This document shows, piece by piece, positions 1 through 64,000 of a stretch of 64,000 bases of DNA. The DNA comes from a virus. The number at the start of each line of letters is the position of its first letter. Within the stretch, counting starts at the first letter, position 1. The position numbers and the translations under genes were made by a program. The notes beneath the pieces are model-generated. The model did not search any database, had not been told where the DNA came from, and saw only the letters and a program-made list of their open reading frames with translations. Location: IMG/VR virus record IMGVR_UViG_3300022753_000060. The stretch is one strand, 5' to 3'.

Positions 1-1
1 A

Positions 2-208
2 TTTAGATCTAATATATTAGCCTTAGATGAGGTATTTGATAATTTAGATTCAATAGGATGCGATAAAATAATTGAATTAATAACTACTAAGTTAACTGAT
101 GTTGAAAGTATATTTATAATAACCCATCATTCTGATGATTTATTAATACCTTGTGATTTAGAATTAAAAATTGTTAAAAATGTAAATGGTATAAGTGAGA
201 TAATGTAA
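2..208 (+). CDS. SMC/SbcC(Rad50)-family ATPase, C-terminal fragment (5' end outside window)
   Basis: Frame-2 translation ...LALDEVFDNLD (Walker B/D-loop) ... SIFIITHHSDDLL (H-loop) ... ISEIM, stop TAA 206-208. Confidence 0.5.
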   Translation, partial: FRSNILALDEVFDNLDSIGCDKIIELITTKLTDVESIFIITHHSDDLLIPCDLELKIVKNVNGISEIM

Positions 209-315
209 TGAAAAAAGAGCCAAAAATGAAATACACCGATATGTGCATTTATATTGATAAATGAATATATACGGACAATTATGATGCAGATATCATATTT
301 GATTATTTATATAAA

Positions 316-1059
316 TTGTTTTATGCGCTATCCTATAAGAAAAAATTTTTTAATTCCATTGAGGATTATAAAAATTACAGTATCTATGGGGCTACGCAGA
401 CATTCTTAAGATTGACAAATCCAAAACAATTCTTACCGGATGATGATCCAAAAAAATTACCTAAAATTAAATCTGTTTTAAATTTTATAAAGAAAATATT
501 ATACCCAGCTAGAGTTAATTATCAACAAGAAGCGTTTAATAAGATAATAGATTCAGAAGTTCAAGGAAATGATGCAGTAGATGCTTTTAAAGAATACTCT
601 TCGAGATCTATAAGTGATCAACATAACCCATTAATCCAAATAGAAGTTGAGAATTGTTTGTCTTCTATTCCGCGAACATTAAAAAAATTTCTAGAAGATA
701 GCCCATACTCATCTGATAATGTAACATTGAATAATATATATACTAGTTGTTTGATAACTTTACTAAGAAGCATAACAATGAGTAATTATAATAAAACTAG
801 ATTATATTCTAAAGGTACGGATAATTATAGACTAAATATTGATGAGTTATTAGTAGATATTTATAAGCAAGAAGCAGCTAATTCACCTATAACTTGGCAT
901 TTACCTCGAGAGCTTACAGAATATATTAATGTAGTGTGCAATCAATTAAAGCATTTAATAGCGAAAGATATAAAACATATATGCATGATGAATGAGATAG
1001 ATACCGCTGTTTTTGAAGATTTATTAATAAACCCAGGAGATAATAAAGATGTTGAATAA
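316..1059 (+). CDS. hypothetical protein
   Basis: 247-aa ORF, TAA stop, overlaps next gene start (operon-like). Confidence 0.5.
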   Translation: MFYALSYKKKFFNSIEDYKNYSIYGATQTFLRLTNPKQFLPDDDPKKLPKIKSVLNFIKKILYPARVNYQQEAFNKIIDSEVQGNDAVDAFKEYSSRSISDQHNPLIQIEVENCLSSIPRTLKKFLEDSPYSSDNVTLNNIYTSCLITLLRSITMSNYNKTRLYSKGTDNYRLNIDELLVDIYKQEAANSPITWHLPRELTEYINVVCNQLKHLIAKDIKHICMMNEIDTAVFEDLLINPGDNKDVE

Positions 1060-1435
1060 AGATGCTATAAAAACATTGCAAGATATAGATATATATTCAT
1101 TATCAATGTTCACATTATATAAATTGACTGAGATACCAGAATATACAGCAATTGGAGAGTTACCTTATATTTTAGATAAAGATAACATGTTAAAATTATG
1201 CCAATATTTTGGCGGTCGAAGTATTAAAATTCCTACAGTAGAAGAATTATATTCTACCATGAATTTATTGTTATTATATCAGTATGTGAATATTGAGGGA
1301 AAATCTTATGATGAAGCCATACAAATTATTGGTTATTCGTCAAGAGAACTTAGAAAAGTAAAACAAGCTTACCAAAAACTATGTGATGTTTTAGCAAATT
1401 ACAATTTTAAGCATAGAGGTAAGTATGAAGATTAA
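1049..1435 (+). CDS. hypothetical protein
   Basis: 128-aa ORF; ATG overlaps upstream stop. Confidence 0.45.
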   Translation: MLNKDAIKTLQDIDIYSLSMFTLYKLTEIPEYTAIGELPYILDKDNMLKLCQYFGGRSIKIPTVEELYSTMNLLLLYQYVNIEGKSYDEAIQIIGYSSRELRKVKQAYQKLCDVLANYNFKHRGKYED

Positions 1436-1640
1436 TTATATATTGCAAGAACTAAAATCTTATGTTGAGCCGGATAAGAAAAAAATTTTTAGTGCCGCAG
1501 TAGAAGATAGGTTGAACAAAGGTGTAGTTCAATATTATAATAATTTAAGTAAAGCTTATGATAAGCTGTATTTATATTCAGATAATTATGAATTAAAATT
1601 AATAAAAAAACTAAATAAAGGAATGAAAAAAGATGAATAA
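1425..1640 (+). CDS. hypothetical small protein
   Basis: 71-aa ORF in tight operon spacing. Confidence 0.35.
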   Translation: MKINYILQELKSYVEPDKKKIFSAAVEDRLNKGVVQYYNNLSKAYDKLYLYSDNYELKLIKKLNKGMKKDE

Positions 1641-1641
1641 T

Positions 1642-1950
1642 ATGATAGAAGATTTATCTAAATTGACCACTATCCCAACAGATGCTCTTTCTAAATTAGT
1701 GCAAAAATCGGAATGAATTATTTGCGATACAATTTGCGGGTCAACAGGTAATATATTTGAGATTGATATTGGGCTTGGTAAATTACTTATTTCAAATGAA
1801 TTAGAATATGTTAGGTATAAATTTATACCTAGTGAATCATTAGATGCGAGTATTAGAAAGACATTAGATACAAAAATTAATCCTCTTCAAGATAAGCTTG
1901 AAAAAAGATTAATAAATAAAATAATACATACATACAAGGATATTTTATAA
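1642..1950 (+). CDS. hypothetical protein with in-frame TGA (read as sense)
   Basis: ATG 1642 directly after upstream stop; single frame of 103 codons to TAA 1948-1950, with one in-frame TGA at 1714-1716 (..QKSE[TGA]IICDTICG..). Not in standard-code ORF track. Confidence 0.45.
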
Positions 1951-1956
1951 AATAAA

Positions 1957-2457
1957 ATGGAAGATAAATTAACATCAACTGATTTAATAAATATAAGTAA
2001 TTTACAAAGTTCTGATGAATTGAATAAAAAATTAATAGAAGAAACTGATCCAGAAAAATTAAAACGAATTGCTGATCTATTCAATATGGTACAGGCTAAA
2101 AAAGATATATTAAGATTAGAGAAATACAGCGACCTTATTGATGCTATCACAGCTCAAATGGAAGCTAGAATACGACTTAAGCCATCTGAATTTAGTAATA
2201 AAGATTTGATTGATTACCTAAATGCGATAAGCTTAAATCTAGATAAAGCTAAAAAATCTTTTGATGTAGTTGAAAATTCACCTACAATTCAAATAAACCA
2301 AGTAAATATAGACAATGAAAATGCATCTATATCAAGAGAATCTAGAGAAAAAGTAACTGAGGCTATTGCAGCTATAATGAAAAAATTAAATATGCAAGAA
2401 CAATCAGAAGATGAGATTATAGTAGAGCAAGATGCTTTATTAAAAGAGGAAGAATAA
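1957..2457 (+). CDS. hypothetical acidic protein
   Basis: 166-aa ORF. Confidence 0.5.
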   Translation: MEDKLTSTDLINISNLQSSDELNKKLIEETDPEKLKRIADLFNMVQAKKDILRLEKYSDLIDAITAQMEARIRLKPSEFSNKDLIDYLNAISLNLDKAKKSFDVVENSPTIQINQVNIDNENASISRESREKVTEAIAAIMKKLNMQEQSEDEIIVEQDALLKEEE

Positions 2458-2741
2458 TGTTAGAATTTATTTTAAAGAAAGATAAAAAACATAATTCACT
2501 TTGCCAGATTAAAAAAGATGATATTGTTATTTATCTAACAGAAAAAGAATTAGAAATTCTCATAGAAGATATTTATGAAAAAAGACGAGATGCTTTTGAC
2601 AATATTCCTGTATTAACTATAATGAAACAAGAAATAGATGATTTGAAAAGTACAGTTAATAATTTATATGAAGAAATGGCTGAAATGCAGTCAGATATGG
2701 ATGATTTAGAAGATGAATTGAATGAATACAGGGAGGATTAA
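2457..2741 (+). CDS. hypothetical acidic protein
   Basis: 94-aa ORF, stop/start overlap. Confidence 0.45.
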   Translation: MLEFILKKDKKHNSLCQIKKDDIVIYLTEKELEILIEDIYEKRRDAFDNIPVLTIMKQEIDDLKSTVNNLYEEMAEMQSDMDDLEDELNEYRED

Positions 2742-3106
2742 TGAAACAGACTATTAGAATAGGTACATTTGAAACTAACTCAAGTTCAACTCATTCTTTA
2801 ATACTAGTTAATGTTGATGAATTTGAAAAATTTAAAAATAAAGAATTATATTTTTATATATGGGGTGATAAATTTTTAAAGAAAGAAGAAATTGCAGAAC
2901 TTGAGGATTTTAAAAGTGAATACCCAGATTATAAAGAGTTAGATGACTCTGAAAAAGAAACCGCTATCAATGATTTTATTTGTGATTTTTCAGAATGTGA
3001 TTATCCAGTTTTAGGAACATATCATAGCATGGATATATGTACTCGAGGAGTATATGATAAAGATGGCAATAAACAAATAGCATTTAGTTATTATATATCA
3101 GGTTAA
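2741..3106 (+). CDS. MKQxIR-TFETNSSSxHS family protein (paralog 1 of 6)
   Basis: N-terminus MKQTIRIGTFETNSSSTHSLIL shared with 5 other ORFs in window; divergent C-terminus. Confidence 0.6.
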   Translation: MKQTIRIGTFETNSSSTHSLILVNVDEFEKFKNKELYFYIWGDKFLKKEEIAELEDFKSEYPDYKELDDSEKETAINDFICDFSECDYPVLGTYHSMDICTRGVYDKDGNKQIAFSYYISG

Positions 3107-3120
3107 AGGAGAATAAAAAA

Positions 3121-3525
3121 ATGAAACAAACAATTAGACAAAATACTTTTGAAACGAATAGTAGTTCTGTACATAATATGGTAGTTATTCCTGAAAGTAA
3201 AATGGAAGCGTGGGAGAATAACGAACTATATTATGCTAGATATGTATGGGGAAAAGAAGTAAAAGAATTTGTTAAGAAAAATAATGGTAGATTATTGTAT
3301 ACCAAACAAGAACTTATAGATTCTGGAATGTTTGATGATATGCCAAAAAGGGAAGATTTTGAAGATGAATATGAGTTCGAAGATGCAATAGAAGAATATT
3401 TTGATGATAGTGATTTTGTAACTGCTGATAAATGGTCAAGAGAATTGGAAGAAGATGAGCATATTTATATAACAGAATCTGGTGAAAAATTACATATAAT
3501 TTGTCAATATGGTTATGAAGGATAG
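3121..3525 (+). CDS. MKQxIR-TFETNSSSxHS family protein (paralog 2)
   Basis: N-terminus MKQTIRQNTFETNSSSVHNMVV; RBS aaggaga upstream. Confidence 0.6.
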   Translation: MKQTIRQNTFETNSSSVHNMVVIPESKMEAWENNELYYARYVWGKEVKEFVKKNNGRLLYTKQELIDSGMFDDMPKREDFEDEYEFEDAIEEYFDDSDFVTADKWSRELEEDEHIYITESGEKLHIICQYGYEG

Positions 3526-4315
3526 TATTTTAGTTCAATTAAACACTTCTTTTAATGATTATTGTTTTTATGAAAAAGAACATTATTACACTTATAAAGA
3601 TAAAAGAGTAAAGTGCAGTGTAACACAGTTTGTAAGTCAAAAACATATAGAATTCGATAAAGAAAATATGAGTGCTTACGTTGCAAAGAGAGATAAAGTT
3701 TCTCAAGAAGAAGTTCTTAAAAAATGGGATATTGCTGCTAAGTTATCTTGTGATGTAGGTACTTTATTTCATTTAAGAAGTGAGCAGCTTGCTAATAATA
3801 AAGTATTTGATATTGATTATAGTTCTTATGCAAATTTAGAACATATTTCAGATATAAAAGGAAGACTTGAAAAACTAATACCTTTACAAGATAAATTCTT
3901 CTTAGATATTCATAATAAACTGATACCTATAAAAACAGAGTTTACTGTAGGATATGAAGATATAATAGCTGGTAATATAGATTTATTAGCTTGGAATGTT
4001 AAAGATCAAGAATTTCAGATATGGGATTATAAAACTAATAAAGATATAAAAACGAGTAATAAATATCAGAAATTATTAGATGAGTTTGATTTTCTAGATG
4101 ACTGTGAGTTAAATAAATATTCAATACAACTTGGTATTTATAAAGAACTTTTACAAAGAAAATTAGGTATAAAGATTGGTAAATGTTATTTAGCTTGGTT
4201 TAATGAGAATAACGATGATTACAAGATATTTAAATGTCTAGACTTAGAACAATCTATTAAACAATGCTTAGATAACTTAATAAGGAAAGAGATAGATGGA
4301 AATAACTCCAATTAA
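3509..4315 (+). CDS. PD-(D/E)xK nuclease (RecB/Cas4-like)
   Basis: Motifs GNIDLLAW...EFQIWDYKTNK (hhhD ... E ... hDYKT) typical of RecB-family nuclease core. Confidence 0.5.
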   Translation: MVMKDSILVQLNTSFNDYCFYEKEHYYTYKDKRVKCSVTQFVSQKHIEFDKENMSAYVAKRDKVSQEEVLKKWDIAAKLSCDVGTLFHLRSEQLANNKVFDIDYSSYANLEHISDIKGRLEKLIPLQDKFFLDIHNKLIPIKTEFTVGYEDIIAGNIDLLAWNVKDQEFQIWDYKTNKDIKTSNKYQKLLDEFDFLDDCELNKYSIQLGIYKELLQRKLGIKIGKCYLAWFNENNDDYKIFKCLDLEQSIKQCLDNLIRKEIDGNNSN

Positions 4316-5105
4316 AACAAAGTTAGACAATGTAGGGAATAATATTAAAATATACACTCTAAGTGATATGCATATAGGTGATGCAAATGCTGATCTACCT
4401 ACATTAAGAATGATTATTGATTTTATTAAAAATACCCCAGAATGTTATTGTATTTTATTAGGTGATATACTAAATACTGCTTTAAAAATGTCTAAGTCAG
4501 ATATTTATAGTGAGGCCTTGAGCCTATCTGAAGCGCAAAAATTAGCATTAGAATTATTATTACCTATTAAAGATAAAATACTAGCAATGACACCAGGTAA
4601 TCATGAGAATAGAGTTTGGAAAGAAGTTGGGGTAGATTTATCTTTATGGTTAGCTGAAAAGTTAGGTATTCAAGATAGATATAGAAATAATGGTATAGCA
4701 CTAACAATTCAATTCGGTAAAGATGTAAATGGTAATCCTTTTAGATTAAATATATTTGGTCAACATGGTGCTTATGGTGGCGGTAGAAAATTAGGTGCTG
4801 CTATGAATGCACTTGAAGATTTAGATGGCATTGTTGGCAATGCAGATATCTATATAAGAGCGCATACACATCAACCAATTCAAGGTTCAAGAAATATATT
4901 CTTATTTGATGATAAAGGTAACATAAGTAGAAATACAAAGTATTATTTCAATAGCCCATCAGTAATGAATTATGGTGGATATGCTTACGATAAAGGCTAT
5001 AAACCAACAGATGATACTCCTTGCTATTTGAATATTAGAGCTGTCTCTCAAAGAAAAGGAACTAAAACTTTAAAGAATTTTAAAATAGATAAAGTGAGTT
5101 TGTAG
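4296..5105 (+). CDS. calcineurin-like metallophosphoesterase
   Basis: LSDMHIGD, LLGDIL, PGNHEN, GQHG, AHTHQ metallophosphatase motifs in order. Confidence 0.6.
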   Translation: MEITPIKTKLDNVGNNIKIYTLSDMHIGDANADLPTLRMIIDFIKNTPECYCILLGDILNTALKMSKSDIYSEALSLSEAQKLALELLLPIKDKILAMTPGNHENRVWKEVGVDLSLWLAEKLGIQDRYRNNGIALTIQFGKDVNGNPFRLNIFGQHGAYGGGRKLGAAMNALEDLDGIVGNADIYIRAHTHQPIQGSRNIFLFDDKGNISRNTKYYFNSPSVMNYGGYAYDKGYKPTDDTPCYLNIRAVSQRKGTKTLKNFKIDKVSL

Positions 5106-5106
5106 T

Positions 5107-5295
5107 ATGGATATCTTAAATTTTATATTAATAGAGATATTAATGATAACCCTTCATGCTTTATATATAGCAGATAATGTAAGAAATAAAATACCTTATA
5201 TTCATCTAATTATTTTAATGATAATATGGGGCTGTCTATTAATAGCTGATATAGTGAGATTACTAACTTCCTTAAATTTTATTTATTTATGCTAA
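5107..5295 (+). CDS. small hydrophobic protein
   Basis: 62-aa ORF, two hydrophobic segments. Confidence 0.3.
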   Translation: MDILNFILIEILMITLHALYIADNVRNKIPYIHLIILMIIWGCLLIADIVRLLTSLNFIYLC

Positions 5296-5403
5296 ATTTA
5301 TATGAGAAGGAAAACTCAATAAAACCAAAGCTCATATTAATTTTGTATAAGTCAAAACGTAAGTCCTATAAAGGTAAGTCGTTAAAGTAAAGGAGAATTA
5401 AAA

Positions 5404-5850
5404 ATGAAATATTGGTCAGAATTGTTACAAAAACCGTTTGATACGGAAAAAGAATGCTTACAAGCAGAGAAAGAATTTAAAAGAAAAAAAGCACAAGAAG
5501 ATGCCACAAAATCAGCAATTAGTGCTGATAAAAAATTTATGGCAGGAAAAATAGAAGAAGCAGATAAAAAATTAAAAGAAGCAAACGAAAATTATAAATT
5601 AGCAAAAAATAAAGCAGCTGAAATATTAGAAAAATCTAATAAAGAAGTTGAGACAATATTAGAAGAAGCAAGAGAAGTAGTAAGACAAGCAGAAAAAGAT
5701 AGATTAGAAGCAGTTAGATCTTTTAATGAAAAATATGGTGCTTATACCACAACATTAACTGGTGAAAAAGCAACAGAAGAATTTAATAAAGCTATTTCAA
5801 AGCTTACAGATGATTTTAATCCATTTAAATGGTTTAATTTATTGTTTTAG
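5404..5850 (+). CDS. hypothetical coiled-coil protein
   Basis: 148-aa ORF, RBS aaggagaa upstream, K/E-rich. A hairpin follows at 5870-5910 (ACCAGAGTGCTTCTAAACATCTCTGGTT). Confidence 0.5.
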   Translation: MKYWSELLQKPFDTEKECLQAEKEFKRKKAQEDATKSAISADKKFMAGKIEEADKKLKEANENYKLAKNKAAEILEKSNKEVETILEEAREVVRQAEKDRLEAVRSFNEKYGAYTTTLTGEKATEEFNKAISKLTDDFNPFKWFNLLF

Positions 5851-5973
5851 TATTTAATATGTTAATATGAGTTTCGTAAACCAGAGTGCTTCTAAACATC
5901 TCTGGTTTTTATTGTTTAATAATACATTCAAATAACATTTTAATATAAATAAAAATTTTTTAAAAAATATGTG

Positions 5974-6011
5974 AAATTTAGTTTACTTTTTAATTTTAAT
6001 AGTATATAATA
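5974..6011 (+). promoter_or_regulatory. class-A promoter/terminator motif AAATTTAGTTTACTTTT-N(16-18)-TATAAT (copy 1 of 8)
   Basis: Other copies at about 29753, 32671, 34974, 40126, 46293, 48591 and 54984. Several are preceded by inverted partner AAAGTAAACT, forming a hairpin, and followed by a T-run. Confidence 0.45.
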
Positions 6012-6046
6012 ATTATGTAATTAAAATTAAAAAGGAGAAATTAAAT

Positions 6047-6472
6047 ATGGCAAAATGGTATGGAAGTGTAAACAATAGGTTAGAAGAAAATAAAATGTTC
6101 TGTGATAAAATAGAAGTAGGAACATTGTTAACTGAGTATTTCTACAGTGATTGTCATCCGTACGAAGTAGTTGAAGTTATAAGTCAAACACATGTAAAAG
6201 TAAGAGCTTTAGATTATAAACCAGCAGGCCCTGCAATGAGCAATGATTGGGAACTTGTACGCAACTTTAACAACTCAGTGGTAGAATTAAAAAAGCGTTA
6301 TGGTTTTTGGAATTGGGTTAAACGTTGGAAAAAAGAAGACTTAAAAACTTGCTATGTATTTCCAAAAAATAAAATTTATGATAAGCTTATTAAAGACGGT
6401 ATTGCTGTAGAATATATAAGAACAAATATAAGCTTTGGAGTTGGAGAATATTATTATGACTACACAAAATAA
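6047..6472 (+). CDS. hypothetical protein
   Basis: 141-aa ORF downstream of TTTAC..TATAAT promoter motif and RBS aaaggaga. Confidence 0.5.
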   Translation: MAKWYGSVNNRLEENKMFCDKIEVGTLLTEYFYSDCHPYEVVEVISQTHVKVRALDYKPAGPAMSNDWELVRNFNNSVVELKKRYGFWNWVKRWKKEDLKTCYVFPKNKIYDKLIKDGIAVEYIRTNISFGVGEYYYDYTK

Positions 6473-6734
6473 AGCCATATATTTAAGAACAGAATATGTA
6501 AAAGATAAGTTTAGGCCCTATAAGATTAAATATTATTCTTATAGAGGCCAGACTTACTGGCTTGAATTTGATTTAACTGGATTCTATCTAGGGATGCACC
6601 ATTCAGTGAGAGGTGCTCATATATATCATCAATCTCAGATAGATGATCAGCTAGACAGAATACAAGTTTCAGTAGAAGATGCAGAAGTTGGATTTAATTT
6701 GTTTTATGACTATTGTGAAGGAAAACTAGATTAA
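6435..6734 (+). CDS. hypothetical protein
   Basis: 99-aa ORF overlapping upstream gene end. Confidence 0.4.
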   Translation: MELENIIMTTQNKAIYLRTEYVKDKFRPYKIKYYSYRGQTYWLEFDLTGFYLGMHHSVRGAHIYHQSQIDDQLDRIQVSVEDAEVGFNLFYDYCEGKLD

Positions 6735-6790
6735 TTACTGTATATATTTATGAGCTAATAACAACGATACTATATTAGCAAGGAGATAAA

Positions 6791-6985
6791 TTGAAAGAAA
6801 ATTTTAAATGTCCGAAATGTAGAAAAATGATAAAAGTCGGTAAAAAATTGCATGCTAGCTACACATGCCCAAACTGCCATAATCAAATGCTAATTTCTAA
6901 AGAAGAAAGGCAACAAGGAAAACTTAATTTTAAACCGAATTTTTTCTTGCATGATAGAAATACTAAACAAGTATATTCTCATTAA
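6791..6985 (+). CDS. zinc-ribbon protein
   Basis: CPKC...CPNC pair; RBS aaggaga; TTG start assumed. Confidence 0.4.
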   Translation: MKENFKCPKCRKMIKVGKKLHASYTCPNCHNQMLISKEERQQGKLNFKPNFFLHDRNTKQVYSH

Positions 6986-7073
6986 AATTTGATATGGGAA
7001 AACAAGGGAGAATAGGTAATATATATATCAAAATTCAATAACAGATTTTTATAAAGAAGCTACTAATACTGGT

Positions 7074-7337
7074 ATGGAAAGATTCTTATTATTTTTACAA
7101 GATTCTATATATGATTTAGAAGTTAATGGTAAGCAATTCGATCCTGATTATTTAGTCTTATCAGCTGCATTTTTTGTTGAATATATAAAGATATGTAAGA
7201 AAGAAGACACAGCTAAATCTATGCCAAAGCGATATGTAAATAACGCAATAAAGAAAGTTCGTCGTAGACAATGTACTTTGCTAGAATGTTATAAATCATT
7301 TTTTCCTAAATATTTTTTAAATTTTACAATAAAATAG
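7074..7337 (+). CDS. hypothetical protein
   Basis: 87-aa ORF. Confidence 0.4.
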   Translation: MERFLLFLQDSIYDLEVNGKQFDPDYLVLSAAFFVEYIKICKKEDTAKSMPKRYVNNAIKKVRRRQCTLLECYKSFFPKYFLNFTIK

Positions 7338-7389
7338 TTTACTTTTAGAGATAATTTATTATATAATAATGTATATAAAGGAGAATCAT

Positions 7390-7614
7390 ATGAAAACTAT
7401 TTTAGAAGAATCTGAGTTGAGATCAGAATTATTGATAGAATTAAAAGGCTATAGGAAATTAGATAAAAACGTACCGCTTTATGAGAAAGGATATCATCAA
7501 TTGTTTGGAACATCATTACGCACAATGACTAGTTCGCAGATAAACGATATGCTTATATTTATAACTAATATGAGGTTGTGTTACGAAAATAGAAATTTAA
7601 ACTGTATATTATAA
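7390..7614 (+). CDS. hypothetical protein
   Basis: ORF track starts 7369, but RBS aaggagaa precedes ATG at 7390. Confidence 0.4.
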   Translation: MKTILEESELRSELLIELKGYRKLDKNVPLYEKGYHQLFGTSLRTMTSSQINDMLIFITNMRLCYENRNLNCIL

Positions 7615-7619
7615 TGTAA

Positions 7620-7940
7620 GGTCTTTTTCAGCCAAATAAAGGTAGACCTAAATGGATAGCGATGCTTTGGAACTTATAGTTTAAGGTAATTTAGGTGAGT
7701 TAAGTTATATCTAAAAATCAAGATGCAGACTATCGCTCCCAAGACAGAGAGAATTAAAGAATAAAGTATTTGGAATCATTTATATCTTAAGCTGTCAGAT
7801 ATAAATGATTGAGATCTATACGGACAGTATTCGCGAATGGCACCCAGGAAAGACTGGGGTATACGGATATAAGATCTTAAGGTAAGAGCCCTGAGTAAGG
7901 GAAGTGTCGGTTCGATTCCAACTATATCCCAAATTAATTA
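7620..7940 (+). ncRNA. candidate structured non-coding RNA with tRNA-like 3' module (7865-7930)
   Basis: No ORF. 3' part folds as acceptor GGATATA/TATATCC with T-arm GTCGG-TTCGATT-CCAAC, but only ~66 nt with a degenerate anticodon arm. Upstream 250 nt is rich in short helices (e.g. CCCAGGAAAGACTGGGG). Confidence 0.3.
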
Positions 7941-7994
7941 TAAGTAGCTACATAAAAGAGAATTAATTGACACTCTGGAAAGACAGAGATGCAT

Positions 7995-8113
7995 GGCAAG
8001 GTAGCTCAGCAGGAGAGCGCGTAATAATTGAATCTTGTAGAAAAGATTTGTAACTGCAACTCTAAAAAGGTCTTTTAAACCCGTGGTCGTTGGTGCAAAT
8101 CCAACCCTTGCCT
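7995..8113 (+). tRNA. tRNA-like gene with ~45-nt insertion (identity unresolved)
   Basis: Acceptor GGCAAGG/CCTTGCC, D-arm GCTC-AGCAGGA-GAGC, T-arm GTTGG-TGCAAAT-CCAAC, but ~70 nt between D- and T-arms instead of ~22. No CCA encoded. Confidence 0.4.
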
Positions 8114-8315
8114 CAATTAGTTTATTATATTCCATACTGTAATAAACTTTTTATGTTTTTATATATTTAAGGATTTTAATTAGTTTTTATTCATTAATTC
8201 TTTATTATCTCCTTATATGGTTCAATAAGATATAAAAACATATACTTTTGCCTATCTAAAAGTTTTGGCTAGTCTTTCAGATAGTTGCTTAGCTCTTTAA
8301 AACTAGCTGCGTTAT

Positions 8316-8452
8316 GCAGATATGGCGGAATAGGTAGACGCAAAGGACTTCTTCAATATAGGAACGAAAGTTACGAGTTCAATTCTCGTGTTGAAGACCA
8401 AAAATCCCTCGGTAGCAATATCGTATCGGTTCGACTCCGATTATCTGCACCA
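8316..8452 (+). tRNA. tRNA-like gene (Leu-type D-arm) with ~45-nt insertion; internal CAA-loop hairpin
   Basis: Acceptor GCAGATA/TATCTGC + A + CCA; D-arm TGGCGGAATAGGTAGACGC (class II/Leu-like); T-arm ATCGG-TTCGACT-CCGAT; internal hairpin ACGAG-TTCAATT-CTCGT. Total 137 nt. Confidence 0.4.
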
Positions 8453-8806
8453 TTACAATTAGATAAATCTTTAAAGTAGAAGATAATAGAAATATCAAAT
8501 CGTGTTCCAATCGCTACGTATTTCTGCCTACTTTAGAAGAGATTTAGCGGTCTCAAATTTCCTAAGTGTTTAGTAAGCATTGGTTGCAAGAAAGAGATTT
8601 AATTTAATTGTATTATATAAATAGATAAAGTCCAGATTAGACCCAATGAGTAATTTGAGGATGAGAGGTTTGGTTGTTGGCCGCAACTCCTAGGCGAAGA
8701 GATTGTCAGTAATAGAAGGAATTCTATTATCACTCACAAATTACAAGAGTTTGAGTATCATCAATTAGAGATAGGTTAGTGGCGCTCTATTATCTATTTG
8801 TTATAT

Positions 8807-8881
8807 TCCTCGGTAGCTCAGCGGTGGAGCACTCGGCTGTTAACCGATAGGCCGTCCGTTCGAATCGGACCCGGGGAGCCA
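8807..8881 (+). tRNA. tRNA-Asn(GTT)
   Basis: Cloverleaf: acceptor TCCTCGG/CCGGGGA, anticodon loop CTGTTAA, T-loop GTTCGAATC, CCA encoded. Confidence 0.8.
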
Positions 8882-9085
8882 TTAATAAGAAATAAATCCG
8901 ATAATACCAAGTTCTATTAGAAAGGTATTTACTCTAATTAATATGTGAGTTAATTAGATAGAGTAGTTCACAGTGGTTAATAGTTTCTTATTAAGCCAGG
9001 ATAGTTAAACAAGCAAATAATGGGTCTGTCGTGGGAATAACTAAAAACCCAAATGTGTCCTTTTGCGTTAAGGTTAAACGCACAA

Positions 9086-9160
9086 TGCGAATTAACTCAA
9101 TGGTAGAGTGGCTGCTTCATACGCAGTAAGTTATAGGTTCGAGTCCTGTATTCGCAACCA
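9086..9160 (+). tRNA. tRNA-Met(CAT)
   Basis: Acceptor TGCGAAT/ATTCGCA, D ACTC-AATGGTA-GAGT, anticodon stem GCTGC/GCAGT, loop TTCATAC, CCA encoded. Confidence 0.75.
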
Positions 9161-9419
9161 TAACCCTCTAACGACGGTTAGATAAAAATGCAGATGGGTT
9201 CGACATGACTTTGTGAGTTTCAAAGTAAAATCTCCGTTCCTTATGTAGAAAGCGGTAGGGTACATACGTTTTTAGAATTTTGACGAGACAAAAAGGTGCA
9301 CAAAAGTGGGAAGTTTGTATATTTGATGTTACACTATAAAACTGATAATAATAATTGATAAATCGAGTTTATATAATTTGAATAAACCAACCTATCATAT
9401 TATATAAAATATACTTTAT

Positions 9420-9495
9420 CCGAATGTAGGTCAGTTGGTAGACTGCGTGGTTTGGGACCATGAGGTCGGGGGTTCGAGTCCCTCCATTCGGACCA
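9420..9495 (+). tRNA. tRNA-Pro(TGG)
   Basis: Acceptor CCGAATG/CATTCGG, anticodon loop TTTGGGA, T-loop GTTCGAGTC, CCA encoded. Confidence 0.8.
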
Positions 9496-9497
9496 AT

Positions 9498-9573
9498 GCT
9501 TCCATGGCGCAATTGGCAGCGCAACTGACTTGTAATCAGTAGGTTGTCCGTTCGACTCGGACTGGAAGCTCCA
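9498..9573 (+). tRNA. tRNA-Thr(TGT)
   Basis: Acceptor GCTTCCA/TGGAAGC, D GCGC-AATTGGCA-GCGC, anticodon stem ACTGA/TCAGT, loop CTTGTAA, CCA encoded. Confidence 0.8.
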
Positions 9574-9882
9574 TAGGTGCTAATACCTTAGAGAATATAT
9601 TTAAGTGTACATAAAATATATTGATATTAAATTAGAAATTTGTGTATGGGTGCTACGAAGCCAAGGGACACATTACTTCAAGATGTTGCTCCTAAAATCG
9701 TGATTATATAATCAGTAAAAATCTCGAAGGGAAATGGTGCGGAAACAGCAGCTGTAGTTAAATGGAGTTAGATGAACTGCCCAAACACAATTAGACCTGC
9801 CTTGGATGATGGTCTATAAAATAAAAATGTAACGTCCAAGACCGTGGACCCTTAGCTCAGTTGGTTAGAGCTACCGGCTCAT

Positions 9883-10333
9883 CAAGAAGATTAAGAGGTA
9901 TTATATGGAAGAGAGTGCTGTTAAAGGAAATTGCGCTGAGCTTGCTTCAATGCATTATTTACAAAGTTTAGGTTGCGGAATATCAATTCCTTTTGGTTCA
10001 CTTAGATATGATTTTATTATTGATTATAAAAATAAATTATATCGTATCCAATGTAAAAGCGGAAAGTTAAAAAATAATGATGAATACTTGTATGTTCAAT
10101 TAACTTCCGGTAATAACAAAAGAGTAAAATTTTATGATGATTCAGAAATTGATTTCTTCTGTACAGCGATCGCTGGAAAATGTTATCTTTTGCCTAAAGA
10201 GGAAATTAAAACAAGAACATTTACGTTGAGATTAGTTGAACCAAAAAATAAACAAGAGCTCGGAATACATATGGCGCAAGATTACTTAGCTGATAAGATT
10301 CTTTCTTCCTTAAAATAAGCTCAATCGATGATG
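9883..10333 (+). mobile_element. putative group I intron in tRNA anticodon loop carrying homing-endonuclease ORF
   Basis: Insertion between anticodon positions 36/37; 5' splice after U, last intron nt G; contains 137-codon ORF 9905-10318. Confidence 0.5.
9905..10318 (+). CDS. intron-encoded small endonuclease, PD-(D/E)xK-like (I-Ssp6803I-like architecture)
   Basis: 137 aa with candidate active-site pattern E12 ... D36 (YDFIID) ... Q49-C-K51 (RIQCK). Lies within the tRNA(CAT) intron. Confidence 0.4.
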   Translation: MEESAVKGNCAELASMHYLQSLGCGISIPFGSLRYDFIIDYKNKLYRIQCKSGKLKNNDEYLYVQLTSGNNKRVKFYDDSEIDFFCTAIAGKCYLLPKEEIKTRTFTLRLVEPKNKQELGIHMAQDYLADKILSSLK

Positions 10334-10376
10334 AACCGGTTGGTCCGGGGTTCGAGTCCCTGAGGGTCCACCACAT

Positions 10377-10461
10377 GGGATGTTTGTCTAGCGGCAATGA
10401 CCTGAGACTGTAAATCTCATCTCTTCGGAGTTCGGTGGTTCGAGTCCATCACATCCCACCA
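10377..10461 (+). tRNA. tRNA-Tyr(GTA)
   Basis: Acceptor GGGATGT/ACATCCC, anticodon stem TGAGA/TCTCA, loop CTGTAAA, long variable arm, CCA encoded. Confidence 0.75.
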
Positions 10462-10723
10462 TTATATCTAGGTTAAATATTAGACCAGCCCGATATGGAT
10501 ACGGGAAAGTATAGGTGTAAATCCTATGGTATAAATAAGTACTTATCAACTTATAGTCAAAAGATAGGTGGTTTCATTAAGTACCAGAGATATGTCTCGA
10601 ATAAAGAGCTTAATCGATTGCGAATGTATCATATGTTAAGTTGCAGGTAAAGCTTGTAATCCAAAATAGCAAGTCGTATCAGTCTTATATTGTTAGTGAG
10701 GTGACTCCACATAGACATTTATA

Positions 10724-10799
10724 TAGCGGGGTGGAGAAGATGGAATCTCGTCGGACTCATTATCCGAAGGTCACTGGTTCGAGCCCAGTCCCCGCAACC
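10724..10799 (+). tRNA. tRNA(CAT), third CAU species (possible initiator-type, 1:72 mismatch)
   Basis: Acceptor AGCGGGG/CCCCGCA (A1xA72 mismatch), D GAGA-AGATGGAA-TCTC, anticodon stem TCGGA/TCCGA, loop CTCATTA, CCA encoded. Confidence 0.65.
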
Positions 10800-10802
10800 A
10801 TT

Positions 10803-10878
10803 TGTTCTCATAGTATAAGGGATTAGTACAAGGGTCTTCTAAACCTTAAATCTTGGTTCGAATCCAGGTGGGAACACC
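10803..10878 (+). tRNA. tRNA-Arg(TCT)
   Basis: Acceptor GTTCTCA/TGGGAAC, anticodon stem AGGGT/ACCTT, loop CTTCTAA, CCA encoded. Confidence 0.75.
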
Positions 10879-10881
10879 ATA

Positions 10882-10955
10882 TAGGCTTTTAGTTTAAAGG
10901 TAGAACAACAGACTTTGACTCTGTAGGTGGTAGTTCGATTCTATCAGAGCCTGCC
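10882..10955 (+). tRNA. tRNA-Gln(TTG)
   Basis: Acceptor AGGCTTT/AGAGCCT, anticodon stem ACAGA/TCTGT, loop CTTTGAC, CCA encoded. Confidence 0.75.
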
Positions 10956-11073
10956 ATTTCTTATATCTATTCCTTATTACGCGAGAGTTAGTCATTAAGG
11001 TGAGAATCAAGTACGATATAAGAATGTAACCATCGGCGGCGTAGTGGTAACTCAATAGGTGGTTACAAATTTT

Positions 11074-11147
11074 AGGCCCTTAGTTTAAAGGTAAAACTAT
11101 GGTCTCCAAAACCATTGTTGGAAGTTCGAGTCTTTCAGGGCCTGCCA
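11074..11147 (+). tRNA. tRNA-Trp(CCA)
   Basis: Acceptor AGGCCCT/AGGGCCT, anticodon stem ATGGT/ACCAT, loop CTCCAAA, CCA encoded. Confidence 0.75.
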
Positions 11148-11150
11148 AAT

Positions 11151-11224
11151 GCGACATTGGTGTAGTGGTAACATTCCTGCCTTCCAAGCAGTTGTCGTCG
11201 GTTCAAATCCGACATGTCGCTCCA
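11151..11224 (+). tRNA. tRNA-Gly(TCC)
   Basis: Acceptor GCGACAT/ATGTCGC, anticodon loop CTTCCAA, T-loop GTTCAAATC, CCA encoded. Confidence 0.7.
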
Positions 11225-11228
11225 ATAT

Positions 11229-11304
11229 AGGAGAGTGGCCAAATGGTTAAGGTTTCTGTCTGATACACAGAAGATTATAGGTTCAAGTCCTATCTCTCCT
11301 ACCA
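11229..11304 (+). tRNA. tRNA-Ile(GAT)
   Basis: Acceptor AGGAGAG/CTCTCCT, anticodon stem TCTGT/ACAGA, loop CTGATAC, CCA encoded. Confidence 0.75.
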
Positions 11305-11307
11305 TAT

Positions 11308-11383
11308 GCCTGGATAGCCTAGTTGGTCAAGGCAGTGGACTGAAAATCCACCCATCTTAGTTCGATTCTAAGTCCAGGCACCA
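11308..11383 (+). tRNA. tRNA-Phe(GAA)
   Basis: Acceptor GCCTGGA/TCCAGGC, D-arm AGCCTAGTTGGTCAAGGC, anticodon stem GTGGA/TCCAC, loop CTGAAAA, CCA encoded. Confidence 0.8.
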
Positions 11384-11386
11384 TGT

Positions 11387-11477
11387 GGTAAGTTGGGTGA
11401 ATGGTTAAACCAGCAGTTTGCTAAACTGCCGTAGGAAGCAATTTCTACTATTAGTTCGAATCTAATACTTACCGCCA
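11387..11477 (+). tRNA. tRNA-Ser(GCT)
   Basis: Acceptor GGTAAGT/ACTTACC, anticodon stem GCAGT/ACTGC, loop TTGCTAA, long variable arm, CCA encoded. Confidence 0.75.
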
Positions 11478-11483
11478 AAATAT

Positions 11484-11559
11484 GGCTCTATCGTCTAATT
11501 GGCTAGGACAGCACGCTTTCAATGTGCAAACAGGAGTTCGAATCTCCTTAGAGCTACCA
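11484..11559 (+). tRNA. tRNA-Glu(TTC)
   Basis: Acceptor GGCTCTA/TAGAGCT, anticodon stem GCACG/TGTGC, loop CTTTCAA, CCA encoded. Confidence 0.7.
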
Positions 11560-11562
11560 CGT

Positions 11563-11651
11563 GGAGAGTTACCAAAGCGGTCGTACTGGGATGGTCTTGA
11601 AAACCATTTGTCTGTAAGGGCACGGGGGTTCGAATCCCTCACTCCCCGCCA
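11563..11651 (+). tRNA. tRNA-Ser(TGA)
   Basis: Acceptor GGAGAGT/ACTCCCC, anticodon stem ATGGT/ACCAT, loop CTTGAAA, long variable arm, T-arm GGGGG-TTCGAAT-CCCTC, CCA encoded. Confidence 0.7.
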
Positions 11652-11859
11652 AGCCTGTTAGGAATGTGCACTTAAAACTAATGTTATGAATCCTAACTTT
11701 AAAAGCAGATGTTTTGGCTGTCTGATTTCAGAGTACAGATAAAACTCTTGTCCTTTCCTTGGGAGATAAAGGAGCTTCTTAATACTTGTCTTGACAGCTA
11801 AAAGATAATATCAATGTTCCTAACGCATTTATTTGAAGGTATATAAAGTTAGGGTATAT

Positions 11860-11936
11860 GGTCCGTTAGTTCAGTTGGTTAGAACGTCTGCCTGTCACGC
11901 AGAAGGTCAGCGGTTGAAGTCCGCTACGGATCGCCA
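11860..11936 (+). tRNA. tRNA-Asp(GTC)
   Basis: Acceptor GGTCCGT/ACGGATC, D GTTC-AGTTGGTTA-GAAC, anticodon stem TCTGC/GCAGA, loop CTGTCAC, CCA encoded. Confidence 0.8.
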
Positions 11937-12117
11937 TTTTTTACTGTATAATATAATATGAAGAAAAAATTTACTATGGTATTTCCTGATAAAACCATTA
12001 AATCAACTTTTATCAAAATAAGAGATGAAAATTTTATAAATATCATTTCTTCTAACCCAAGTAAAGTTTATAAAAATAAAAAGAAATATAGTAGAAAACA
12101 AAAACATAGGAGAGATT

Positions 12118-12486
12118 ATGAATAGTCATTATTTAATTGAAGTTATGAATATGTTACATATTAAACCTAATAGCAAAATAAAGTATCATAAGAAAGGAGA
12201 TGATACTTACACCTATCAATATATTTATGAAAATAAAGAAGAAGCTCACATAGAATGTATTTCTCATACAACAGGTTATCCTTGTGATTATATAGTAATA
12301 GGGTTACTATTAAGTGAAGATATTGATGTGATAGTAGAAGATAAATTAAATTATAAGAAAGCATATCAAGAATTAGTTGAGTGTATTGAATCAAGGTTTC
12401 TTAATTGCAGTGATAACGATAATAGGGTGTACAGTAGTCTATTAGAATATATTCAAGTTATAGAAGTGAGGAATCAAGGTGAGTAA
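12118..12486 (+). CDS. hypothetical protein
   Basis: 122-aa ORF with RBS ataggagag upstream; first gene after the tRNA array. Confidence 0.45.
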   Translation: MNSHYLIEVMNMLHIKPNSKIKYHKKGDDTYTYQYIYENKEEAHIECISHTTGYPCDYIVIGLLLSEDIDVIVEDKLNYKKAYQELVECIESRFLNCSDNDNRVYSSLLEYIQVIEVRNQGE

Positions 12487-13219
12487 AACATATTTTGTAG
12501 TTAGTGATGTCCATGGTTTTTATTCCATACTTAAGAAAGAATTAAAGAAGAAAAAATTTGATTTAAAAAATCCAGACCATATACTAGTAGTGGCGGGTGA
12601 TTTATTTGATAGAGGTAATGAGGCTGTAGAATTATTTAAATTTGTTCAATGGTTAAACAATAAGAAAAGATTTGTATATGTAAGAGGTAATCATGAAGAT
12701 TTGTTAGAAGAATGTGTTAAGGAGTTAAATTTTACAGGTGGTGCTGCTTCTTCATATCACTATTCAAATGGAACTATATCTACATGTATGCAGTTACAAG
12801 ACGAAAGATATTTAAAGAAAGTACTTAAATTCATAAAAAAGAATTGTGTAAATTATTTTGAAGTTGATAAATATATTATAGTACACGGTTGGATACCTTC
12901 ATTTACAACAGCAACTGAACCTTATGAGACAAGCAATGCTATTTTGAATTATAATCCAGATTGGAGAAATAGTAATGATTATCACTGGGAATGTGCTCGA
13001 TGGGTCAATGGTATGAAAGCATGGAATGATAGGGTAAGAGAAAAAGATAAAACTATAGTATGTGGTCATTGGCATTCAGGGTATGGGCATTTTAATCTAC
13101 ACAAGAAATATGGCAGTGAATATGAGTGCTTTGAACCATTTGAAGATGCTGGAATTATAGCATTAGATGCAATGACCGCTTATTCAAAAAGAATAAATGT
13201 GTTAAAAATAAAAGAATAG
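12479..13219 (+). CDS. PPP-family Ser/Thr phosphoprotein phosphatase / diadenosine tetraphosphatase-like metallophosphoesterase
   Basis: VSDVHG (GDxHG), GDLFDRG (GDxxDRG), RGNHE (GNHE), HGW, GHWH motifs. Confidence 0.65.
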   Translation: MSKTYFVVSDVHGFYSILKKELKKKKFDLKNPDHILVVAGDLFDRGNEAVELFKFVQWLNNKKRFVYVRGNHEDLLEECVKELNFTGGAASSYHYSNGTISTCMQLQDERYLKKVLKFIKKNCVNYFEVDKYIIVHGWIPSFTTATEPYETSNAILNYNPDWRNSNDYHWECARWVNGMKAWNDRVREKDKTIVCGHWHSGYGHFNLHKKYGSEYECFEPFEDAGIIALDAMTAYSKRINVLKIKE

Positions 13220-13389
13220 AATAAATAATATTAAAAATAAATATATTTAGATGTTAAATTTCAGGTGAATTACTGTATATTATTATAGGAGAGCATAAGA
13301 TGTGCCTGAAATTTTATGGTATAATCTCATGTGAATAAAAACAAATAAAAGATTTTAACAGCAAATAAATTAAAAAGGAGAATCTTGTT

Positions 13390-14895
13390 ATGACATTTTT
13401 ACAAGGATTAAAAAATGAATTAAATACCTCAACCACAGAAAATGGTGCAAAAGGGTATGCTGCTACTGGTAAAGCATTATTAGACTTTAACTTTAAAATA
13501 TCTTCATTTAGGGATTCAAGTGAAGAAGAAATTGAGATAGAATTTAAAAAAGCATGGTTTGAAAACAAAGAACTCGCTCTTAAATACCTATTCTATGCTA
13601 GAGATGCAAGAGAAGGTTTAGGAGAAAGAAGACTATTTAGAACATGTGTAACTGAAATTATAGATGAATTAGATGAAAGAGTATTTGATTGGATTGTTGA
13701 ATTTGGTAGATACGATGATTTATTTGTTTTCTTTGGTACTAAACTAGAAAAACAAATGCTTGAATACGTAAAAACCCAATTGAGAAAAGATGCTAAAAAT
13801 CTTGTTAATAAAGAGCCTATATCATTATTAGCTAAATGGATGCCATCAATAAATACATCTTCAAGCGAAACAAAACGAAAAGCAAGGAGAATTAAATCTT
13901 ATTTAGGAATGTCAGAAAAAGATTATAGAAAAATGCTTTCTGATTTAAGAAACCATTTAGATGTGTTAGAAAGAAAATGTTCTTCAAATAAATGGGAAGA
14001 GATAAAATATGAAAATGTACCATCTCAAGCTAACATAAAATATATGGGGGCATTTTTAAGACATGATGAAGATAGAAGAAGAGATTATTTATCTAAACTT
14101 GAAAAAGGTGAGACAAAAATAAATGCTTCAACTCTATTCCCTCATGATATAGTTTGCAAGTATAGAAATTGTAGAAATAAAGATATCACATTAGAAGAAT
14201 TATGGAAATCTTTACCTGATTATGTTCAAGGAGATAGTTCAACTATAGTAGTTAGAGATGGTTCAGGTTCGATGACTTGTAATGTAGGAAAGACTAGCAC
14301 ATCTGCATTAGATGTTGCAACTGCATTATCTATTTATTTTGCAGAAAGATGTAAAGGTGAGTTTAAAGATAAATTTATCACTTTTTCGAATCAACCAAGA
14401 TTAGTTTCTTTTGAAAAATATGATAATTTAAAAGATAAATTAAATGTAGCTTATGCAGAAGCAGAGGTTGCTAATACTAATATTGAAGCTGTATTTGATT
14501 TAATATTAAAAACAGCAGTTAAAAATAATATGTCTCAAGAAGAGATACCAAATATTTTAATTATATCAGATATGGAATTTGATGAATGTGCTACAACAAA
14601 CGCAACAAGAACTAATAGATGGGATCATACTGCTCCAGATGCTAAATTATTTGATGCTATAAGACAAAGATATGAGAATGCAGGTTATAAATTACCTAAA
14701 ATGTCTTTCTGGAATGTTAATTCAAGAACAAAGACAATCCCAGTAATTCAAAATGATTTAGGGGTAGCTTTAGTATCAGGATTTAGTCCAGCAGTCGTAA
14801 ATATGGTTTTATCAAATGAAATAGATCCATATATAGCATTGCTAAAAGAAATAACTAAAGATAGATATGCAGAAATTACATTAAAAACTGTATAA
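13390..14895 (+). CDS. vWA-domain protein (DUF2828/TROVE-like)
   Basis: 501 aa; N-terminal TENGAKGY...ALLDFNFK; MIDAS-like DxSxS motif VRDGSGSMT; C-terminal ILIISDMEFDE. Confidence 0.4.
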   Translation: MTFLQGLKNELNTSTTENGAKGYAATGKALLDFNFKISSFRDSSEEEIEIEFKKAWFENKELALKYLFYARDAREGLGERRLFRTCVTEIIDELDERVFDWIVEFGRYDDLFVFFGTKLEKQMLEYVKTQLRKDAKNLVNKEPISLLAKWMPSINTSSSETKRKARRIKSYLGMSEKDYRKMLSDLRNHLDVLERKCSSNKWEEIKYENVPSQANIKYMGAFLRHDEDRRRDYLSKLEKGETKINASTLFPHDIVCKYRNCRNKDITLEELWKSLPDYVQGDSSTIVVRDGSGSMTCNVGKTSTSALDVATALSIYFAERCKGEFKDKFITFSNQPRLVSFEKYDNLKDKLNVAYAEAEVANTNIEAVFDLILKTAVKNNMSQEEIPNILIISDMEFDECATTNATRTNRWDHTAPDAKLFDAIRQRYENAGYKLPKMSFWNVNSRTKTIPVIQNDLGVALVSGFSPAVVNMVLSNEIDPYIALLKEITKDRYAEITLKTV

Positions 14896-15215
14896 TATAA
14901 TAAGACACATACAGCAATTCTACATAAGGAACTTGAAATTCGTTTTATACTGTGTCTTGTAAAAAATAAGACCTTTACAGCAATTTTAAAAAACTATTCG
15001 TTGGGAGAATATCTTTTTCAGGTCTTGTAAATAATTTCGACAAGGAAAAGTCGCTTTAAAACCATGTTGTCCTATACCAACGGAGTGATAGGGTGTAGCG
15101 TTCCACTAGCAAACGTTTGGTTCTTGATAAGTGAGCCAATGATAAATTAGAGTAATCTTAACAAAAAGAATCTTGACACTTGCGGAAAGACAGCCAAGAA
15201 ACAACTTATCCATGT

Positions 15216-15309
15216 AGGGGTGTACGATAATTGGAAGTCAAGCGGTCTTCAAAACCGTAACAATAGGTCTCCAAAACCTATAGCGCGGGTTCGATTCCTG
15301 CAACCCCTG
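15216..15309 (+). tRNA. candidate opal-suppressor tRNA(UCA), Trp-derived/Sec-like, with an extra CCA-loop hairpin; no CCA encoded
   Basis: Acceptor AGGGGTG/AACCCCT (6/7 bp), D-arm GATAATTGGAAGTC, anticodon arm GCGGT-CTTCAAA-ACCGT (anticodon TCA), extra hairpin TAGGT-CTCCAAA-ACCTA, T-arm GCGGG-TTCGATT-CCTGC. Sits in 550-nt ORF-free island. Confidence 0.5.
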
Positions 15310-15448
15310 GCTCAATGAGTAAGTACCTTCACGCTGGTTGAGCTGTTTTAACCAAACTTACTCATTTTAAGTAACTTAGCTTTGGTAATGGTGCACCTAC
15401 TAAGTTACCAGAGCTATTTAACTTAATATTATTAAAGGAGAAGAAAAG

Positions 15449-15904
15449 ATGAAATTTACTATTAAAAACAAGAAATTTTTAAATAGAAGTGATTTAGTTA
15501 TTGATTATATCCAGTATCAAGACAATGATAAAATATCAACAAAGCTTATTGAAGGTATGCTCAATATATCTAAGATTGAAGAAAATAAAACAGAATTTGA
15601 ATATGTTGATTATAGAAAAGATGGTTATGTTTTAATTGAAAATCAACTAGGTGCTTTTATTGTTAGAGAAGATAATCTTAATGAGATTGAAGAAGATAAA
15701 GATATTCTAGATTTTCGTAATATTAAAAAAGTTATAAAAAGCAAAGATAAAACTATAATGCTAACTTATGATGACAGAAAGTTTGTTACTACTCGTTCTA
15801 AAGATGATGAAGACGATATTGAAAAAGCAGTTATGATTTTACTTCTTAAAAAAGAAGGGTATACTGTGAATGAAATTTATACTATAATTAATTCAGCAAA
15901 ATAG
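15449..15904 (+). CDS. hypothetical protein
   Basis: 151-aa ORF, RBS aaaggagaag upstream. Confidence 0.5.
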   Translation: MKFTIKNKKFLNRSDLVIDYIQYQDNDKISTKLIEGMLNISKIEENKTEFEYVDYRKDGYVLIENQLGAFIVREDNLNEIEEDKDILDFRNIKKVIKSKDKTIMLTYDDRKFVTTRSKDDEDDIEKAVMILLLKKEGYTVNEIYTIINSAK

Positions 15905-15915
15905 AGGTAAATCTA

Positions 15916-16095
15916 ATGAACAAGAATATTAAGATTATAAGTTGTAAAGATTGTATGTATTTTCAAGTACAAAATATAAATAAAAATTCTCAATTATATT
16001 CTTGCAAATTAAACAAAAGAAATTTTGATTTAAGTAAATTAGATGTAAATACTAATAAATCATGTTACAAGGATAAAAGTTCTAAAAAGAACTAA
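15916..16095 (+). CDS. small Cys-rich (zinc-ribbon-like) protein
   Basis: 59 aa, MNKNIKIISCKDC...SCKLNK...SCYKD; below ORF-track threshold. Confidence 0.3.
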   Translation: MNKNIKIISCKDCMYFQVQNINKNSQLYSCKLNKRNFDLSKLDVNTNKSCYKDKSSKKN

Positions 16096-16324
16096 TTGTT
16101 TAACGACACGTAAACTGCAACATTAATACATAAACAGTTTTCTAAATACTACATTTCAATCTTTTAAAAAGATGTTAAGTTGGATTTATCCACGATAAGT
16201 CGAAAGAGCTTATAAGAAATGTCTGTGATATACAGGTTATATCTTTGAATTAGAACGAGATTTCTAATTGCTTATAGCCCTAGTAAGTCTAGGTAATGCT
16301 CGTTGCCCTTAACGGAAAAGGAAT

Positions 16325-16798
16325 GTGTCGTGTTATTATTTTAAATTAAGGAGAAATATTTTGCAAAGGATACTGAATGATGAGGTCATTGAAGAGGTAT
16401 TGTCTTTAAGATTACCTTTGACAGATGATTTTCAAAAATGTTCTTATATACTTCCAGATGGAAAATTCTTAGAGATGCAAGACCATTATGAAGCACATAA
16501 ATTTTTAGTGACTGAAGATTATGTTGCATGTCCATCTGATGCAGAGGTCTTATTAAGTGATTTAGGCTACATAAGATATAGTTTTGTAGGGTATGTCACA
16601 TTGGCTAACAAAAAACCTACTAAAGAGCAGTACAAATCTCTTGAAATGGCTTTAATTAGAATAAAAGATTATAGAGATGAGATAAGTATACAAATACAAA
16701 ATCAGCCTAAATTTTTTATAAATATGTCTTTAGATGATATCCCGTATATTATAAAAAGAATAAAACATTACTATACTACTGGTACTTTAATGATGTAG
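16325..16798 (+). CDS. hypothetical protein (true start may be TTG at about 16361 after RBS aaggagaa)
   Basis: 157-aa ORF. Confidence 0.45.
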   Translation: MSCYYFKLRRNILQRILNDEVIEEVLSLRLPLTDDFQKCSYILPDGKFLEMQDHYEAHKFLVTEDYVACPSDAEVLLSDLGYIRYSFVGYVTLANKKPTKEQYKSLEMALIRIKDYRDEISIQIQNQPKFFINMSLDDIPYIIKRIKHYYTTGTLMM

Positions 16799-16804
16799 GT
16801 GACT

Positions 16805-17062
16805 ATGGAAATAAAATTTTTTGAAGATGGAAAAGAGTTATCTATAAGAGAAGTAATTAATACTAAAATAGATAAAAATAATAATATAGTAAATGTTATT
16901 CAATGCTGTGTTGAAGGATTTAGTCCATCCGAGATACATGAGTGTATATTAGCTTTAAAACAATTATTTATGGAGCATGGGGTAAATATTATACCTCTTG
17001 CAATACCTGATTTAGAGCATAGATATATTTTTAATCAATTACAAATAAAAGGAGATGAATAA
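16805..17062 (+). CDS. hypothetical protein
   Basis: ORF 16799-17062; ATG at 16805 follows RBS-like aggtga. Confidence 0.4.
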   Translation: MEIKFFEDGKELSIREVINTKIDKNNNIVNVIQCCVEGFSPSEIHECILALKQLFMEHGVNIIPLAIPDLEHRYIFNQLQIKGDE

Positions 17063-17588
17063 TATGGTAGTTGTTACAGTGATCTTAAGTTTGTTGGTAG
17101 TAGCACTAATCTTATTAGCAATTTTTAAGAAAGAATGGCTATTATCAATATTTGGTAATTCAGTAGTTGGAAAGGTTGAAAAGAAAAAGAAAATTGAAGG
17201 TGAGATAGAAGTTTTAAAGAAACAACAAAAAGTTGAAATTGAAAATATTATTAAGACTTATGACCAAAAGAAAGCAAATTTAATTGATACTACAAATGCT
17301 CAAATCAATAGTCTACAAGCACAAATTGCTGCTTTAAAAGCAAATAAAGAGACACAAACAAATGTTCTTAATGAAGAAAAGAAAGTTGATATTGATAGAA
17401 AAACTAATGAATATAATCAAAAAATTGTAAGTAAAACAAACCAAGCTAAAAAATTAGGTTATCTTATTGAAGCAGAGCAAAAGAACTTAGCGGATGTTAT
17501 TTCACCGAATCAACCTAATCAACCTACTGAACAACCTAAACCTAAACCAAAACTTCTATTAGAATCATCAAGAAAAGACAGGATTTAA
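17055..17588 (+). CDS. membrane-anchored coiled-coil protein
   Basis: N-terminal hydrophobic helix VVVTVILSLLVVALILLAIF, then K/E/Q-rich coiled coil. Confidence 0.45.
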   Translation: MNNMVVVTVILSLLVVALILLAIFKKEWLLSIFGNSVVGKVEKKKKIEGEIEVLKKQQKVEIENIIKTYDQKKANLIDTTNAQINSLQAQIAALKANKETQTNVLNEEKKVDIDRKTNEYNQKIVSKTNQAKKLGYLIEAEQKNLADVISPNQPNQPTEQPKPKPKLLLESSRKDRI

Positions 17589-17692
17589 GACGGCTGAAGT
17601 TAAGAAAACAAAAAAAAATAATTATAAATAAAAAGTCTATAACATATAATTATAGACTTTTTTTTACTGTATATTATAATGAGGAGATTAAA

Positions 17693-18259
17693 ATGTTAAA
17701 GTTTATATATGGAACGATGGGTAGTTCGAAAACAGCTTCAGCTCTTATGAGATATTTTGAATTAAAAACTTCAGGGTATAATGTTGTACTAATGAAACCA
17801 GCTATTGATGAACGCGATGGATCTGATATAATAAAGAGTAGAATAGGATTAGAAGAAAAAGCTATTGTATTTGATGTTAAAGATAATTTAGCTGGTTTAT
17901 TTAAAGCAAAGAGATTACATACTGTAATTATAGATGAAGCTCAATTTTGCACAGAAGAACAGATAAACAACTTAAAATTATTATCTATTAAAAATAACGT
18001 TAAAATATATTGTTATGGGCTCAAAACTGATTTTACATCGCATCTTTTTGAGGGCAGTAAGAGATTATTAGAAATAGCGGATTCTATAGAAGAACTAGAA
18101 ATGAGTTGTAAAAGATGTGGAGAACCAGCACAAGTAAACGCAAGAGTGGATAAGAAAGGTAATATTATAAGAGATGGAGAACAAATTGAATTAGGCTCTA
18201 ATGATAAATATCAAGCATTATGTTATAGATGTTGGATTGAAGAAAATAAGGAGAAATAA
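17693..18259 (+). CDS. tdk: thymidine kinase
   Basis: P-loop GTMGSSKT, DEAQF, C-terminal zinc ribbon CKRC...CYRC; 188 aa. Confidence 0.85.
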   Translation: MLKFIYGTMGSSKTASALMRYFELKTSGYNVVLMKPAIDERDGSDIIKSRIGLEEKAIVFDVKDNLAGLFKAKRLHTVIIDEAQFCTEEQINNLKLLSIKNNVKIYCYGLKTDFTSHLFEGSKRLLEIADSIEELEMSCKRCGEPAQVNARVDKKGNIIRDGEQIELGSNDKYQALCYRCWIEENKEK

Positions 18260-18261
18260 AA

Positions 18262-18612
18262 ATGAGTGTAAAACATATAAAAGAATATTATGAACAAGTT
18301 TGCGATCAATATAATGAGATGATTCAAAATTTAAAAGACTTTGAAGAATACGCAAAAACAAATATTGTCAGCCCGGAGCAGATTGATAATATGAAAAAAT
18401 TAGTTGAACCAATTAAAACAAACTATATGACATTAAGTTATATAATATTTTTACTTAATACTCCTAATAAAAAAGAGAAGAAAGATAAATATATTAAACA
18501 ACATCAGAAACATTTAAAGAAGATAGGTGAAATTAAGTCAAAAGATGACATCTTAAATGAAGGAAAAGAAATATTAGAAAAAATGAATGAAGGAAGTAAT
18601 AATAATGGTTAG
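18262..18612 (+). CDS. hypothetical protein
   Basis: 116-aa ORF. Confidence 0.4.
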   Translation: MSVKHIKEYYEQVCDQYNEMIQNLKDFEEYAKTNIVSPEQIDNMKKLVEPIKTNYMTLSYIIFLLNTPNKKEKKDKYIKQHQKHLKKIGEIKSKDDILNEGKEILEKMNEGSNNNG

Positions 18613-18973
18613 AAAACAAAAAGAACTCAATAGCTTGAAAATAAAAGGTACGCAATTTGACAGAAGAAGTAAACTATCAAAAGAAGACAGGGAGCAAATT
18701 ATATATTTATGTAGTAACAAAAAAGAACTTGAAATCACTAATGAAGATATAGCAAAAGCTTTTAATATATCTAAATGTCATGTCTACAGATGCAGTTCAG
18801 AGGCAAGATATAAAGAGTACTTAGAGAGAAGTAAGCTAGATTCTAAAACATATCGAGCTTCATTATCTGATGAAGAATTGAAAGAAAAGAGAAGAAAGGG
18901 AGCAGAAAGCTGTTCAAACTACAAAAATGCTTTATTGGATATAATCGATAAATATTCTATCAAATCCTGCTAA
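18605..18973 (+). CDS. putative HTH DNA-binding protein
   Basis: ORF track starts 18587, but RBS gaaggaag precedes ATG at 18605; HTH-like ITNEDIAKAFNISKCHVYR. Confidence 0.35.
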   Translation: MVRKQKELNSLKIKGTQFDRRSKLSKEDREQIIYLCSNKKELEITNEDIAKAFNISKCHVYRCSSEARYKEYLERSKLDSKTYRASLSDEELKEKRRKGAESCSNYKNALLDIIDKYSIKSC

Positions 18974-18994
18974 ATTACAAAAGAGAGGTAGAAA

Positions 18995-19285
18995 ATGGAT
19001 ATAAAGGAATATTTACAATCTTTGGGAATAAATAATAAGTTGCAGCAAGGAGAAGATAATTCATATGTAGCGCTAATAATGAACTCTAATGAGTTCGGTA
19101 AAATATTCTCAAAATTAGAAAATGCAGATGATCTAGAGCCATTAGAAGATAATCAAGTAGTGACAGAACAAGGTAGCTCATTAGTATATGAATCTATATC
19201 AGAACCATATATGTTAAACCTAATAGCTGATTTTGATGCAGATGTCTATAGTTTAATAATAAATTATATTGGGGACAAGCATTAA
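18995..19285 (+). CDS. hypothetical acidic protein
   Basis: 96-aa ORF, RBS agagaggtag. Confidence 0.4.
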   Translation: MDIKEYLQSLGINNKLQQGEDNSYVALIMNSNEFGKIFSKLENADDLEPLEDNQVVTEQGSSLVYESISEPYMLNLIADFDADVYSLIINYIGDKH

Positions 19286-20025
19286 TGTATATCTATAAAA
19301 TAACCAACAACTCAAATGGGAAAGTATACATTGGGAAGACAACTAAAAGTGTTGAGACCAGATATAACCAACACTTAAAAGCATCTGAAATATATGCTCA
19401 AGAACATAGAAATCTATCATTACTTTATGAGGCAATTAATAAATATGGTAAGTGTAATTTCGGTGTCGAGACAATTGACACTGCCTCTACTATAGAAGAG
19501 TTAAATAAGAAAGAGATTTATTGAATAAAGTTTTATAGAGACTCATTTGGCAAAGAGTTTTGTTACAATATGGCATCGGGTGGAGATGGTGGGGATACAA
19601 ACTCTGGCAAGACCCAATCAAAGGAATGGATAGCTAAACGCTTGGCTAGTAGAGAAACTTATGATGTATCAGATGAAACTCGTGAGAAACAAAGACTAGC
19701 ACATTTAAATCAAGTACCTTGGAATAAAGGCAAGAAAATGTCAGCAGAGTATTGTGAGAAATGTAGAGAACGGAGTAAAGGTAACACTAATCATTTAGGG
19801 CATAAAGCAACTGAATTACAGAGAAAGCGTATGAGTGACTCACATAAAGGTCAGATACCTTGGAATAAAGGTTTGAAGGGGTGTATTACCCAGTCAGAAG
19901 AAACAAAGAAAAAACGAGCAGATAAATTAAGAGGGACTATTGGTATTAATGATGGCACCAAAAATACTCGAGTACCTAAAGAATACTTAGACAAGTATTT
20001 AAATGCAGGATGGTCGATTGGTTGA
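19285..20025 (+). CDS. GIY-YIG homing endonuclease with NUMOD3-like repeats; contains in-frame TGA at 19522-19524 decoded as Trp
   Basis: ORFs 19285-19524 and 19570-20025 are in the same frame, split only by TGA. N-term YIYKITN..GKVYIGKT (GIY-YIG); around the TGA ..KKEIY[TGA]IKFYRDSFGKEFCYNMASGGDGG matches I-TevI ..ENFWIKEL..GYNI, so TGA falls on the conserved Trp. C-terminal half repeats QIPWNKGKK / QIPWNKGLK. Confidence 0.7.
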
Positions 20026-20552
20026 TTAAAGAAAAAATAGTATTTAATTCTAATCAAATAAAAGTTAAAGAGAGATTAGAAGAATCTTTAAGTAGCAGCA
20101 AACTAAATTTAAGTGAATACAATATAAAAGATATTTTGATAAATAACCCAGATTTATATAGAATATTATATGATGCTAGAATAGATAAGTATATGATAGG
20201 TAATTCATATGATATAATACATAGAGATTTAATAATAGATGCTTATAAGAAAGGTTATTATGAAAGTCAAAAAGATTTCATAGAAACTTTTGGCGCTATT
20301 GATAACTATATTGAAATAGGTTTAGATGGTTATTATAATAAAGAGTTAGTAAATGAAACCATTGAACCTTTTATGTATCCGTTAGTATTTATTCCAAAAG
20401 GTAAAGAAGAAGAGATAGACATAGAAGCTGCTGATGGTTATATAGAATTATTTGAATATGATTTTGGATATATCTTATCAAGAGAGAATGATTTTAGAGG
20501 AACAAGTTTGTATGATATATTAGTAGAACTAGTGTCAACTAAATACTTATAA
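20010..20552 (+). CDS. hypothetical protein
   Basis: 180-aa ORF. Confidence 0.45.
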   Translation: MVDWLIKEKIVFNSNQIKVKERLEESLSSSKLNLSEYNIKDILINNPDLYRILYDARIDKYMIGNSYDIIHRDLIIDAYKKGYYESQKDFIETFGAIDNYIEIGLDGYYNKELVNETIEPFMYPLVFIPKGKEEEIDIEAADGYIELFEYDFGYILSRENDFRGTSLYDILVELVSTKYL

Positions 20553-20583
20553 ACTGTATAATATATTAAGGAGATAAGAAAAG

Positions 20584-21303
20584 ATGATTAGTAATGATAA
20601 AAATTATATTAAAGAAATCGTAACAGATTTAGAAAAGCTTTCTAACAGATGTGATGAGGTAGATGTTAGAAAGAACAATGAAGCAGTTAGAGAAACAGTT
20701 GTTGAATTAAAACAAACTTTAAGAGAAAGTAAAAATGGTGTAGGATTAGCTGCTCCACAAATTGGTAAAAAAGAAAGAATATTTGTAATCAATTTTAATG
20801 GGGATATTAGAGCATTTATCAACCCAATTATAACTCAAACAAAAGGTATGAGTATTAATAGAGAGGGATGTTTAAGTTTACCAGGTAAAGAATATTTAGT
20901 GCCAAGATACAATCAAATTGAAGTTATGTACCAAACTGCATTAGGTAAACCAGAGTCAAGAAGAATGGTTGGTATGGCTGCTTATGTATTCCAACATGAA
21001 TTAGATCATTTAGAAGGCATCACACTTGCTGATATTGGTCTTGAAGTTGGAGAAGATTTTGATAATGCTACTGATGAAGAAAGACAGCAAATTGTTGAGA
21101 TGTATTTAGAATCTTTAGATTTGAAAAGAAAAGAATTACAAAAAGAAATTGAAGAGGACCCAGAGTTAAAACAAACTGCAGATGCAATTGATTTTATGAC
21201 TAAAGTACAAAAAGGTGAAGTTCAAGTAGAAGTAAATCAAGTAGATAATGAAACTCATGGACAAATTGCTGATAAAGTAGCTGAAGGGTTAAAAGAAGAA
21301 TAA
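20584..21303 (+). CDS. def: peptide deformylase with acidic C-terminal extension
   Basis: Motifs GVGLAAPQIG (motif 1), EGCLSLPG (motif 2), QHELDHLEG (HExxH); 239 aa. Confidence 0.85.
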   Translation: MISNDKNYIKEIVTDLEKLSNRCDEVDVRKNNEAVRETVVELKQTLRESKNGVGLAAPQIGKKERIFVINFNGDIRAFINPIITQTKGMSINREGCLSLPGKEYLVPRYNQIEVMYQTALGKPESRRMVGMAAYVFQHELDHLEGITLADIGLEVGEDFDNATDEERQQIVEMYLESLDLKRKELQKEIEEDPELKQTADAIDFMTKVQKGEVQVEVNQVDNETHGQIADKVAEGLKEE

Positions 21304-21836
21304 TGCAGTATTTTATTAGTGATACACATTTCTTCCATGAAAATGTAATTAGAATTTGTAATAGACCTTTTATAGATTTAGAAAGAATGCATGCGGTTCT
21401 AATACATAATTGGAATAAAAAAGTAAAACCTGAAGATGAGATTTATATATTAGGTGATTTATCTTACAAATGTCCAAATGGTGGTTATCAGCAGTTATTT
21501 ACTTTAATTAAAAACTTAAATGGTAAGAAACATTTAATAATAGGCAATCATGATAGTAAATGGTTAAAAAGCTATAATAATCAATGTAAAGAAAAACTGT
21601 TTGAATCTATACAAATGTATAAAGATATCTATGATGACAAAAATAGAAGAATTATAATGTTCCACTATCCTATAGAAGATTGGGATGGAATGTATAGAGG
21701 TAGTTATCATTTATATGGACATGTGCATAATGCAGATAATGGGTATAAAGTTATTCCAAATAGATTTAATGTTGGCGCAGATGTAATAGATTTTGAACCT
21801 AAAACACTTGATGAATTGATAGAAATAAACAAATAA
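21303..21836 (+). CDS. metallophosphoesterase (YfcE-like)
   Basis: ISDTHF, LGDLSY, IGNHD, FHYP, GHVH motifs. Confidence 0.6.
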   Translation: MQYFISDTHFFHENVIRICNRPFIDLERMHAVLIHNWNKKVKPEDEIYILGDLSYKCPNGGYQQLFTLIKNLNGKKHLIIGNHDSKWLKSYNNQCKEKLFESIQMYKDIYDDKNRRIIMFHYPIEDWDGMYRGSYHLYGHVHNADNGYKVIPNRFNVGADVIDFEPKTLDELIEINK

Positions 21837-21910
21837 AATTGAAGTTTTAAATACTTCAATTTTTTATTTAACTGCTAAATTTATTAGATGATAAATCAAG
21901 GAGACTTTAA

Positions 21911-23158
21911 ATGAATAATAGAATAAGATTAGCAAGAGGGACTTCAGATAAAAGAAAAGCAAGTGACTTAGAAATAGTCCCAGGTCAATTATTTTTCGAG
22001 ACTGACACGAATTTATTATATTCAACTACCAACAATAAAAACACCCCTCTTAAAAATGCTACAAGTATTTATAATAAAAATTTTATAGTATCTCTAGATA
22101 AACCTATACATCAAGATAATTTTGATATGTGGGCTAGTTTTAATTCTATAATAGATTCTTTTATAGGGGATTGGATTGGAGAAACAGTTGTATCTTCTAC
22201 TAGAACAGATTTTATTAAATTTAAATATAACAACGCAGGTCAAGTATATTTCAATATAAGTTGGAATGGATATTATGGTCATACTATTTTAGTAGATGAT
22301 TCAAATCCTCCAATTTATTTTAAAACAGAAACTAATAAGTTGATATTTCATTTTAAATTTACTCACCCACAGACTACCCTTACATATTATGGTAGATTAA
22401 CTTTAAGTTCTGTTTCAGATAATGAGTCAATAAATGCCTTATACGAATATGATAACCCAATAAATGGTTGGGAATCTATACTTAATTTAAATTTACTTAA
22501 ACAAGAAGAAGATATAGAAGGCGATTTTGCGAATTTAGATTATTCTAAACCAGTTGCATTAATGTATAAATACAATGAGGACTATGTAAATTATGTGCCA
22601 GAATTGGCAACTAATGTTGTAAATGCAATAAGGAATAATGATGGAGAAAACAAAAGCTTAACTCTAAATAAAAATATATTGAATATAAATAATGCACCTT
22701 TAACTAACTATGATTATGACACAACAAACATACCTTATACAACATTATTATACACATTAGATTCTAGAGATGGTAATTATACCCCAGCAACTTTTTCTGA
22801 TAATTTATACATAAAATTAGGTCAGTATGAGAGTCTTAATATTGAATTGATGATTAGAAGTACTTATACTTCTAATGGTGAATCTTTTACTTCCACGCAT
22901 AAATTATCTTTTGATAATATAAATACTAGCACCTTTAGTTCAAGTTCTGTTTTAATACATAGTTACAATGAGGGAAATCAACTTATATCCTATATATTTA
23001 CATGTAGATTATATGATTATGATTCAGCAACTGGCACTTATAGAATTGATTTTGGTCATGATGCTGGAACATTGATTTGGAAAAATACAAGTGCTTCATC
23101 AGACTACACAAATACAATTTCGATAGATTCAAGCTCAGTTAAAAGAGTATTTAAATAA
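21911..23158 (+). CDS. hypothetical protein (N/Y/T/S-rich; possibly structural)
   Basis: 415-aa ORF, RBS caaggagac. Confidence 0.45.
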   Translation: MNNRIRLARGTSDKRKASDLEIVPGQLFFETDTNLLYSTTNNKNTPLKNATSIYNKNFIVSLDKPIHQDNFDMWASFNSIIDSFIGDWIGETVVSSTRTDFIKFKYNNAGQVYFNISWNGYYGHTILVDDSNPPIYFKTETNKLIFHFKFTHPQTTLTYYGRLTLSSVSDNESINALYEYDNPINGWESILNLNLLKQEEDIEGDFANLDYSKPVALMYKYNEDYVNYVPELATNVVNAIRNNDGENKSLTLNKNILNINNAPLTNYDYDTTNIPYTTLLYTLDSRDGNYTPATFSDNLYIKLGQYESLNIELMIRSTYTSNGESFTSTHKLSFDNINTSTFSSSSVLIHSYNEGNQLISYIFTCRLYDYDSATGTYRIDFGHDAGTLIWKNTSASSDYTNTISIDSSSVKRVFK

Positions 23159-23745
23159 TGAACAAGATACAATTAAATGGAATAATAAAAAATATAGAAT
23201 ATTCTCATTATATACAAGATATAGAATTTTATAAAGCTAATCTAATAACTAGAAGAGAAAATGGAAAAGAAGATATTATAAATTTAAAATTTAAAAAGTT
23301 TTCAAACCCATATAAAGAAAATCAAGAAATATCTATTCTAGGTAATATTAGAACTTTTAATAGACAAGAAGAAGATAGAAATAAAGTAGAATTATTTGTA
23401 TTTACTTATTTTGATGAAGCAGAAGAAAGTCCTAATAATCTCGCATACATAGATGGTAGAATATGTAAAAAGAATAATTTAAGAAAAACATCATCTGGAA
23501 AAGATGTTTTAGATTTTATATTAGCAAACAATATAGAAAATAATGGGCAAGTATTAAATGTATATTTACCTTGTGTTGCATGAGGGAAGTGTGCTAAGGC
23601 ATTAAATAAATTAAATGTTGGGGACAAGATTTTAATTCAAGGTCAATTACAATCGAGAGAGTATAAAAAGAGATTAACAGAAACTGATTATGAGATACGA
23701 GTTTGTCATGAACTGAGTGTAAATACTTTTGAAACTTTACAGTAA
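23158..23745 (+). CDS. ssb: single-stranded DNA-binding protein (OB fold) with in-frame TGA at 23581-23583 decoded as Trp
   Basis: ORF 23158-23583 ends at TGA; the same frame continues 54 codons to TAA 23743-23745. Junction ..YLPCVA[TGA]GKCAKALNKLNVGDKILIQGQLQSREYKK..TDYEIRVCHEL matches SSB core (B. subtilis ..CVTWRRQAEN..KGS...GRLQTR..), so TGA falls on the conserved Trp. Confidence 0.7.
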
Positions 23746-23851
23746 AAAGTTTACATAGGAGTTTACTATATTCTTTTTATTCTAAAAGGATTAATAAAAT
23801 AAATATACTACTAAGTTTACATTAATAGTAAACTATTAAGGATAATTTAAG

Positions 23852-24226
23852 ATGGAATTTAAATATTATTATGTACAAACATATTCAGATACACTAAATA
23901 TAGAAAATTTGGGTAATTGTTTTATAGAGGCGTTCAGTGATAAAGGTGTTAAAGTATATTTATGGATAAGAACAGAATTAGGCTTTTCTAAAATACTTGA
24001 AGCTGGCCCTTATATAGATGATGGGAATATACCTTGCAAAGTTTGTGATATATCATTCTTTCAAACAGAGTTCTCCGAATCAAAGATAATAAAGAGAATT
24101 CAGAGTTTTTTGAATATGCCAAGGTATGCTATAACTCAAGCATTTGATAAACAAGAAGAATATTCGGAAGAAGAGAAATTTCAAAAACTGTATAATATTA
24201 TAAATTATATGGAGAAAGAAAACTAA
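23852..24226 (+). CDS. hypothetical protein
   Basis: 124-aa ORF. Confidence 0.45.
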   Translation: MEFKYYYVQTYSDTLNIENLGNCFIEAFSDKGVKVYLWIRTELGFSKILEAGPYIDDGNIPCKVCDISFFQTEFSESKIIKRIQSFLNMPRYAITQAFDKQEEYSEEEKFQKLYNIINYMEKEN

Positions 24227-24429
24227 TGCAAGAAGAAATAATAAGAGATTTTTATGGTAAAATTATAGGTTATATTCAAACTGATGATAAAGGAAATAAA
24301 GTCATAAGAGATTTTTATCGTAGGATACTTGGTAGATATGATAAAGCATCTAATGTTACAAGGGATTTTTATGGTAGGATAATTGCTAGAGGGGATCAAG
24401 CTTCTGGCCTATTGTATAGAGGAAAATAA
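24226..24429 (+). CDS. small protein with three tandem RDFYG(K/R)II repeats
   Basis: IRDFYGKIIGYIQTDDKGNKV / IRDFYRRILGRYDKASNVT / RDFYGRIIARGDQASG. Confidence 0.4.
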   Translation: MQEEIIRDFYGKIIGYIQTDDKGNKVIRDFYRRILGRYDKASNVTRDFYGRIIARGDQASGLLYRGK

Positions 24430-24920
24430 TGAGATTTTTAAGAGAAAATTCAAACATAGCTTTATATCAAGAAATTTTAAATTTATTTGATAATCAAATA
24501 AGCTTTGGTTATTTTGGTGGGGCTGCTTATATACTGAAGGATGGTGAATATTTAAATATAGAGGAAGGATCTCACATGTGAGTAGATGATTTTCTTTATG
24601 ATAATAATTTAATAGAGACTTCACCATTCGAACTAGACAAACTTATTCTTATAGACGATTTTAATTGCATAAGAGTAAATGATGGAGTATTAACAGATTC
24701 AGATCCTTACATAGAATTACCTACGAAATTACCTACTTATTCTCAACTAGATACGTTAGAAAATTGGCTGACTAAATATCCTATTATATGAATAGGTATT
24801 AGAGGAGATAGAAAAGCTGGTAAGTATTTTAATACAAAAGATATTTTACCAGAAGATATTATAAAAAAGATAAAAAGATATTATAGTTCTGGTATATTAT
24901 ACGAGAATTATAAGATATAA
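24429..24920 (+). CDS. hypothetical protein with two in-frame TGA codons (24579-24581, 24789-24791)
   Basis: ATG overlaps upstream TAA; 163 sense codons to TAA 24918-24920 with no TAA/TAG; ..EGSHM[TGA]VDDFLYD.. and ..KYPII[TGA]IGIRGD... Absent from standard-code ORF track. Confidence 0.5.
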
Positions 24921-25014
24921 ATTCAAAGAAAAGGAGATATAGTAGTTCTTATGAACATTTAAAACGTTTATAAGAACTATTTTATTCACTGTATAAATCA
25001 TAAGGAGGATATCA

Positions 25015-28000
25015 ATGCAAATTATAAAACGAGATGGATCAAAGCAAAAATTTGATGAGTATAAAATATGGAAAGCAATATTAGGTTGTTTTGAAGATTG
25101 TTGTCCTAAAGGTGAGTATGTTAATGATGGTGTGATAACAGAATTAACAAATAAAGTAACACAACAATTAGATAAAAGAAAAAATTATACTGTAGAACAA
25201 ATTCAAGATATTGTAGAACTAACTTTGATGGAAGCTAATAAATATGAACAAGCAAAAGCATACATAGAATATAGACAATTACATAAACTAGCTAGAAATA
25301 GTTATACTGAACTAATGAATAAAGTTAAAGCTAAACTAGAAGCAAAGAATGTAGAAAATTCAAATGCAAACCTAGATGAAAATACTTTCAGTGGAAGAGA
25401 GAAAGAAGCATTTGGAACTATATTAAAAGAATATGCACTTAATAATTTAGTATCAGAAACTACTAGAAATAATCATATTAATAATGAAATTTATATACAT
25501 GATTTAGATGCTTATGCAAGTGGTATGCATAATTGTTTATCAATTCCTTTAGATGATTTATTAGCAAAAGGATTTAAAGTTAAACAGACAGATATAAGAC
25601 CTGCTGGAACAGTAAATACAGCGATGCAATTGTCAGCTGTTATAATGCAATTACAAAGTTTATGTCAATTTGGTGGTGTATCATATACTCACTTTGATTG
25701 GTCAATGGTCCCTTATGTAAGAAAGAGTTTTTATAAACATTATAAAGAAGGATTATATTGGTTCGGTAATGAAAAGTATTTAGAAGGAATTACAAAAGAA
25801 ACTTCTATAATTGACGAAAAATATAAACTAAATCAAGATGCTTATGAATATGCTATGAGACAAACTGAAAAAGAAACACATCAAGCAGTTGAAGCATTAT
25901 ATCACAATTTAAATTCATTACAATCAAGAAGTGGACAACAACTACCATTTAGCTCTATAAATTATGGAACTTGCACTTTACCAGAAGGTAGAATGATAAC
26001 AGAAGAATTGTTAAATGTATCTATTGAAGGTTTAGGAAAATATCATAGAACAAGTATATTCCCTTGTGGTATATTCCAGTGCATGAAAGGTGTTAACAGA
26101 AAACCGGGCGATCCAAATTATGACTTATTTAAGTTAGCATTAAAATCAACTTCAAAGAGATTGTATCCAAATTATGCCTCAGTTGATTGGAGTGGTAATG
26201 CAGGTTACGATGTAAATGATCCAAAAACATATTTTAGTACAATGGGTGCTTTGAGTGGTCATGAACATCTAACAGTTAAAATAGGAAATGAAGAACCTAT
26301 TGACTTATCTATCAGAGACTTATTTGATTATTGTAAAACAGATGATTTACAAAATTATAAGAAAACACAGATTTGGTATAACAGAGAAAAATTAAATGAA
26401 GAGCCTTTAGGTAGACATTATCAAGAAAAATCTGGATTACCTAATCTACCAGGTGTTTATTCAATAACTTATTTACCAGAAGATGTCACATATATTGGAA
26501 GTTCAAGTTCTATTTCTAGAAGATGCGCTGAGCATAAATGTGCTATAGGCAAAACAGGTGGGATTGATGCAGGAATAAATTTTGGGGATATTGATACAGC
26601 TAATTATGAATTTAAAGTATTAGAAATAACTGAAGATTATAAAGAAGCTGAAAACCTTTATATTCAAAAGAATGCAAATATAAATCCTAGAGGAACAGAT
26701 AAGAAATATTATAAGTTAATTACTCAAAAATCTAGGCATAGAGTATATGATAGACCTGTATTTAAAGTTGATTTGAGTAAAAAACAAGAATTGATTGATT
26801 TATCTGAATTTGATATTAAAGTATTAGATAGAGATAATAAATGGGTAAAGATCAAACATATCTTTAAAAATGATAAATTAAATACTCCGTATATGATGCA
26901 TATCTATTACAAAGAATACGATAAAGAATATTGTTTGTCTTGTACTGAAGATCACCCTCTATGGACAGGAGATAAATTTACAAGAGCAGATCAATTAAAA
27001 ATAGGTGATAAACTTTATAGAGCTGATAATTTAGAGTTAGAAATAACTGATATATGTTGGCATTGGGAAGCAGTTGATAGCTACGATATAGGTACTGAAA
27101 CTGGTTCATTTATAGGTTCAGATATTATAATGCATAACTGTAGAACTGCAAATGGTTGGGATATTAATGGTTTAAAACAACAAAAAGATGGTAGAGGAAA
27201 TATTGCACCTACTACTATTATATTACCAACAATAGCAATGAAATCTAAAGAATGTACAAGAGCTTCAGAAGAATCAGATATAGATGTATTTATGAGATTA
27301 CTTGAATGTAAAATAAATGAAGCAAAAGACTCTTTGATAGAAAGATTTGAGCATATCTGTAGCCAATCACCTAAATCAGCCCCATTTATGTATGAAAATA
27401 ACACAATGGCTGGTTATATTCCAGAAGAAGGAATTAGGAGTGCTTTAAAACATGGAACATTAGTTATAGGTCAATTAGGTCTTGCTGAATGTTTACAAAT
27501 ATTAATTGGAAAAGACCATACTACAAAAGAAGGTATGGAACTTGCTAAAAAGATAGAACAATTATTTAAAGATAAATGTGCTTATTTTAAAGAACAATAT
27601 AAATTAAATTTTGGTGTTTATTATACTCCTGCAGAATCTTTATGTAAAACTGCTATGACTAAATTTAAAGAAAAATATGGTATTATTCCAAATATATCTG
27701 ATAGAAAATATTTTACTAATTCAATGCATGTTCCAGTATACCATAACATAAATGCTTTTGATAAAATAGATATTGAAAGTCAATTAACAGGTTATTCTTC
27801 AGCTGGGTGTATTACTTATGTAGAATTAGATTCATCTTCAATTCATAATATAGAAGCTATTGAAAAATTAGTTAATTATGCTATGGATAAAGATATACCT
27901 TACTTTGCTATAAACGTACCAAATGATGTTTGTATGGACTGCGGACATCAAGAAGAAATGAATGATAAATGTCCAGAATGTGGTTCAGATAATATTGAAA

Positions 28001-28110
28001 GATTAAGAAGAGTTACAGGATATGTTTCTACAGATTATCATAATTTTAATGAAGGTAAGATAGCGGAAGTAGAAGATAGAGTCAAACACACAGGAGTTCC
28101 TATTGAATAA
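25015..28110 (+). CDS. nrdD: anaerobic ribonucleoside-triphosphate reductase (class III) with an in-frame intein-like insertion carrying a GIY-YIG domain
   Basis: N-terminal ATP-cone (IIKRDGSKQKFDEYKI); C-terminal Zn ribbon CMDCGH...CPECGS and glycyl-radical motif RRVTGYVS; RBS aaggagga. Confidence 0.85.
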   Translation: MQIIKRDGSKQKFDEYKIWKAILGCFEDCCPKGEYVNDGVITELTNKVTQQLDKRKNYTVEQIQDIVELTLMEANKYEQAKAYIEYRQLHKLARNSYTELMNKVKAKLEAKNVENSNANLDENTFSGREKEAFGTILKEYALNNLVSETTRNNHINNEIYIHDLDAYASGMHNCLSIPLDDLLAKGFKVKQTDIRPAGTVNTAMQLSAVIMQLQSLCQFGGVSYTHFDWSMVPYVRKSFYKHYKEGLYWFGNEKYLEGITKETSIIDEKYKLNQDAYEYAMRQTEKETHQAVEALYHNLNSLQSRSGQQLPFSSINYGTCTLPEGRMITEELLNVSIEGLGKYHRTSIFPCGIFQCMKGVNRKPGDPNYDLFKLALKSTSKRLYPNYASVDWSGNAGYDVNDPKTYFSTMGALSGHEHLTVKIGNEEPIDLSIRDLFDYCKTDDLQNYKKTQIWYNREKLNEEPLGRHYQEKSGLPNLPGVYSITYLPEDVTYIGSSSSISRRCAEHKCAIGKTGGIDAGINFGDIDTANYEFKVLEITEDYKEAENLYIQKNANINPRGTDKKYYKLITQKSRHRVYDRPVFKVDLSKKQELIDLSEFDIKVLDRDNKWVKIKHIFKNDKLNTPYMMHIYYKEYDKEYCLSCTEDHPLWTGDKFTRADQLKIGDKLYRADNLELEITDICWHWEAVDSYDIGTETGSFIGSDIIMHNCRTANGWDINGLKQQKDGRGNIAPTTIILPTIAMKSKECTRASEESDIDVFMRLLECKINEAKDSLIERFEHICSQSPKSAPFMYENNTMAGYIPEEGIRSALKHGTLVIGQLGLAECLQILIGKDHTTKEGMELAKKIEQLFKDKCAYFKEQYKLNFGVYYTPAESLCKTAMTKFKEKYGIIPNISDRKYFTNSMHVPVYHNINAFDKIDIESQLTGYSSAGCITYVELDSSSIHNIEAIEKLVNYAMDKDIPYFAINVPNDVCMDCGHQEEMNDKCPECGSDNIERLRRVTGYVSTDYHNFNEGKIAEVEDRVKHTGVPIE
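26248..27138 (+). other. intein-like (Hint) element within nrdD, class-2-like (Ala1, +1 Cys), carrying GIY-YIG endonuclease domain
   Basis: Starts ALSGHEHLTVKIGNEEPIDLSIRDLF (block A-like, Ala replacing Cys1). Contains GVYSITYLPEDVTYIGSS...RRCAEH (GIY-YIG). Ends ..GSDIIMHN followed by extein Cys (MG|...|CRTANGW). Confidence 0.55.
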
Positions 28111-28147
28111 AATATTAAATTGATTTATTAAATCAATCTTAGCAGGA

Positions 28148-28732
28148 ATGTTTATAGGGATAGGCTGTTTAGCCTATCTATCATCTCCTGATAAAATAGT
28201 GGGTGCTTTCTTATTTACTGTAGGATTATTTGTTATACTTACTTTTAAATTAAATTTATTCACAGGTAAGATTTGTTATGTTATAGAAAAGAAAAATTAT
28301 TTAGAAGTAGTTATAACTTTACTTGGTAATTTTATAGGAACATTATTACTAGCTTTAATGTGTAGAGCTACACGGTTAATTAATCTAATAGAGTATGCAA
28401 ATGCAATATGTGAAATCAAATTAAGTGATTCCTATATAAGTTTATTTATACTCGGAATTTTATGTAACATATTAATTTATATAGCGGTAGAAGGATACAA
28501 TAAGTTCAAAGATATAAGAGGTATTTTATCTCTTTTCTTTGGAGTTATTATCTTTGTAGTTATAGGATTAGAACACTGTATTGCAGACATGTTTTACTTT
28601 AATTTTACTTTTATATATTCTTGAGAGGTATTATTAAGATTATTAATTATAGTTTTAGGAAACGGTATAGGTGGAATAAGTATAAGATATTTATTTAGGA
28701 GACGTAATGAAATTTTTAAAGGAAGAGATTAA
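28148..28732 (+). CDS. multi-pass membrane protein; in-frame TGA at 28622-28624 followed by 35 more sense codons (extra TM helix)
   Basis: ORF 28148-28624 ends TGA; same frame continues ..FIYS[TGA]EVLLRLLIIVLGNGIGGISIRYLFRRRNEIFKGRD to TAA 28730-28732. Confidence 0.45.
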
Positions 28733-29279
28733 TAATTTATACCACGCATATCATGGATCTAATGCAGAATTCGACAGATTTGAGCAGCAATTCATTGGAG
28801 CTCATGCATTAGGGCATGGATTTGGCTTTTACTTTACAGACGAAATTAATCAAGCTAAAAGTTATGGTGATTATGTTATAGAAGCAGATTTATTAATTAG
28901 AAAACCATTTTCAGATGACAGTATAACTATAGCTAAAAATCAAGTTAAAAATTATATTAGAAAATATGTAGATCCTATTGGAAAAGATTATTTATCTAAC
29001 TATGGTTGGTATGAAGATGAAGGTTATGAAAATGTTTTAAATAATTGTGTAGAATCTTTATTTGCATATAACAATAGTGATAATGATATTATTAGTGAAA
29101 TATTGTTTAATGTACAAAATAAATATACTGATGAAGCTTATGATGCTATATTTGAAATATTTGGAAAAGATGGAATTATATATCAAGGCTTTTCTGGCTG
29201 GCAAGGCGAACCTTTAACAAATTATTTAGTTTATAGCAATTCACAAATATTAAATAAGAAAAAAATTAAGGTGAGATAA
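28707..29279 (+). CDS. hypothetical protein
   Basis: 190-aa ORF, RBS tttaggagacg. Confidence 0.45.
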   Translation: MKFLKEEINNLYHAYHGSNAEFDRFEQQFIGAHALGHGFGFYFTDEINQAKSYGDYVIEADLLIRKPFSDDSITIAKNQVKNYIRKYVDPIGKDYLSNYGWYEDEGYENVLNNCVESLFAYNNSDNDIISEILFNVQNKYTDEAYDAIFEIFGKDGIIYQGFSGWQGEPLTNYLVYSNSQILNKKKIKVR

Positions 29280-29280
29280 T

Positions 29281-29733
29281 ATGAGATATCAACAAATTTT
29301 AGATTGCTCTATTGCAGATGGTGAAGGTGTCAGAGTTGTTTTATTTGTTACAGGCTGTTCACACTACTGCAAAGGCTGTCACAATCCAGAATGTTGGGAC
29401 GAGACACGAGGTAAACTATTTACAGAAGAAACCAAACAAAAATTATTTGAATTATTAGATAGAGATTACATAGATGGGATTACATTTAGTGGTGGGGATC
29501 CATTTTATCCAGGAAACAGAGATGAAATTGTAGCTCTAACAAAAGAGATAAAAGAAAAATTTCCTAGTAAAACTATTTGGTTATATACTGGTTATTTGTA
29601 TGAAGACATGAAAAACTTTGGTGTATTAAATTACATAGACGTTTTAGTGGATGGGAAATTTGAACAAGATAAAAGAGATATTACATTACCATTTAGAGGT
29701 TCCAGCAATCAAAGAATAATAAGATTAAATTAA
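29281..29733 (+). CDS. nrdG: anaerobic ribonucleotide reductase activating protein (radical SAM)
   Basis: GCSHYCKGCHNPECW Cys cluster, FSGGDPFYPGN; 150 aa. Confidence 0.8.
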   Translation: MRYQQILDCSIADGEGVRVVLFVTGCSHYCKGCHNPECWDETRGKLFTEETKQKLFELLDRDYIDGITFSGGDPFYPGNRDEIVALTKEIKEKFPSKTIWLYTGYLYEDMKNFGVLNYIDVLVDGKFEQDKRDITLPFRGSSNQRIIRLN

Positions 29734-29809
29734 TGTATTAAAAGATAGAGAAATCAGTTTACTTCTCTATCTTTTTATTATATAATATATGATATAAAGA
29801 GGTGTTAAT

Positions 29810-30142
29810 ATGTTTATAGAAAAAGTAGAATTTAAACAAGATATAGCTTATGTATATGTAGCAGGATGTAGTAATAATTGCAAGCAATGCAGAAAGTCAC
29901 CGCCAAAAGATAATAAGAATTTTAAGTATTTAGATATTAAAAATACATTAATATCACAAATAAATAATAATGATATCTGTCAAGTTATAATAACAGGTAA
30001 TGACCCTTTATATTGCGGTAATAAAAAAGATTTACAAGATTTTGTGAGATCAATTTCTGTATTTAAGATCTCTATTATAAGCAAATATAATACTAACTGG
30101 TTTAACAATGAGAAACATATTGAGATTGTTTCAAATGAATAA
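29810..30142 (+). CDS. NrdG-like degenerate paralog
   Basis: VAGCSNNCKQC and ITGNDPLYCGN parallel the NrdG motifs. Confidence 0.35.
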   Translation: MFIEKVEFKQDIAYVYVAGCSNNCKQCRKSPPKDNKNFKYLDIKNTLISQINNNDICQVIITGNDPLYCGNKKDLQDFVRSISVFKISIISKYNTNWFNNEKHIEIVSNE

Positions 30143-30216
30143 TTTTATATAAATATATTCAAAATCGGTTTGCTTTTTGTTAATGATAGTATATAATTAT
30201 AATATAGGAGGTTAAC

Positions 30217-30594
30217 GTGATAAAATATAATATGAATCCAAAAGGCATAAAAGCTGGTGACTGTGTTATTCGTGCGATAGCTTATTCTCTAGATCAAACC
30301 TGGGAAGAAACCTATGATGATCTCTGCAAACTTGGAATGAAGATGAAAAGAATGCCGAATGAAAAACAAGTGTATGAAAAATACTTAGAACAAAAAGGTT
30401 GGGTAAAGCATAAGCAACCTAGAACATCATTTAATACAAAATATACTGTATTTGAATTTATAGAGTATCAGATGGAGAGAAAAGCTATTATTTCAGTCGC
30501 TAATCATTTGACATGCGTCGATAATTTTGAATTAGTAGATACATGGGATTGTTCTAGAAAATCAATTGGTAATTATTGGACAAAGGAGGACTAA
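30217..30594 (+). CDS. hypothetical protein (GTG start)
   Basis: RBS ataggaggt 7 nt upstream of GTG; 125 aa. Confidence 0.45.
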   Translation: MIKYNMNPKGIKAGDCVIRAIAYSLDQTWEETYDDLCKLGMKMKRMPNEKQVYEKYLEQKGWVKHKQPRTSFNTKYTVFEFIEYQMERKAIISVANHLTCVDNFELVDTWDCSRKSIGNYWTKED

Positions 30595-31008
30595 ATGAAA
30601 AAACCTAGAGTGCTAGATGCTTATTTAAAAGAATATCAAAGAAAATTAAAAGAAGCTAGAGCTAATAAAAAAAGAAATAAAGATAAGCTATTTACTTTAA
30701 CCGAAACTTCAATACAAACTATATTGCAAAATAATATAAAAATTAAATATCCAGAGATTTCATTTAAAGTAGATAAATCTATATCCACTAATAGTTATTA
30801 CATAATGTTCTTTTATGGTGATAGATATGTAACAACAAGAATTAGTGATCATGAATCAAGAGTAGGGGCATTAGGAATCGTAGTTACACCTGATACAACT
30901 AAGAAAGAAGTTATTCAAGTTTTAGAGCAGCGCGTCATTGATTTAAAGTATAAATATAAAGCACATTTATTTAATAAATTTAAAGAAATAGAAAAGGAAA
31001 GAATATGA
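30595..31008 (+). CDS. hypothetical basic protein (ends at TGA 31006-31008; 4 further sense codons if read through)
   Basis: 137-aa ORF; ATGA overlap with next small ORF. Confidence 0.45.
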   Translation: MKKPRVLDAYLKEYQRKLKEARANKKRNKDKLFTLTETSIQTILQNNIKIKYPEISFKVDKSISTNSYYIMFFYGDRYVTTRISDHESRVGALGIVVTPDTTKKEVIQVLEQRVIDLKYKYKAHLFNKFKEIEKERI

Positions 31009-31169
31009 AAAAACAATACATAATATCTTTTATAGATATTAATACAGGTTTACTAAGTTTTAATAAAAAATATGAATCCAACAGTAAGAAAGAAGCTTGT
31101 ATTAAATTTAAACAAGATTATCCATATTGCCAAATTATTACTGTATCTAAAATAGAGGTGAGTAAATGA
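31005..31169 (+). CDS. hypothetical small protein
   Basis: 54 aa; ends TGA then AAT TAA. Confidence 0.3.
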   Translation: MKKQYIISFIDINTGLLSFNKKYESNSKKEACIKFKQDYPYCQIITVSKIEVSK

Positions 31170-31387
31170 AATTAAAAGATTTAGAAAGACTTCTTAGAGG
31201 TAGCGTGAAATTTAAATTGCAAGCTAGAGTAGAAGATAGAATAGAAACATTAGATGAGGTATTAATTTATGAAATTAAATATTTGCCTTCTGGATTATTA
31301 AAAAGAGAAGTATTACAGATAGATTTAGATACTAATGTGATTTTCTTGGATAAAATAAATGAAGAGGAGGCAGTAAGAGATATGTAG
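31166..31387 (+). CDS. hypothetical small protein
   Basis: 73-aa ORF. Confidence 0.4.
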   Translation: MKLKDLERLLRGSVKFKLQARVEDRIETLDEVLIYEIKYLPSGLLKREVLQIDLDTNVIFLDKINEEEAVRDM

Positions 31388-31481
31388 AAATTGATTCTTT
31401 GCAATCTGTAGATGATTATAAAGAAAGTTTTTTAAATATTAAATATGAAGATTCTAATTTAATTTAAGGAGATAAGAGAAA

Positions 31482-32528
31482 ATGAAAATTATATTCATTA
31501 TTTTACCATTAATTTTATTAGCAGTAGGAATAACTTGGGCTTGTTTTTCTGCTAAGAATTTGAAAGGACAAAAAGAAGTTGATACTCAAGTTGCTGAATA
31601 TATTAGAGGAAAAAAGACAGTTACATATATTAAGAAACCAAAACTAATTCAATTGATTGCATCAAGCATACTTGCACTTGTAAGTTTCTTTGTGCTCATC
31701 ATAGTACCAGGTAGCTATCATCAGATTGAAGCAGGACAAGTAGCTGTAGTAAAGATTTGGGGTGAAGCTAAAGAAGTTAGAACTCCAGGAATGCATTTTG
31801 ATTTTTGGTTAAGTCATAAGTACGAAATTTATGATACAAAAGTTCAACAGTCGACTATTCAAACACAGGCATATTCTAGTGATGGACAAACGATGGATAT
31901 TGAGTTAGTAATTCAATTTCAAATTCAACAAGAAAATGCAATGAAAATAGCAACTAATTATGGTGGTCTTGAAATGCTACAATCAAGAATTGAAACAGTT
32001 GCTAATGAGAAAATGAAAAGTGTGTTATCTCAAAAATCCGCAATGAAAATAATTGAAACAAGAGCAACTGTATCACCAGATGTAGAAGAATCGATTAGAG
32101 CCGCAATTACAAACGACTATTATGTTAATATCACAAGTGTTGTATTAACAGATATTAGTTTTAGTGATGCTTTTGAAAAAACCGTAGAAGATAAGATGAT
32201 TGCAGAACAAGAAAAAATCAAAGCAGAGTATGAAAAAGAAAAAGCAATTATTCAAGCAGAACAACAACTAGAGGTTGCTAAAAAAGAAGCTGAAGCATTA
32301 TTAGAAAAAGCAAAGAAAGAAGCTGAATCAGAGTTAGTACTTGCACAAGCAGAGGCAGAAGCTCTTGAAATAATGAATGCAACTTGGAATACTTTAACAG
32401 CAGAAGTTAAAGAAGCAATTTTAACTCAAATGGCGATAGACAAATGGGATGGTAAGTTACCTGAAACATTAGTAGGGGATGAATTCCTTAAAGAATTGTT
32501 AGGTTATATTGGAGGTTCAAATGCTTAG
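31482..32528 (+). CDS. SPFH/band-7 (prohibitin/stomatin-like) membrane protein
   Basis: N-terminal TM helix, then HQIEAGQVAVVKIWGEAKEVRTPGMHF (SPFH core), Ala/Glu-rich coiled-coil tail. Confidence 0.65.
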   Translation: MKIIFIILPLILLAVGITWACFSAKNLKGQKEVDTQVAEYIRGKKTVTYIKKPKLIQLIASSILALVSFFVLIIVPGSYHQIEAGQVAVVKIWGEAKEVRTPGMHFDFWLSHKYEIYDTKVQQSTIQTQAYSSDGQTMDIELVIQFQIQQENAMKIATNYGGLEMLQSRIETVANEKMKSVLSQKSAMKIIETRATVSPDVEESIRAAITNDYYVNITSVVLTDISFSDAFEKTVEDKMIAEQEKIKAEYEKEKAIIQAEQQLEVAKKEAEALLEKAKKEAESELVLAQAEAEALEIMNATWNTLTAEVKEAILTQMAIDKWDGKLPETLVGDEFLKELLGYIGGSNA

Positions 32529-32649
32529 TGCATTATTCATAGTATCAGTATGGGTAACTTCTTGCCCACTTTGGTTTAGTATATTAGCTACTTGTTTGTG
32601 TGGACTTGACATATTAGCTGATGTTATAAAAGATCATAAAGATAATTAA
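32521..32649 (+). CDS. small hydrophobic protein downstream of SPFH gene (NfeD-like partner?)
   Basis: 42 aa MLSALFIVSVWVTSCPLWFSILATCLCGLDILADVIKDHKDN; ATG overlaps end of SPFH gene. Confidence 0.3.
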   Translation: MLSALFIVSVWVTSCPLWFSILATCLCGLDILADVIKDHKDN

Positions 32650-32710
32650 TAATTTATACAAAAAGAATGAAATTTAGTTTACTTTTCATTCTTTTTATTA
32701 TATAATAATA

Positions 32711-33139
32711 TTGTATAATAAATTTAGGAGGTATTTTATGACATTATTAGATTCTATAAATGGAGTAAATGTGATTGATGCTCATTATGCTTGGGGCAAT
32801 CCTTATTACTGTAAATTAAATTTAGAGAATGGTGAAACTGTTACAATAACTACCGAAGAAGAGTTTAAAATTTTAAAACAAAAAGAAGAGGCTTTAATAG
32901 CAGAAAGAAAAGAAAAAGAAAGACTTGAGTGGATAGAGCGAGAAAGAAATAGACCAATAGAATTTGGTCAGTATGTAATGTATGTTAGCTATAAGGATGG
33001 CTCTGGTAATGTTTTTGCTAGACATATTGAAAAAGATGAAATTGTTACTGAAAATTCAATAATGGCAGAACTTGAACTTGAATATGGTAAAAAAGTTAGC
33101 AATATTGATTTAGTTCCATTTTCAGAGATGGGGGATTAG
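32711..33139 (+). CDS. hypothetical protein
   Basis: 142 aa; promoter motif AGTTTACTTTT..TATAAT and RBS aggaggt upstream. Confidence 0.5.
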   Translation: MYNKFRRYFMTLLDSINGVNVIDAHYAWGNPYYCKLNLENGETVTITTEEEFKILKQKEEALIAERKEKERLEWIERERNRPIEFGQYVMYVSYKDGSGNVFARHIEKDEIVTENSIMAELELEYGKKVSNIDLVPFSEMGD

Positions 33140-33141
33140 TA

Positions 33142-34230
33142 ATGTCTAATATAGATGAAGTAAGAACTCTAGCCAAATTAGTTGCTGATAAAATTAGAAA
33201 GGATAAATGTATGTTGAATATAAAAGAAATAATAAGTAAACCTGAGTATAGATGGCTAGAAGAATATAAAGATAGATTATGCTTCTTAGTTATATCAGGT
33301 TCTCATGGATATGGTACTAATGTAGAAGGTAGTGATATTGATATAAGAGGAGTTATGCTACCCACTAAAGATGAATTGATTGGGTTAAAAACTTTTAAAC
33401 AAAGAGAAGATTCGAGCACAGACACAACTATTTATGAGTTTAATCAATTTATCAAACTTGCTATGGCAAATAACCCAAATGTGATTGAAATGTTAGGTTT
33501 CAAACATTATCTTATATTTAATGAAATTGGGCATGACTTACTTGATAGTTTACCTTTATTATTAAGTAAAAAATGTTATCAAACATTTAATGGTTACGCA
33601 GTAGCGCAATTAAGAAAAATTGAAAATGCTTTAGCAAGTACTGAATATACTGAAGAAGAAAAAGTAAAACATATAAAGCAAACAATGGATGTTGCTATGA
33701 TGAAACTATCTGAATCAAACAAATTATTTGCAGACGGCTGTATAAATGTTACTGCAGATTTAGATAAACTTTATATTGACTGTAATATAAAACAAGCACC
33801 AATAGACCTAGTAAGAAGTTCTTTAAATGATATATTAACTATAGAAAAAAGTTATAATAAAATAAATCAAAGAAATACTAAACCAACTATGGAAAAATTG
33901 AATAAACATTGCATGCACTTATTTAGACTAATCATAACTTGTTGTGAGATACTAGAGAAAGGTGTATTAAATTCTTATAGAGAAGATGATAGGGATTTTC
34001 TATTGGATATCAGAAATGGTAAGTTTATAAAAGATGGTCATTTAACAGCAGAATTTACAAATACTTTAAATGGATTAAATAAAAGATTACAATTAGCAGA
34101 GAGACATTCTACATTGCAAAAAACACCTAATTATGATGAATTGAATAAATTTGTCACCGATGTAAACAGTAAAGTTATAACTGATACTGTATTAAAATAC
34201 AAAGAACCATTGGAGGAGATCATACTATAA
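33142..34230 (+). CDS. predicted nucleotidyltransferase (Pol-beta superfamily)
   Basis: ISGSHGYGTNVEGSDIDIRGV = GS-x(n)-DxD NTase motif; 362 aa. Confidence 0.5.
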   Translation: MSNIDEVRTLAKLVADKIRKDKCMLNIKEIISKPEYRWLEEYKDRLCFLVISGSHGYGTNVEGSDIDIRGVMLPTKDELIGLKTFKQREDSSTDTTIYEFNQFIKLAMANNPNVIEMLGFKHYLIFNEIGHDLLDSLPLLLSKKCYQTFNGYAVAQLRKIENALASTEYTEEEKVKHIKQTMDVAMMKLSESNKLFADGCINVTADLDKLYIDCNIKQAPIDLVRSSLNDILTIEKSYNKINQRNTKPTMEKLNKHCMHLFRLIITCCEILEKGVLNSYREDDRDFLLDIRNGKFIKDGHLTAEFTNTLNGLNKRLQLAERHSTLQKTPNYDELNKFVTDVNSKVITDTVLKYKEPLEEIIL

Positions 34231-34775
34231 TGAAAGTAGAAATTTTAAAACATCCAACCAAAGAAGATTGGAGATATGTTCGAAAATGTACGCTCAACAC
34301 GGTAGGTAAAACATCTACAAAAGATGCAACGGATGCTTGGAAAGTAAAATTACTTATGGCAGAACATTCACCTATAAGAGAATTATGGTTTGGTATTAAA
34401 ATGGAGATACCTTATTATGTATCAGTTCATCTTGTAAGACATCATATTGGGGTTAATCATTATGTGCAAACACAAAGAGATGATAGAACAAATGATGCAA
34501 CACCAAGAGCAGAAAAACCACAAGGTGCGATTGTATCTCATATTATGTCCATCAATGCACAAGAACTATTATTCTTGGCTCATAAAAGATTATGTAACCA
34601 AGCCTCACCTGAAACAAGAGATGTAGTAAAAGAAATCTGCAGACAAGTAATTGAGGTCAATCCAGAGTTCAAAGATTTACTTGTTCCACTTTGTGCATAT
34701 AGAGGAGGCGTGTGCACAGAATTTAATCCATGTGGTTATAATAAAAAATTTCAAAATAGAGGTACCGAAAAATAA
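34230..34775 (+). CDS. ThyX-like (flavin-dependent thymidylate synthase-like) protein
   Basis: VRHHIGVNHYVQTQRDDR resembles ThyX RHRxxxxxxxS-QR signature; short (181 aa). Tentative. Confidence 0.3.
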   Translation: MKVEILKHPTKEDWRYVRKCTLNTVGKTSTKDATDAWKVKLLMAEHSPIRELWFGIKMEIPYYVSVHLVRHHIGVNHYVQTQRDDRTNDATPRAEKPQGAIVSHIMSINAQELLFLAHKRLCNQASPETRDVVKEICRQVIEVNPEFKDLLVPLCAYRGGVCTEFNPCGYNKKFQNRGTEK

Positions 34776-34966
34776 TGGAGCAGAAGTTTTATGGGCAAGA
34801 GTGCTATTTCTGTGGAGGAGATTGTAAACATCAGATATTTGCAACTCCAGATGGTAGAATTTGTTGTAAAGAATGTGCAAATAAATTACAAAAAGGTGAG
34901 ATGAGTTTAGATCCTAATGTAATAATATTATCTAAAGATGAATATGAAATAAAAGATTTTGAGTAA
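34775..34966 (+). CDS. zinc-ribbon protein
   Basis: CYFCGGDC...CCKEC. Confidence 0.4.
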   Translation: MEQKFYGQECYFCGGDCKHQIFATPDGRICCKECANKLQKGEMSLDPNVIILSKDEYEIKDFE

Positions 34967-35037
34967 ACTAATGAAAAATAGTTTACTTTTCTTTTTCAAT
35001 AATATATAATATTTATAATTAAAGGAGGAAAATAAAT

Positions 35038-35232
35038 ATGTTTCATGATAATTATAAAGTATACCAAACAGGTTTTGGTGAATATGGGGTAGAGGTAGAG
35101 TTTTGGAATTTCATTAGTGAGAAAGTAGAAACTCTTAACTTTGATAAATTAAATGAAGAACATTTAAATAAATTGATTGATTTATTAACCAAACTTGATT
35201 TTGATGATAGAACACCAGATAAAGGAGAATAA
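35038..35232 (+). CDS. hypothetical small protein
   Basis: 64 aa; promoter motif and RBS aaaggagga upstream. Confidence 0.4.
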   Translation: MFHDNYKVYQTGFGEYGVEVEFWNFISEKVETLNFDKLNEEHLNKLIDLLTKLDFDDRTPDKGE

Positions 35233-35235
35233 TAT

Positions 35236-35796
35236 ATGAATTATGAATATAAAGATGAAAATATATATTTAAAATTGATAGAGGGTAATATCTATCGAGT
35301 AAAAGATAATAAAGATGTTAAATTAACAGAAGGCTATCATATACCTTATTTTACTTTTATAACAGAATTTGATGATAAATTATATTTTAAATATGATGAA
35401 AAATCATTTTATTATGATAAAAAATATAATATAATTTATTTTGAATCTAAAAATAAGTTTATCTATAAAATAAATGGTAAAGATGTATCAAAAGAACAAT
35501 TTGAAATTGAATTTCAAAAGCGGGTAGAAACTTATATACCTTACAGTGAATATTGGCCAAAGAAAGAAGATTTAAGAAAAAACTTGCAAGAGCGTAGGGA
35601 GATGTGGTTTCCAACCTATGATAAAAGATATAAAGATAAGTTAGTTATTATCGATAAAGATTACTTTATGGCATGCGAAGAAGAGATACTTGAAATTGCA
35701 AATCTTGTAGAAGAAAATGAATATGATCCAGAAGATAATGATTCACTTAGAATTGCTATTGCATTATGGAATGCAGGATATAGAAAAGGAGAGTAG
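35236..35796 (+). CDS. hypothetical protein
   Basis: 186-aa ORF. Confidence 0.45.
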   Translation: MNYEYKDENIYLKLIEGNIYRVKDNKDVKLTEGYHIPYFTFITEFDDKLYFKYDEKSFYYDKKYNIIYFESKNKFIYKINGKDVSKEQFEIEFQKRVETYIPYSEYWPKKEDLRKNLQERREMWFPTYDKRYKDKLVIIDKDYFMACEEEILEIANLVEENEYDPEDNDSLRIAIALWNAGYRKGE

Positions 35797-35797
35797 T

Positions 35798-36148
35798 ATG
35801 AAAAAGAAAGGAAGATGCTGTTTTTGCAATGTTGAATATGATAATTATGGAAATGACATAAGACCATTAATTACTACTTCTGGAGATAGATGTTGTGATA
35901 AATGCAATGTATTAATTGTAATTCCAAATAGAATTAAATTCTGGTTTACAGACATGTATATGTATGTTATTAAAAATAGAGATACAGGTGAATTTATAAA
36001 TGAGTATGGTTTAGGTACAAATTACACTAATATTGCAGATCCTACTGTATTAAAATTTAAAACAGAAGAAGATGCTCAACATCATATCGATATTGACCAA
36101 TTATTTAATTGTGAAATTGTTAGATTAATTGTAAGAGAGGACGATTAA
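35798..36148 (+). CDS. Cys-rich zinc-binding protein
   Basis: ORF track 35717, but ATG 35798 follows RBS aaaggagag; CCFCN...CCDKC. Confidence 0.4.
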   Translation: MKKKGRCCFCNVEYDNYGNDIRPLITTSGDRCCDKCNVLIVIPNRIKFWFTDMYMYVIKNRDTGEFINEYGLGTNYTNIADPTVLKFKTEEDAQHHIDIDQLFNCEIVRLIVREDD

Positions 36149-36149
36149 T

Positions 36150-37421
36150 ATGGAGATAAAATTACCAAAATATGTTGAATTACTAATAAACATGTTAAAT
36201 GAAAATGGTTATGCAGCATATGCAGTTGGTGGCGCTATTAGAGATTCTATATTAGGTATTGAACCAAAAGATTGGGATATAGCAACAAGTGCTTTACCTG
36301 CTGAAACAAAGAAACTATTTGAAGATAATAGTTTTCACAAGAGTGATATGGATATTTATTTTAAAGTTATTCCAACAGGAGAAAAATATGGCACTATGAC
36401 TATTGAAGTTATAGAAAAATATAAATTAAATAAATATGAACATCTTGCAGGTATTTATGAAATAACCACATTTAGATATGATAGCGATTACACTGATGGT
36501 AGAAGACCAAATAATGTAACTTTTGGTGAATCTATTATAGATGATTTAGATAGAAGAGATTTTACTATGAATGCTATTGCTTATAACCCATTAGTAGGTA
36601 TAGTAGACCCACATAATGGTGTTGAAGATATTAAAAATAAAATAGTTAAAGCAGTAGGAGACCCACAGGTTAGAATAAAAGAAGATGCTTTGAGAATTTT
36701 AAGGGGCATTAGATTTGCTTGTAAGTATAATTTTGAGTTAGAGAATGCAACAAGCAATGTTATAGCGGGTACTGGTAGTCTCTTAAAGAATGTATCAAAA
36801 GAAAGAATTACTGAAGAAGTTAAGAAGATATTAGAATATTCAAAAGGTAATTCTGAAACTTTAAATTCAACAATAGAAACACTAGCAGAGATATTTGAGA
36901 TACCTCAAAACAAAGTAAGTAAATGGGGTAGTAACCAGGTCATCATAGATATAGATAATGACAACCCACCTATGTTAAAGTTGTATTCAATATTGAATAA
37001 GTATAAGTCAATGATAGATGCAGAAATTTGGATGAGGTTATATAAATATAGTAACCAACAAATCAAAGAGGTTATTAGCTATTATAAGATGTCAAAGTTT
37101 ATGGAAGATGTTCAGCAACAAGATATTGTCCTAACAATCAAGCAACTATTCAATAAATTTGAACATGCATACGTATGCAAGTATTTGGGTATTTACACAA
37201 AAATAGAAGGAATAGATTTGTCAGAAATTACAAGTCAACCATATAGATTACAAGACTTGGCAATAGATGGGCACTTTCTTCAATCTACATTTGATATAAG
37301 TGGTGAGAAGATAGGTAAGGTTCTTAATTTCTTATTAGGCAAAGTTATGGAGAATTCCCAACTAAACACAATAGAAACTTTATCTGAAATTACAAGGAGA
37401 TACTTAAATGGAGAAAATTAA
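36150..37421 (+). CDS. cca: CCA-adding enzyme / tRNA nucleotidyltransferase (class II)
   Basis: AVGGAIRDSILG...DWDIAT (GGxxRD..DxD head), RRDFTMNAIAY; 423 aa. Confidence 0.7.
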   Translation: MEIKLPKYVELLINMLNENGYAAYAVGGAIRDSILGIEPKDWDIATSALPAETKKLFEDNSFHKSDMDIYFKVIPTGEKYGTMTIEVIEKYKLNKYEHLAGIYEITTFRYDSDYTDGRRPNNVTFGESIIDDLDRRDFTMNAIAYNPLVGIVDPHNGVEDIKNKIVKAVGDPQVRIKEDALRILRGIRFACKYNFELENATSNVIAGTGSLLKNVSKERITEEVKKILEYSKGNSETLNSTIETLAEIFEIPQNKVSKWGSNQVIIDIDNDNPPMLKLYSILNKYKSMIDAEIWMRLYKYSNQQIKEVISYYKMSKFMEDVQQQDIVLTIKQLFNKFEHAYVCKYLGIYTKIEGIDLSEITSQPYRLQDLAIDGHFLQSTFDISGEKIGKVLNFLLGKVMENSQLNTIETLSEITRRYLNGEN

Positions 37422-37818
37422 GATATATGCTGATGGTGCTTGTAGAGGAAATCAATTTGCAGAAAACATAGGTGGTTATGGGATAGTGCTTCAGTACCAA
37501 GATCAATATAAAGAACTAAAAAATGCTTTTCGAAATACAACTAATAATAAAATGGAAATTTTATCTGTGATAGAAGGGTTAAAAGCATTAAAAGTATATG
37601 ATATTCCTATTGAAGTATATTCAGATAGCCAATATGTAGTTAGTACAATTAATTTAAATTGGAATAAAAAAGCTAATTTAGATTTATGGGAAGAACTGTA
37701 TACATATATAAATAAATTTAAAGATATTAGATTCATAAAAGTAAAAGGACACTCAGATAATGAATTTAATAACAGGGCAGATAAATTAGCAAATGAAGCT
37801 ATGGATGCTTTAAAATAA
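37408..37818 (+). CDS. rnhA: ribonuclease H (type 1)
   Basis: IYADGACRGN, NNKMEILSVIEGL, VYSDSQYVV, KVKGHSDNEFNNRADKLA (D-E-D-D residues in order). Confidence 0.8.
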   Translation: MEKIKIYADGACRGNQFAENIGGYGIVLQYQDQYKELKNAFRNTTNNKMEILSVIEGLKALKVYDIPIEVYSDSQYVVSTINLNWNKKANLDLWEELYTYINKFKDIRFIKVKGHSDNEFNNRADKLANEAMDALK

Positions 37819-37831
37819 AAGGAGAGAACAA

Positions 37832-38389
37832 ATGATCTATAATAGCATTTATTTGAATAAAAAACATGAAAAAGTTTGTAAGGAATTCTATAAAAGGTTT
37901 GCTTACGGTGAACAATATTTAAGTTTGAATCATATTGGTGAAATAGAAGAGATGCCTAGAGATTATTATTGGCAAGAAAGAGAGGTATATAATATAATAT
38001 TACCTTATATAAATTTACTTAAAAATAAAGGGGTAAAGGATAAAGATTTATATGGCAGATATGGATTTGTATCTCTAGTATATAACCTACAAGTAGCTTA
38101 TAATAAAGTTAAAAATAATGCTTTAACAATTATAAATAGATATGCTTTCCCAACTGCTCTAATAGAAGATGGTTCAGTTGATATCGATAGCTTAGAAGAA
38201 GAGGGATTAGCTCCAGGGAAAATCTTAGTTTATAGACAAGGTGCTCAAAAACCAGATACTAGTCAGGATTTCTTAAAAACAGATATTTTATTTTCATTAT
38301 CTACTTATGAAGAGCACCTGGAAACTGAAATGCGTAAAATGTATGATTTATTCTTAGAAGGATGGTATAAAAACAATGAGAAAATATAA
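37832..38389 (+). CDS. hypothetical protein
   Basis: 185-aa ORF. Confidence 0.45.
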   Translation: MIYNSIYLNKKHEKVCKEFYKRFAYGEQYLSLNHIGEIEEMPRDYYWQEREVYNIILPYINLLKNKGVKDKDLYGRYGFVSLVYNLQVAYNKVKNNALTIINRYAFPTALIEDGSVDIDSLEEEGLAPGKILVYRQGAQKPDTSQDFLKTDILFSLSTYEEHLETEMRKMYDLFLEGWYKNNEKI

Positions 38390-39014
38390 TAAAATTGAAG
38401 CAATTTATGCAAGAGATGAAGAAACTAAAAAGACTATAGATAAATATAGAAACCCAACTATAGAATTTTTAAAAGATTTAACTTGGCAATTTACTGAAAA
38501 AGTGGATGGTACTAATGTTAGAGTTCATTGGGATGGTCATAAAGTAACGTTTGGTGGAAGAACAGATAATGCATCAATGCCTGCATTTTTAGTAAATAGA
38601 CTAAATGAATTATTCGGTGGTAATGCTAATGAAGAACTATTTGAACAAAAATTTGGTGAAATGGAAGTAACCTTATATGGTGAAGGATATGGACCTAAAA
38701 TTCAATCAGGTGGAGCTTATAGAAATGATGTAGATTTTATTTTATTTGATGTTCAAATAGGAGATAATTATCAACCAAGAGAATCTGTAGAAGATATAGC
38801 GAATTACTTTAAATTAGATATTGTACCTATTTTATTTGAAGGTCCATTAAGTAGAGGGATCAACTATGTTAAAACAGAAAGAAGAAGTGCTATAGCAAAG
38901 AATGGGCACTTGATTGAAGGACTTGTTGCAAGACCTAAATTTGAATTGAAAGATAGATGCGGGAATAGAATTATTGTTAAAATAAAATATGAAGATTTAA
39001 AGGATATATTATAA
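38376..39014 (+). CDS. ATP-dependent RNA ligase-like adenylyltransferase (Rnl2-like nucleotidyltransferase domain)
   Basis: Motif I EKVDGTNVRV (KxDG), III DFILFDV, IV HLIEGLVARP, V KIKYEDLK; 212 aa. Confidence 0.5.
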   Translation: MRKYNKIEAIYARDEETKKTIDKYRNPTIEFLKDLTWQFTEKVDGTNVRVHWDGHKVTFGGRTDNASMPAFLVNRLNELFGGNANEELFEQKFGEMEVTLYGEGYGPKIQSGGAYRNDVDFILFDVQIGDNYQPRESVEDIANYFKLDIVPILFEGPLSRGINYVKTERRSAIAKNGHLIEGLVARPKFELKDRCGNRIIVKIKYEDLKDIL

Positions 39015-39015
39015 T

Positions 39016-39225
39016 ATGAAACAGTTTATTAGAAATAAGACTTTTGAAACAAACTCAAGTTCTACTCATAGTTTAACTTTGGATAACCATAATAAAATAA
39101 CAGATCTACTATATGAAGCTATAAACAAAATTGAAAGTATAGATAGTATGGATGAAGTATATGCAATTCTTGGATTAATGAAACGAGCAGAACGTTTATT
39201 ACTAGATAATTTAGGAGATTATTAA
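39016..39225 (+). CDS. MKQxIR-TFETNSSSxHS family protein (short paralog 3)
   Basis: MKQFIRNKTFETNSSSTHSLTL; 69 aa. Confidence 0.5.
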   Translation: MKQFIRNKTFETNSSSTHSLTLDNHNKITDLLYEAINKIESIDSMDEVYAILGLMKRAERLLLDNLGDY

Positions 39226-39227
39226 AT

Positions 39228-40100
39228 ATGAAACAACTTATTAGAAATTCAACCTTTGAAACAAATAGCAGTTCAATGCATAGTTTAGTTATATCTAAGA
39301 AAGTTAAACCTTACTCAGTTAGTGATAAATCATTGCACTATTATGGCAATGATTTTGAACTATTTGGATGTTGTGATACTCATTCTTTTGGAAGAACACC
39401 TTTTGAAGTTTTATCTAGTCCAAAAGATAAACTAAGATATTATGTAGCACATTATGTAGGTTTCAAAAAAGAAAAAGAAAGGTTAAAAGAAGTTGAAGAT
39501 CTTGTTTATGAGCTTACAGGATGTTCTAGGGAGAAAATAAAATTATATTGTGAAGAAGAATACCCTTGGAAAAAGAAACCAGAAAAATCTTATGGATATG
39601 CTGGTATAAATGACACAGGCGAAGATGTATTTGATTATATTGAAAAGAATAATATATCTTTGAGAGAATTTATCCTTGACCCTAGGTACACTGTTATTGT
39701 AGATGGTGATGAATACCAAGAGTTTAAAAAATTATTTAAAAAAGGTATTATTGATTTAGATAATATAGATTATATATCTAGTGGTAAGCATTTTTGGATT
39801 GATGATATTAAAACATTTAGTCTATATTACATTAATAGATTTGTAAATGATGATGTTTATAATGAATTTATGGAAGAGATAGATAATTATAATAATGAAT
39901 TTATAAAATGTATTGAAATAGAAGATGAAGAGGATGTTGATATAAATCAATCAGCTATGATAACATTTGCATCAGTATTAGAATGTTTTAAGCATTTAAC
40001 TTATGGCAGAAATATACCAATCAAACTTATTCTTAAAACTCATTCACTAGATGATTTTAAACCAATATTAAAATATATAAGTTTAGAAGTTGATAATTAA
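39228..40100 (+). CDS. MKQxIR-TFETNSSSxHS family protein (paralog 4)
   Basis: MKQLIRNSTFETNSSSMHSLVI; 290 aa; intrinsic terminator (AGTTGATAATTAATTATCAACT + T-run) at 40088-40120. Confidence 0.6.
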   Translation: MKQLIRNSTFETNSSSMHSLVISKKVKPYSVSDKSLHYYGNDFELFGCCDTHSFGRTPFEVLSSPKDKLRYYVAHYVGFKKEKERLKEVEDLVYELTGCSREKIKLYCEEEYPWKKKPEKSYGYAGINDTGEDVFDYIEKNNISLREFILDPRYTVIVDGDEYQEFKKLFKKGIIDLDNIDYISSGKHFWIDDIKTFSLYYINRFVNDDVYNEFMEEIDNYNNEFIKCIEIEDEEDVDINQSAMITFASVLECFKHLTYGRNIPIKLILKTHSLDDFKPILKYISLEVDN

Positions 40101-40340
40101 TTATCAACTTTTTTATTTTTCTGTTAAAATTAGTTTACTTTTTAATCATAATCTTATATAATATTTATAATTAAAAGGAGTAGCTATGGTAGTAGTAAAA
40201 GAATCTTATAATATAAATAATGAATTAGAACTTAATATATGTTCTACTTTTCTGTATATTTTATATAAAGATAAGATAAACAAAGGTTTAGCAAATATCA
40301 CATTTGAAAATAATATTTTATATTACAGGGAGATTGTATA

Positions 40341-41510
40341 ATGAATAAAAAGTTAATATGTGTTACACCTAACAATAATAATAAGTTTTACAATATGACA
40401 GATCTCGGTGACGGTACTTTCGAAGTTGAATATGGAAGAGTTGGAGCTACAAGTGTAAAAACTTCTTACTCTATGTCTCAATGGGATAAAAAATACAATG
40501 AAAAAATAAAGAAAGGGTATGTTGATATAAGTGAATCTTTATCTCAAGACATTAAAAAAGCTTCTTTAAAGATAGATGATAAAGATGTTAAAGATTTAAT
40601 TTCATTTCTTATGAGTTGTGCAAAACAGTCTATCAAATCAAATTATGAAGTATCACTGGACTCAATTTCAGATATTCAAATAAATAAAGTCCAAGAAATA
40701 TTAGACGAGTTGAATGACTTGGATTTAACAAAATTACCTTATAATATTATAAATAACTATCTTCAAAAGGTGTATACAACTATACCAAGAAAAATGTATG
40801 ATACAAGAGCTTTTTTCTTAAAACCTAATTACACTAAACAAGAATTTATAGAATTATTACAAGAAGAACAAAATAAACTCAACACACTTAAATCACAAGT
40901 TAATTTGAATACCCAATCTAATAAAATTGAAGATATAACATTAGAAACACTTGGGTTTGATTGTAGATTAGCAACGCAAGAAGAAAGAGAATTTATAGCT
41001 GCCAATACTGATTTTAGAGTTAATAATCAAAAAATATTTAGAGTTACAAATCATGAAACTGAGAAAGTATTTAATCCAGATAATCTTAAAACAAGACTTT
41101 TATATCATGGAAGTAGAAATGAGAATTATCTAAGCATTATGCAAACAGGGTTAAAAATTAGACCTAAGGGTGTTGTCTTAACAGGTTCGATGTTTGGTAA
41201 TGGTATATATGCAGCTAATAAAGCAAGAAAAAGCATTGGTTATACATCATTAAGAGGTAGTTATTGGGCATCTGGCTCAAGTAATAAAGCTTATCTAACT
41301 ATATTTGAATTTGCTACAGGTCAAGAATGGCGAATTTTAGATAATGAAAGTTATAAATCTTGGATGGGCAGGATTACTGAAGATCAAGTTAAATCACAAA
41401 AATGTAATTCAGTATTTGCTAGAGGTGGTGCTGATTTAAGAAACGATGAATATATTGTATATAATAGTAATCAATGTACTATTAGATATATAATTGAAAT
41501 AAATAATTAA
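40341..41510 (+). CDS. PARP-like ADP-ribosyltransferase with WGR domain
   Basis: N-term DGTFEVEYGRVGATSVKTSY (WGR-like); catalytic LLYHGSRNENYLSIMQTGL...GSMFGNGIYAANKARKSIGY...DEYIVYNSNQCTIRYIIE (PARP H-Y-E signature). Confidence 0.6.
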   Translation: MNKKLICVTPNNNNKFYNMTDLGDGTFEVEYGRVGATSVKTSYSMSQWDKKYNEKIKKGYVDISESLSQDIKKASLKIDDKDVKDLISFLMSCAKQSIKSNYEVSLDSISDIQINKVQEILDELNDLDLTKLPYNIINNYLQKVYTTIPRKMYDTRAFFLKPNYTKQEFIELLQEEQNKLNTLKSQVNLNTQSNKIEDITLETLGFDCRLATQEEREFIAANTDFRVNNQKIFRVTNHETEKVFNPDNLKTRLLYHGSRNENYLSIMQTGLKIRPKGVVLTGSMFGNGIYAANKARKSIGYTSLRGSYWASGSSNKAYLTIFEFATGQEWRILDNESYKSWMGRITEDQVKSQKCNSVFARGGADLRNDEYIVYNSNQCTIRYIIEINN

Positions 41511-41524
41511 GGAGATATGATATT

Positions 41525-41989
41525 ATGTTAATAGTTTTATTTTTAATTTCTGTAGGTATACTTATATCAGGTTTGTTAGTATATAAACTAACAGATTATG
41601 GAGATGAAAATCCATATAGTTATATAGGTATTATTTTAGGCATTCTTTTATCGCTTGGTGCTTTTGTAACACTTATAGTAGGTGGGATAACTATATCAGA
41701 AAGTAGTATTATTGATGATAAAATACAAATGTACACTGAGGAGAATACAAATATCGAAACAACTATCACAGCTACAGTAGAGAAATATCTTGAGCACGAA
41801 TTAAACATATTTGATAGTTTACAAGGTGAAGACATACAAACGCTATTGGTAGTATACCCAGAAATTAATAGCAATGAGCTTGTTAAAGCACAAATAGAAG
41901 TGTTTATAGATAACAATAACAAAATAAAAGAATTAAAAGAACAAAAACTAAATATTCAAGTTTGGAAATTTTGGGTTTATTTTGGATAG
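41525..41989 (+). CDS. membrane protein
   Basis: Two N-terminal TM helices; 154 aa. Confidence 0.45.
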   Translation: MLIVLFLISVGILISGLLVYKLTDYGDENPYSYIGIILGILLSLGAFVTLIVGGITISESSIIDDKIQMYTEENTNIETTITATVEKYLEHELNIFDSLQGEDIQTLLVVYPEINSNELVKAQIEVFIDNNNKIKELKEQKLNIQVWKFWVYFG

Positions 41990-42000
41990 GAGGAGAGAAA

Positions 42001-42639
42001 ATGAGATCTATTTTAATTAGTATTAAACCTGAATGGGTTGAGAAAATATTTACCGGTAAGAAAATTCTTGAAATCAGAAAATCAATCCCAAAATGCAATC
42101 TGCCTTGTAAAGTTTATATTTATTGTACTCAATCTACTAAGTATGCTTTTTATCATATTAAAGATGAAAGATTCATGTTATATAAAGGTACTGGAAAGCA
42201 AGTAAATGGTAATTTGAGTTGCGGTACAAAATTAAATGGTAAAGTAGTTGCAGAATTTACATTGCATGATATTGAAACTATTGATAGAGATTATAATGAT
42301 TGGCTACCAAAAAGAATGTATGATATAATGCCAAGTCAATTAGAGGCATCTTGTTTAACTGAAGAGCAACTAGATAATTATGGTAAAGGTAAAACTTTAT
42401 ACGCATGGTGTATAGATGATTTGAAAATTTATAAACAACCAAAAGCGTTAAATGAATTTAAAAAAGACTTAGATTGTGATGATTATCCTTGCAATAAAAA
42501 TAGTGATTGTAAATATAACTATTATGACACAAGTGAAGGTTGTTGGGCTTGTGGGATCGACTTTGATGGTGCAAATTGTATTTATAAACAAATAAATAAA
42601 GCCCCACAAAGCTGGTGTTATGTAGAGGAGATTAAGTAA
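42001..42639 (+). CDS. ASCH/PUA-like domain protein with Cys-rich C-terminus
   Basis: RBS ataggaggagag before ATG 42001; ILISIKPEWVEKIFTGKKILEIRKS. Confidence 0.4.
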   Translation: MRSILISIKPEWVEKIFTGKKILEIRKSIPKCNLPCKVYIYCTQSTKYAFYHIKDERFMLYKGTGKQVNGNLSCGTKLNGKVVAEFTLHDIETIDRDYNDWLPKRMYDIMPSQLEASCLTEEQLDNYGKGKTLYAWCIDDLKIYKQPKALNEFKKDLDCDDYPCNKNSDCKYNYYDTSEGCWACGIDFDGANCIYKQINKAPQSWCYVEEIK

Positions 42640-42640
42640 C

Positions 42641-43375
42641 ATGTATGATTATGAAGATTATTATAGAGAACCATCAGAGATAGAAGATTTATTTAATGAG
42701 TATTCAGCAAAATTACAAACAATGTTAAAGAATGAGATTGTAAATAATGCTAAGAAATATGATGTAAATAAAGATGAAGTTAAAACTATGATGATGGTTG
42801 CGAATGGACTTAAAGAAGAGTATGAAAAGAAACTTGAAGATTTTGATAATGAAATAAGTAAAGCAGCCCAAGAACAACATAATAAATGGTTAGAGAAATT
42901 ACTCCACACTGATATTAAAGTTGGTGATACTGTTTATAAGATATATTCAAATGGGTATACTTATCTAACTTGTCCTTATTGTGAAAATGGAAAAGTTGCA
43001 GTCACTTTAGGTAATAGAATAGAATCTGTTGATTGTCCTATTTGTAAAAATTATAGACCATCTCTACCTAAATATGAGTATAAAAAAGTTAGAGTAAGAC
43101 AATTAAGTATGACTCTCACTTGTTCAGATAAGAATGAAAAAGCTACTCCTTATGTTGATAATTGGGTAGATACATCTAATTATCCTTTTAATAAATTCCA
43201 ATGTAATTGGTGCATTAGAGATGAGAATTGGGACACTTTAACATCTGATAGAACTGCAAAAACAGAAGAACAGGCAAAACTACTTATTACTCATATTAAA
43301 GAAGAAGCAATAAGTAAATTAGAAGAAAAATATGGTAAAGATAAAGTTCAAGATATGTTAAAGGAGATTGAATAA
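42641..43375 (+). CDS. zinc-finger protein
   Basis: CPYCENGK...CPICKN and CNWC motifs; 244 aa. Confidence 0.45.
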   Translation: MYDYEDYYREPSEIEDLFNEYSAKLQTMLKNEIVNNAKKYDVNKDEVKTMMMVANGLKEEYEKKLEDFDNEISKAAQEQHNKWLEKLLHTDIKVGDTVYKIYSNGYTYLTCPYCENGKVAVTLGNRIESVDCPICKNYRPSLPKYEYKKVRVRQLSMTLTCSDKNEKATPYVDNWVDTSNYPFNKFQCNWCIRDENWDTLTSDRTAKTEEQAKLLITHIKEEAISKLEEKYGKDKVQDMLKEIE

Positions 43376-44693
43376 AATGGTTTTAAAAGTATTTGAAGAA
43401 TTTGTAAATGAAATTAACTCTAGTAATTCTAGATTATATAAAGAAGCTGTGTTAGATAAATATAAAGAAAATGAATATGTAAAACAAATAGTTCATTTTA
43501 TATTCAACCCCTATATTGTCACAGGTATCTCAAAAAAGAAAATAGATAGAATTAAATCTTCATTTATAAGTAAAGAAGATATACCAGAAACTTATGATAT
43601 ATTTGACTTACTTAATTATGTTAAGTTGAATAACACTGGTTCAGATTCAACTTTAATTGAAGTCTTAAAATGTGCTATGTCTAATAAAGATTATTCTGAA
43701 CTTATATTTAAAATAGTTTCTAAAGATATTAAATTGGGTATTCAATCAACAACTATAAATAAAATTTGGGGTGATAATTTTATACCTTGCTTCGACGTGA
43801 TGTTAGCACAAAAATATTTTGACAATCCAGATAAACTTGTTCCAGAAGGGATTCAATTTATTTTGACTCCAAAGTTAGATGGTGTCAGATGTGTTTTAAT
43901 TAACGATGGTTTTTCAGGTGCAAAATTCTTTTCCAGACAAGGTCAGTTAATAGAGCAATTGATAGAACTTGAAGAAGAAGCAAAACAGTTACCTATGGGT
44001 TATGTATATGATGGTGAACTACTGTTAGATAACAAAGATAATTTAGAGAGTAAAGATTTATATAGGGCAACTGTAAAAGTTACTAGTGCAGATAAAGAAA
44101 AAACTAATCTTATATTCAATGTTTTTGACATGATTCCAATTACAGATTTTCAAAATGGTTATTGTAATGCGCCTGCATCTTTAAGAAAAGAGCAATTATT
44201 AAAACAATTTACTTTTATGAAATTACCTCATATAGTTGACGTTCCTATCTTATATTATGGTGATGATAAACAGGTTATTACTGAACAATTAGATATTATA
44301 ACAGCTGCTGGAGGTGAGGGTGTCATGATTAATATTGCAGATGCCCCTTATGAATGTAAAAGAAGCAAAGGCTTACTTAAAGTTAAGAAAATGCAAACCT
44401 GCGATGTTAAAGTTGTTGGTATGGAAGAAGGTACAGGAAAAAATAAAGGTAAACTTGGAGCATTAAAGATTGAATTTATTGGTCCTGATGGGTTTACTTA
44501 TCAAAATGATGTAGGTTCGGGTTTGACTGATGAGGATAGAGAGTATTATTGGGATAACCCAGATAAAATTTTAAATAAAATAATTGAAATACAATATTTT
44601 GAAATATCAGCCAATCAACAAGGTACTTTTGGATTAAGGTTTCCTGTATTCAAGTGGATAAGAGAAGATAAGACTGATATATCAATGTATTAA
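43368..44693 (+). CDS. ATP-dependent DNA ligase
   Basis: Motif I TPKLDGVRCV, III YVYDGELL, IV EGVMIN, V LLKVKK; 441 aa. Confidence 0.75.
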   Translation: MNKMVLKVFEEFVNEINSSNSRLYKEAVLDKYKENEYVKQIVHFIFNPYIVTGISKKKIDRIKSSFISKEDIPETYDIFDLLNYVKLNNTGSDSTLIEVLKCAMSNKDYSELIFKIVSKDIKLGIQSTTINKIWGDNFIPCFDVMLAQKYFDNPDKLVPEGIQFILTPKLDGVRCVLINDGFSGAKFFSRQGQLIEQLIELEEEAKQLPMGYVYDGELLLDNKDNLESKDLYRATVKVTSADKEKTNLIFNVFDMIPITDFQNGYCNAPASLRKEQLLKQFTFMKLPHIVDVPILYYGDDKQVITEQLDIITAAGGEGVMINIADAPYECKRSKGLLKVKKMQTCDVKVVGMEEGTGKNKGKLGALKIEFIGPDGFTYQNDVGSGLTDEDREYYWDNPDKILNKIIEIQYFEISANQQGTFGLRFPVFKWIREDKTDISMY

Positions 44694-44704
44694 AGGGGGT
44701 TATT

Positions 44705-45043
44705 ATGGAATATATTTCAAAGAAAGACTGGGAGTGGATAAGTGACCGTTTTTTAACAGGTTGGGACTTTATTTTTAGTAATGGTGTTATATCTATTAAA
44801 TGTGATAAGTTTACGAAAACTTACCCAAGAGATGGGAAATATGTAACATTAGATATTCATTACTTGCATTTACATGATTTATACATAGATGCAAGTTCTA
44901 AAGAGAATATTGAATATATTTGTAATGAACTCCATAAGTCTAATTCAAAGAAAACATATTTAAAACTTATAAAGAAAAATTTAGTTTCAAAGTATAGTTT
45001 CTTTTGTTTATATGAATTAAATCAATTGGGTTTATTGGATTAA
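44705..45043 (+). CDS. hypothetical protein
   Basis: 112-aa ORF. Confidence 0.4.
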   Translation: MEYISKKDWEWISDRFLTGWDFIFSNGVISIKCDKFTKTYPRDGKYVTLDIHYLHLHDLYIDASSKENIEYICNELHKSNSKKTYLKLIKKNLVSKYSFFCLYELNQLGLLD

Positions 45044-45072
45044 ACTGTATAATTATATAGGAGAATTTATAT

Positions 45073-45621
45073 ATGCATAAATTTACAAGAAATTATGTTT
45101 TTGGTAGAGTAGAGTATGTAATAGACCATTTAGATACCTCTAAAAGTTCTATGCATATGGATATTGACTATGAATATACTCGAATGTTGATAGAGGAAGA
45201 AAAGAATCATAGGTGCACCCAAATATGGAGTGTTATATTTCTTATAATCTCTGTAGCTTTATCAGTTTTAAATGGCGTTTGTTTAAGTGCAGAGTCATAC
45301 ACCACTTTACTTGCTAATGTTATAGCAGCAATTATAGAAACAATATTTGTTTTATTAAGTTTTGTATTGATAGTTTATGCTGGCTGTAATTTGGATGAGG
45401 ATTCCAATATACGGAAATTAGAAGATTTGTATACTATGACTGATGCAGGACTTGCTCAATTTTTGAAAGCAAAAGAAGAATATGAGTTAAAAGAAAAAGC
45501 AAAGAATGATTTAAAAGCAGATAAATTAATAACAGTATACGATACACTAGATTCTGAATTAAGTAGACAGAGAAAACTTAAAATAATATCAAGTATTATA
45601 AAAGAAATGGAGAATGAATAA
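45073..45621 (+). CDS. membrane protein
   Basis: Two TM helices; 182 aa. Confidence 0.45.
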   Translation: MHKFTRNYVFGRVEYVIDHLDTSKSSMHMDIDYEYTRMLIEEEKNHRCTQIWSVIFLIISVALSVLNGVCLSAESYTTLLANVIAAIIETIFVLLSFVLIVYAGCNLDEDSNIRKLEDLYTMTDAGLAQFLKAKEEYELKEKAKNDLKADKLITVYDTLDSELSRQRKLKIISSIIKEMENE

Positions 45622-46215
45622 ATGAAACAAACTATAAGATTAGAAACATTTGAGACTAATAGTTCAAGTTATCATAGCTTAGCCATTATTAAACAAAGTA
45701 AAGAAACTAAAAATGCAAGAGAAATAATTCCAGGACAAGATTTAGAGATAACAAGTAAAGTTTCTAGAAGGACAATGGGGTGGACAAGCTCATATCAATT
45801 TACCGCAAGAAGTACTTTTGATAAAGCACAAACCTTGTTAAGATTTATTGCATCAGAAGTAGATGATCAATGTGATGAAATAGTAAAAGAATCAGAGTAT
45901 ACTAACTATGACGAGCCTAAATATTTAGAAGATTATTATGATAGTAAAGGTTGTCATCACATAAAAACAAATCCAAAAAGATGTGATTATGAACTTAGAA
46001 GAAAACTTATGGATGAAAGATTTTATGAAGTACCTTTAATCAAAGCATTTGTGAATGCAATAAAGAAATATATCGGTGAAGATAAACAAGTAATTATTCC
46101 AGAAAAAAGAGATTTAGAGCATCTGTATGATGAAGGTAAAGGATTAGATGATTTATTAATGATTCCAAGCTACGAACTTAAAAATGTAGAATTACTCACA
46201 AAGAAATTTTATTAA
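45622..46215 (+). CDS. MKQxIR-TFETNSSSxHS family protein (paralog 5)
   Basis: MKQTIRLETFETNSSSYHSLAI; 197 aa. Confidence 0.6.
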   Translation: MKQTIRLETFETNSSSYHSLAIIKQSKETKNAREIIPGQDLEITSKVSRRTMGWTSSYQFTARSTFDKAQTLLRFIASEVDDQCDEIVKESEYTNYDEPKYLEDYYDSKGCHHIKTNPKRCDYELRRKLMDERFYEVPLIKAFVNAIKKYIGEDKQVIIPEKRDLEHLYDEGKGLDDLLMIPSYELKNVELLTKKFY

Positions 46216-46399
46216 ATAATATTTGACCCAGATTATATACTGCAAGAAGATTGTGAAAGTAATGAATAATAAAATTTAAAGTAAACTAGTTAAAATTAGT
46301 TTACTTTTTCTTTTTATTGATATATAATATTAATGTATATATAAATAAAGGAGAAAAAACTATGTTAGATGCAGCATACATAAAAATAAACATTATACA

Positions 46400-46669
46400 T
46401 TGCATAAAGATTCTTATGCTAATAATGGTTCATTAGCGGTATTTTTATCAGATAACAAGGAAATGATAGCAGTATTAACAGTAAATATAGATGCTAGTGA
46501 TTGTATAGGTGATGAAGCATGTGCTTATATAGATACTAACAATATCCCATGGGTTGAGGATTTTTTACAAGAGAATAAAATAGCTTATCCGACAGGTGAG
46601 TATGGATTTAGTGGGTTCTGTGCTTACCCTTTATATAGATTTGATTTAAGTAAACTCGAGGAGGTTTAA
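46400..46669 (+). CDS. hypothetical protein (start uncertain)
   Basis: 89-aa ORF; a strong RBS+ATG at 46362 is in a different frame with an early stop. Confidence 0.3.
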   Translation: MHKDSYANNGSLAVFLSDNKEMIAVLTVNIDASDCIGDEACAYIDTNNIPWVEDFLQENKIAYPTGEYGFSGFCAYPLYRFDLSKLEEV

Positions 46670-46673
46670 TAAT

Positions 46674-46991
46674 ATGGATAGAACATATGTAGTATGTCAA
46701 GAATGGGATTATTACGATAAACATGAAAAATGTGTGATAACATATACATCTGCTGATATTGAAGATTATGATGGTTACAATATGATAGGACATAAAGGTT
46801 TTGAAGGATGTAGTATTGACATATATCCAACATTAGAAGAAGCTATAATTAAGTCTCATTTTAATCCACAGGCTATTGATTTTCAACTAGATGAAAAAGA
46901 TTTAATAGAAGCAAAAGATATAATTTCAAGATATGATTGGAGTTATGAAAAAGGATTAATTAAAAAAGGAGATGAAGATGCAATTAACTAA
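46674..46991 (+). CDS. hypothetical acidic protein
   Basis: 105-aa ORF, RBS gaggaggt. Confidence 0.45.
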   Translation: MDRTYVVCQEWDYYDKHEKCVITYTSADIEDYDGYNMIGHKGFEGCSIDIYPTLEEAIIKSHFNPQAIDFQLDEKDLIEAKDIISRYDWSYEKGLIKKGDEDAIN

Positions 46992-47331
46992 AGAATCAAT
47001 ATTAATAGATACCCAACCAGGTTTTGCTTTTATGCTTCATTATAACTGGGAAAAAGGAGTTATCTGGTTATCTAAGAATAGTTCCAAGAGTAAAAAAGTT
47101 AGATTAACTACAAAAGATGTTTATATAAGTGAAGGTGAAAAGGATAAATTTTATAGATCTAGAACTGGATACGGTCCTGATGTCGAACTAGGTTTGCTTA
47201 AACCTTGTTCTTATATAACCAAAAAAGATAATGAAAATATATTTAATTATTGGGTAAAATTTATGTATGATAGATATATGAATCTTAAACACAAGCAAGA
47301 AGTTATAGATAAAGGAGTTTATAATGGATAA
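46972..47331 (+). CDS. hypothetical protein
   Basis: 119-aa ORF. Confidence 0.45.
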   Translation: MKMQLTKESILIDTQPGFAFMLHYNWEKGVIWLSKNSSKSKKVRLTTKDVYISEGEKDKFYRSRTGYGPDVELGLLKPCSYITKKDNENIFNYWVKFMYDRYMNLKHKQEVIDKGVYNG

Positions 47332-47414
47332 ATATTTAGATAAAGTAGAGAAGAATGGTTCTTTCAAGAAAAATTATTTTCTTGAAAAAGTAGAATTATA
47401 TGAGGAGGAAGAAA

Positions 47415-48569
47415 ATGCTTAAAACTATTCAATTTATGAAGAGTCATGAAAATTGGAGAGAGTTGCTACAAGCTGCTCCTTATAATTTATTCATAAACGA
47501 AGATGAAAATTATGTATTATTAAAATATAATCAAATAAACTCAGATTTTAATGAAGATATATGCAGAGAATGTAGAGGTCTTATTATAGACAAAAATATT
47601 TTAGAGCCAGCAGCTTTATCTTTCTATAAATTTTTTAATGTCCAAGAAAGTTTTGCTGATAAGATAGACTGGGATAGTGCAAAAGTATTAGAAAAAGTAG
47701 ATGGATCTAAGATGCTTGTGTGGTATGATGATTACTTACATAAATGGAGGGTGTCTACTTCAAGTGAATTAGATGCAAGTAATGCTCCTGTTGGAGACTT
47801 TGGAATATCTTTTAGAGATTTATTTGACAGAGCTCTCTCAAATTATACTTTTCCAAACAATTCTTCTATGTTTGAATGCTTGAATAGATTATACTGCTAT
47901 ACATTTGAATTAGTAACTCCAGAATCTAGAGTAGTTGTTCCATATAGAAAAGATGCTTTATACTTGATTGGCGTAAGATGCAAATTCGCATTTGAAGAGT
48001 TAGATCCAAATTCTCTTGAGTTGAGTAAATTTATTAAAACTCCAAAACAATTTCCTTTTCAAAATTTAAAAGAATGCTTGAATAGAGTAGAATATATGGG
48101 CTATGATGAAGAAGGATTTGTTGTAGTAGATAAATATTGGAAAAGAATTAAGATTAAATCACCTGCATACGTAGCTGCACATTATTTAAAAAATAATGGA
48201 GTTAATTCAAGAGCAAAAATTCTTTCAATTATAGAAAAGAATGAGCAATCAGAATTTTTAGGACTATTCCCAGAATATACTGATTTATTTAATGAAATAG
48301 AAACTAAATATAAAGAAATGCAAAATAAAATATATGATGCTATTGATGATATGTTATTTAAAAGTAATACTTTCCTCTATGAAAATGAAAAAGAAAAACG
48401 AAAAGAACTAGCTAATTATATTTTAACTGAACATAAAGACTTATCAGGGTTTCTATTTAAATATTTAGATATAGACCCAATAGAATATTTTATAAAGCAA
48501 GAATGGAAAGAATTATCTAAAGATAAGAAAATGAATTTATTAGGTTATAAATTAGAAAAAGAAGATTAA
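47415..48569 (+). CDS. RNA ligase (Rnl1-like)
   Basis: RBS gaggaggaag before ATG 47415; motif I LEKVDGSKMLVWY (KxDG), IV EGFVVVD, V KIKSP; ~384 aa like T4 RnlA. Confidence 0.55.
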   Translation: MLKTIQFMKSHENWRELLQAAPYNLFINEDENYVLLKYNQINSDFNEDICRECRGLIIDKNILEPAALSFYKFFNVQESFADKIDWDSAKVLEKVDGSKMLVWYDDYLHKWRVSTSSELDASNAPVGDFGISFRDLFDRALSNYTFPNNSSMFECLNRLYCYTFELVTPESRVVVPYRKDALYLIGVRCKFAFEELDPNSLELSKFIKTPKQFPFQNLKECLNRVEYMGYDEEGFVVVDKYWKRIKIKSPAYVAAHYLKNNGVNSRAKILSIIEKNEQSEFLGLFPEYTDLFNEIETKYKEMQNKIYDAIDDMLFKSNTFLYENEKEKRKELANYILTEHKDLSGFLFKYLDIDPIEYFIKQEWKELSKDKKMNLLGYKLEKED

Positions 48570-48654
48570 AAATTTTAAAGTAAACTATGAAAATTAGTTT
48601 ACTTTTTTATTATAATATTATATAATATAAATATAATTAAGTAGGAGATATAAT

Positions 48655-49083
48655 ATGTTTGAATATGCACCAGATATTAAAGTCGGAGATGTATTTACTA
48701 GAATTGATAAAAATGGTAAAGTTTGGAAAGCTGAAGTTATTAACAGAACAGAGTATTTTGTTGATGTTAAGAAAACTCAACAATACCAAATTAAAGTATG
48801 TGATGTTGAACCAATAAGACAAAGGAGATTTTATAATAGTACTTGGCATTCTAAGGATGTTGGCGGTGTGTTTCATTATGAAGATGCTGAACCTACTTCT
48901 GAAAGGGCTCAAATAAATATTGAATATGAAGAGTATGAGACAGGTGAAATAGAAGAAAGTATATGGGGTACATATAAGAAAACCGCAAAAAGACCTACTG
49001 GTAAATATTTTATAGCTATTAAAGAAGATTATAGCAAATATTCACAATATGATAAATTATATTTTATAGATAAAAGGAGTTAA
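48655..49083 (+). CDS. hypothetical protein
   Basis: 142-aa ORF; promoter motif upstream. Confidence 0.45.
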   Translation: MFEYAPDIKVGDVFTRIDKNGKVWKAEVINRTEYFVDVKKTQQYQIKVCDVEPIRQRRFYNSTWHSKDVGGVFHYEDAEPTSERAQINIEYEEYETGEIEESIWGTYKKTAKRPTGKYFIAIKEDYSKYSQYDKLYFIDKRS

Positions 49084-49084
49084 T

Positions 49085-49462
49085 ATGTTAAATAAAATTT
49101 GGAAAGTAAAAGGAAATGAGATCAACACAGTAGCAGAAGTTAAAGATGCTATATATGGTATCATTCTAGAGAATAAATTTGGATCTAGTGTTTATGATAA
49201 AGAATTAATTACCGGTTATAAATTCTCTTATTCAGATGAAGAGATATTTAATAAATTAAATGATTTAAAATTGAATTATAAAATATTTGCTTTAAAGGAA
49301 ATAAAACGACCTGCAATATTCACAGAAGAGATAGATAATATCATAAATGATATCGTAATTGAGAATAAAGATGAATTAGAAGAGTATTCGATTACTGAAA
49401 CAAATATGGATAATCTACTTAAAAAGTTAAAAGAAAAATTGGACATTAAATTAAAGGAGTAG
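49085..49462 (+). CDS. hypothetical protein
   Basis: 125-aa ORF. Confidence 0.45.
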   Translation: MLNKIWKVKGNEINTVAEVKDAIYGIILENKFGSSVYDKELITGYKFSYSDEEIFNKLNDLKLNYKIFALKEIKRPAIFTEEIDNIINDIVIENKDELEEYSITETNMDNLLKKLKEKLDIKLKE

Positions 49463-49467
49463 TAAAT

Positions 49468-51399
49468 ATGATAAATGAATTAAATGAAATATTTGAAGCA
49501 TATTTAAAGGCTACTGGAAAAGATCCTACAGATAATTCTATTAGGTTTGGTGTTGAAAGTGATGCTCTTTGCCATAAAGCAAAAAATTATTTAGATATAG
49601 ATAATACTGGACTATTAAGTGTATTAACTATGAGAGAAGCTTACAAATCTTTTATTAAAGAACATTACTATACTATTGAAGAATTACTTGATGGTAATTG
49701 GTATGAAGAAAAGAAAAAATTTGTTCATGTTGAATATTTATTGAATTCAGGTAAAGCCGGAGAAGTGTACCATAAATTCATAGATTTAATCATTAAACAT
49801 GCTTCAGTGTTAGGTAAAAATTATACAGAAGAAGATATTGAATCTATTAAAAAGATAGAAAATATCATAACTAAAGCTATTGAAAAGTTTAATAATAAAT
49901 ATTCTTTTAAGCATGAGAAATTTAGTGAAGGTGAAATTAAAATAAATAAAAATGTAACAATACTCCCTAGATTATATAGATTTCAACATTTAAAATTATT
50001 TGTAGATAAAATGAAAAATGCAAGTGAAGATAATTTTATATGTATGGCTTTGATAGATAGAACAAACGAAAAGATTGAAGATGAATACTATGATAATAAC
50101 TTAGATTCTTTCTTTGCTTTTGGTTTTAAGAATAATGGTGTCGTATGGGTAGTATCAGATAGGGTAACTTATGATAGTCCTGAAGGTGCTTTTAAGTCTA
50201 GAAACCCTGGCAGAGCTATGAGAGATAAGATAGACTATGATTGGTTACCTTATTATAAATTAGATAAGATAAAGCAATCAAATGAGCATGTGAATCAAGT
50301 ATTATTACCTTTTAATGATAACGCAAAAGAAAGTGGCTATAATATAGTTGATCTATTTGATGATGAAGGTGTTATATATTCTACTTTAATAATGACTTTA
50401 ATTTACAACAAATATTTCTGCAATTCAATAGAAGAAAACTTTAATAGGAAATACTTCTCGTCTGAAGTAAAATTATTACCACTCAATGATTCTAAAGCTT
50501 TAGTATCTTCTAATGAGCTACAGTTGCCTATTCTTCCGAATAATATCAAAGCAGATACTTATATCTATGAAGGTAAATCATATTCAAATTCATTATTTGA
50601 TTATTTAATTGATCAATACCCATTAAAAACAGAATTACCTATATTAAAAAGTTTTATTGGAGATAAGGAAACAGCTGAAAAATATATCTGGTGGAATATC
50701 AGAAAACAACAAAAGGATCATATAGAAGCTTGTTTAAAAGAGCAAGATAACTATGAAGGGCGTAAAAAATTAGAAGACTGGCACCAAAATAATATTTCTA
50801 AAAATATTAAATCCATAGTTAAAATAATGATAGAAACACCTGATAGAGATGGGTTTAAAGATAACTATAAGAATAGTTATTCTAACAATAATCAAGATAA
50901 TAGAAAAATGTTTTGGGAAGCATTTAGAGATAATGACGATTTAAATACTTATAGTTTAAAAACTTTTGAAAATGAGCATAAACAATCTTTTGCTAGATAT
51001 GATGGTTATACTGAAACTGACTATGGTAATATTTACTATAGTTTATATGGTACGAGAAATTATATTTGGTTTGCTAATGACAATGATAGAAAGTACTGTG
51101 AAATAGAATTAATATTAAGAAGCCATAGCGATTTAGAAAAATTTTTTAATATAACAAATGAAGAAATACCTCAGGTACTGAGAAAACATTTTTATTCTAG
51201 ATCTAGTGCATGTACATTATATTCATGGAAACCTTATACTGGAAATAGTATTTTAGAATTTACTGATCCAATGAATGAGATAAAAGATCCATTTGAAGAT
51301 TTTGGGTGTCATATAAGTATAGTATTATCTAAATCAAAATTAAAAGAGTTAAAAAGAAAAATTCAGATAAAAGCTCATGAAATTAATTTACTTTTATAA
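49468..51399 (+). CDS. hypothetical large protein
   Basis: 643-aa ORF, no recognisable motif by eye. Confidence 0.5.
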   Translation: MINELNEIFEAYLKATGKDPTDNSIRFGVESDALCHKAKNYLDIDNTGLLSVLTMREAYKSFIKEHYYTIEELLDGNWYEEKKKFVHVEYLLNSGKAGEVYHKFIDLIIKHASVLGKNYTEEDIESIKKIENIITKAIEKFNNKYSFKHEKFSEGEIKINKNVTILPRLYRFQHLKLFVDKMKNASEDNFICMALIDRTNEKIEDEYYDNNLDSFFAFGFKNNGVVWVVSDRVTYDSPEGAFKSRNPGRAMRDKIDYDWLPYYKLDKIKQSNEHVNQVLLPFNDNAKESGYNIVDLFDDEGVIYSTLIMTLIYNKYFCNSIEENFNRKYFSSEVKLLPLNDSKALVSSNELQLPILPNNIKADTYIYEGKSYSNSLFDYLIDQYPLKTELPILKSFIGDKETAEKYIWWNIRKQQKDHIEACLKEQDNYEGRKKLEDWHQNNISKNIKSIVKIMIETPDRDGFKDNYKNSYSNNNQDNRKMFWEAFRDNDDLNTYSLKTFENEHKQSFARYDGYTETDYGNIYYSLYGTRNYIWFANDNDRKYCEIELILRSHSDLEKFFNITNEEIPQVLRKHFYSRSSACTLYSWKPYTGNSILEFTDPMNEIKDPFEDFGCHISIVLSKSKLKELKRKIQIKAHEINLLL

Positions 51400-51443
51400 G
51401 TAATTATTGTATAATATAAATAATTAATAAGGAGATTATAAAA

Positions 51444-51914
51444 ATGGATAAAGAATTCGAAAAACAGTTAGAGGATTTTTATCAAGGTTATAGGGATAGA
51501 GCCAACTGGCCTTTGTGCGATGGGATACGGGTTGACGACCTTGCAAGAGACACCGCCAAATTTTTTAAAAAATTTAAAAGCGTGCAATTTACTAATACTA
51601 AAGATGAGCAAATTAAAAGAAGAATTGCTATCTATGAAAAACAATTTATTGAGCAAACCAATGAGAATTACGAACTCAAACAACAACTTGCAGAGAAAGA
51701 AAAAGAGTTTAATTGGCTACATCAAAAGTTTGCAAAATTTGTAGAAAGCAACCAAGATAAAATCTCATTCGCAGTAGAGCGAATTAAAAATTTAAAATCG
51801 TTGATATTAAATAGCTGGCGAAAGAATTATTGTAACTTATTTTTAGACGATATTGAAGAAATAATCGACAACCAAGTAGAACAACTCAAAAAGGAGATGA
51901 TGAAAAGTGAGTAA
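51444..51914 (+). CDS. hypothetical protein
   Basis: 156-aa ORF, RBS aaggagatt. Confidence 0.45.
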   Translation: MDKEFEKQLEDFYQGYRDRANWPLCDGIRVDDLARDTAKFFKKFKSVQFTNTKDEQIKRRIAIYEKQFIEQTNENYELKQQLAEKEKEFNWLHQKFAKFVESNQDKISFAVERIKNLKSLILNSWRKNYCNLFLDDIEEIIDNQVEQLKKEMMKSE

Positions 51915-52395
51915 ATGTGTTAAATGCGGAAATGAAATTTTAACAGGAGATATCCATTGGGAAATGGGCTTATGTAACAACTGTTATAATGAATTATATA
52001 AAGACCATAAAACTCATATTAGTTTGGATAATATGTGGTTGAAACTTGCTCAAGATTTTAGAGATGAGAACGAAAAATTGCAAGACAAGGTAACCGACCT
52101 AGAAGCAAAACTAGTATTGAAATCTTCATTTAGTAAGTTTACATTATCTGACGAGTTATATAAATTATATATAAATTTGGAAAGAGAATATACAAAATCA
52201 AGCCAAGAAATTGCTGAGAGAGGTAAAGAAATTGAAAAATTAAGAGTTATGTTAGATACCTCTTTAACAAAACTCCATAAAGCAAGGAGGAAAATAAATA
52301 GAGTATTATTGAAAATAGCTAAATTTGAAGCCGAATTAGATAATTATACTATACAAAATGAAACTTTCTTAAAGAGAGGCAATCAGCATGAATAA
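51907..52395 (+). CDS. coiled-coil protein with N-terminal zinc ribbon
   Basis: CVKCGN...CNNC then heptad-rich sequence. Confidence 0.4.
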   Translation: MSKCVKCGNEILTGDIHWEMGLCNNCYNELYKDHKTHISLDNMWLKLAQDFRDENEKLQDKVTDLEAKLVLKSSFSKFTLSDELYKLYINLEREYTKSSQEIAERGKEIEKLRVMLDTSLTKLHKARRKINRVLLKIAKFEAELDNYTIQNETFLKRGNQHE

Positions 52396-53368
52396 AGATA
52401 TAAAAATAATAGGATTAGACATAGCAGAAGATAGGTTACCTAAACTGGTTGTGATGTGTGGTTTGCAAGGTTCCGGTAAATCAACTATTGCAGAAGAATT
52501 GAGTTTGAAATATAACATGATTGTATTATCTAGTGATAAATTAAGAAAAGAATTTCCAGATGAGAACAATGAATTTATTTTTAGACGCTTATATAATCAA
52601 GCAAATATAGCTTTGAAACAAGGATTAAATGTTATCCTAGATGCAACTAATATTACAATTAAATCTAGAAAACAAATATTTTTAAATATAAAAGAACCTT
52701 GTAAAAAGATTTGTTACATAGTAAACACGCCTTATGAAGTATGTATAGAAAGAGTTAAAAAAAGAAATGAAGATATAAATTCTCATCAAGTTCCATTAGA
52801 AGTGGTTAGAAGATATTTAGAATCTTTTGAAGTACCTTTTTATGAAGAAGGATGGGACAACATATTACTGTATAATATTATAGGGCATAATGAGTCTGTA
52901 GAAAATTTTAATAATATGATGAAATCTGCATTTGGATTTGACCAACATAATAAACATCATACTCAATTATTACATGAACATTTAGAATCGGTTGCTAATC
53001 AATTATATGATATAGATAATGTTTTATATGAAGCAGGATTATTACATGATATAGGCAAACTTGATACGCAGACATATAAAGAAAATGACCCTAATGCACA
53101 TTACTATAATCATGCCAATGTTGGTGCTTATAAAGTATTATGTAATTATATGTCTTGGTATATGATAGAACAATTAGGAGAAGATTATCCTAAATATGAT
53201 ACTACATTAGATATAGTATTTTACATAAATTATCATATGCATATGTATAATATTAAAACTGAAAAATCTGAAAGGAAGTGGAGACAAGTATTTGGGGATA
53301 TAAAATTTAATAATTTAAAATTGTTAAATGAAGCTGACCAATTTAATCATAGTAAGGAGATAAAATAA
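52388..53368 (+). CDS. polynucleotide kinase-like P-loop kinase fused to HD phosphohydrolase domain (RNA end-healing enzyme candidate)
   Basis: Walker A MCGLQGSGKST (cf. T4 Pnk GxPGSGKST), D-x-T later; C-terminal HD motif LLHDIGK and H..H pairs. Confidence 0.55.
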   Translation: MNKDIKIIGLDIAEDRLPKLVVMCGLQGSGKSTIAEELSLKYNMIVLSSDKLRKEFPDENNEFIFRRLYNQANIALKQGLNVILDATNITIKSRKQIFLNIKEPCKKICYIVNTPYEVCIERVKKRNEDINSHQVPLEVVRRYLESFEVPFYEEGWDNILLYNIIGHNESVENFNNMMKSAFGFDQHNKHHTQLLHEHLESVANQLYDIDNVLYEAGLLHDIGKLDTQTYKENDPNAHYYNHANVGAYKVLCNYMSWYMIEQLGEDYPKYDTTLDIVFYINYHMHMYNIKTEKSERKWRQVFGDIKFNNLKLLNEADQFNHSKEIK

Positions 53369-54036
53369 TGACAGATTTGGAAATGAAGAAATTAGCAGAA
53401 TGTACAAGAGAAGAATTAATTGATATAATTATCAGTATGGATAAACAATTAGAATCAAATAATTCTTTAAAAGAAAGTATTGCAAGAGGAATTAAAGAAG
53501 GTTTAACACCACCTAATACTTTAGATATAAAAGATGGGCAAATTTATGTGAAAAGCAATAATGATTGGTCTTTCCAAGATTGTAGTTATGCAGTCACTTC
53601 TCAATTAGATGAATTTAAAAGACTTGCAAAAGAAGCTCAAGAAATAAATAAAGAAATAGATTTTGTTATTAAAGATAAATTTTTAAATTATAAATTTATT
53701 AGCGGTAAAGATGATAGATTTAAAATAGGTAAGTTAGAAGTCTTAGACCCATTTAATGTAACTGACACAGAAATTAATGCACGAAAAGAAACATTAAAAA
53801 ATTTAAAGTTATTAATGTCTGCTTACAAATTAGGTTTTGATGATTTTGCAAAAAATAACTATTTTATTGCTTATACTCATTTCAAAGAAATAATAAAAGA
53901 ATCTAAATTAAAAGAGAAACATAAAGAAGATATTTTGAATAAAGCTTGGAAAGATTATGCTAATTATTGGGATCTTTATAATACGCCTATATATGTAAAT
54001 ATTGATACCACAAAAGAGGGTTCTGTGAATGAATAA
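53368..54036 (+). CDS. hypothetical protein
   Basis: 222-aa ORF. Confidence 0.45.
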   Translation: MTDLEMKKLAECTREELIDIIISMDKQLESNNSLKESIARGIKEGLTPPNTLDIKDGQIYVKSNNDWSFQDCSYAVTSQLDEFKRLAKEAQEINKEIDFVIKDKFLNYKFISGKDDRFKIGKLEVLDPFNVTDTEINARKETLKNLKLLMSAYKLGFDDFAKNNYFIAYTHFKEIIKESKLKEKHKEDILNKAWKDYANYWDLYNTPIYVNIDTTKEGSVNE

Positions 54037-54241
54037 AGACCAAGAATTGCTAATGAAGATAATGTTTGATAAACAACTTTCAAAAAGAGATGATAAAACT
54101 ATTTTAGAAAGCATTAAAACTGAGATAAAATCAGAAGAATTAAAATTAGAAGATACTTCGTACAATTCTGCTTTTTCAGCTGGTTGGATACTCGGTTCTA
54201 TCCATACATATCATAAAGTAGAAGAAATATTGGATAAATGA
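54029..54241 (+). CDS. hypothetical small protein (ends at TGA; 3 more sense codons if read through)
   Basis: 70-aa ORF. Confidence 0.35.
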   Translation: MNKDQELLMKIMFDKQLSKRDDKTILESIKTEIKSEELKLEDTSYNSAFSAGWILGSIHTYHKVEEILDK

Positions 54242-54408
54242 TTGAAAGGTTTATAAAAAGATATAAAATTTTTAAAAAGGAATTAATTATGATAGAAGGG
54301 TTACTAATTCTTATAGCGACATTATTATTTTTTTTAGTTGCGATTATTTTAGTAAAATATTAACTAAGGAATTAATATTATTAAAAATAACAAGGAGAAA
54401 TTAATAAA

Positions 54409-54963
54409 ATGAATCAAAAAATTAGAAATAATACATTCGAAACAAATAGTTCATCTATTCATAGCTTAGCAATTTGCAAAACGGATAAAACAGATACCCA
54501 GTTTGAATTATTAGCTTCAGAATATGAAGTAAATATTCCATTGGAAAATTTTGATTATGATATGATACTAGATGAGCCTTATGATATATTATCATATTTA
54601 TATAGTTACTCGGTAGTATCTAAATATTGGAAGCTATATGATCTAATTATCAAAACTTTTCCAAATTGCATTTTTGAAAAACCTAGATATGATTTGCCTT
54701 GGAATAGTAAAAAAGGTTATTGTAATGATAGATCTATAATAAGTTTTTGTGATGTTATAAATTGTCATATGGCACCATTATTAGAAAAAAATGCGCAAGA
54801 ATATATTTTAGATCATCTTGCAAAAGTTGTTTTTTCAAGTAAAATATGTATAATGAGAGATCTAAATTTTGGTAATTATATAGATGAAAGAGATGATATA
54901 ATTGACAAAGAAAAATATAAAAAAGAAAATTTTGAAATAATATTTGATGAAGAAGAATTTTAA
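54409..54963 (+). CDS. MKQxIR-TFETNSSSxHS family protein (paralog 6)
   Basis: MNQKIRNNTFETNSSSIHSLAI; 184 aa. Confidence 0.6.
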   Translation: MNQKIRNNTFETNSSSIHSLAICKTDKTDTQFELLASEYEVNIPLENFDYDMILDEPYDILSYLYSYSVVSKYWKLYDLIIKTFPNCIFEKPRYDLPWNSKKGYCNDRSIISFCDVINCHMAPLLEKNAQEYILDHLAKVVFSSKICIMRDLNFGNYIDERDDIIDKEKYKKENFEIIFDEEEF

Positions 54964-55044
54964 ATAATTCTTCTTTTTTAATGAAATTTAGTTTACTTTT
55001 TATTTTGTATAATATATAATATGGATGATTAAATAGGAGGTATT

Positions 55045-55254
55045 ATGGTAGTTACATGCAAAGTAATTAGTCTATTCAAGACAAGCAAAGAAGATAGAAT
55101 GTTTATACCAGAGAAAGATTTTAGTTTTGAAGACTTGATTAGATGGGTTTATAGGAATTGCCCAGGAGAAAGAAAGATAATAATTGAAGATAATTGTGTT
55201 CAAGCGCATTATGAAGAGCGTGTGGAACTGTATTATATAAGAGAAGGAGAATAA
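55045..55254 (+). CDS. hypothetical small protein
   Basis: 69 aa; promoter motif and RBS taggaggt upstream. Confidence 0.4.
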   Translation: MVVTCKVISLFKTSKEDRMFIPEKDFSFEDLIRWVYRNCPGERKIIIEDNCVQAHYEERVELYYIREGE

Positions 55255-55255
55255 T

Positions 55256-56284
55256 ATGTTTAAAGATGTAATAGAAGAATTAGGATTAACTGAAGAACAA
55301 CTTAAAGACAAAGAAATTTGTAATTTTGCTATGCAATATGCATATAGAAAACAACAAGGAGATTGGATTCAATTTAAAAATGGAAATGGTATCTGCGAGA
55401 TAAATAGAAAAGATGGAACACAAATAACTACTGTTTTATCAGATGAAGAATTTAAAGCAGATTTTCCACTTAATTGTGATATGTCTATATCTGAAAGATG
55501 TAACATGGGTTGTAAATTCTGTTATTTGGAGTGTACACCAAATGGTAAAGAAGCTAACATTAAAAAATTTATTGAAGATAAAAATAGTTTCTTATACTCT
55601 TTGCACCCTGGCACTGAATTGGCAATTAATGGTAATGAACCTTTACATGAAGATTTAGATTTATTATTAGAATTTTGTAAAGAAAGAGACATACTTGCAA
55701 ATTTAACTGTTAATGAAATTACTTTGATGAGAAATAAAGAAATTATCGAGAAATGGTTAGATGATAGTTATATTCATGGTATTGGTGTTAGTCCATCTAC
55801 TTACACACAAAATATGATTGATTGGTGTAAAGAACATTCAACATCTGTTATTCATACTATTGCAGGTATAACCACAGCAGAGCAATATAACCAATTGAAA
55901 GACCAGGGTTTAAAGATACTTATTTTAGGGTATAAAGAATTTGGTAGAGGTGTAGATTACAATTTATTTTTAGGAGACAAAGTTTCTAAAAATATCAAAT
56001 GGTTAAAAGAAAATATATTAGATTTAACTGAACATTTTGAAGTAACATCTTTTGATAACTTAGCTATCGAACAACTTGAGATGAAAGGGAAATTAAGTGA
56101 GAAAACATGGTCATCTTTTTATAGAGGAGATGAAGGTTCACATACAATGTATATAGATTTAGTTAATGAAACTTTTGCTAAAAATAGCATTCAATCAAGA
56201 AGTAATCATTATAAATTAAAAAATAATATAAATGAGATGCTTGAAATCGTTCAATGCCCTGAATTAAATCAAATTTGGAGATAA
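55256..56284 (+). CDS. radical SAM enzyme
   Basis: CNMGCKFCY (CxxxCxxC) at ~aa 83; 342 aa. Confidence 0.5.
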   Translation: MFKDVIEELGLTEEQLKDKEICNFAMQYAYRKQQGDWIQFKNGNGICEINRKDGTQITTVLSDEEFKADFPLNCDMSISERCNMGCKFCYLECTPNGKEANIKKFIEDKNSFLYSLHPGTELAINGNEPLHEDLDLLLEFCKERDILANLTVNEITLMRNKEIIEKWLDDSYIHGIGVSPSTYTQNMIDWCKEHSTSVIHTIAGITTAEQYNQLKDQGLKILILGYKEFGRGVDYNLFLGDKVSKNIKWLKENILDLTEHFEVTSFDNLAIEQLEMKGKLSEKTWSSFYRGDEGSHTMYIDLVNETFAKNSIQSRSNHYKLKNNINEMLEIVQCPELNQIWR

Positions 56285-56285
56285 T

Positions 56286-56747
56286 ATGACTATATATGAA
56301 ATTCGCGATGATAAGAAGTATTACAAAAATAATAAACATGTTAGCAAAAAATCTGTTTTAGAAGCATTAAAACCATATCAATTAGCCAAATTAAATGAAA
56401 ATAAAATTTGTAAAGTTAGAGATAAACAAGAGCAGCTTGTCTCACAACAGAAAACATATCAAGATTCAATCAAACAGCCTAATATTAATAAATTTACTGT
56501 AAATGAATTAAAACCTAGAGAATTAAAGATTATTGAAAAAGTAAAATCTAAATATAAAGTAGAGAGGATATTTTACATAAGAAAGGGATATCAAGATGAG
56601 TTATGGAGAAAGAATCCAAAAGGATATTGGAACTTTGTTTGCATACTATCTAATACTCTAGAACTAACAGTTAATAAGGCGATTCTAGAAGATATAAAAA
56701 TGCAGAAAAAAGAAGCGTCTAAAATTAATAAAGAAAGTGCATTCTAG
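56286..56747 (+). CDS. hypothetical basic protein
   Basis: 153-aa ORF. Confidence 0.45.
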   Translation: MTIYEIRDDKKYYKNNKHVSKKSVLEALKPYQLAKLNENKICKVRDKQEQLVSQQKTYQDSIKQPNINKFTVNELKPRELKIIEKVKSKYKVERIFYIRKGYQDELWRKNPKGYWNFVCILSNTLELTVNKAILEDIKMQKKEASKINKESAF

Positions 56748-56759
56748 GAGATTTATTGT

Positions 56760-57083
56760 ATGATTACATATTTTAACAAAACTTTTAAGCAGTTCACTGT
56801 TGGTGATAAGATTGATGTAAGTATTATCGCTTATGAGATATCTGAGGAAGATATGATTAAATTAAGTCAAGAACAATCTATAAGTTATGAGCCATTGAAA
56901 ATAGGATTAATTGCTAAAGAATGTGATAATCTGATTGACTTAGCAGTAGATAATATTGAGGATGGAAGAATAATTGAGGGTGGTTTGACATCAGAGGGTA
57001 AATTTATGTTAAATCAGTATATAGTACACAAAGGCTTAAATGAATTTTTAAAGATGAAACAGCTAGGAGGGTCTAATGAATAA
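56760..57083 (+). CDS. hypothetical protein
   Basis: 107-aa ORF. Confidence 0.4.
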   Translation: MITYFNKTFKQFTVGDKIDVSIIAYEISEEDMIKLSQEQSISYEPLKIGLIAKECDNLIDLAVDNIEDGRIIEGGLTSEGKFMLNQYIVHKGLNEFLKMKQLGGSNE

Positions 57084-57186
57084 AGAAGAATTATTAGCAA
57101 TGAGTGATATATCAATATTTTACTAGTATCTTGCATTAGGAAATGTAATTACATTTAATAATGGTCTTGCAGATTTTGAATTAACT

Positions 57187-57423
57187 ATGACAGAAAGTCC
57201 ATATTTTAGAGTATTGGCAAGAAACATGAACTATCCAGAATTTGAACCTTATGTATATGATGATATGTTATATGTAGGGAATGTACTTGGTATTATTGAT
57301 TATTTAAAGCGACAACCTAGTACTATAAATCCACACCTAAAAGAAGATAATAGATGGAATGAAATTAAAACTATTGTTGGAATGACAGTAGGTCTAAATG
57401 AATTTAATTATAAAAAGAGGTAG
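57187..57423 (+). CDS. hypothetical protein (start uncertain)
   Basis: 78-aa ORF without obvious RBS. Confidence 0.3.
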   Translation: MTESPYFRVLARNMNYPEFEPYVYDDMLYVGNVLGIIDYLKRQPSTINPHLKEDNRWNEIKTIVGMTVGLNEFNYKKR

Positions 57424-57425
57424 AT

Positions 57426-57596
57426 ATGTGTTGGTTCTGTAAACATAAATATAAGATTATAAAAGTAGTGCAAGTTTATGATGATGATTTTAATCATTGG
57501 TTAAAAACAAATAATACAAAAAATGATTTACCAATATATCATAAGTATGTTCTTCAATGTGTAAACTGCGGTAAACTTAAAACTAAAAAAGTATAA
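57426..57596 (+). CDS. small zinc-ribbon protein
   Basis: 56 aa MCWFCKHK...CVNCGK. Confidence 0.3.
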   Translation: MCWFCKHKYKIIKVVQVYDDDFNHWLKTNNTKNDLPIYHKYVLQCVNCGKLKTKKV

Positions 57597-57899
57597 AAAA
57601 GTAAACTCCAGTGTAAACCTTACTTAAATAATTAAAGTTTGCTACAAAGCTTCTATATAAGCGCTTATATAAATATATTATAGAGACTTAAAGTCTCTAT
57701 AAATAATATTAATATATATAATATATGCTTGATATAGATTGATTATGATAGCTATAGCGCAGCAAAAATTATGAAAAATAATGTTTATGTAAACTCTAAA
57801 CGAGTTTACAGCGCTAAAATTAAAAAATTTAATCCAAACAGAATTTAATTTCAAAAGTTTTAGCTAAATTTATCGTAAAGAGGAGATACTAGAAGATAG

Positions 57900-59369
57900 A
57901 TGAATGCAATAGCTAGAATATATGGTAATAGTAAACATCCAGATATAAGTGGAGAAGTTAAATTTACCCAGTTGGACGATAAAGTAAAAATTACAGCTGA
58001 TATAAAAGGATTACCAAAATCAACTTTCTTAGGATTTCATATACATGCTAAAGGTAATTGCTCAGGAGATGAGCAAGATGAATTTAAAGATGTAGGTAAG
58101 CATTACAATCCAGATAGAAAAAGACATCCAAATCATAAAGGTGATTTATCTTCTATAAATACATCAACCGGAAAAGTTCATATAGAACAAGAAACAGATA
58201 GATTTACAGTCGATGAAATCATTGGAAAAGCAATTATATTGCATTCACAGAGAGATGATTTTACAAGTCAACCAGCAGGTGATGCTGGAGATAAGATAGC
58301 ATGTGGAGTGATAAGAGAAATGAAATTATTAGAAAATGAATCAAAAAATCCTTTAAAAGATGCAGAAGAATTTGCTAAAAAGCATCAAAAAGGATTAGGA
58401 GCATTTGTTAAGTTGAACGCTGGTAATGTAGAAAAAGGGATAGCAACATTTAATAAAAATATGGGATCTAGTGAAACAAGTACATCTAGCACAGCTATGA
58501 GTGAAAGCATAGAATATAAAGGAATTGAATTAACTTCAAATAATAAAGAAGAATCAAAAGAAGATATAATAGATAATTTATCAGGCATTGTTGATGATAT
58601 AGTAAGGGCTGGTTATTTTAACTATTCTGATATAATTAGAGTAGAAGAAGTTATAGATGAAAAAACCTTTGATAACTCGCATTTAATTATAACAACGAAA
58701 GATGAAGGACCTAAATTATTTACATATGTTGGTGGTAGGCTGTACAACTACGAACCAAGAGAATATATTAATAGGGGAGTTGAATCAAAGATGAATATCA
58801 GAGAAGAATTAAATAAGATTGATATGGATACTTGCGAAACCGATTTAGTTAATATGTATGAAGCTTGTAAGTTAACAAATGAGGATAAAAAACAAATAGT
58901 CGCATTGTTGCAAGAAAATAAAGTAGAAGATCTAAATAAATTTTTAGAATCTAAATTATTTGAAGATGAACTTGATCCTGAAACATTAGATGAAAATGAT
59001 TATTCTGAAGAAGATTTAAAAATGTTTGCTAATATGATTAGAGTAAATAGTCCGCGTTTTAGAGGTGATCCATATCCTCCATTCGCAGAAACAAAGATAA
59101 ATGAATCTAATATCCCAGATAATATGAGATTTAAAATGTGGGATAGTGAAGTTACAAGTGATGATGTTATCGAATTTACTTGGATAACTCAAGGAGAGTT
59201 TACAACTGAAGATTCAGAAATGTTTATAAAAGAAATAAAAAGAGCTATTAATGCTTTAATAGACAGTTCTAGATTCGATCAACCATTTACTCTTGCCCTA
59301 GAAGTAAGATCAAGATCAGGATATGAAAATGGGCATTTAGTGATAGATTTAGATTTTAACCGAGAATAA
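57900..59369 (+). CDS. Cu/Zn superoxide dismutase-like domain protein with ~330-aa C-terminal extension
   Basis: GFHIHAKGNC, GKHYNP, HKGDL, ILHSQRDDF, GDAGDKIACGVI = Cu,Zn-SOD motifs in canonical order (aa 40-170). Confidence 0.55.
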   Translation: MNAIARIYGNSKHPDISGEVKFTQLDDKVKITADIKGLPKSTFLGFHIHAKGNCSGDEQDEFKDVGKHYNPDRKRHPNHKGDLSSINTSTGKVHIEQETDRFTVDEIIGKAIILHSQRDDFTSQPAGDAGDKIACGVIREMKLLENESKNPLKDAEEFAKKHQKGLGAFVKLNAGNVEKGIATFNKNMGSSETSTSSTAMSESIEYKGIELTSNNKEESKEDIIDNLSGIVDDIVRAGYFNYSDIIRVEEVIDEKTFDNSHLIITTKDEGPKLFTYVGGRLYNYEPREYINRGVESKMNIREELNKIDMDTCETDLVNMYEACKLTNEDKKQIVALLQENKVEDLNKFLESKLFEDELDPETLDENDYSEEDLKMFANMIRVNSPRFRGDPYPPFAETKINESNIPDNMRFKMWDSEVTSDDVIEFTWITQGEFTTEDSEMFIKEIKRAINALIDSSRFDQPFTLALEVRSRSGYENGHLVIDLDFNRE

Positions 59370-59378
59370 GGAGGTTGA

Positions 59379-60191
59379 ATGAAATTTTTATCAAATTCAA
59401 CAAAAATAAAATGCATCGTGGCCAGTGTTTTAACTGGCCTTGCATTCATTACTTTAATAATGCTAACAAGTTTATTAACAGTTACATTTGAAAGTAAATT
59501 GACTATGACTTTTATATACACAATAAGTTTAATGTTAATTTTACTTATTTGGCAAGGTATATTACAAATAAATGTATTTACTGATTATAAAGCTAAACGA
59601 AATTATCTATGTGCAGATGGTATATTAACCTTATGTATGGGTGCTTTAATAATTATAAGCGGTATATTATTAAGTGTATTGCAATTAGATAAAATAATGC
59701 ATGGTATATTTATAGGTACTTCAGACATAAGAATATTCTTAACTTGTTTTCTTTCAGTTATAGGTATATGGAAAATATTTGTTACAATTAGAAGTATAAA
59801 AGAAAAACATTTCAATTGGTGGTGTGAATTATTATTTAGTATATTATGGATTGGATTAGCAATTACTTGTTTATTAACAATGTTTATAAGTTCACAAGCA
59901 CTGCTTTGGATTATGATTTCAATTGCTTGGGCTTTAATAGTTCTTACAATATTCTATATGCTTTATAGTTATGTAATTAAAAAACCAGACTACTTAGAAA
60001 CAGAAGAAGCTATAAAAGAATTAGAAGAACAAATGGAAGAAGAACAAGCAAAGAAAGATAAAAATCAAAAAATAACTTCTTCATTTAGACTTCAAGATAA
60101 GTTAAGAAAGTTAAAAGAATTGAAAGATAACAATTTAATAACAGAAGAAGAATATAATCAAAAGAAAAATCAATTATTAGATACTTTGTAA
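59379..60191 (+). CDS. multi-pass membrane protein with C-terminal SHOCT-like motif
   Basis: About 6 hydrophobic helices; C-term KLKELKDNNLITEEEYNQKKNQLL. Confidence 0.45.
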   Translation: MKFLSNSTKIKCIVASVLTGLAFITLIMLTSLLTVTFESKLTMTFIYTISLMLILLIWQGILQINVFTDYKAKRNYLCADGILTLCMGALIIISGILLSVLQLDKIMHGIFIGTSDIRIFLTCFLSVIGIWKIFVTIRSIKEKHFNWWCELLFSILWIGLAITCLLTMFISSQALLWIMISIAWALIVLTIFYMLYSYVIKKPDYLETEEAIKELEEQMEEEQAKKDKNQKITSSFRLQDKLRKLKELKDNNLITEEEYNQKKNQLLDTL

Positions 60192-60205
60192 GGAGAGAAG
60201 AATAA

Positions 60206-60598
60206 ATGGCACTATCAAATATAATCAGCAAAATAACTTTAGGGGAATGGTTACAAACAGATTCAGATAATTTTAATTACTGCTATCTAATAGCAATTAA
60301 GGGTACTAAACAAGAAGGTGATACTATAGATCCTAAAGATGTTAGAAGAATAACTTTTGAATTAGGTATCGATTGCGGTATAAGTCAAAAACCTTTAACT
60401 ATTCAAAGATTTACAATTAACTTTAATGATGAAATATCGCCTAATAATGAATTAAACGATATAGCTAGAGGTGTTAGATTAACTAATATACCAAATGAAT
60501 TTTATATTAAAGTTGTTTCAGTAGATGATGGTAAGAAAGAAATAGCTGAAGGTACTGTTGCTATAGAAATTAATATGAATTCAATGCAATTAGTTTAA
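60206..60598 (+). CDS. hypothetical protein
   Basis: 130-aa ORF. Confidence 0.45.
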   Translation: MALSNIISKITLGEWLQTDSDNFNYCYLIAIKGTKQEGDTIDPKDVRRITFELGIDCGISQKPLTIQRFTINFNDEISPNNELNDIARGVRLTNIPNEFYIKVVSVDDGKKEIAEGTVAIEINMNSMQLV

Positions 60599-60673
60599 AA
60601 AATTAAAATAGGAGCAGGTTATTTAATCTAATAACCTGCTAAATTTAATGTATAAAATAAGGAGAATATAATA

Positions 60674-61285
60674 ATGATGGGTATCATATTTCCAATAATA
60701 GTTAATTTAGTATTAGTTAGTGTATTTGTATCATCTATACTAATTGGTAAGAAACTTGGATGGAAAGCAAGTTTAGTGAATTTATTCATAACAGTTGGTT
60801 CGCTTATAGGTGGTTATTATCTTTCCAAAATAGATTTCTTTACAAATATACATGCTACTTATTTATCAATATTAAGTGACTTAATGTTTAAAGTAACTTT
60901 TGCAAGTTTGTTTGCAACTATTGTATATGTTATTGAAGTTATAATTAGTGTTATAATATATAGAAAGAAAAATTTAATTAAAGCAGAAGTTTTAAATACT
61001 GCTAAGATAAAAAGAGCAAAAGCAATAGATAAAAAAGTAGAAAAACTAATTAAAAAACAAGAAAGACAAGCTGAAAAAGTAAATAGAGTTTATAGAAAAT
61101 TAACTACTAAATCAAGAGTATTTGGTGCTTTAATCTGTGTTTTAACAGGTTTATTACTTACTTGTACTTCTTACGTAGGTATAAAAGCAATATGTATCTA
61201 TGCCCAAGATAAAACTCAAGTTGAATGGTTAGATGAGGGTTATATCTATACTTTACCAGGTCAATTGGATAAAGTAATTAAATAA
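60674..61285 (+). CDS. membrane protein
   Basis: Multiple TM helices; RBS aaggagaat. Confidence 0.45.
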   Translation: MMGIIFPIIVNLVLVSVFVSSILIGKKLGWKASLVNLFITVGSLIGGYYLSKIDFFTNIHATYLSILSDLMFKVTFASLFATIVYVIEVIISVIIYRKKNLIKAEVLNTAKIKRAKAIDKKVEKLIKKQERQAEKVNRVYRKLTTKSRVFGALICVLTGLLLTCTSYVGIKAICIYAQDKTQVEWLDEGYIYTLPGQLDKVIK

Positions 61286-61297
61286 GGAGAATATAAA

Positions 61298-63022
61298 ATG
61301 ATATTGAATGAAAATATAGGACTTGCTCCAGTAGAGAAAGAAGATCATGGTGAAGTTGATCAAACTTATGCAGCTGCTATCAGAGATATAGAAAAAGCAG
61401 AAAAAAAGAAAGCAGAGTTCACTAAAATACAAGCAGAACCTAAACATGATGAAAAACCAAAAAATCCTAAAATGGTTAGTGGTGCAAAGAAAATGCATTT
61501 AGATGAAAGTTTGTTTGAAGATATTTTAGATGAAAAGAAAGAGAAAACTAAAGAAGATATATTAGATGATTTATATGATGAATTACGTAAAGCTAAATAT
61601 CTAGTTAACGCAGATCCAATTGGCTATAGGATAGGAAAGAGACAACCTGAAGGTCAGATACAACTTAGTAGAAAAGATAAATCATACGAATTTATAAAAG
61701 ATGAAAAAGATCTTGATGATGCTAAAGCAATCGTAGATAAGTATGGCTTTAAGTATTATGTTAAATCAACATTAGGTATACCTTCTCTTTATATAGACAC
61801 TGAAAGCTTAGAAGAAGAAATATATAGCACTTCTGGCGCAGCCGGCAAAGAAATGTCTTTTGATATAAAAGATGATGGAACTATCGTAATATATGATGGT
61901 GATAAAATAGTTAAGCAAAGCAAAACAAATCCAACATATGCTAAACAAGTTTTAAAAGATTTGGGGTTTAAAGAAAAAGAAATTATTAAAGAAGATATTA
62001 ATAATTTAGAAAAAGAATTTACTATTCATTATAATAGAGAGGGATTTGAATATGGTGGATATGGTGCAGTAAGAGTTAAAGCTTCTAATGAAAAAGAAGC
62101 TAAAGAGAAATTCTTAGATGAGAAACCCGATAAAGATATTGAAATAACTTCTGTAAGACCAACTGAAAATGAAGATATTAGAAAAGGTATCAGATTGTTA
62201 GAAGATACTGAGATAGTTAAAGAATCTTTTGAAGACTTCTATGCTCAATTTGATATTAGACCTGAAAGAAAAATAAAAGAAGTTTACGCAGAAATATCCC
62301 CAGAAGAATTTCAATTAGATAAAATACACCCAACAAAAACTATCGCTGATATATGGTCAGAAATGCAATCAGGAGAAGATTTTTATAGAATAGCTTCAGA
62401 AGATGGAGAAGGCTTCGATAGCGCAGTAAGAGAAGGCATATTTGAAATTATATCTAAAGCTTTTAAAATCCCATATGATACAGTTTATTTAACTTGGAGA
62501 AATGGTGGCAAGTTAGAAGAATCTTTTGAAGATGAACAAAAAGCGGCAGAAGAAAGAGCGAGAGAAGAGACTATTAAAAAAATGGTTAAAGAAAGAGAAG
62601 AAGGTTCTCTCGGTGACAGAATTGAAGCTGCAGAATTAGAACAAGAATTAAAAGAAGATTATACTGATGGAACTACTATCGAGGATGGGGGTGAAATAAC
62701 ACCAGATTCAATTCAACCAGGTCCAGAAGCAGGATTAGCAGCTGAATTAACTAAACTAATTAAAGAAGAATGAGACGCAATTCAAGATTATAATGATGCT
62801 ATAGTAGCAGCAGAATTAGAAGGTTATCATGATATTGCAAAAGTATTTAAAGATATAGTTAATGAAGAAATGAACCATGTAGGCATGCTTGAAACTTCTT
62901 TAAGCACAATATCTCCTAATACCCAGACTATAGAAGACGGAGAAGCAGAAGCTTCTGATATATTAAATGAAATACCTCACGAAGTTATGGATGAAGACCC
63001 TGAAGAAGGTATGCATTATTAA
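61298..63022 (+). CDS. acidic protein with in-frame TGA at 62771-62773 followed by a rubrerythrin/ferritin-like C-terminal segment
   Basis: ORF 61298-62773 ends TGA; same frame continues 83 codons ..LIKEE[TGA]DAIQDYNDAIVAAELEGYHDIAKVFKDIVNEEMNHVGMLETSL.. to TAA 63020-63022. EGY.DIAKLF..I..EE..H resembles the rubrerythrin/ferritin-like di-iron helix pair. Confidence 0.5.
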
Positions 63023-63044
63023 TATTTAAAAGGAAGATAAGAAT

Positions 63045-63470
63045 ATGGAAATATTTGGATGGATTATGTTAGCTTTATTAGCAGCATTTGGAATATTTAT
63101 TTTAGTTTTATTTGTTATTCCATTTATTGTAAGCGAAAGTAAAGCACTTGGTTATAAAATTAAAAAAGCAGTTCAAGATAAAAGAGAAGATATTGATAAA
63201 AGATCTGAAGCAAGAAAACATAGAGATGAAATTAAACGTCAAAGAGACTTTGAACTTGCTGATAAAAAACTAGATGCAAAACTTTTGAAAGTTGACAAAC
63301 AAATAGAATTGCATAATAAAAAATTAAAACTTGCTAATGAACTAAAAGATGCAACTAAATCAAGAAAAGAGATTTTAAGAAAAGAAAATACACTTAAACA
63401 TGTAGAAGAACCAATATACGCAGTTCCAGAAGAAGATGAAGCTTCAGAAGTTAAAGATATAGAAGAATAA
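63045..63470 (+). CDS. membrane-anchored coiled-coil protein
   Basis: N-terminal TM helix, K/E-rich tail; followed by terminator hairpin AAGAAGCTAT..ATAGCTTCTT + Ts (63487-63518). Confidence 0.45.
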   Translation: MEIFGWIMLALLAAFGIFILVLFVIPFIVSESKALGYKIKKAVQDKREDIDKRSEARKHRDEIKRQRDFELADKKLDAKLLKVDKQIELHNKKLKLANELKDATKSRKEILRKENTLKHVEEPIYAVPEEDEASEVKDIEE

Positions 63471-63534
63471 TTAGTAAAGAAGCTATTGATTTAAATATAG
63501 CTTCTTTTATTTTAAGGAGATAGTATGTCATATA

Positions 63535-64000
63535 ATTTATTACTTGATACAAAATTTGAAAACGATCAATGAAAATTTATAAACTGCAGATATGAAAATG
63601 GCAAACTTACTTCTAGTTCAAAAATATTTGGTATTGAACAAGAATTGATTTTACCAGATCTAACAAAATTATATTTCAGATGTAATTATATGACTGCTTC
63701 GAAAGATATCACAGAAGTTAAGATAGGCATACTTAATAAAAATACTTTGGATATAGATAAACGTTTCCCAAAATATTTAAAATGGAATAATATATCAGTC
63801 ATAGATTACAGCAAGCAAGAGAAAATAAAAGTACATCTAATATTTGAGTCTACAGAAGATATCAACGAAGTATATATAAAAGAACCAATATTAGTAGATT
63901 TAAATTATTTACATAAATCTACATGGTTAAAAATAATACTAGATAGAACTATAAATTATCTACCTGGCTATTCATATAAAAATGAGTATAAAGAATTACA
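63535..64000 (+). CDS. hypothetical protein with in-frame TGA at 63580-63582 (3' end outside window)
   Basis: RBS taaggagatag before ATG 63535; ..FENDQ[TGA]KFINCRYENG.. then open to window end. Confidence 0.4.

Follow-up and report, generated by a model that had tools for sequence, protein, structure and literature searches.

A PARP-family ADP-ribosyltransferase gene with a predicted WGR–helical–ART layout in the nucleic-acid repair region of an uncultured phage

PARP signalling is usually regarded as eukaryotic. Bacterial and viral PARPs have been invoked as horizontal acquisitions and also as potential forerunners of those in eukaryotes, and to our knowledge none has a known biological role. 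What, then, might a phage do with a PARP? The question is raised by a 64,000-nt stretch of DNA, here called the window, from an uncultured phage of ~154 kb whose clade has genomes of ~142-154 kb. The original prediction described the ORF at 40341-41510 as a PARP-like ADP-ribosyltransferase (ART) composed of a WGR-like segment and a catalytic domain with the H-Y-E triad.

Domain organisation and catalytic site

The span corresponds exactly to an ATG-to-stop ORF, and the peptides quoted in support of the assignment are all present in its translation: FEVEYGRVGA (residues 27-36), LLYHGSRNENYL (253-264), GSMFGNGIYAANKARKS (282-298), and DEYIVYNSNQCTIRYIIE (369-386). The gene and its predicted parts are:

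40341..41510, + strand: PARP-family ADP-ribosyltransferase gene, predicted WGR–helical–ART layout, ATG-to-stop ORF of 389 aa
40344..40532, + strand: WGR domain of the 'YGR' variant, residues ~2-64
40581..40952, + strand: putative helical domain (HD, PARP_reg-like), residues ~81-204
40956..41504, + strand: ART catalytic domain, residues ~206-388
41106-41108, 41208-41210 and 41448-41450, + strand: codons of the triad residues H256, Y290 and E370

The resemblance to the PARP signature, including the catalytic Glu, is far beyond chance. The Pfam model PF00644 (PARP) matched residues 225-388 with E=3.8e-24 and 85.7 bits (cutoff 26.7), and PHROG 23333 matched the protein end to end (E=6.9e-51). A PDB sequence search found the catalytic chains of human PARP2 at E~2e-14, with H, Y, and E of the phage protein opposite LLWHGSR, GKGIYFAD, and YNEYIVYN of PARP2, and the family profile matched human PARP2 at E=3e-25. 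An AlphaFold (AF2) model of the 389-aa protein (pLDDT 86.7) had its best Foldseek matches in the DNA-break-bound WGR–HD–ART chains of human PARP2 and PARP1 (E~5e-20, TMq 0.63-0.65), covering 462-477 alignment columns. H256, Y290, and E370 were invariant among 35 homologs of 48-98% identity, as were the nicotinamide-site residues K297 and Y301, and S298 was nearly so. Profiles, invariant triad, predicted structure, and fold search concur on a PARP-like ART with H-Y-E, and placement in a different ART clade lacking this triad did not result. Judged from sequence and model, ORF 40341..41510 is a genuine PARP-family ADP-ribosyltransferase, and its product is very probably an active one.

Eukaryotes have PARP-fold pseudoenzymes. 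That the phage protein is an inert relic, or a structural or DNA-binding protein, is highly improbable; nothing specific speaks for it, and the catalytic and NAD+-site residues are conserved at 48-98% identity. Protein lengths across the whole family are uniform (~390-420 aa). Comparison of the gene with that of a 98%-identical relative (L001) yielded 54 synonymous and 7 nonsynonymous differences (pN/pS 0.031), and the PARP gene is under strongly purifying selection.

Whereas PF00644 was clear, the Pfam WGR model PF05406 was marginal, remaining just below threshold with 21.2 bits (cutoff 22, E=3.2e-4). The predicted WGR-like segment was nevertheless borne out by the family profile, in which the motifs NNNK[FY]Y...[WY]GRVG align with the WGR domain of PARP2, and by full-length fold matches that include WGR-containing chains. 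Its invariant columns in the 35 homologs are N12, N14, K15, Y17, G32, R33, G35, K55, K58, G59, and Y60. Bacterial PARPs possess three co-evolving WGR areas and a Y-for-W substitution (PMC5966428), and the motif pattern of the phage domain fits both.

The proposed layout of WGR and ART held for these two domains and overlooked a third. Pfam found no PARP_reg match in the 389-aa protein. Residues 74-333 are aligned continuously by the family profile to HD and ART of PARP2 and PARP1, and residues 81-204 of the model form an all-helical block according to DSSP. Alignment and model together place a predicted helical regulatory domain, missed by Pfam, between WGR and ART. In eukaryotic PARPs, this domain keeps the NAD+ site closed as long as WGR is not bound to a DNA break. 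Its presence in the phage protein would therefore imply autoinhibition, and hence it carries weight for the mechanism.

The C-terminal WGR–helical regulatory–ART module with H-Y-E of human PARP1, PARP2, and PARP3 is thus also found in the phage PARP. PARP2 and PARP1 are its best sequence and fold matches and have the NNNK[FY]Y and [WY]GRVG motifs in common with it. However, identity to the human proteins is only ~20%, Tyr replaces the Trp of W-G-R, and the zinc fingers, the BRCT domain, and the N-terminal tail are missing, as are an HPF1-like partner and the chromatin context. The ART domain is shortened between residues 333 and 361, where the β-strand ending at 333 is separated from the strand of the catalytic Glu by ~28 residues (PARP1/2 ~50), and a family-specific conserved insertion, TSLRGSYWASG (residues 302-312), follows the S-x-x-Y motif. 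Owing to the shorter ART and this insertion, substrate and chain-forming properties may differ from those of PARP1/2. The H-Y-E triad is needed but insufficient for polymer formation, since PARP3 and PARP4 contain it and are mono-ARTs; the PDB name of PARP4 is 'mono-ADP-ribosyltransferase'.

Gene neighbourhood in the window and its clade

The following features of the window bear on the context of the PARP gene:

28707-29279: ART-PolyVal, a second, unrelated ART
33142-34230, + strand: RlaP (PF10127)
36150-37421, + strand: CCA-adding enzyme (PF01743)
37408-37818, + strand: RNase H (PF00075)
38376-39014, + strand: RNA ligase (PF09414)
39228..40100, + strand: conserved neighbour of 290 aa, at the place where many other phage PARP loci have a TARG1 macrodomain
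40186..40341, + strand: ORF of 51 aa, of doubtful coding status, its stop and the start of PARP overlapping (TAATG)
43368..44693, + strand: ATP-dependent DNA ligase (PF01068 and PF14743), 1.9 kb downstream of PARP
57900..59369: Cu/Zn-SOD domain (PF00080, E=1.4e-31), starting 16.4 kb after PARP ends

Upstream of PARP, a block of nucleic-acid repair genes spans 33142..39014 on the + strand. RlaP, the CCA-adding enzyme, and RNase H are also located 5' of PARP in the related genomes L001, L157, L158, and L159, with the order of the latter two genes swapped in L157, and this context is kept in clade members with 62-98% PARP identity. In each of the four clade members whose sequence extends far enough, a ligase gene follows PARP at a distance of 0.4-1.9 kb. 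RecA, a clamp loader, and a Mre11/Rad50-like pair are encoded just upstream of the window, as seen in a near-identical genome. The position of PARP inside a replication, recombination, and nucleic-acid-repair region is conserved. Two further genes had been reported nearby. A Pfam scan of 61 window ORFs found no ferritin-like family; the SOD-like gene does exist, but at a distance and with no sign of linkage to PARP.

ORFs of 290-300 aa were called directly upstream of PARP in L001, L157, L158, L159, and L160. The 290-aa protein has a pN/pS of 0.13 in a direct comparison with L001 only, and its 320 homologs have the invariant motifs FETNSSSMHS, NDxGE, and DGDE. It had no match in Pfam, PHROG, or PADLOC, and the fold search gave no assignment. 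The 51-aa ORF was found in the window, L001, L002, and L160, and an AT-rich spacer of 62-73 nt takes its place in L157 and L158. Because of its limited conservation (kept in the closest relatives only and absent at 62-68% identity) and because no family matched it, this ORF is probably not a functional partner of PARP.

Promoter-like sites were not enriched over shuffled sequences (120 vs 105±9), and the scan for terminators found none on the + strand. A TTTACT-N17-TATAAT element 5' of PARP, present in both the window and L158, is only a hint that PARP heads its own transcription unit.

Proposed break-gated ADP-ribosylation and alternative roles

The best reading of the locus, to which we would give an even chance, is a DNA-break-gated, NAD+-consuming ADP-ribosyltransferase that acts together with phage DNA repair and replication. 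The N-terminal WGR domain would serve as sensor of nucleic-acid breaks, and the trigger during infection would be DNA nicked or broken in the course of replication or damage, through cutting of phage DNA by host nucleases or as Okazaki or packaging intermediates. At the expense of host NAD+, the enzyme would then ADP-ribosylate itself and/or nearby proteins with mono- or poly-ADP-ribose. Flagged by the mark, a break would have its end processing and ligation coordinated, and the phage would thereby possess PARP break signalling in a minimal viral form. A macrodomain of the TARG1/DarG type may remove the mark; for this, the genome type of the window offers only a distant candidate. Gating of the activity by DNA is rather probable; a role in phage DNA repair and replication rather than in host manipulation is tentative, slightly below even. 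The location in the repair region may reflect only shared early or middle expression and not shared function.

Two bacterial PARPs, HaPARP of Herpetosiphon aurantiacus and CdPARP of C. difficile CD160, have been characterised in vitro (PMC8120803, PMC5966428). The Herpetosiphon enzyme requires DNA for activation, and both enzymes make PAR, which is reversed by their PARGs (PMC8120803). The view that bacterial and phage PARPs are functionally uncharacterised thus does not hold for these two, and it does hold for phage PARPs in the literature searched, where neither phage PARPs nor members of the subfamily of the window protein were found to have a tested function.

Like the window PARP, Alt, ModA, and ModB of phage T4 are phage-encoded NAD+-dependent enzymes of the ART fold. 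The T4 enzymes belong to the R-S-E clade and are mono-ARTs with host targets, often head-packaged, and without WGR or helical domains. In contrast, the triad of the window PARP is H-Y-E, its neighbours are repair and replication genes instead of head genes, and homology to the T4 enzymes does not extend beyond the ART fold. It is rather unlikely that the PARP serves host takeover, with a purpose like that of the T4 enzymes, by attaching ADP-ribose or poly-ADP-ribose to host RNA polymerase, translation, or repair factors to redirect the cell, with WGR merely localising it to DNA. Such host-protein modification is the only published suggestion for phage PARPs (PMC7824862), and PART/PARP has been grouped with other macromolecule-modifying viral ARTs (PMC9503650). 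The phage also has ART-PolyVal aboard and may thus use ADP-ribosylation as a general strategy. However, ~44% of phage ARTs occur in head-packaging contexts (PMC9503650), whereas the PARP has neither head nor packaging genes beside it and is no part of a fusion with MuF or a polyvalent protein. Its conserved neighbours are nucleic-acid repair enzymes, and the complete break-sensing WGR and autoinhibitory helical module that it has kept would be superfluous for a constitutive host modifier.

Coupling to repair and replication, as the break-gated reading proposes, was also considered in 79 IMG/VR PARP loci. Within 6 kb of PARP, a DNA ligase was found in 36 of them (17 ATP-type, 19 NAD-type), a DnaE-like polymerase in 34, and an ERCC4 nuclease in 21. 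A TARG1-type macrodomain (E=5e-26 to human TARG1) was located less than 300 nt upstream of PARP on the same strand in 39 of the 79 loci. These raw counts are inflated by the relatedness of the loci. Collapsing at 70% identity left a nearby ligase in 9 of 26 lineages, with two unrelated cofactor types, and at 60% identity in 5 of 22, with the macrodomain in 2 of 22; lineages were collapsed at 60-90% identity, as single linkage at 50% or 40% chained nearly all loci into one cluster.

The macrodomain operons of many phage relatives mirror the writer–eraser pairing of DarT–DarG and TARG1. DarT is a small ART of the H-Y-E clade that acts sequence-specifically on thymidine in ssDNA. Unlike DarT, the window writer is a true PARP, and no eraser is adjacent to it in the window. 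Macro and ARH profiles gave no match in a six-frame search of the 64 kb, Pfam found no PARG, Macro, or ARH domain in the 61 scanned ORFs, and in four clade relatives erasers were absent within ±10 kb of PARP. In the near-identical genome, a weak DarG/TARG1-like macrodomain candidate (L161:1986-2441; E=5e-5 to 5m3i_A, presumably DarG; no Pfam match) lies ~47 kb upstream of PARP, beyond the window; it is the sole candidate, with ~70 kb outside the survey, and might just as well serve counter-defence against DarT.

The tight macrodomain–PARP pairs resemble toxin-antitoxin pairs of ARTs and macrodomains, for which DarTG and sirtuin-Macro provide analogies (PMC9503650). The PARP could accordingly be conceived as an NAD+ sink or toxin set off by damage, for instance in superinfection exclusion or in countering NAD+- or ADPr-based immunity of the host, with the TARG1 macrodomain as antidote in those phages where the two adjoin. 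In Cytophagales genomes, PARP is found beside a WYL regulator and a pPIWI_RE_Z-domain gene, neighbours typical of conflict islands, but these neighbour counts are not independent, as the genera are closely related. We consider this role improbable: PARP matched no defence family of PADLOC-DB at E≤1e-3, the clade of the window has no adjacent antidote, and NAD+ needed by the phage would be depleted, although the phage ligase is ATP-dependent.

Break-gated modification need not be directed at proteins. The acceptors might be the terminal phosphates of DNA (or RNA) breaks, such that the caps block host exonucleases or hold ends for the adjacent ligases and TARG1-type macrodomains uncap them. Two reports describe ADP-ribosylation of DNA ends by PARP1-3 in vitro and reversal of DNA ADP-ribosylation by TARG1 (PMC8053099, PMC8501950). 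The gene lies between those of an RNA ligase and a DNA ligase, both acting on 5'-phosphate ends, and the erasers linked to phage PARPs are of the TARG1/DarG type, for both of which ADP-ribosylated DNA is a known substrate. However, the argument is purely one of analogy, with no sequence feature separating nucleic-acid from protein acceptors, and such end modification seems quite improbable. An extension of the idea, likewise a long shot, would join PARP and the 290-aa protein in a two-gene unit, in which PARP caps DNA or RNA ends and thereby steers the flanking RNA and DNA ligases. The 290-aa protein might then be a new enzyme removing or processing ADP-ribose, or a specific substrate or partner. 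If true, this would be a viral repair switch based on nucleic-acid ADP-ribosylation and not a protein-modification system.

Distribution and relatives

Phage PARPs were already catalogued in surveys of 2014 and 2021–22 (PMC4245714, PMC7824862, PMC9503650), and Perina et al. 2014 listed Aeromonas phage Aeh1 among the annotated ones. A PHROG and GenBank annotations for them already exist, and the finding in the window amounts to the right assignment of a gene to a known protein class, not to a discovery. The description of such homologs as rare applies to cultured phages, with 16 in 50,697 phage records, but not to metagenomes, in which thousands occur; at E≤1e-30 the metagenome homologs fell into 467 clusters. 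The minimal WGR–helical–ART PARP is a large, well-conserved family that large phages have in common with a small number of bacterial orders. Its genes recur alongside those for DNA ligases, polymerases, and nucleases, and in many phages they form an operon with a TARG1 eraser.

Cellular homologs are mainly from Cytophagales/Saprospiraceae, with fewer from Clostridia, and are 34-49% identical to the window protein. Bacterial PARPs, including HaPARP, CdPARP, and Clade 1 of García-Saura et al. 2018 (PMC5966428), have the WGR(YGR)–helical–ART layout of the phage protein; the bacterial genes are chromosomal, whereas the window copy is viral. HaPARP and CdPARP belong to Clade 2 with canonical PARP_reg (PMC5966428). 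In Clade 1 as in the phage PARP, Pfam does not detect PARP_reg and models contain the helical domain. Pfam WGR and PARP_cat without PARP_reg, a modelled helical domain, Y for W, and occurrence in Cytophagales/Clostridiales were all found, and by taxon overlap and domain pattern relative to the published description the family appears to match the Clade 1 bacterial PARPs (PMC5966428).

A near-identity DNA search against cultured phages gave no match. Marker genes of the clade are nearest (~40%) to large Bacillus/Geobacillus siphoviruses, which lack PARP. Full-length homologs (97-99% query coverage) are present in Cellulophaga phage phi4:1, Xanthomonas phages XacN1 and Xoo-sp13, and Klebsiella phage 05F01. 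Such cultured phages exist for the hypotheses that follow from the break-gated reading and can be tested, namely break-gated activation, ligase coupling, and reversal by TARG1, and the 389-aa enzyme would be an attractive minimal model of an allosteric WGR→HD→ART switch. The cultured homologs are annotated 'poly(ADP-ribose) polymerase' and fall into PHROG 23333 like the window protein, but they are only 24-34% identical to it and belong to unrelated lineages infecting Gram-negative hosts.

Sequence, domains and conservation of the phage PARP

The ORF at 40341..41510 (+) runs from an ATG start to a stop and encodes 389 aa. The original prediction described it as a phage PARP with WGR and H-Y-E catalytic segments, and all peptides quoted there are present in its translation. 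Pfam supported the catalytic domain (PF00644, residues 225-388, E=3.8e-24, 85.7 bits, cutoff 26.7). The WGR assignment is backed by motifs and by profile alignment to PARP2, although PF05406 (residues 11-64, E=3.2e-4) scored slightly below its cutoff (21.2 vs. 22 bits). The protein matches PHROG 23333 end-to-end (E=6.9e-51), and catalytic fragments of human PARP2 and PARP1 were the top matches in a PDB sequence search (E~2e-14). Alignment with human PARP places the triad in LLYHGSR/LLWHGSR, GNGIYAAN/GKGIYFAD and NDEYIVYN/YNEYIVYN (window/human). This triad, on which the original prediction hinged, is intact, H256, Y290 and E370 being invariant in an alignment of 35 homologs (48-98% identity). 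In the nicotinamide-site motif K-S-x-x-Y, K297 and Y301 are invariant and S298 is nearly so. The invariant WGR residues are N12, N14, K15, Y17, G32, R33, G35, K55, K58, G59 and Y60, whereas at position 31 the close clade has Tyr ('YGR' variant) and more distant homologs have Trp. García-Saura et al. (PMC5966428) described the same three conserved WGR patches in bacterial PARPs.

The AlphaFold2 model derived from this alignment is confident (pLDDT 86.7, pTM 0.79) and shows three parts: residues 2-62 form an N-terminal domain rich in β-structure with a single helix, residues 81-204 are entirely helical, and residues 206-388 make up an α/β C-terminal domain. Foldseek against the PDB ranked multi-domain WGR–HD–ART chains of PARP2 and PARP1 on DNA double-strand breaks at the top (6x0l_P, E=4.7e-20, TMq 0.63; 4dqy_C, TMq 0.65; 462-477 aligned columns). 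The alignment profile matched PARP2 in three collinear pieces, namely WGR, HD+ART (residues 74-333) and the catalytic Glu strand. Accordingly, the protein carries the complete WGR–helical–ART module, including the middle domain overlooked in the original prediction. The Pfam model PARP_reg had no match in the window PARP. In contrast to PARP1/2, where about 50 residues separate the strand ending at about 333 from the Glu strand, only about 28 are found here, and the family has a conserved, specific insertion (TSLRGSYWASG) after the S-x-x-Y motif. Relative to its 98%-identical counterpart the gene shows 54 synonymous but just 7 nonsynonymous changes (pN/pS 0.031), a sign of strong purifying selection.

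PHROG 23333 is labeled only 'polymerase', as is the RefSeq product (NC_021788, NC_021798). This is evidently a cut-down form of 'poly(ADP-ribose) polymerase', and automated annotation could mistake PARP for a nucleic-acid polymerase.

Gene neighborhood and proposed function

The intact, selected PARP1/2/3-type module is set among phage genes for nucleic-acid repair and replication:

33142-34230 (+), RlaP nucleotidyltransferase, upstream of PARP
between RlaP and the CCA-adding enzyme (+), ThyX-like fragment
36150-37421 (+), CCA-adding enzyme
37408-37818 (+), RNase H
38376-39014 (+), RNA ligase (PF09414)
between RNA ligase and PARP (+), a 69-aa ORF, then a 290-aa ORF of unknown function
after PARP (+), in this order, a small membrane protein, an ASCH-like protein and a 244-aa protein
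43368-44693 (+), ATP-dependent DNA ligase, downstream of PARP, in the same co-directional block
52388-53368, P-loop kinase–HD protein, further downstream

Clade members (62-98% PARP identity, 142-150-kb contigs) repeat the order RlaP/CCA-adding enzyme/RNase H, a protein of about 300 aa, PARP and ligase, the last lying 0.4-1.9 kb downstream of PARP; the CCA-adding enzyme and RNase H are swapped in one related locus (L157). In a near-identical genome, the stretch immediately preceding the part equivalent to the window carries genes for RecA, clamp-loader subunits and a Mre11/Rad50-like pair.

In PARP1/2, the NAD+ site becomes accessible once WGR has engaged a break and the helical domain unfolds in response. 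The PARP of Herpetosiphon likewise depends on DNA (PMC8120803). By analogy, nicks or ends in DNA would most likely activate the window PARP through WGR gating, and the enzyme would spend NAD+ to ADP-ribosylate itself or its neighbors. From the gene context we tentatively favor a service to phage DNA repair or replication, in which breaks would be passed on to the nearby ligase. The sole published suggestion for phage PARPs, modification of host proteins during takeover (PMC7824862), seems rather unlikely here. H-Y-E is necessary but not sufficient for polymer making, so that the product may be mono- or poly-ADP-ribose.

RlaP, the CCA-adding enzyme, RNA ligase and the Pnkp-like P-loop kinase–HD fusion (52388-53368), together with a cluster of 17-19 tRNAs, form a full RNA-repair set consistent with protection from host anticodon nucleases. 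Five paralogous ORFs (2741-3106, 3121-3525, 39016-39225, 39228-40100 and 54409-54963) share the N-terminal motif MKQxIRxxTFETNSSSxHS on divergent bodies. Although invariant in 27 homologs, this motif is predicted to be disordered. Database family and fold searches gave no match. A common leader or processing signal, as in T4 internal proteins, or a catalytic N-terminus are possible roles of the motif.

Distribution of the family and pairing with TARG1

Perina et al. included phage PARPs in their 2014 survey (Aeh1, Cellulophaga phi4:1; PMC4245714), Iyer et al. noted them in jumbo phages in 2021 (PMC7824862), and in 2022 the same group counted them as one of the viral ART families encountered most often (PMC9503650). 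Hence, the finding is the correct annotation of a known class. The window PARP is a divergent member, with at most 34% full-length identity to any deposited phage PARP (36-40% in two partial C-terminal matches), and has nothing unusual apart from the missing adjacent eraser. Our analysis adds the recognition of the helical domain, the metagenomic size of the family, and the documentation of a recurrent ligase/replication neighborhood and of a TARG1–PARP operon in other phages.

The proposed rarity holds for deposited phages, of which 16 out of 50,697 genomes have a detectable homolog, but not for metagenomes, with 4,947 protein clusters (90% identity) at E≤1e-5. The carriers are Cellulophaga phi4:1-like phages, Xanthomonas XacN1 and Xoo-sp13, Stenotrophomonas and Klebsiella phages and two metagenomic 'huge phage' genomes; several of these homologs are already annotated as 'poly(ADP-ribose) polymerase'. 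Of the representatives at 50% identity, 467 reached E≤1e-30, and nearly all of the best 150 are end-to-end matches of 380-430 aa. At least 185 confirmed viral contigs in IMG/VR have a PARP homolog. Species-representative genomes contributed 74 loci, mostly from Cytophagales (Spirosoma, Larkinella, Fibrisoma, Microscilla), Saprospiraceae and Clostridia, with some Treponema MAG contigs. These taxa are covered by 'Clade 1' of the 2018 bacterial phylogeny, in which Pfam finds no PARP_reg, yet models give a helical domain (PMC5966428). The family was also said to be functionally uncharacterized. This stands for phages, as literature searches yielded no experimental work on their PARPs, but in-vitro data exist for two bacterial PARPs (Herpetosiphon, C. 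difficile CD160), both of Clade 2 (PMC5966428).

In the Cytophagales genera Spirosoma, Larkinella and Fibrisoma (L098-L150) a conserved 108-aa ORF directly follows PARP (36 of 68 loci), often together with a pPIWI_RE_Z-domain ORF, and a WYL–WCX regulator is close by (examples of neighbor ORFs: L124:7167-7493, L135:7560-8012, L124:4196-5263). This neighborhood resembles a conflict or damage-response island, but the counts are non-independent because the genomes are closely related.

ORFs were called and clustered in all 154 related loci, and cluster representatives were checked with Pfam. Within 6 kb of PARP in the 79 IMG/VR loci having the ORF, we found a macrodomain gene in 42 (in 39 less than 300 nt upstream on the same strand), DNA ligase in 36 (17 ATP-type, 19 NAD-type), DnaE-like polymerase in 34, ERCC4 nuclease in 21 and ADP-ribosylglycohydrolase in 7. 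These counts are non-independent, and PARPs were therefore collapsed into lineages. At 70% identity, 9 of 26 viral lineages had the ligase and 4 the macrodomain; at 60% these were 5 and 2 of 22. Thus, ligase/replication linkage occurs in several lineages, with two unrelated ligase types, while the TARG1–PARP operon is concentrated in few, one of them very populous. By sequence comparison the PARP-adjacent macrodomain is unambiguously a TARG1/OARD1 homolog (E=5e-26 to human TARG1; e.g. L072:1763-2200, L102), forming with PARP a compact eraser–writer operon of which no description was found in the literature searched. An antidote role for TARG1 would fit a PARP acting as damage-triggered NAD+ sink or toxin; no PADLOC model matches PARP, and we regard this as decidedly improbable. 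Capping of DNA or RNA ends with ADP-ribose, by analogy with PARP1-3, which ADP-ribosylate DNA ends in vitro, and with TARG1, which undoes DNA ADP-ribosylation (PMC8053099, PMC8501950), appears very unlikely.

In the phage type of the window, macro and ARH cluster profiles had no match in the six-frame translation of the entire window, Macro, PARG and ARH were absent from the 61 ORFs scanned with Pfam, and four clade relatives had no eraser within ±10 kb of PARP. A 151-aa ORF of a near-identical genome (L161:1986-2441), adjoining RecA and an HD-domain protein at a position equivalent to about 7 kb before the window start and about 47 kb from PARP, matched the macro profile (E=4.8e-4) and a PARP-adjacent phage TARG1 (1e-4), and had no Pfam match. 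Through GxMGxGIA and PxxGCGxGGLDW motifs it also matched PDB 5m3i_A (E=5e-5), deposited as 'RNase III inhibitor', which we take to be the M. tuberculosis DarG macrodomain. Thus, this genome type probably encodes a TARG1/DarG-type hydrolase, which could be the eraser of PARP or an anti-DarT counter-defense.

Phage type, host and further genes

The window is AT-rich (26-29% GC outside the tRNA cluster), with essentially all long ORFs on the (+) strand. Besides genes for anaerobic ribonucleotide reductase it has numerous others for nucleic-acid enzymes. An identical copy (100%) of the 290-aa protein and matching gene order place it at approximately 27.6-91.6 kb of JGI metagenome scaffold 3300018878|Ga0187910_10000182 (154,272 bp). 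Identical copies of proteins encoded in the window were found on dozens of contigs (50-200 kb) in a large number of samples, indicating a common uncultured phage type. Megablast found no cultured relative. For the DNA ligase and a DUF2828 protein the closest cultured relatives are large Bacillus/Geobacillus siphoviruses (141-169 kb, about 40% identity), none of which were among the PARP matches in the 50,697 deposited genomes. The host may thus be a low-GC Firmicute, and PARP would be an accessory gene of this phage clade.

ARAGORN detected 17 tRNA genes and Rfam 19. The 97-nt tRNA with anticodon UCA ('tRNA-SeC', 15215-15311, ARAGORN) is possibly a UGA suppressor, a hint that stop codons are recoded in other parts of the genome. 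Two unusually long Rfam matches missed by ARAGORN, 7995-8113 (119 nt) and 8316-8449 (134 nt), may contain introns.

A second, unrelated ART (28707-29279 (+)) is a free-standing ART-PolyVal of 190 aa (PF18760, E=4.4e-11; phrog_31411) between nrdD and its activase gene; by eye, its third catalytic position resembles N-Y, not E-Y. The NrdD ORF (25015-28110 (+), anaerobic ribonucleotide reductase, 1031 aa) by eye contains a GIY-YIG-like inserted segment and an intein-like C...HNC block, probably an intein or homing endonuclease. A NUMOD3-motif ORF (19570-20025) also suggests homing endonucleases. Adjoining nrdD, a 158-aa ORF (28148-28624 (+)) with partial coverage of the formate/nitrite transporter profile (PF01226, E=1.3e-24) is a truncated or split transporter-like gene. 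The ORF at 57900-59369 (+) has a Cu/Zn superoxide dismutase domain (PF00080, E=1.4e-31, residues 16-138) fused to an acidic C-terminal extension of about 350 aa that had no family match, an unusual architecture for SodC, and is followed by membrane proteins.
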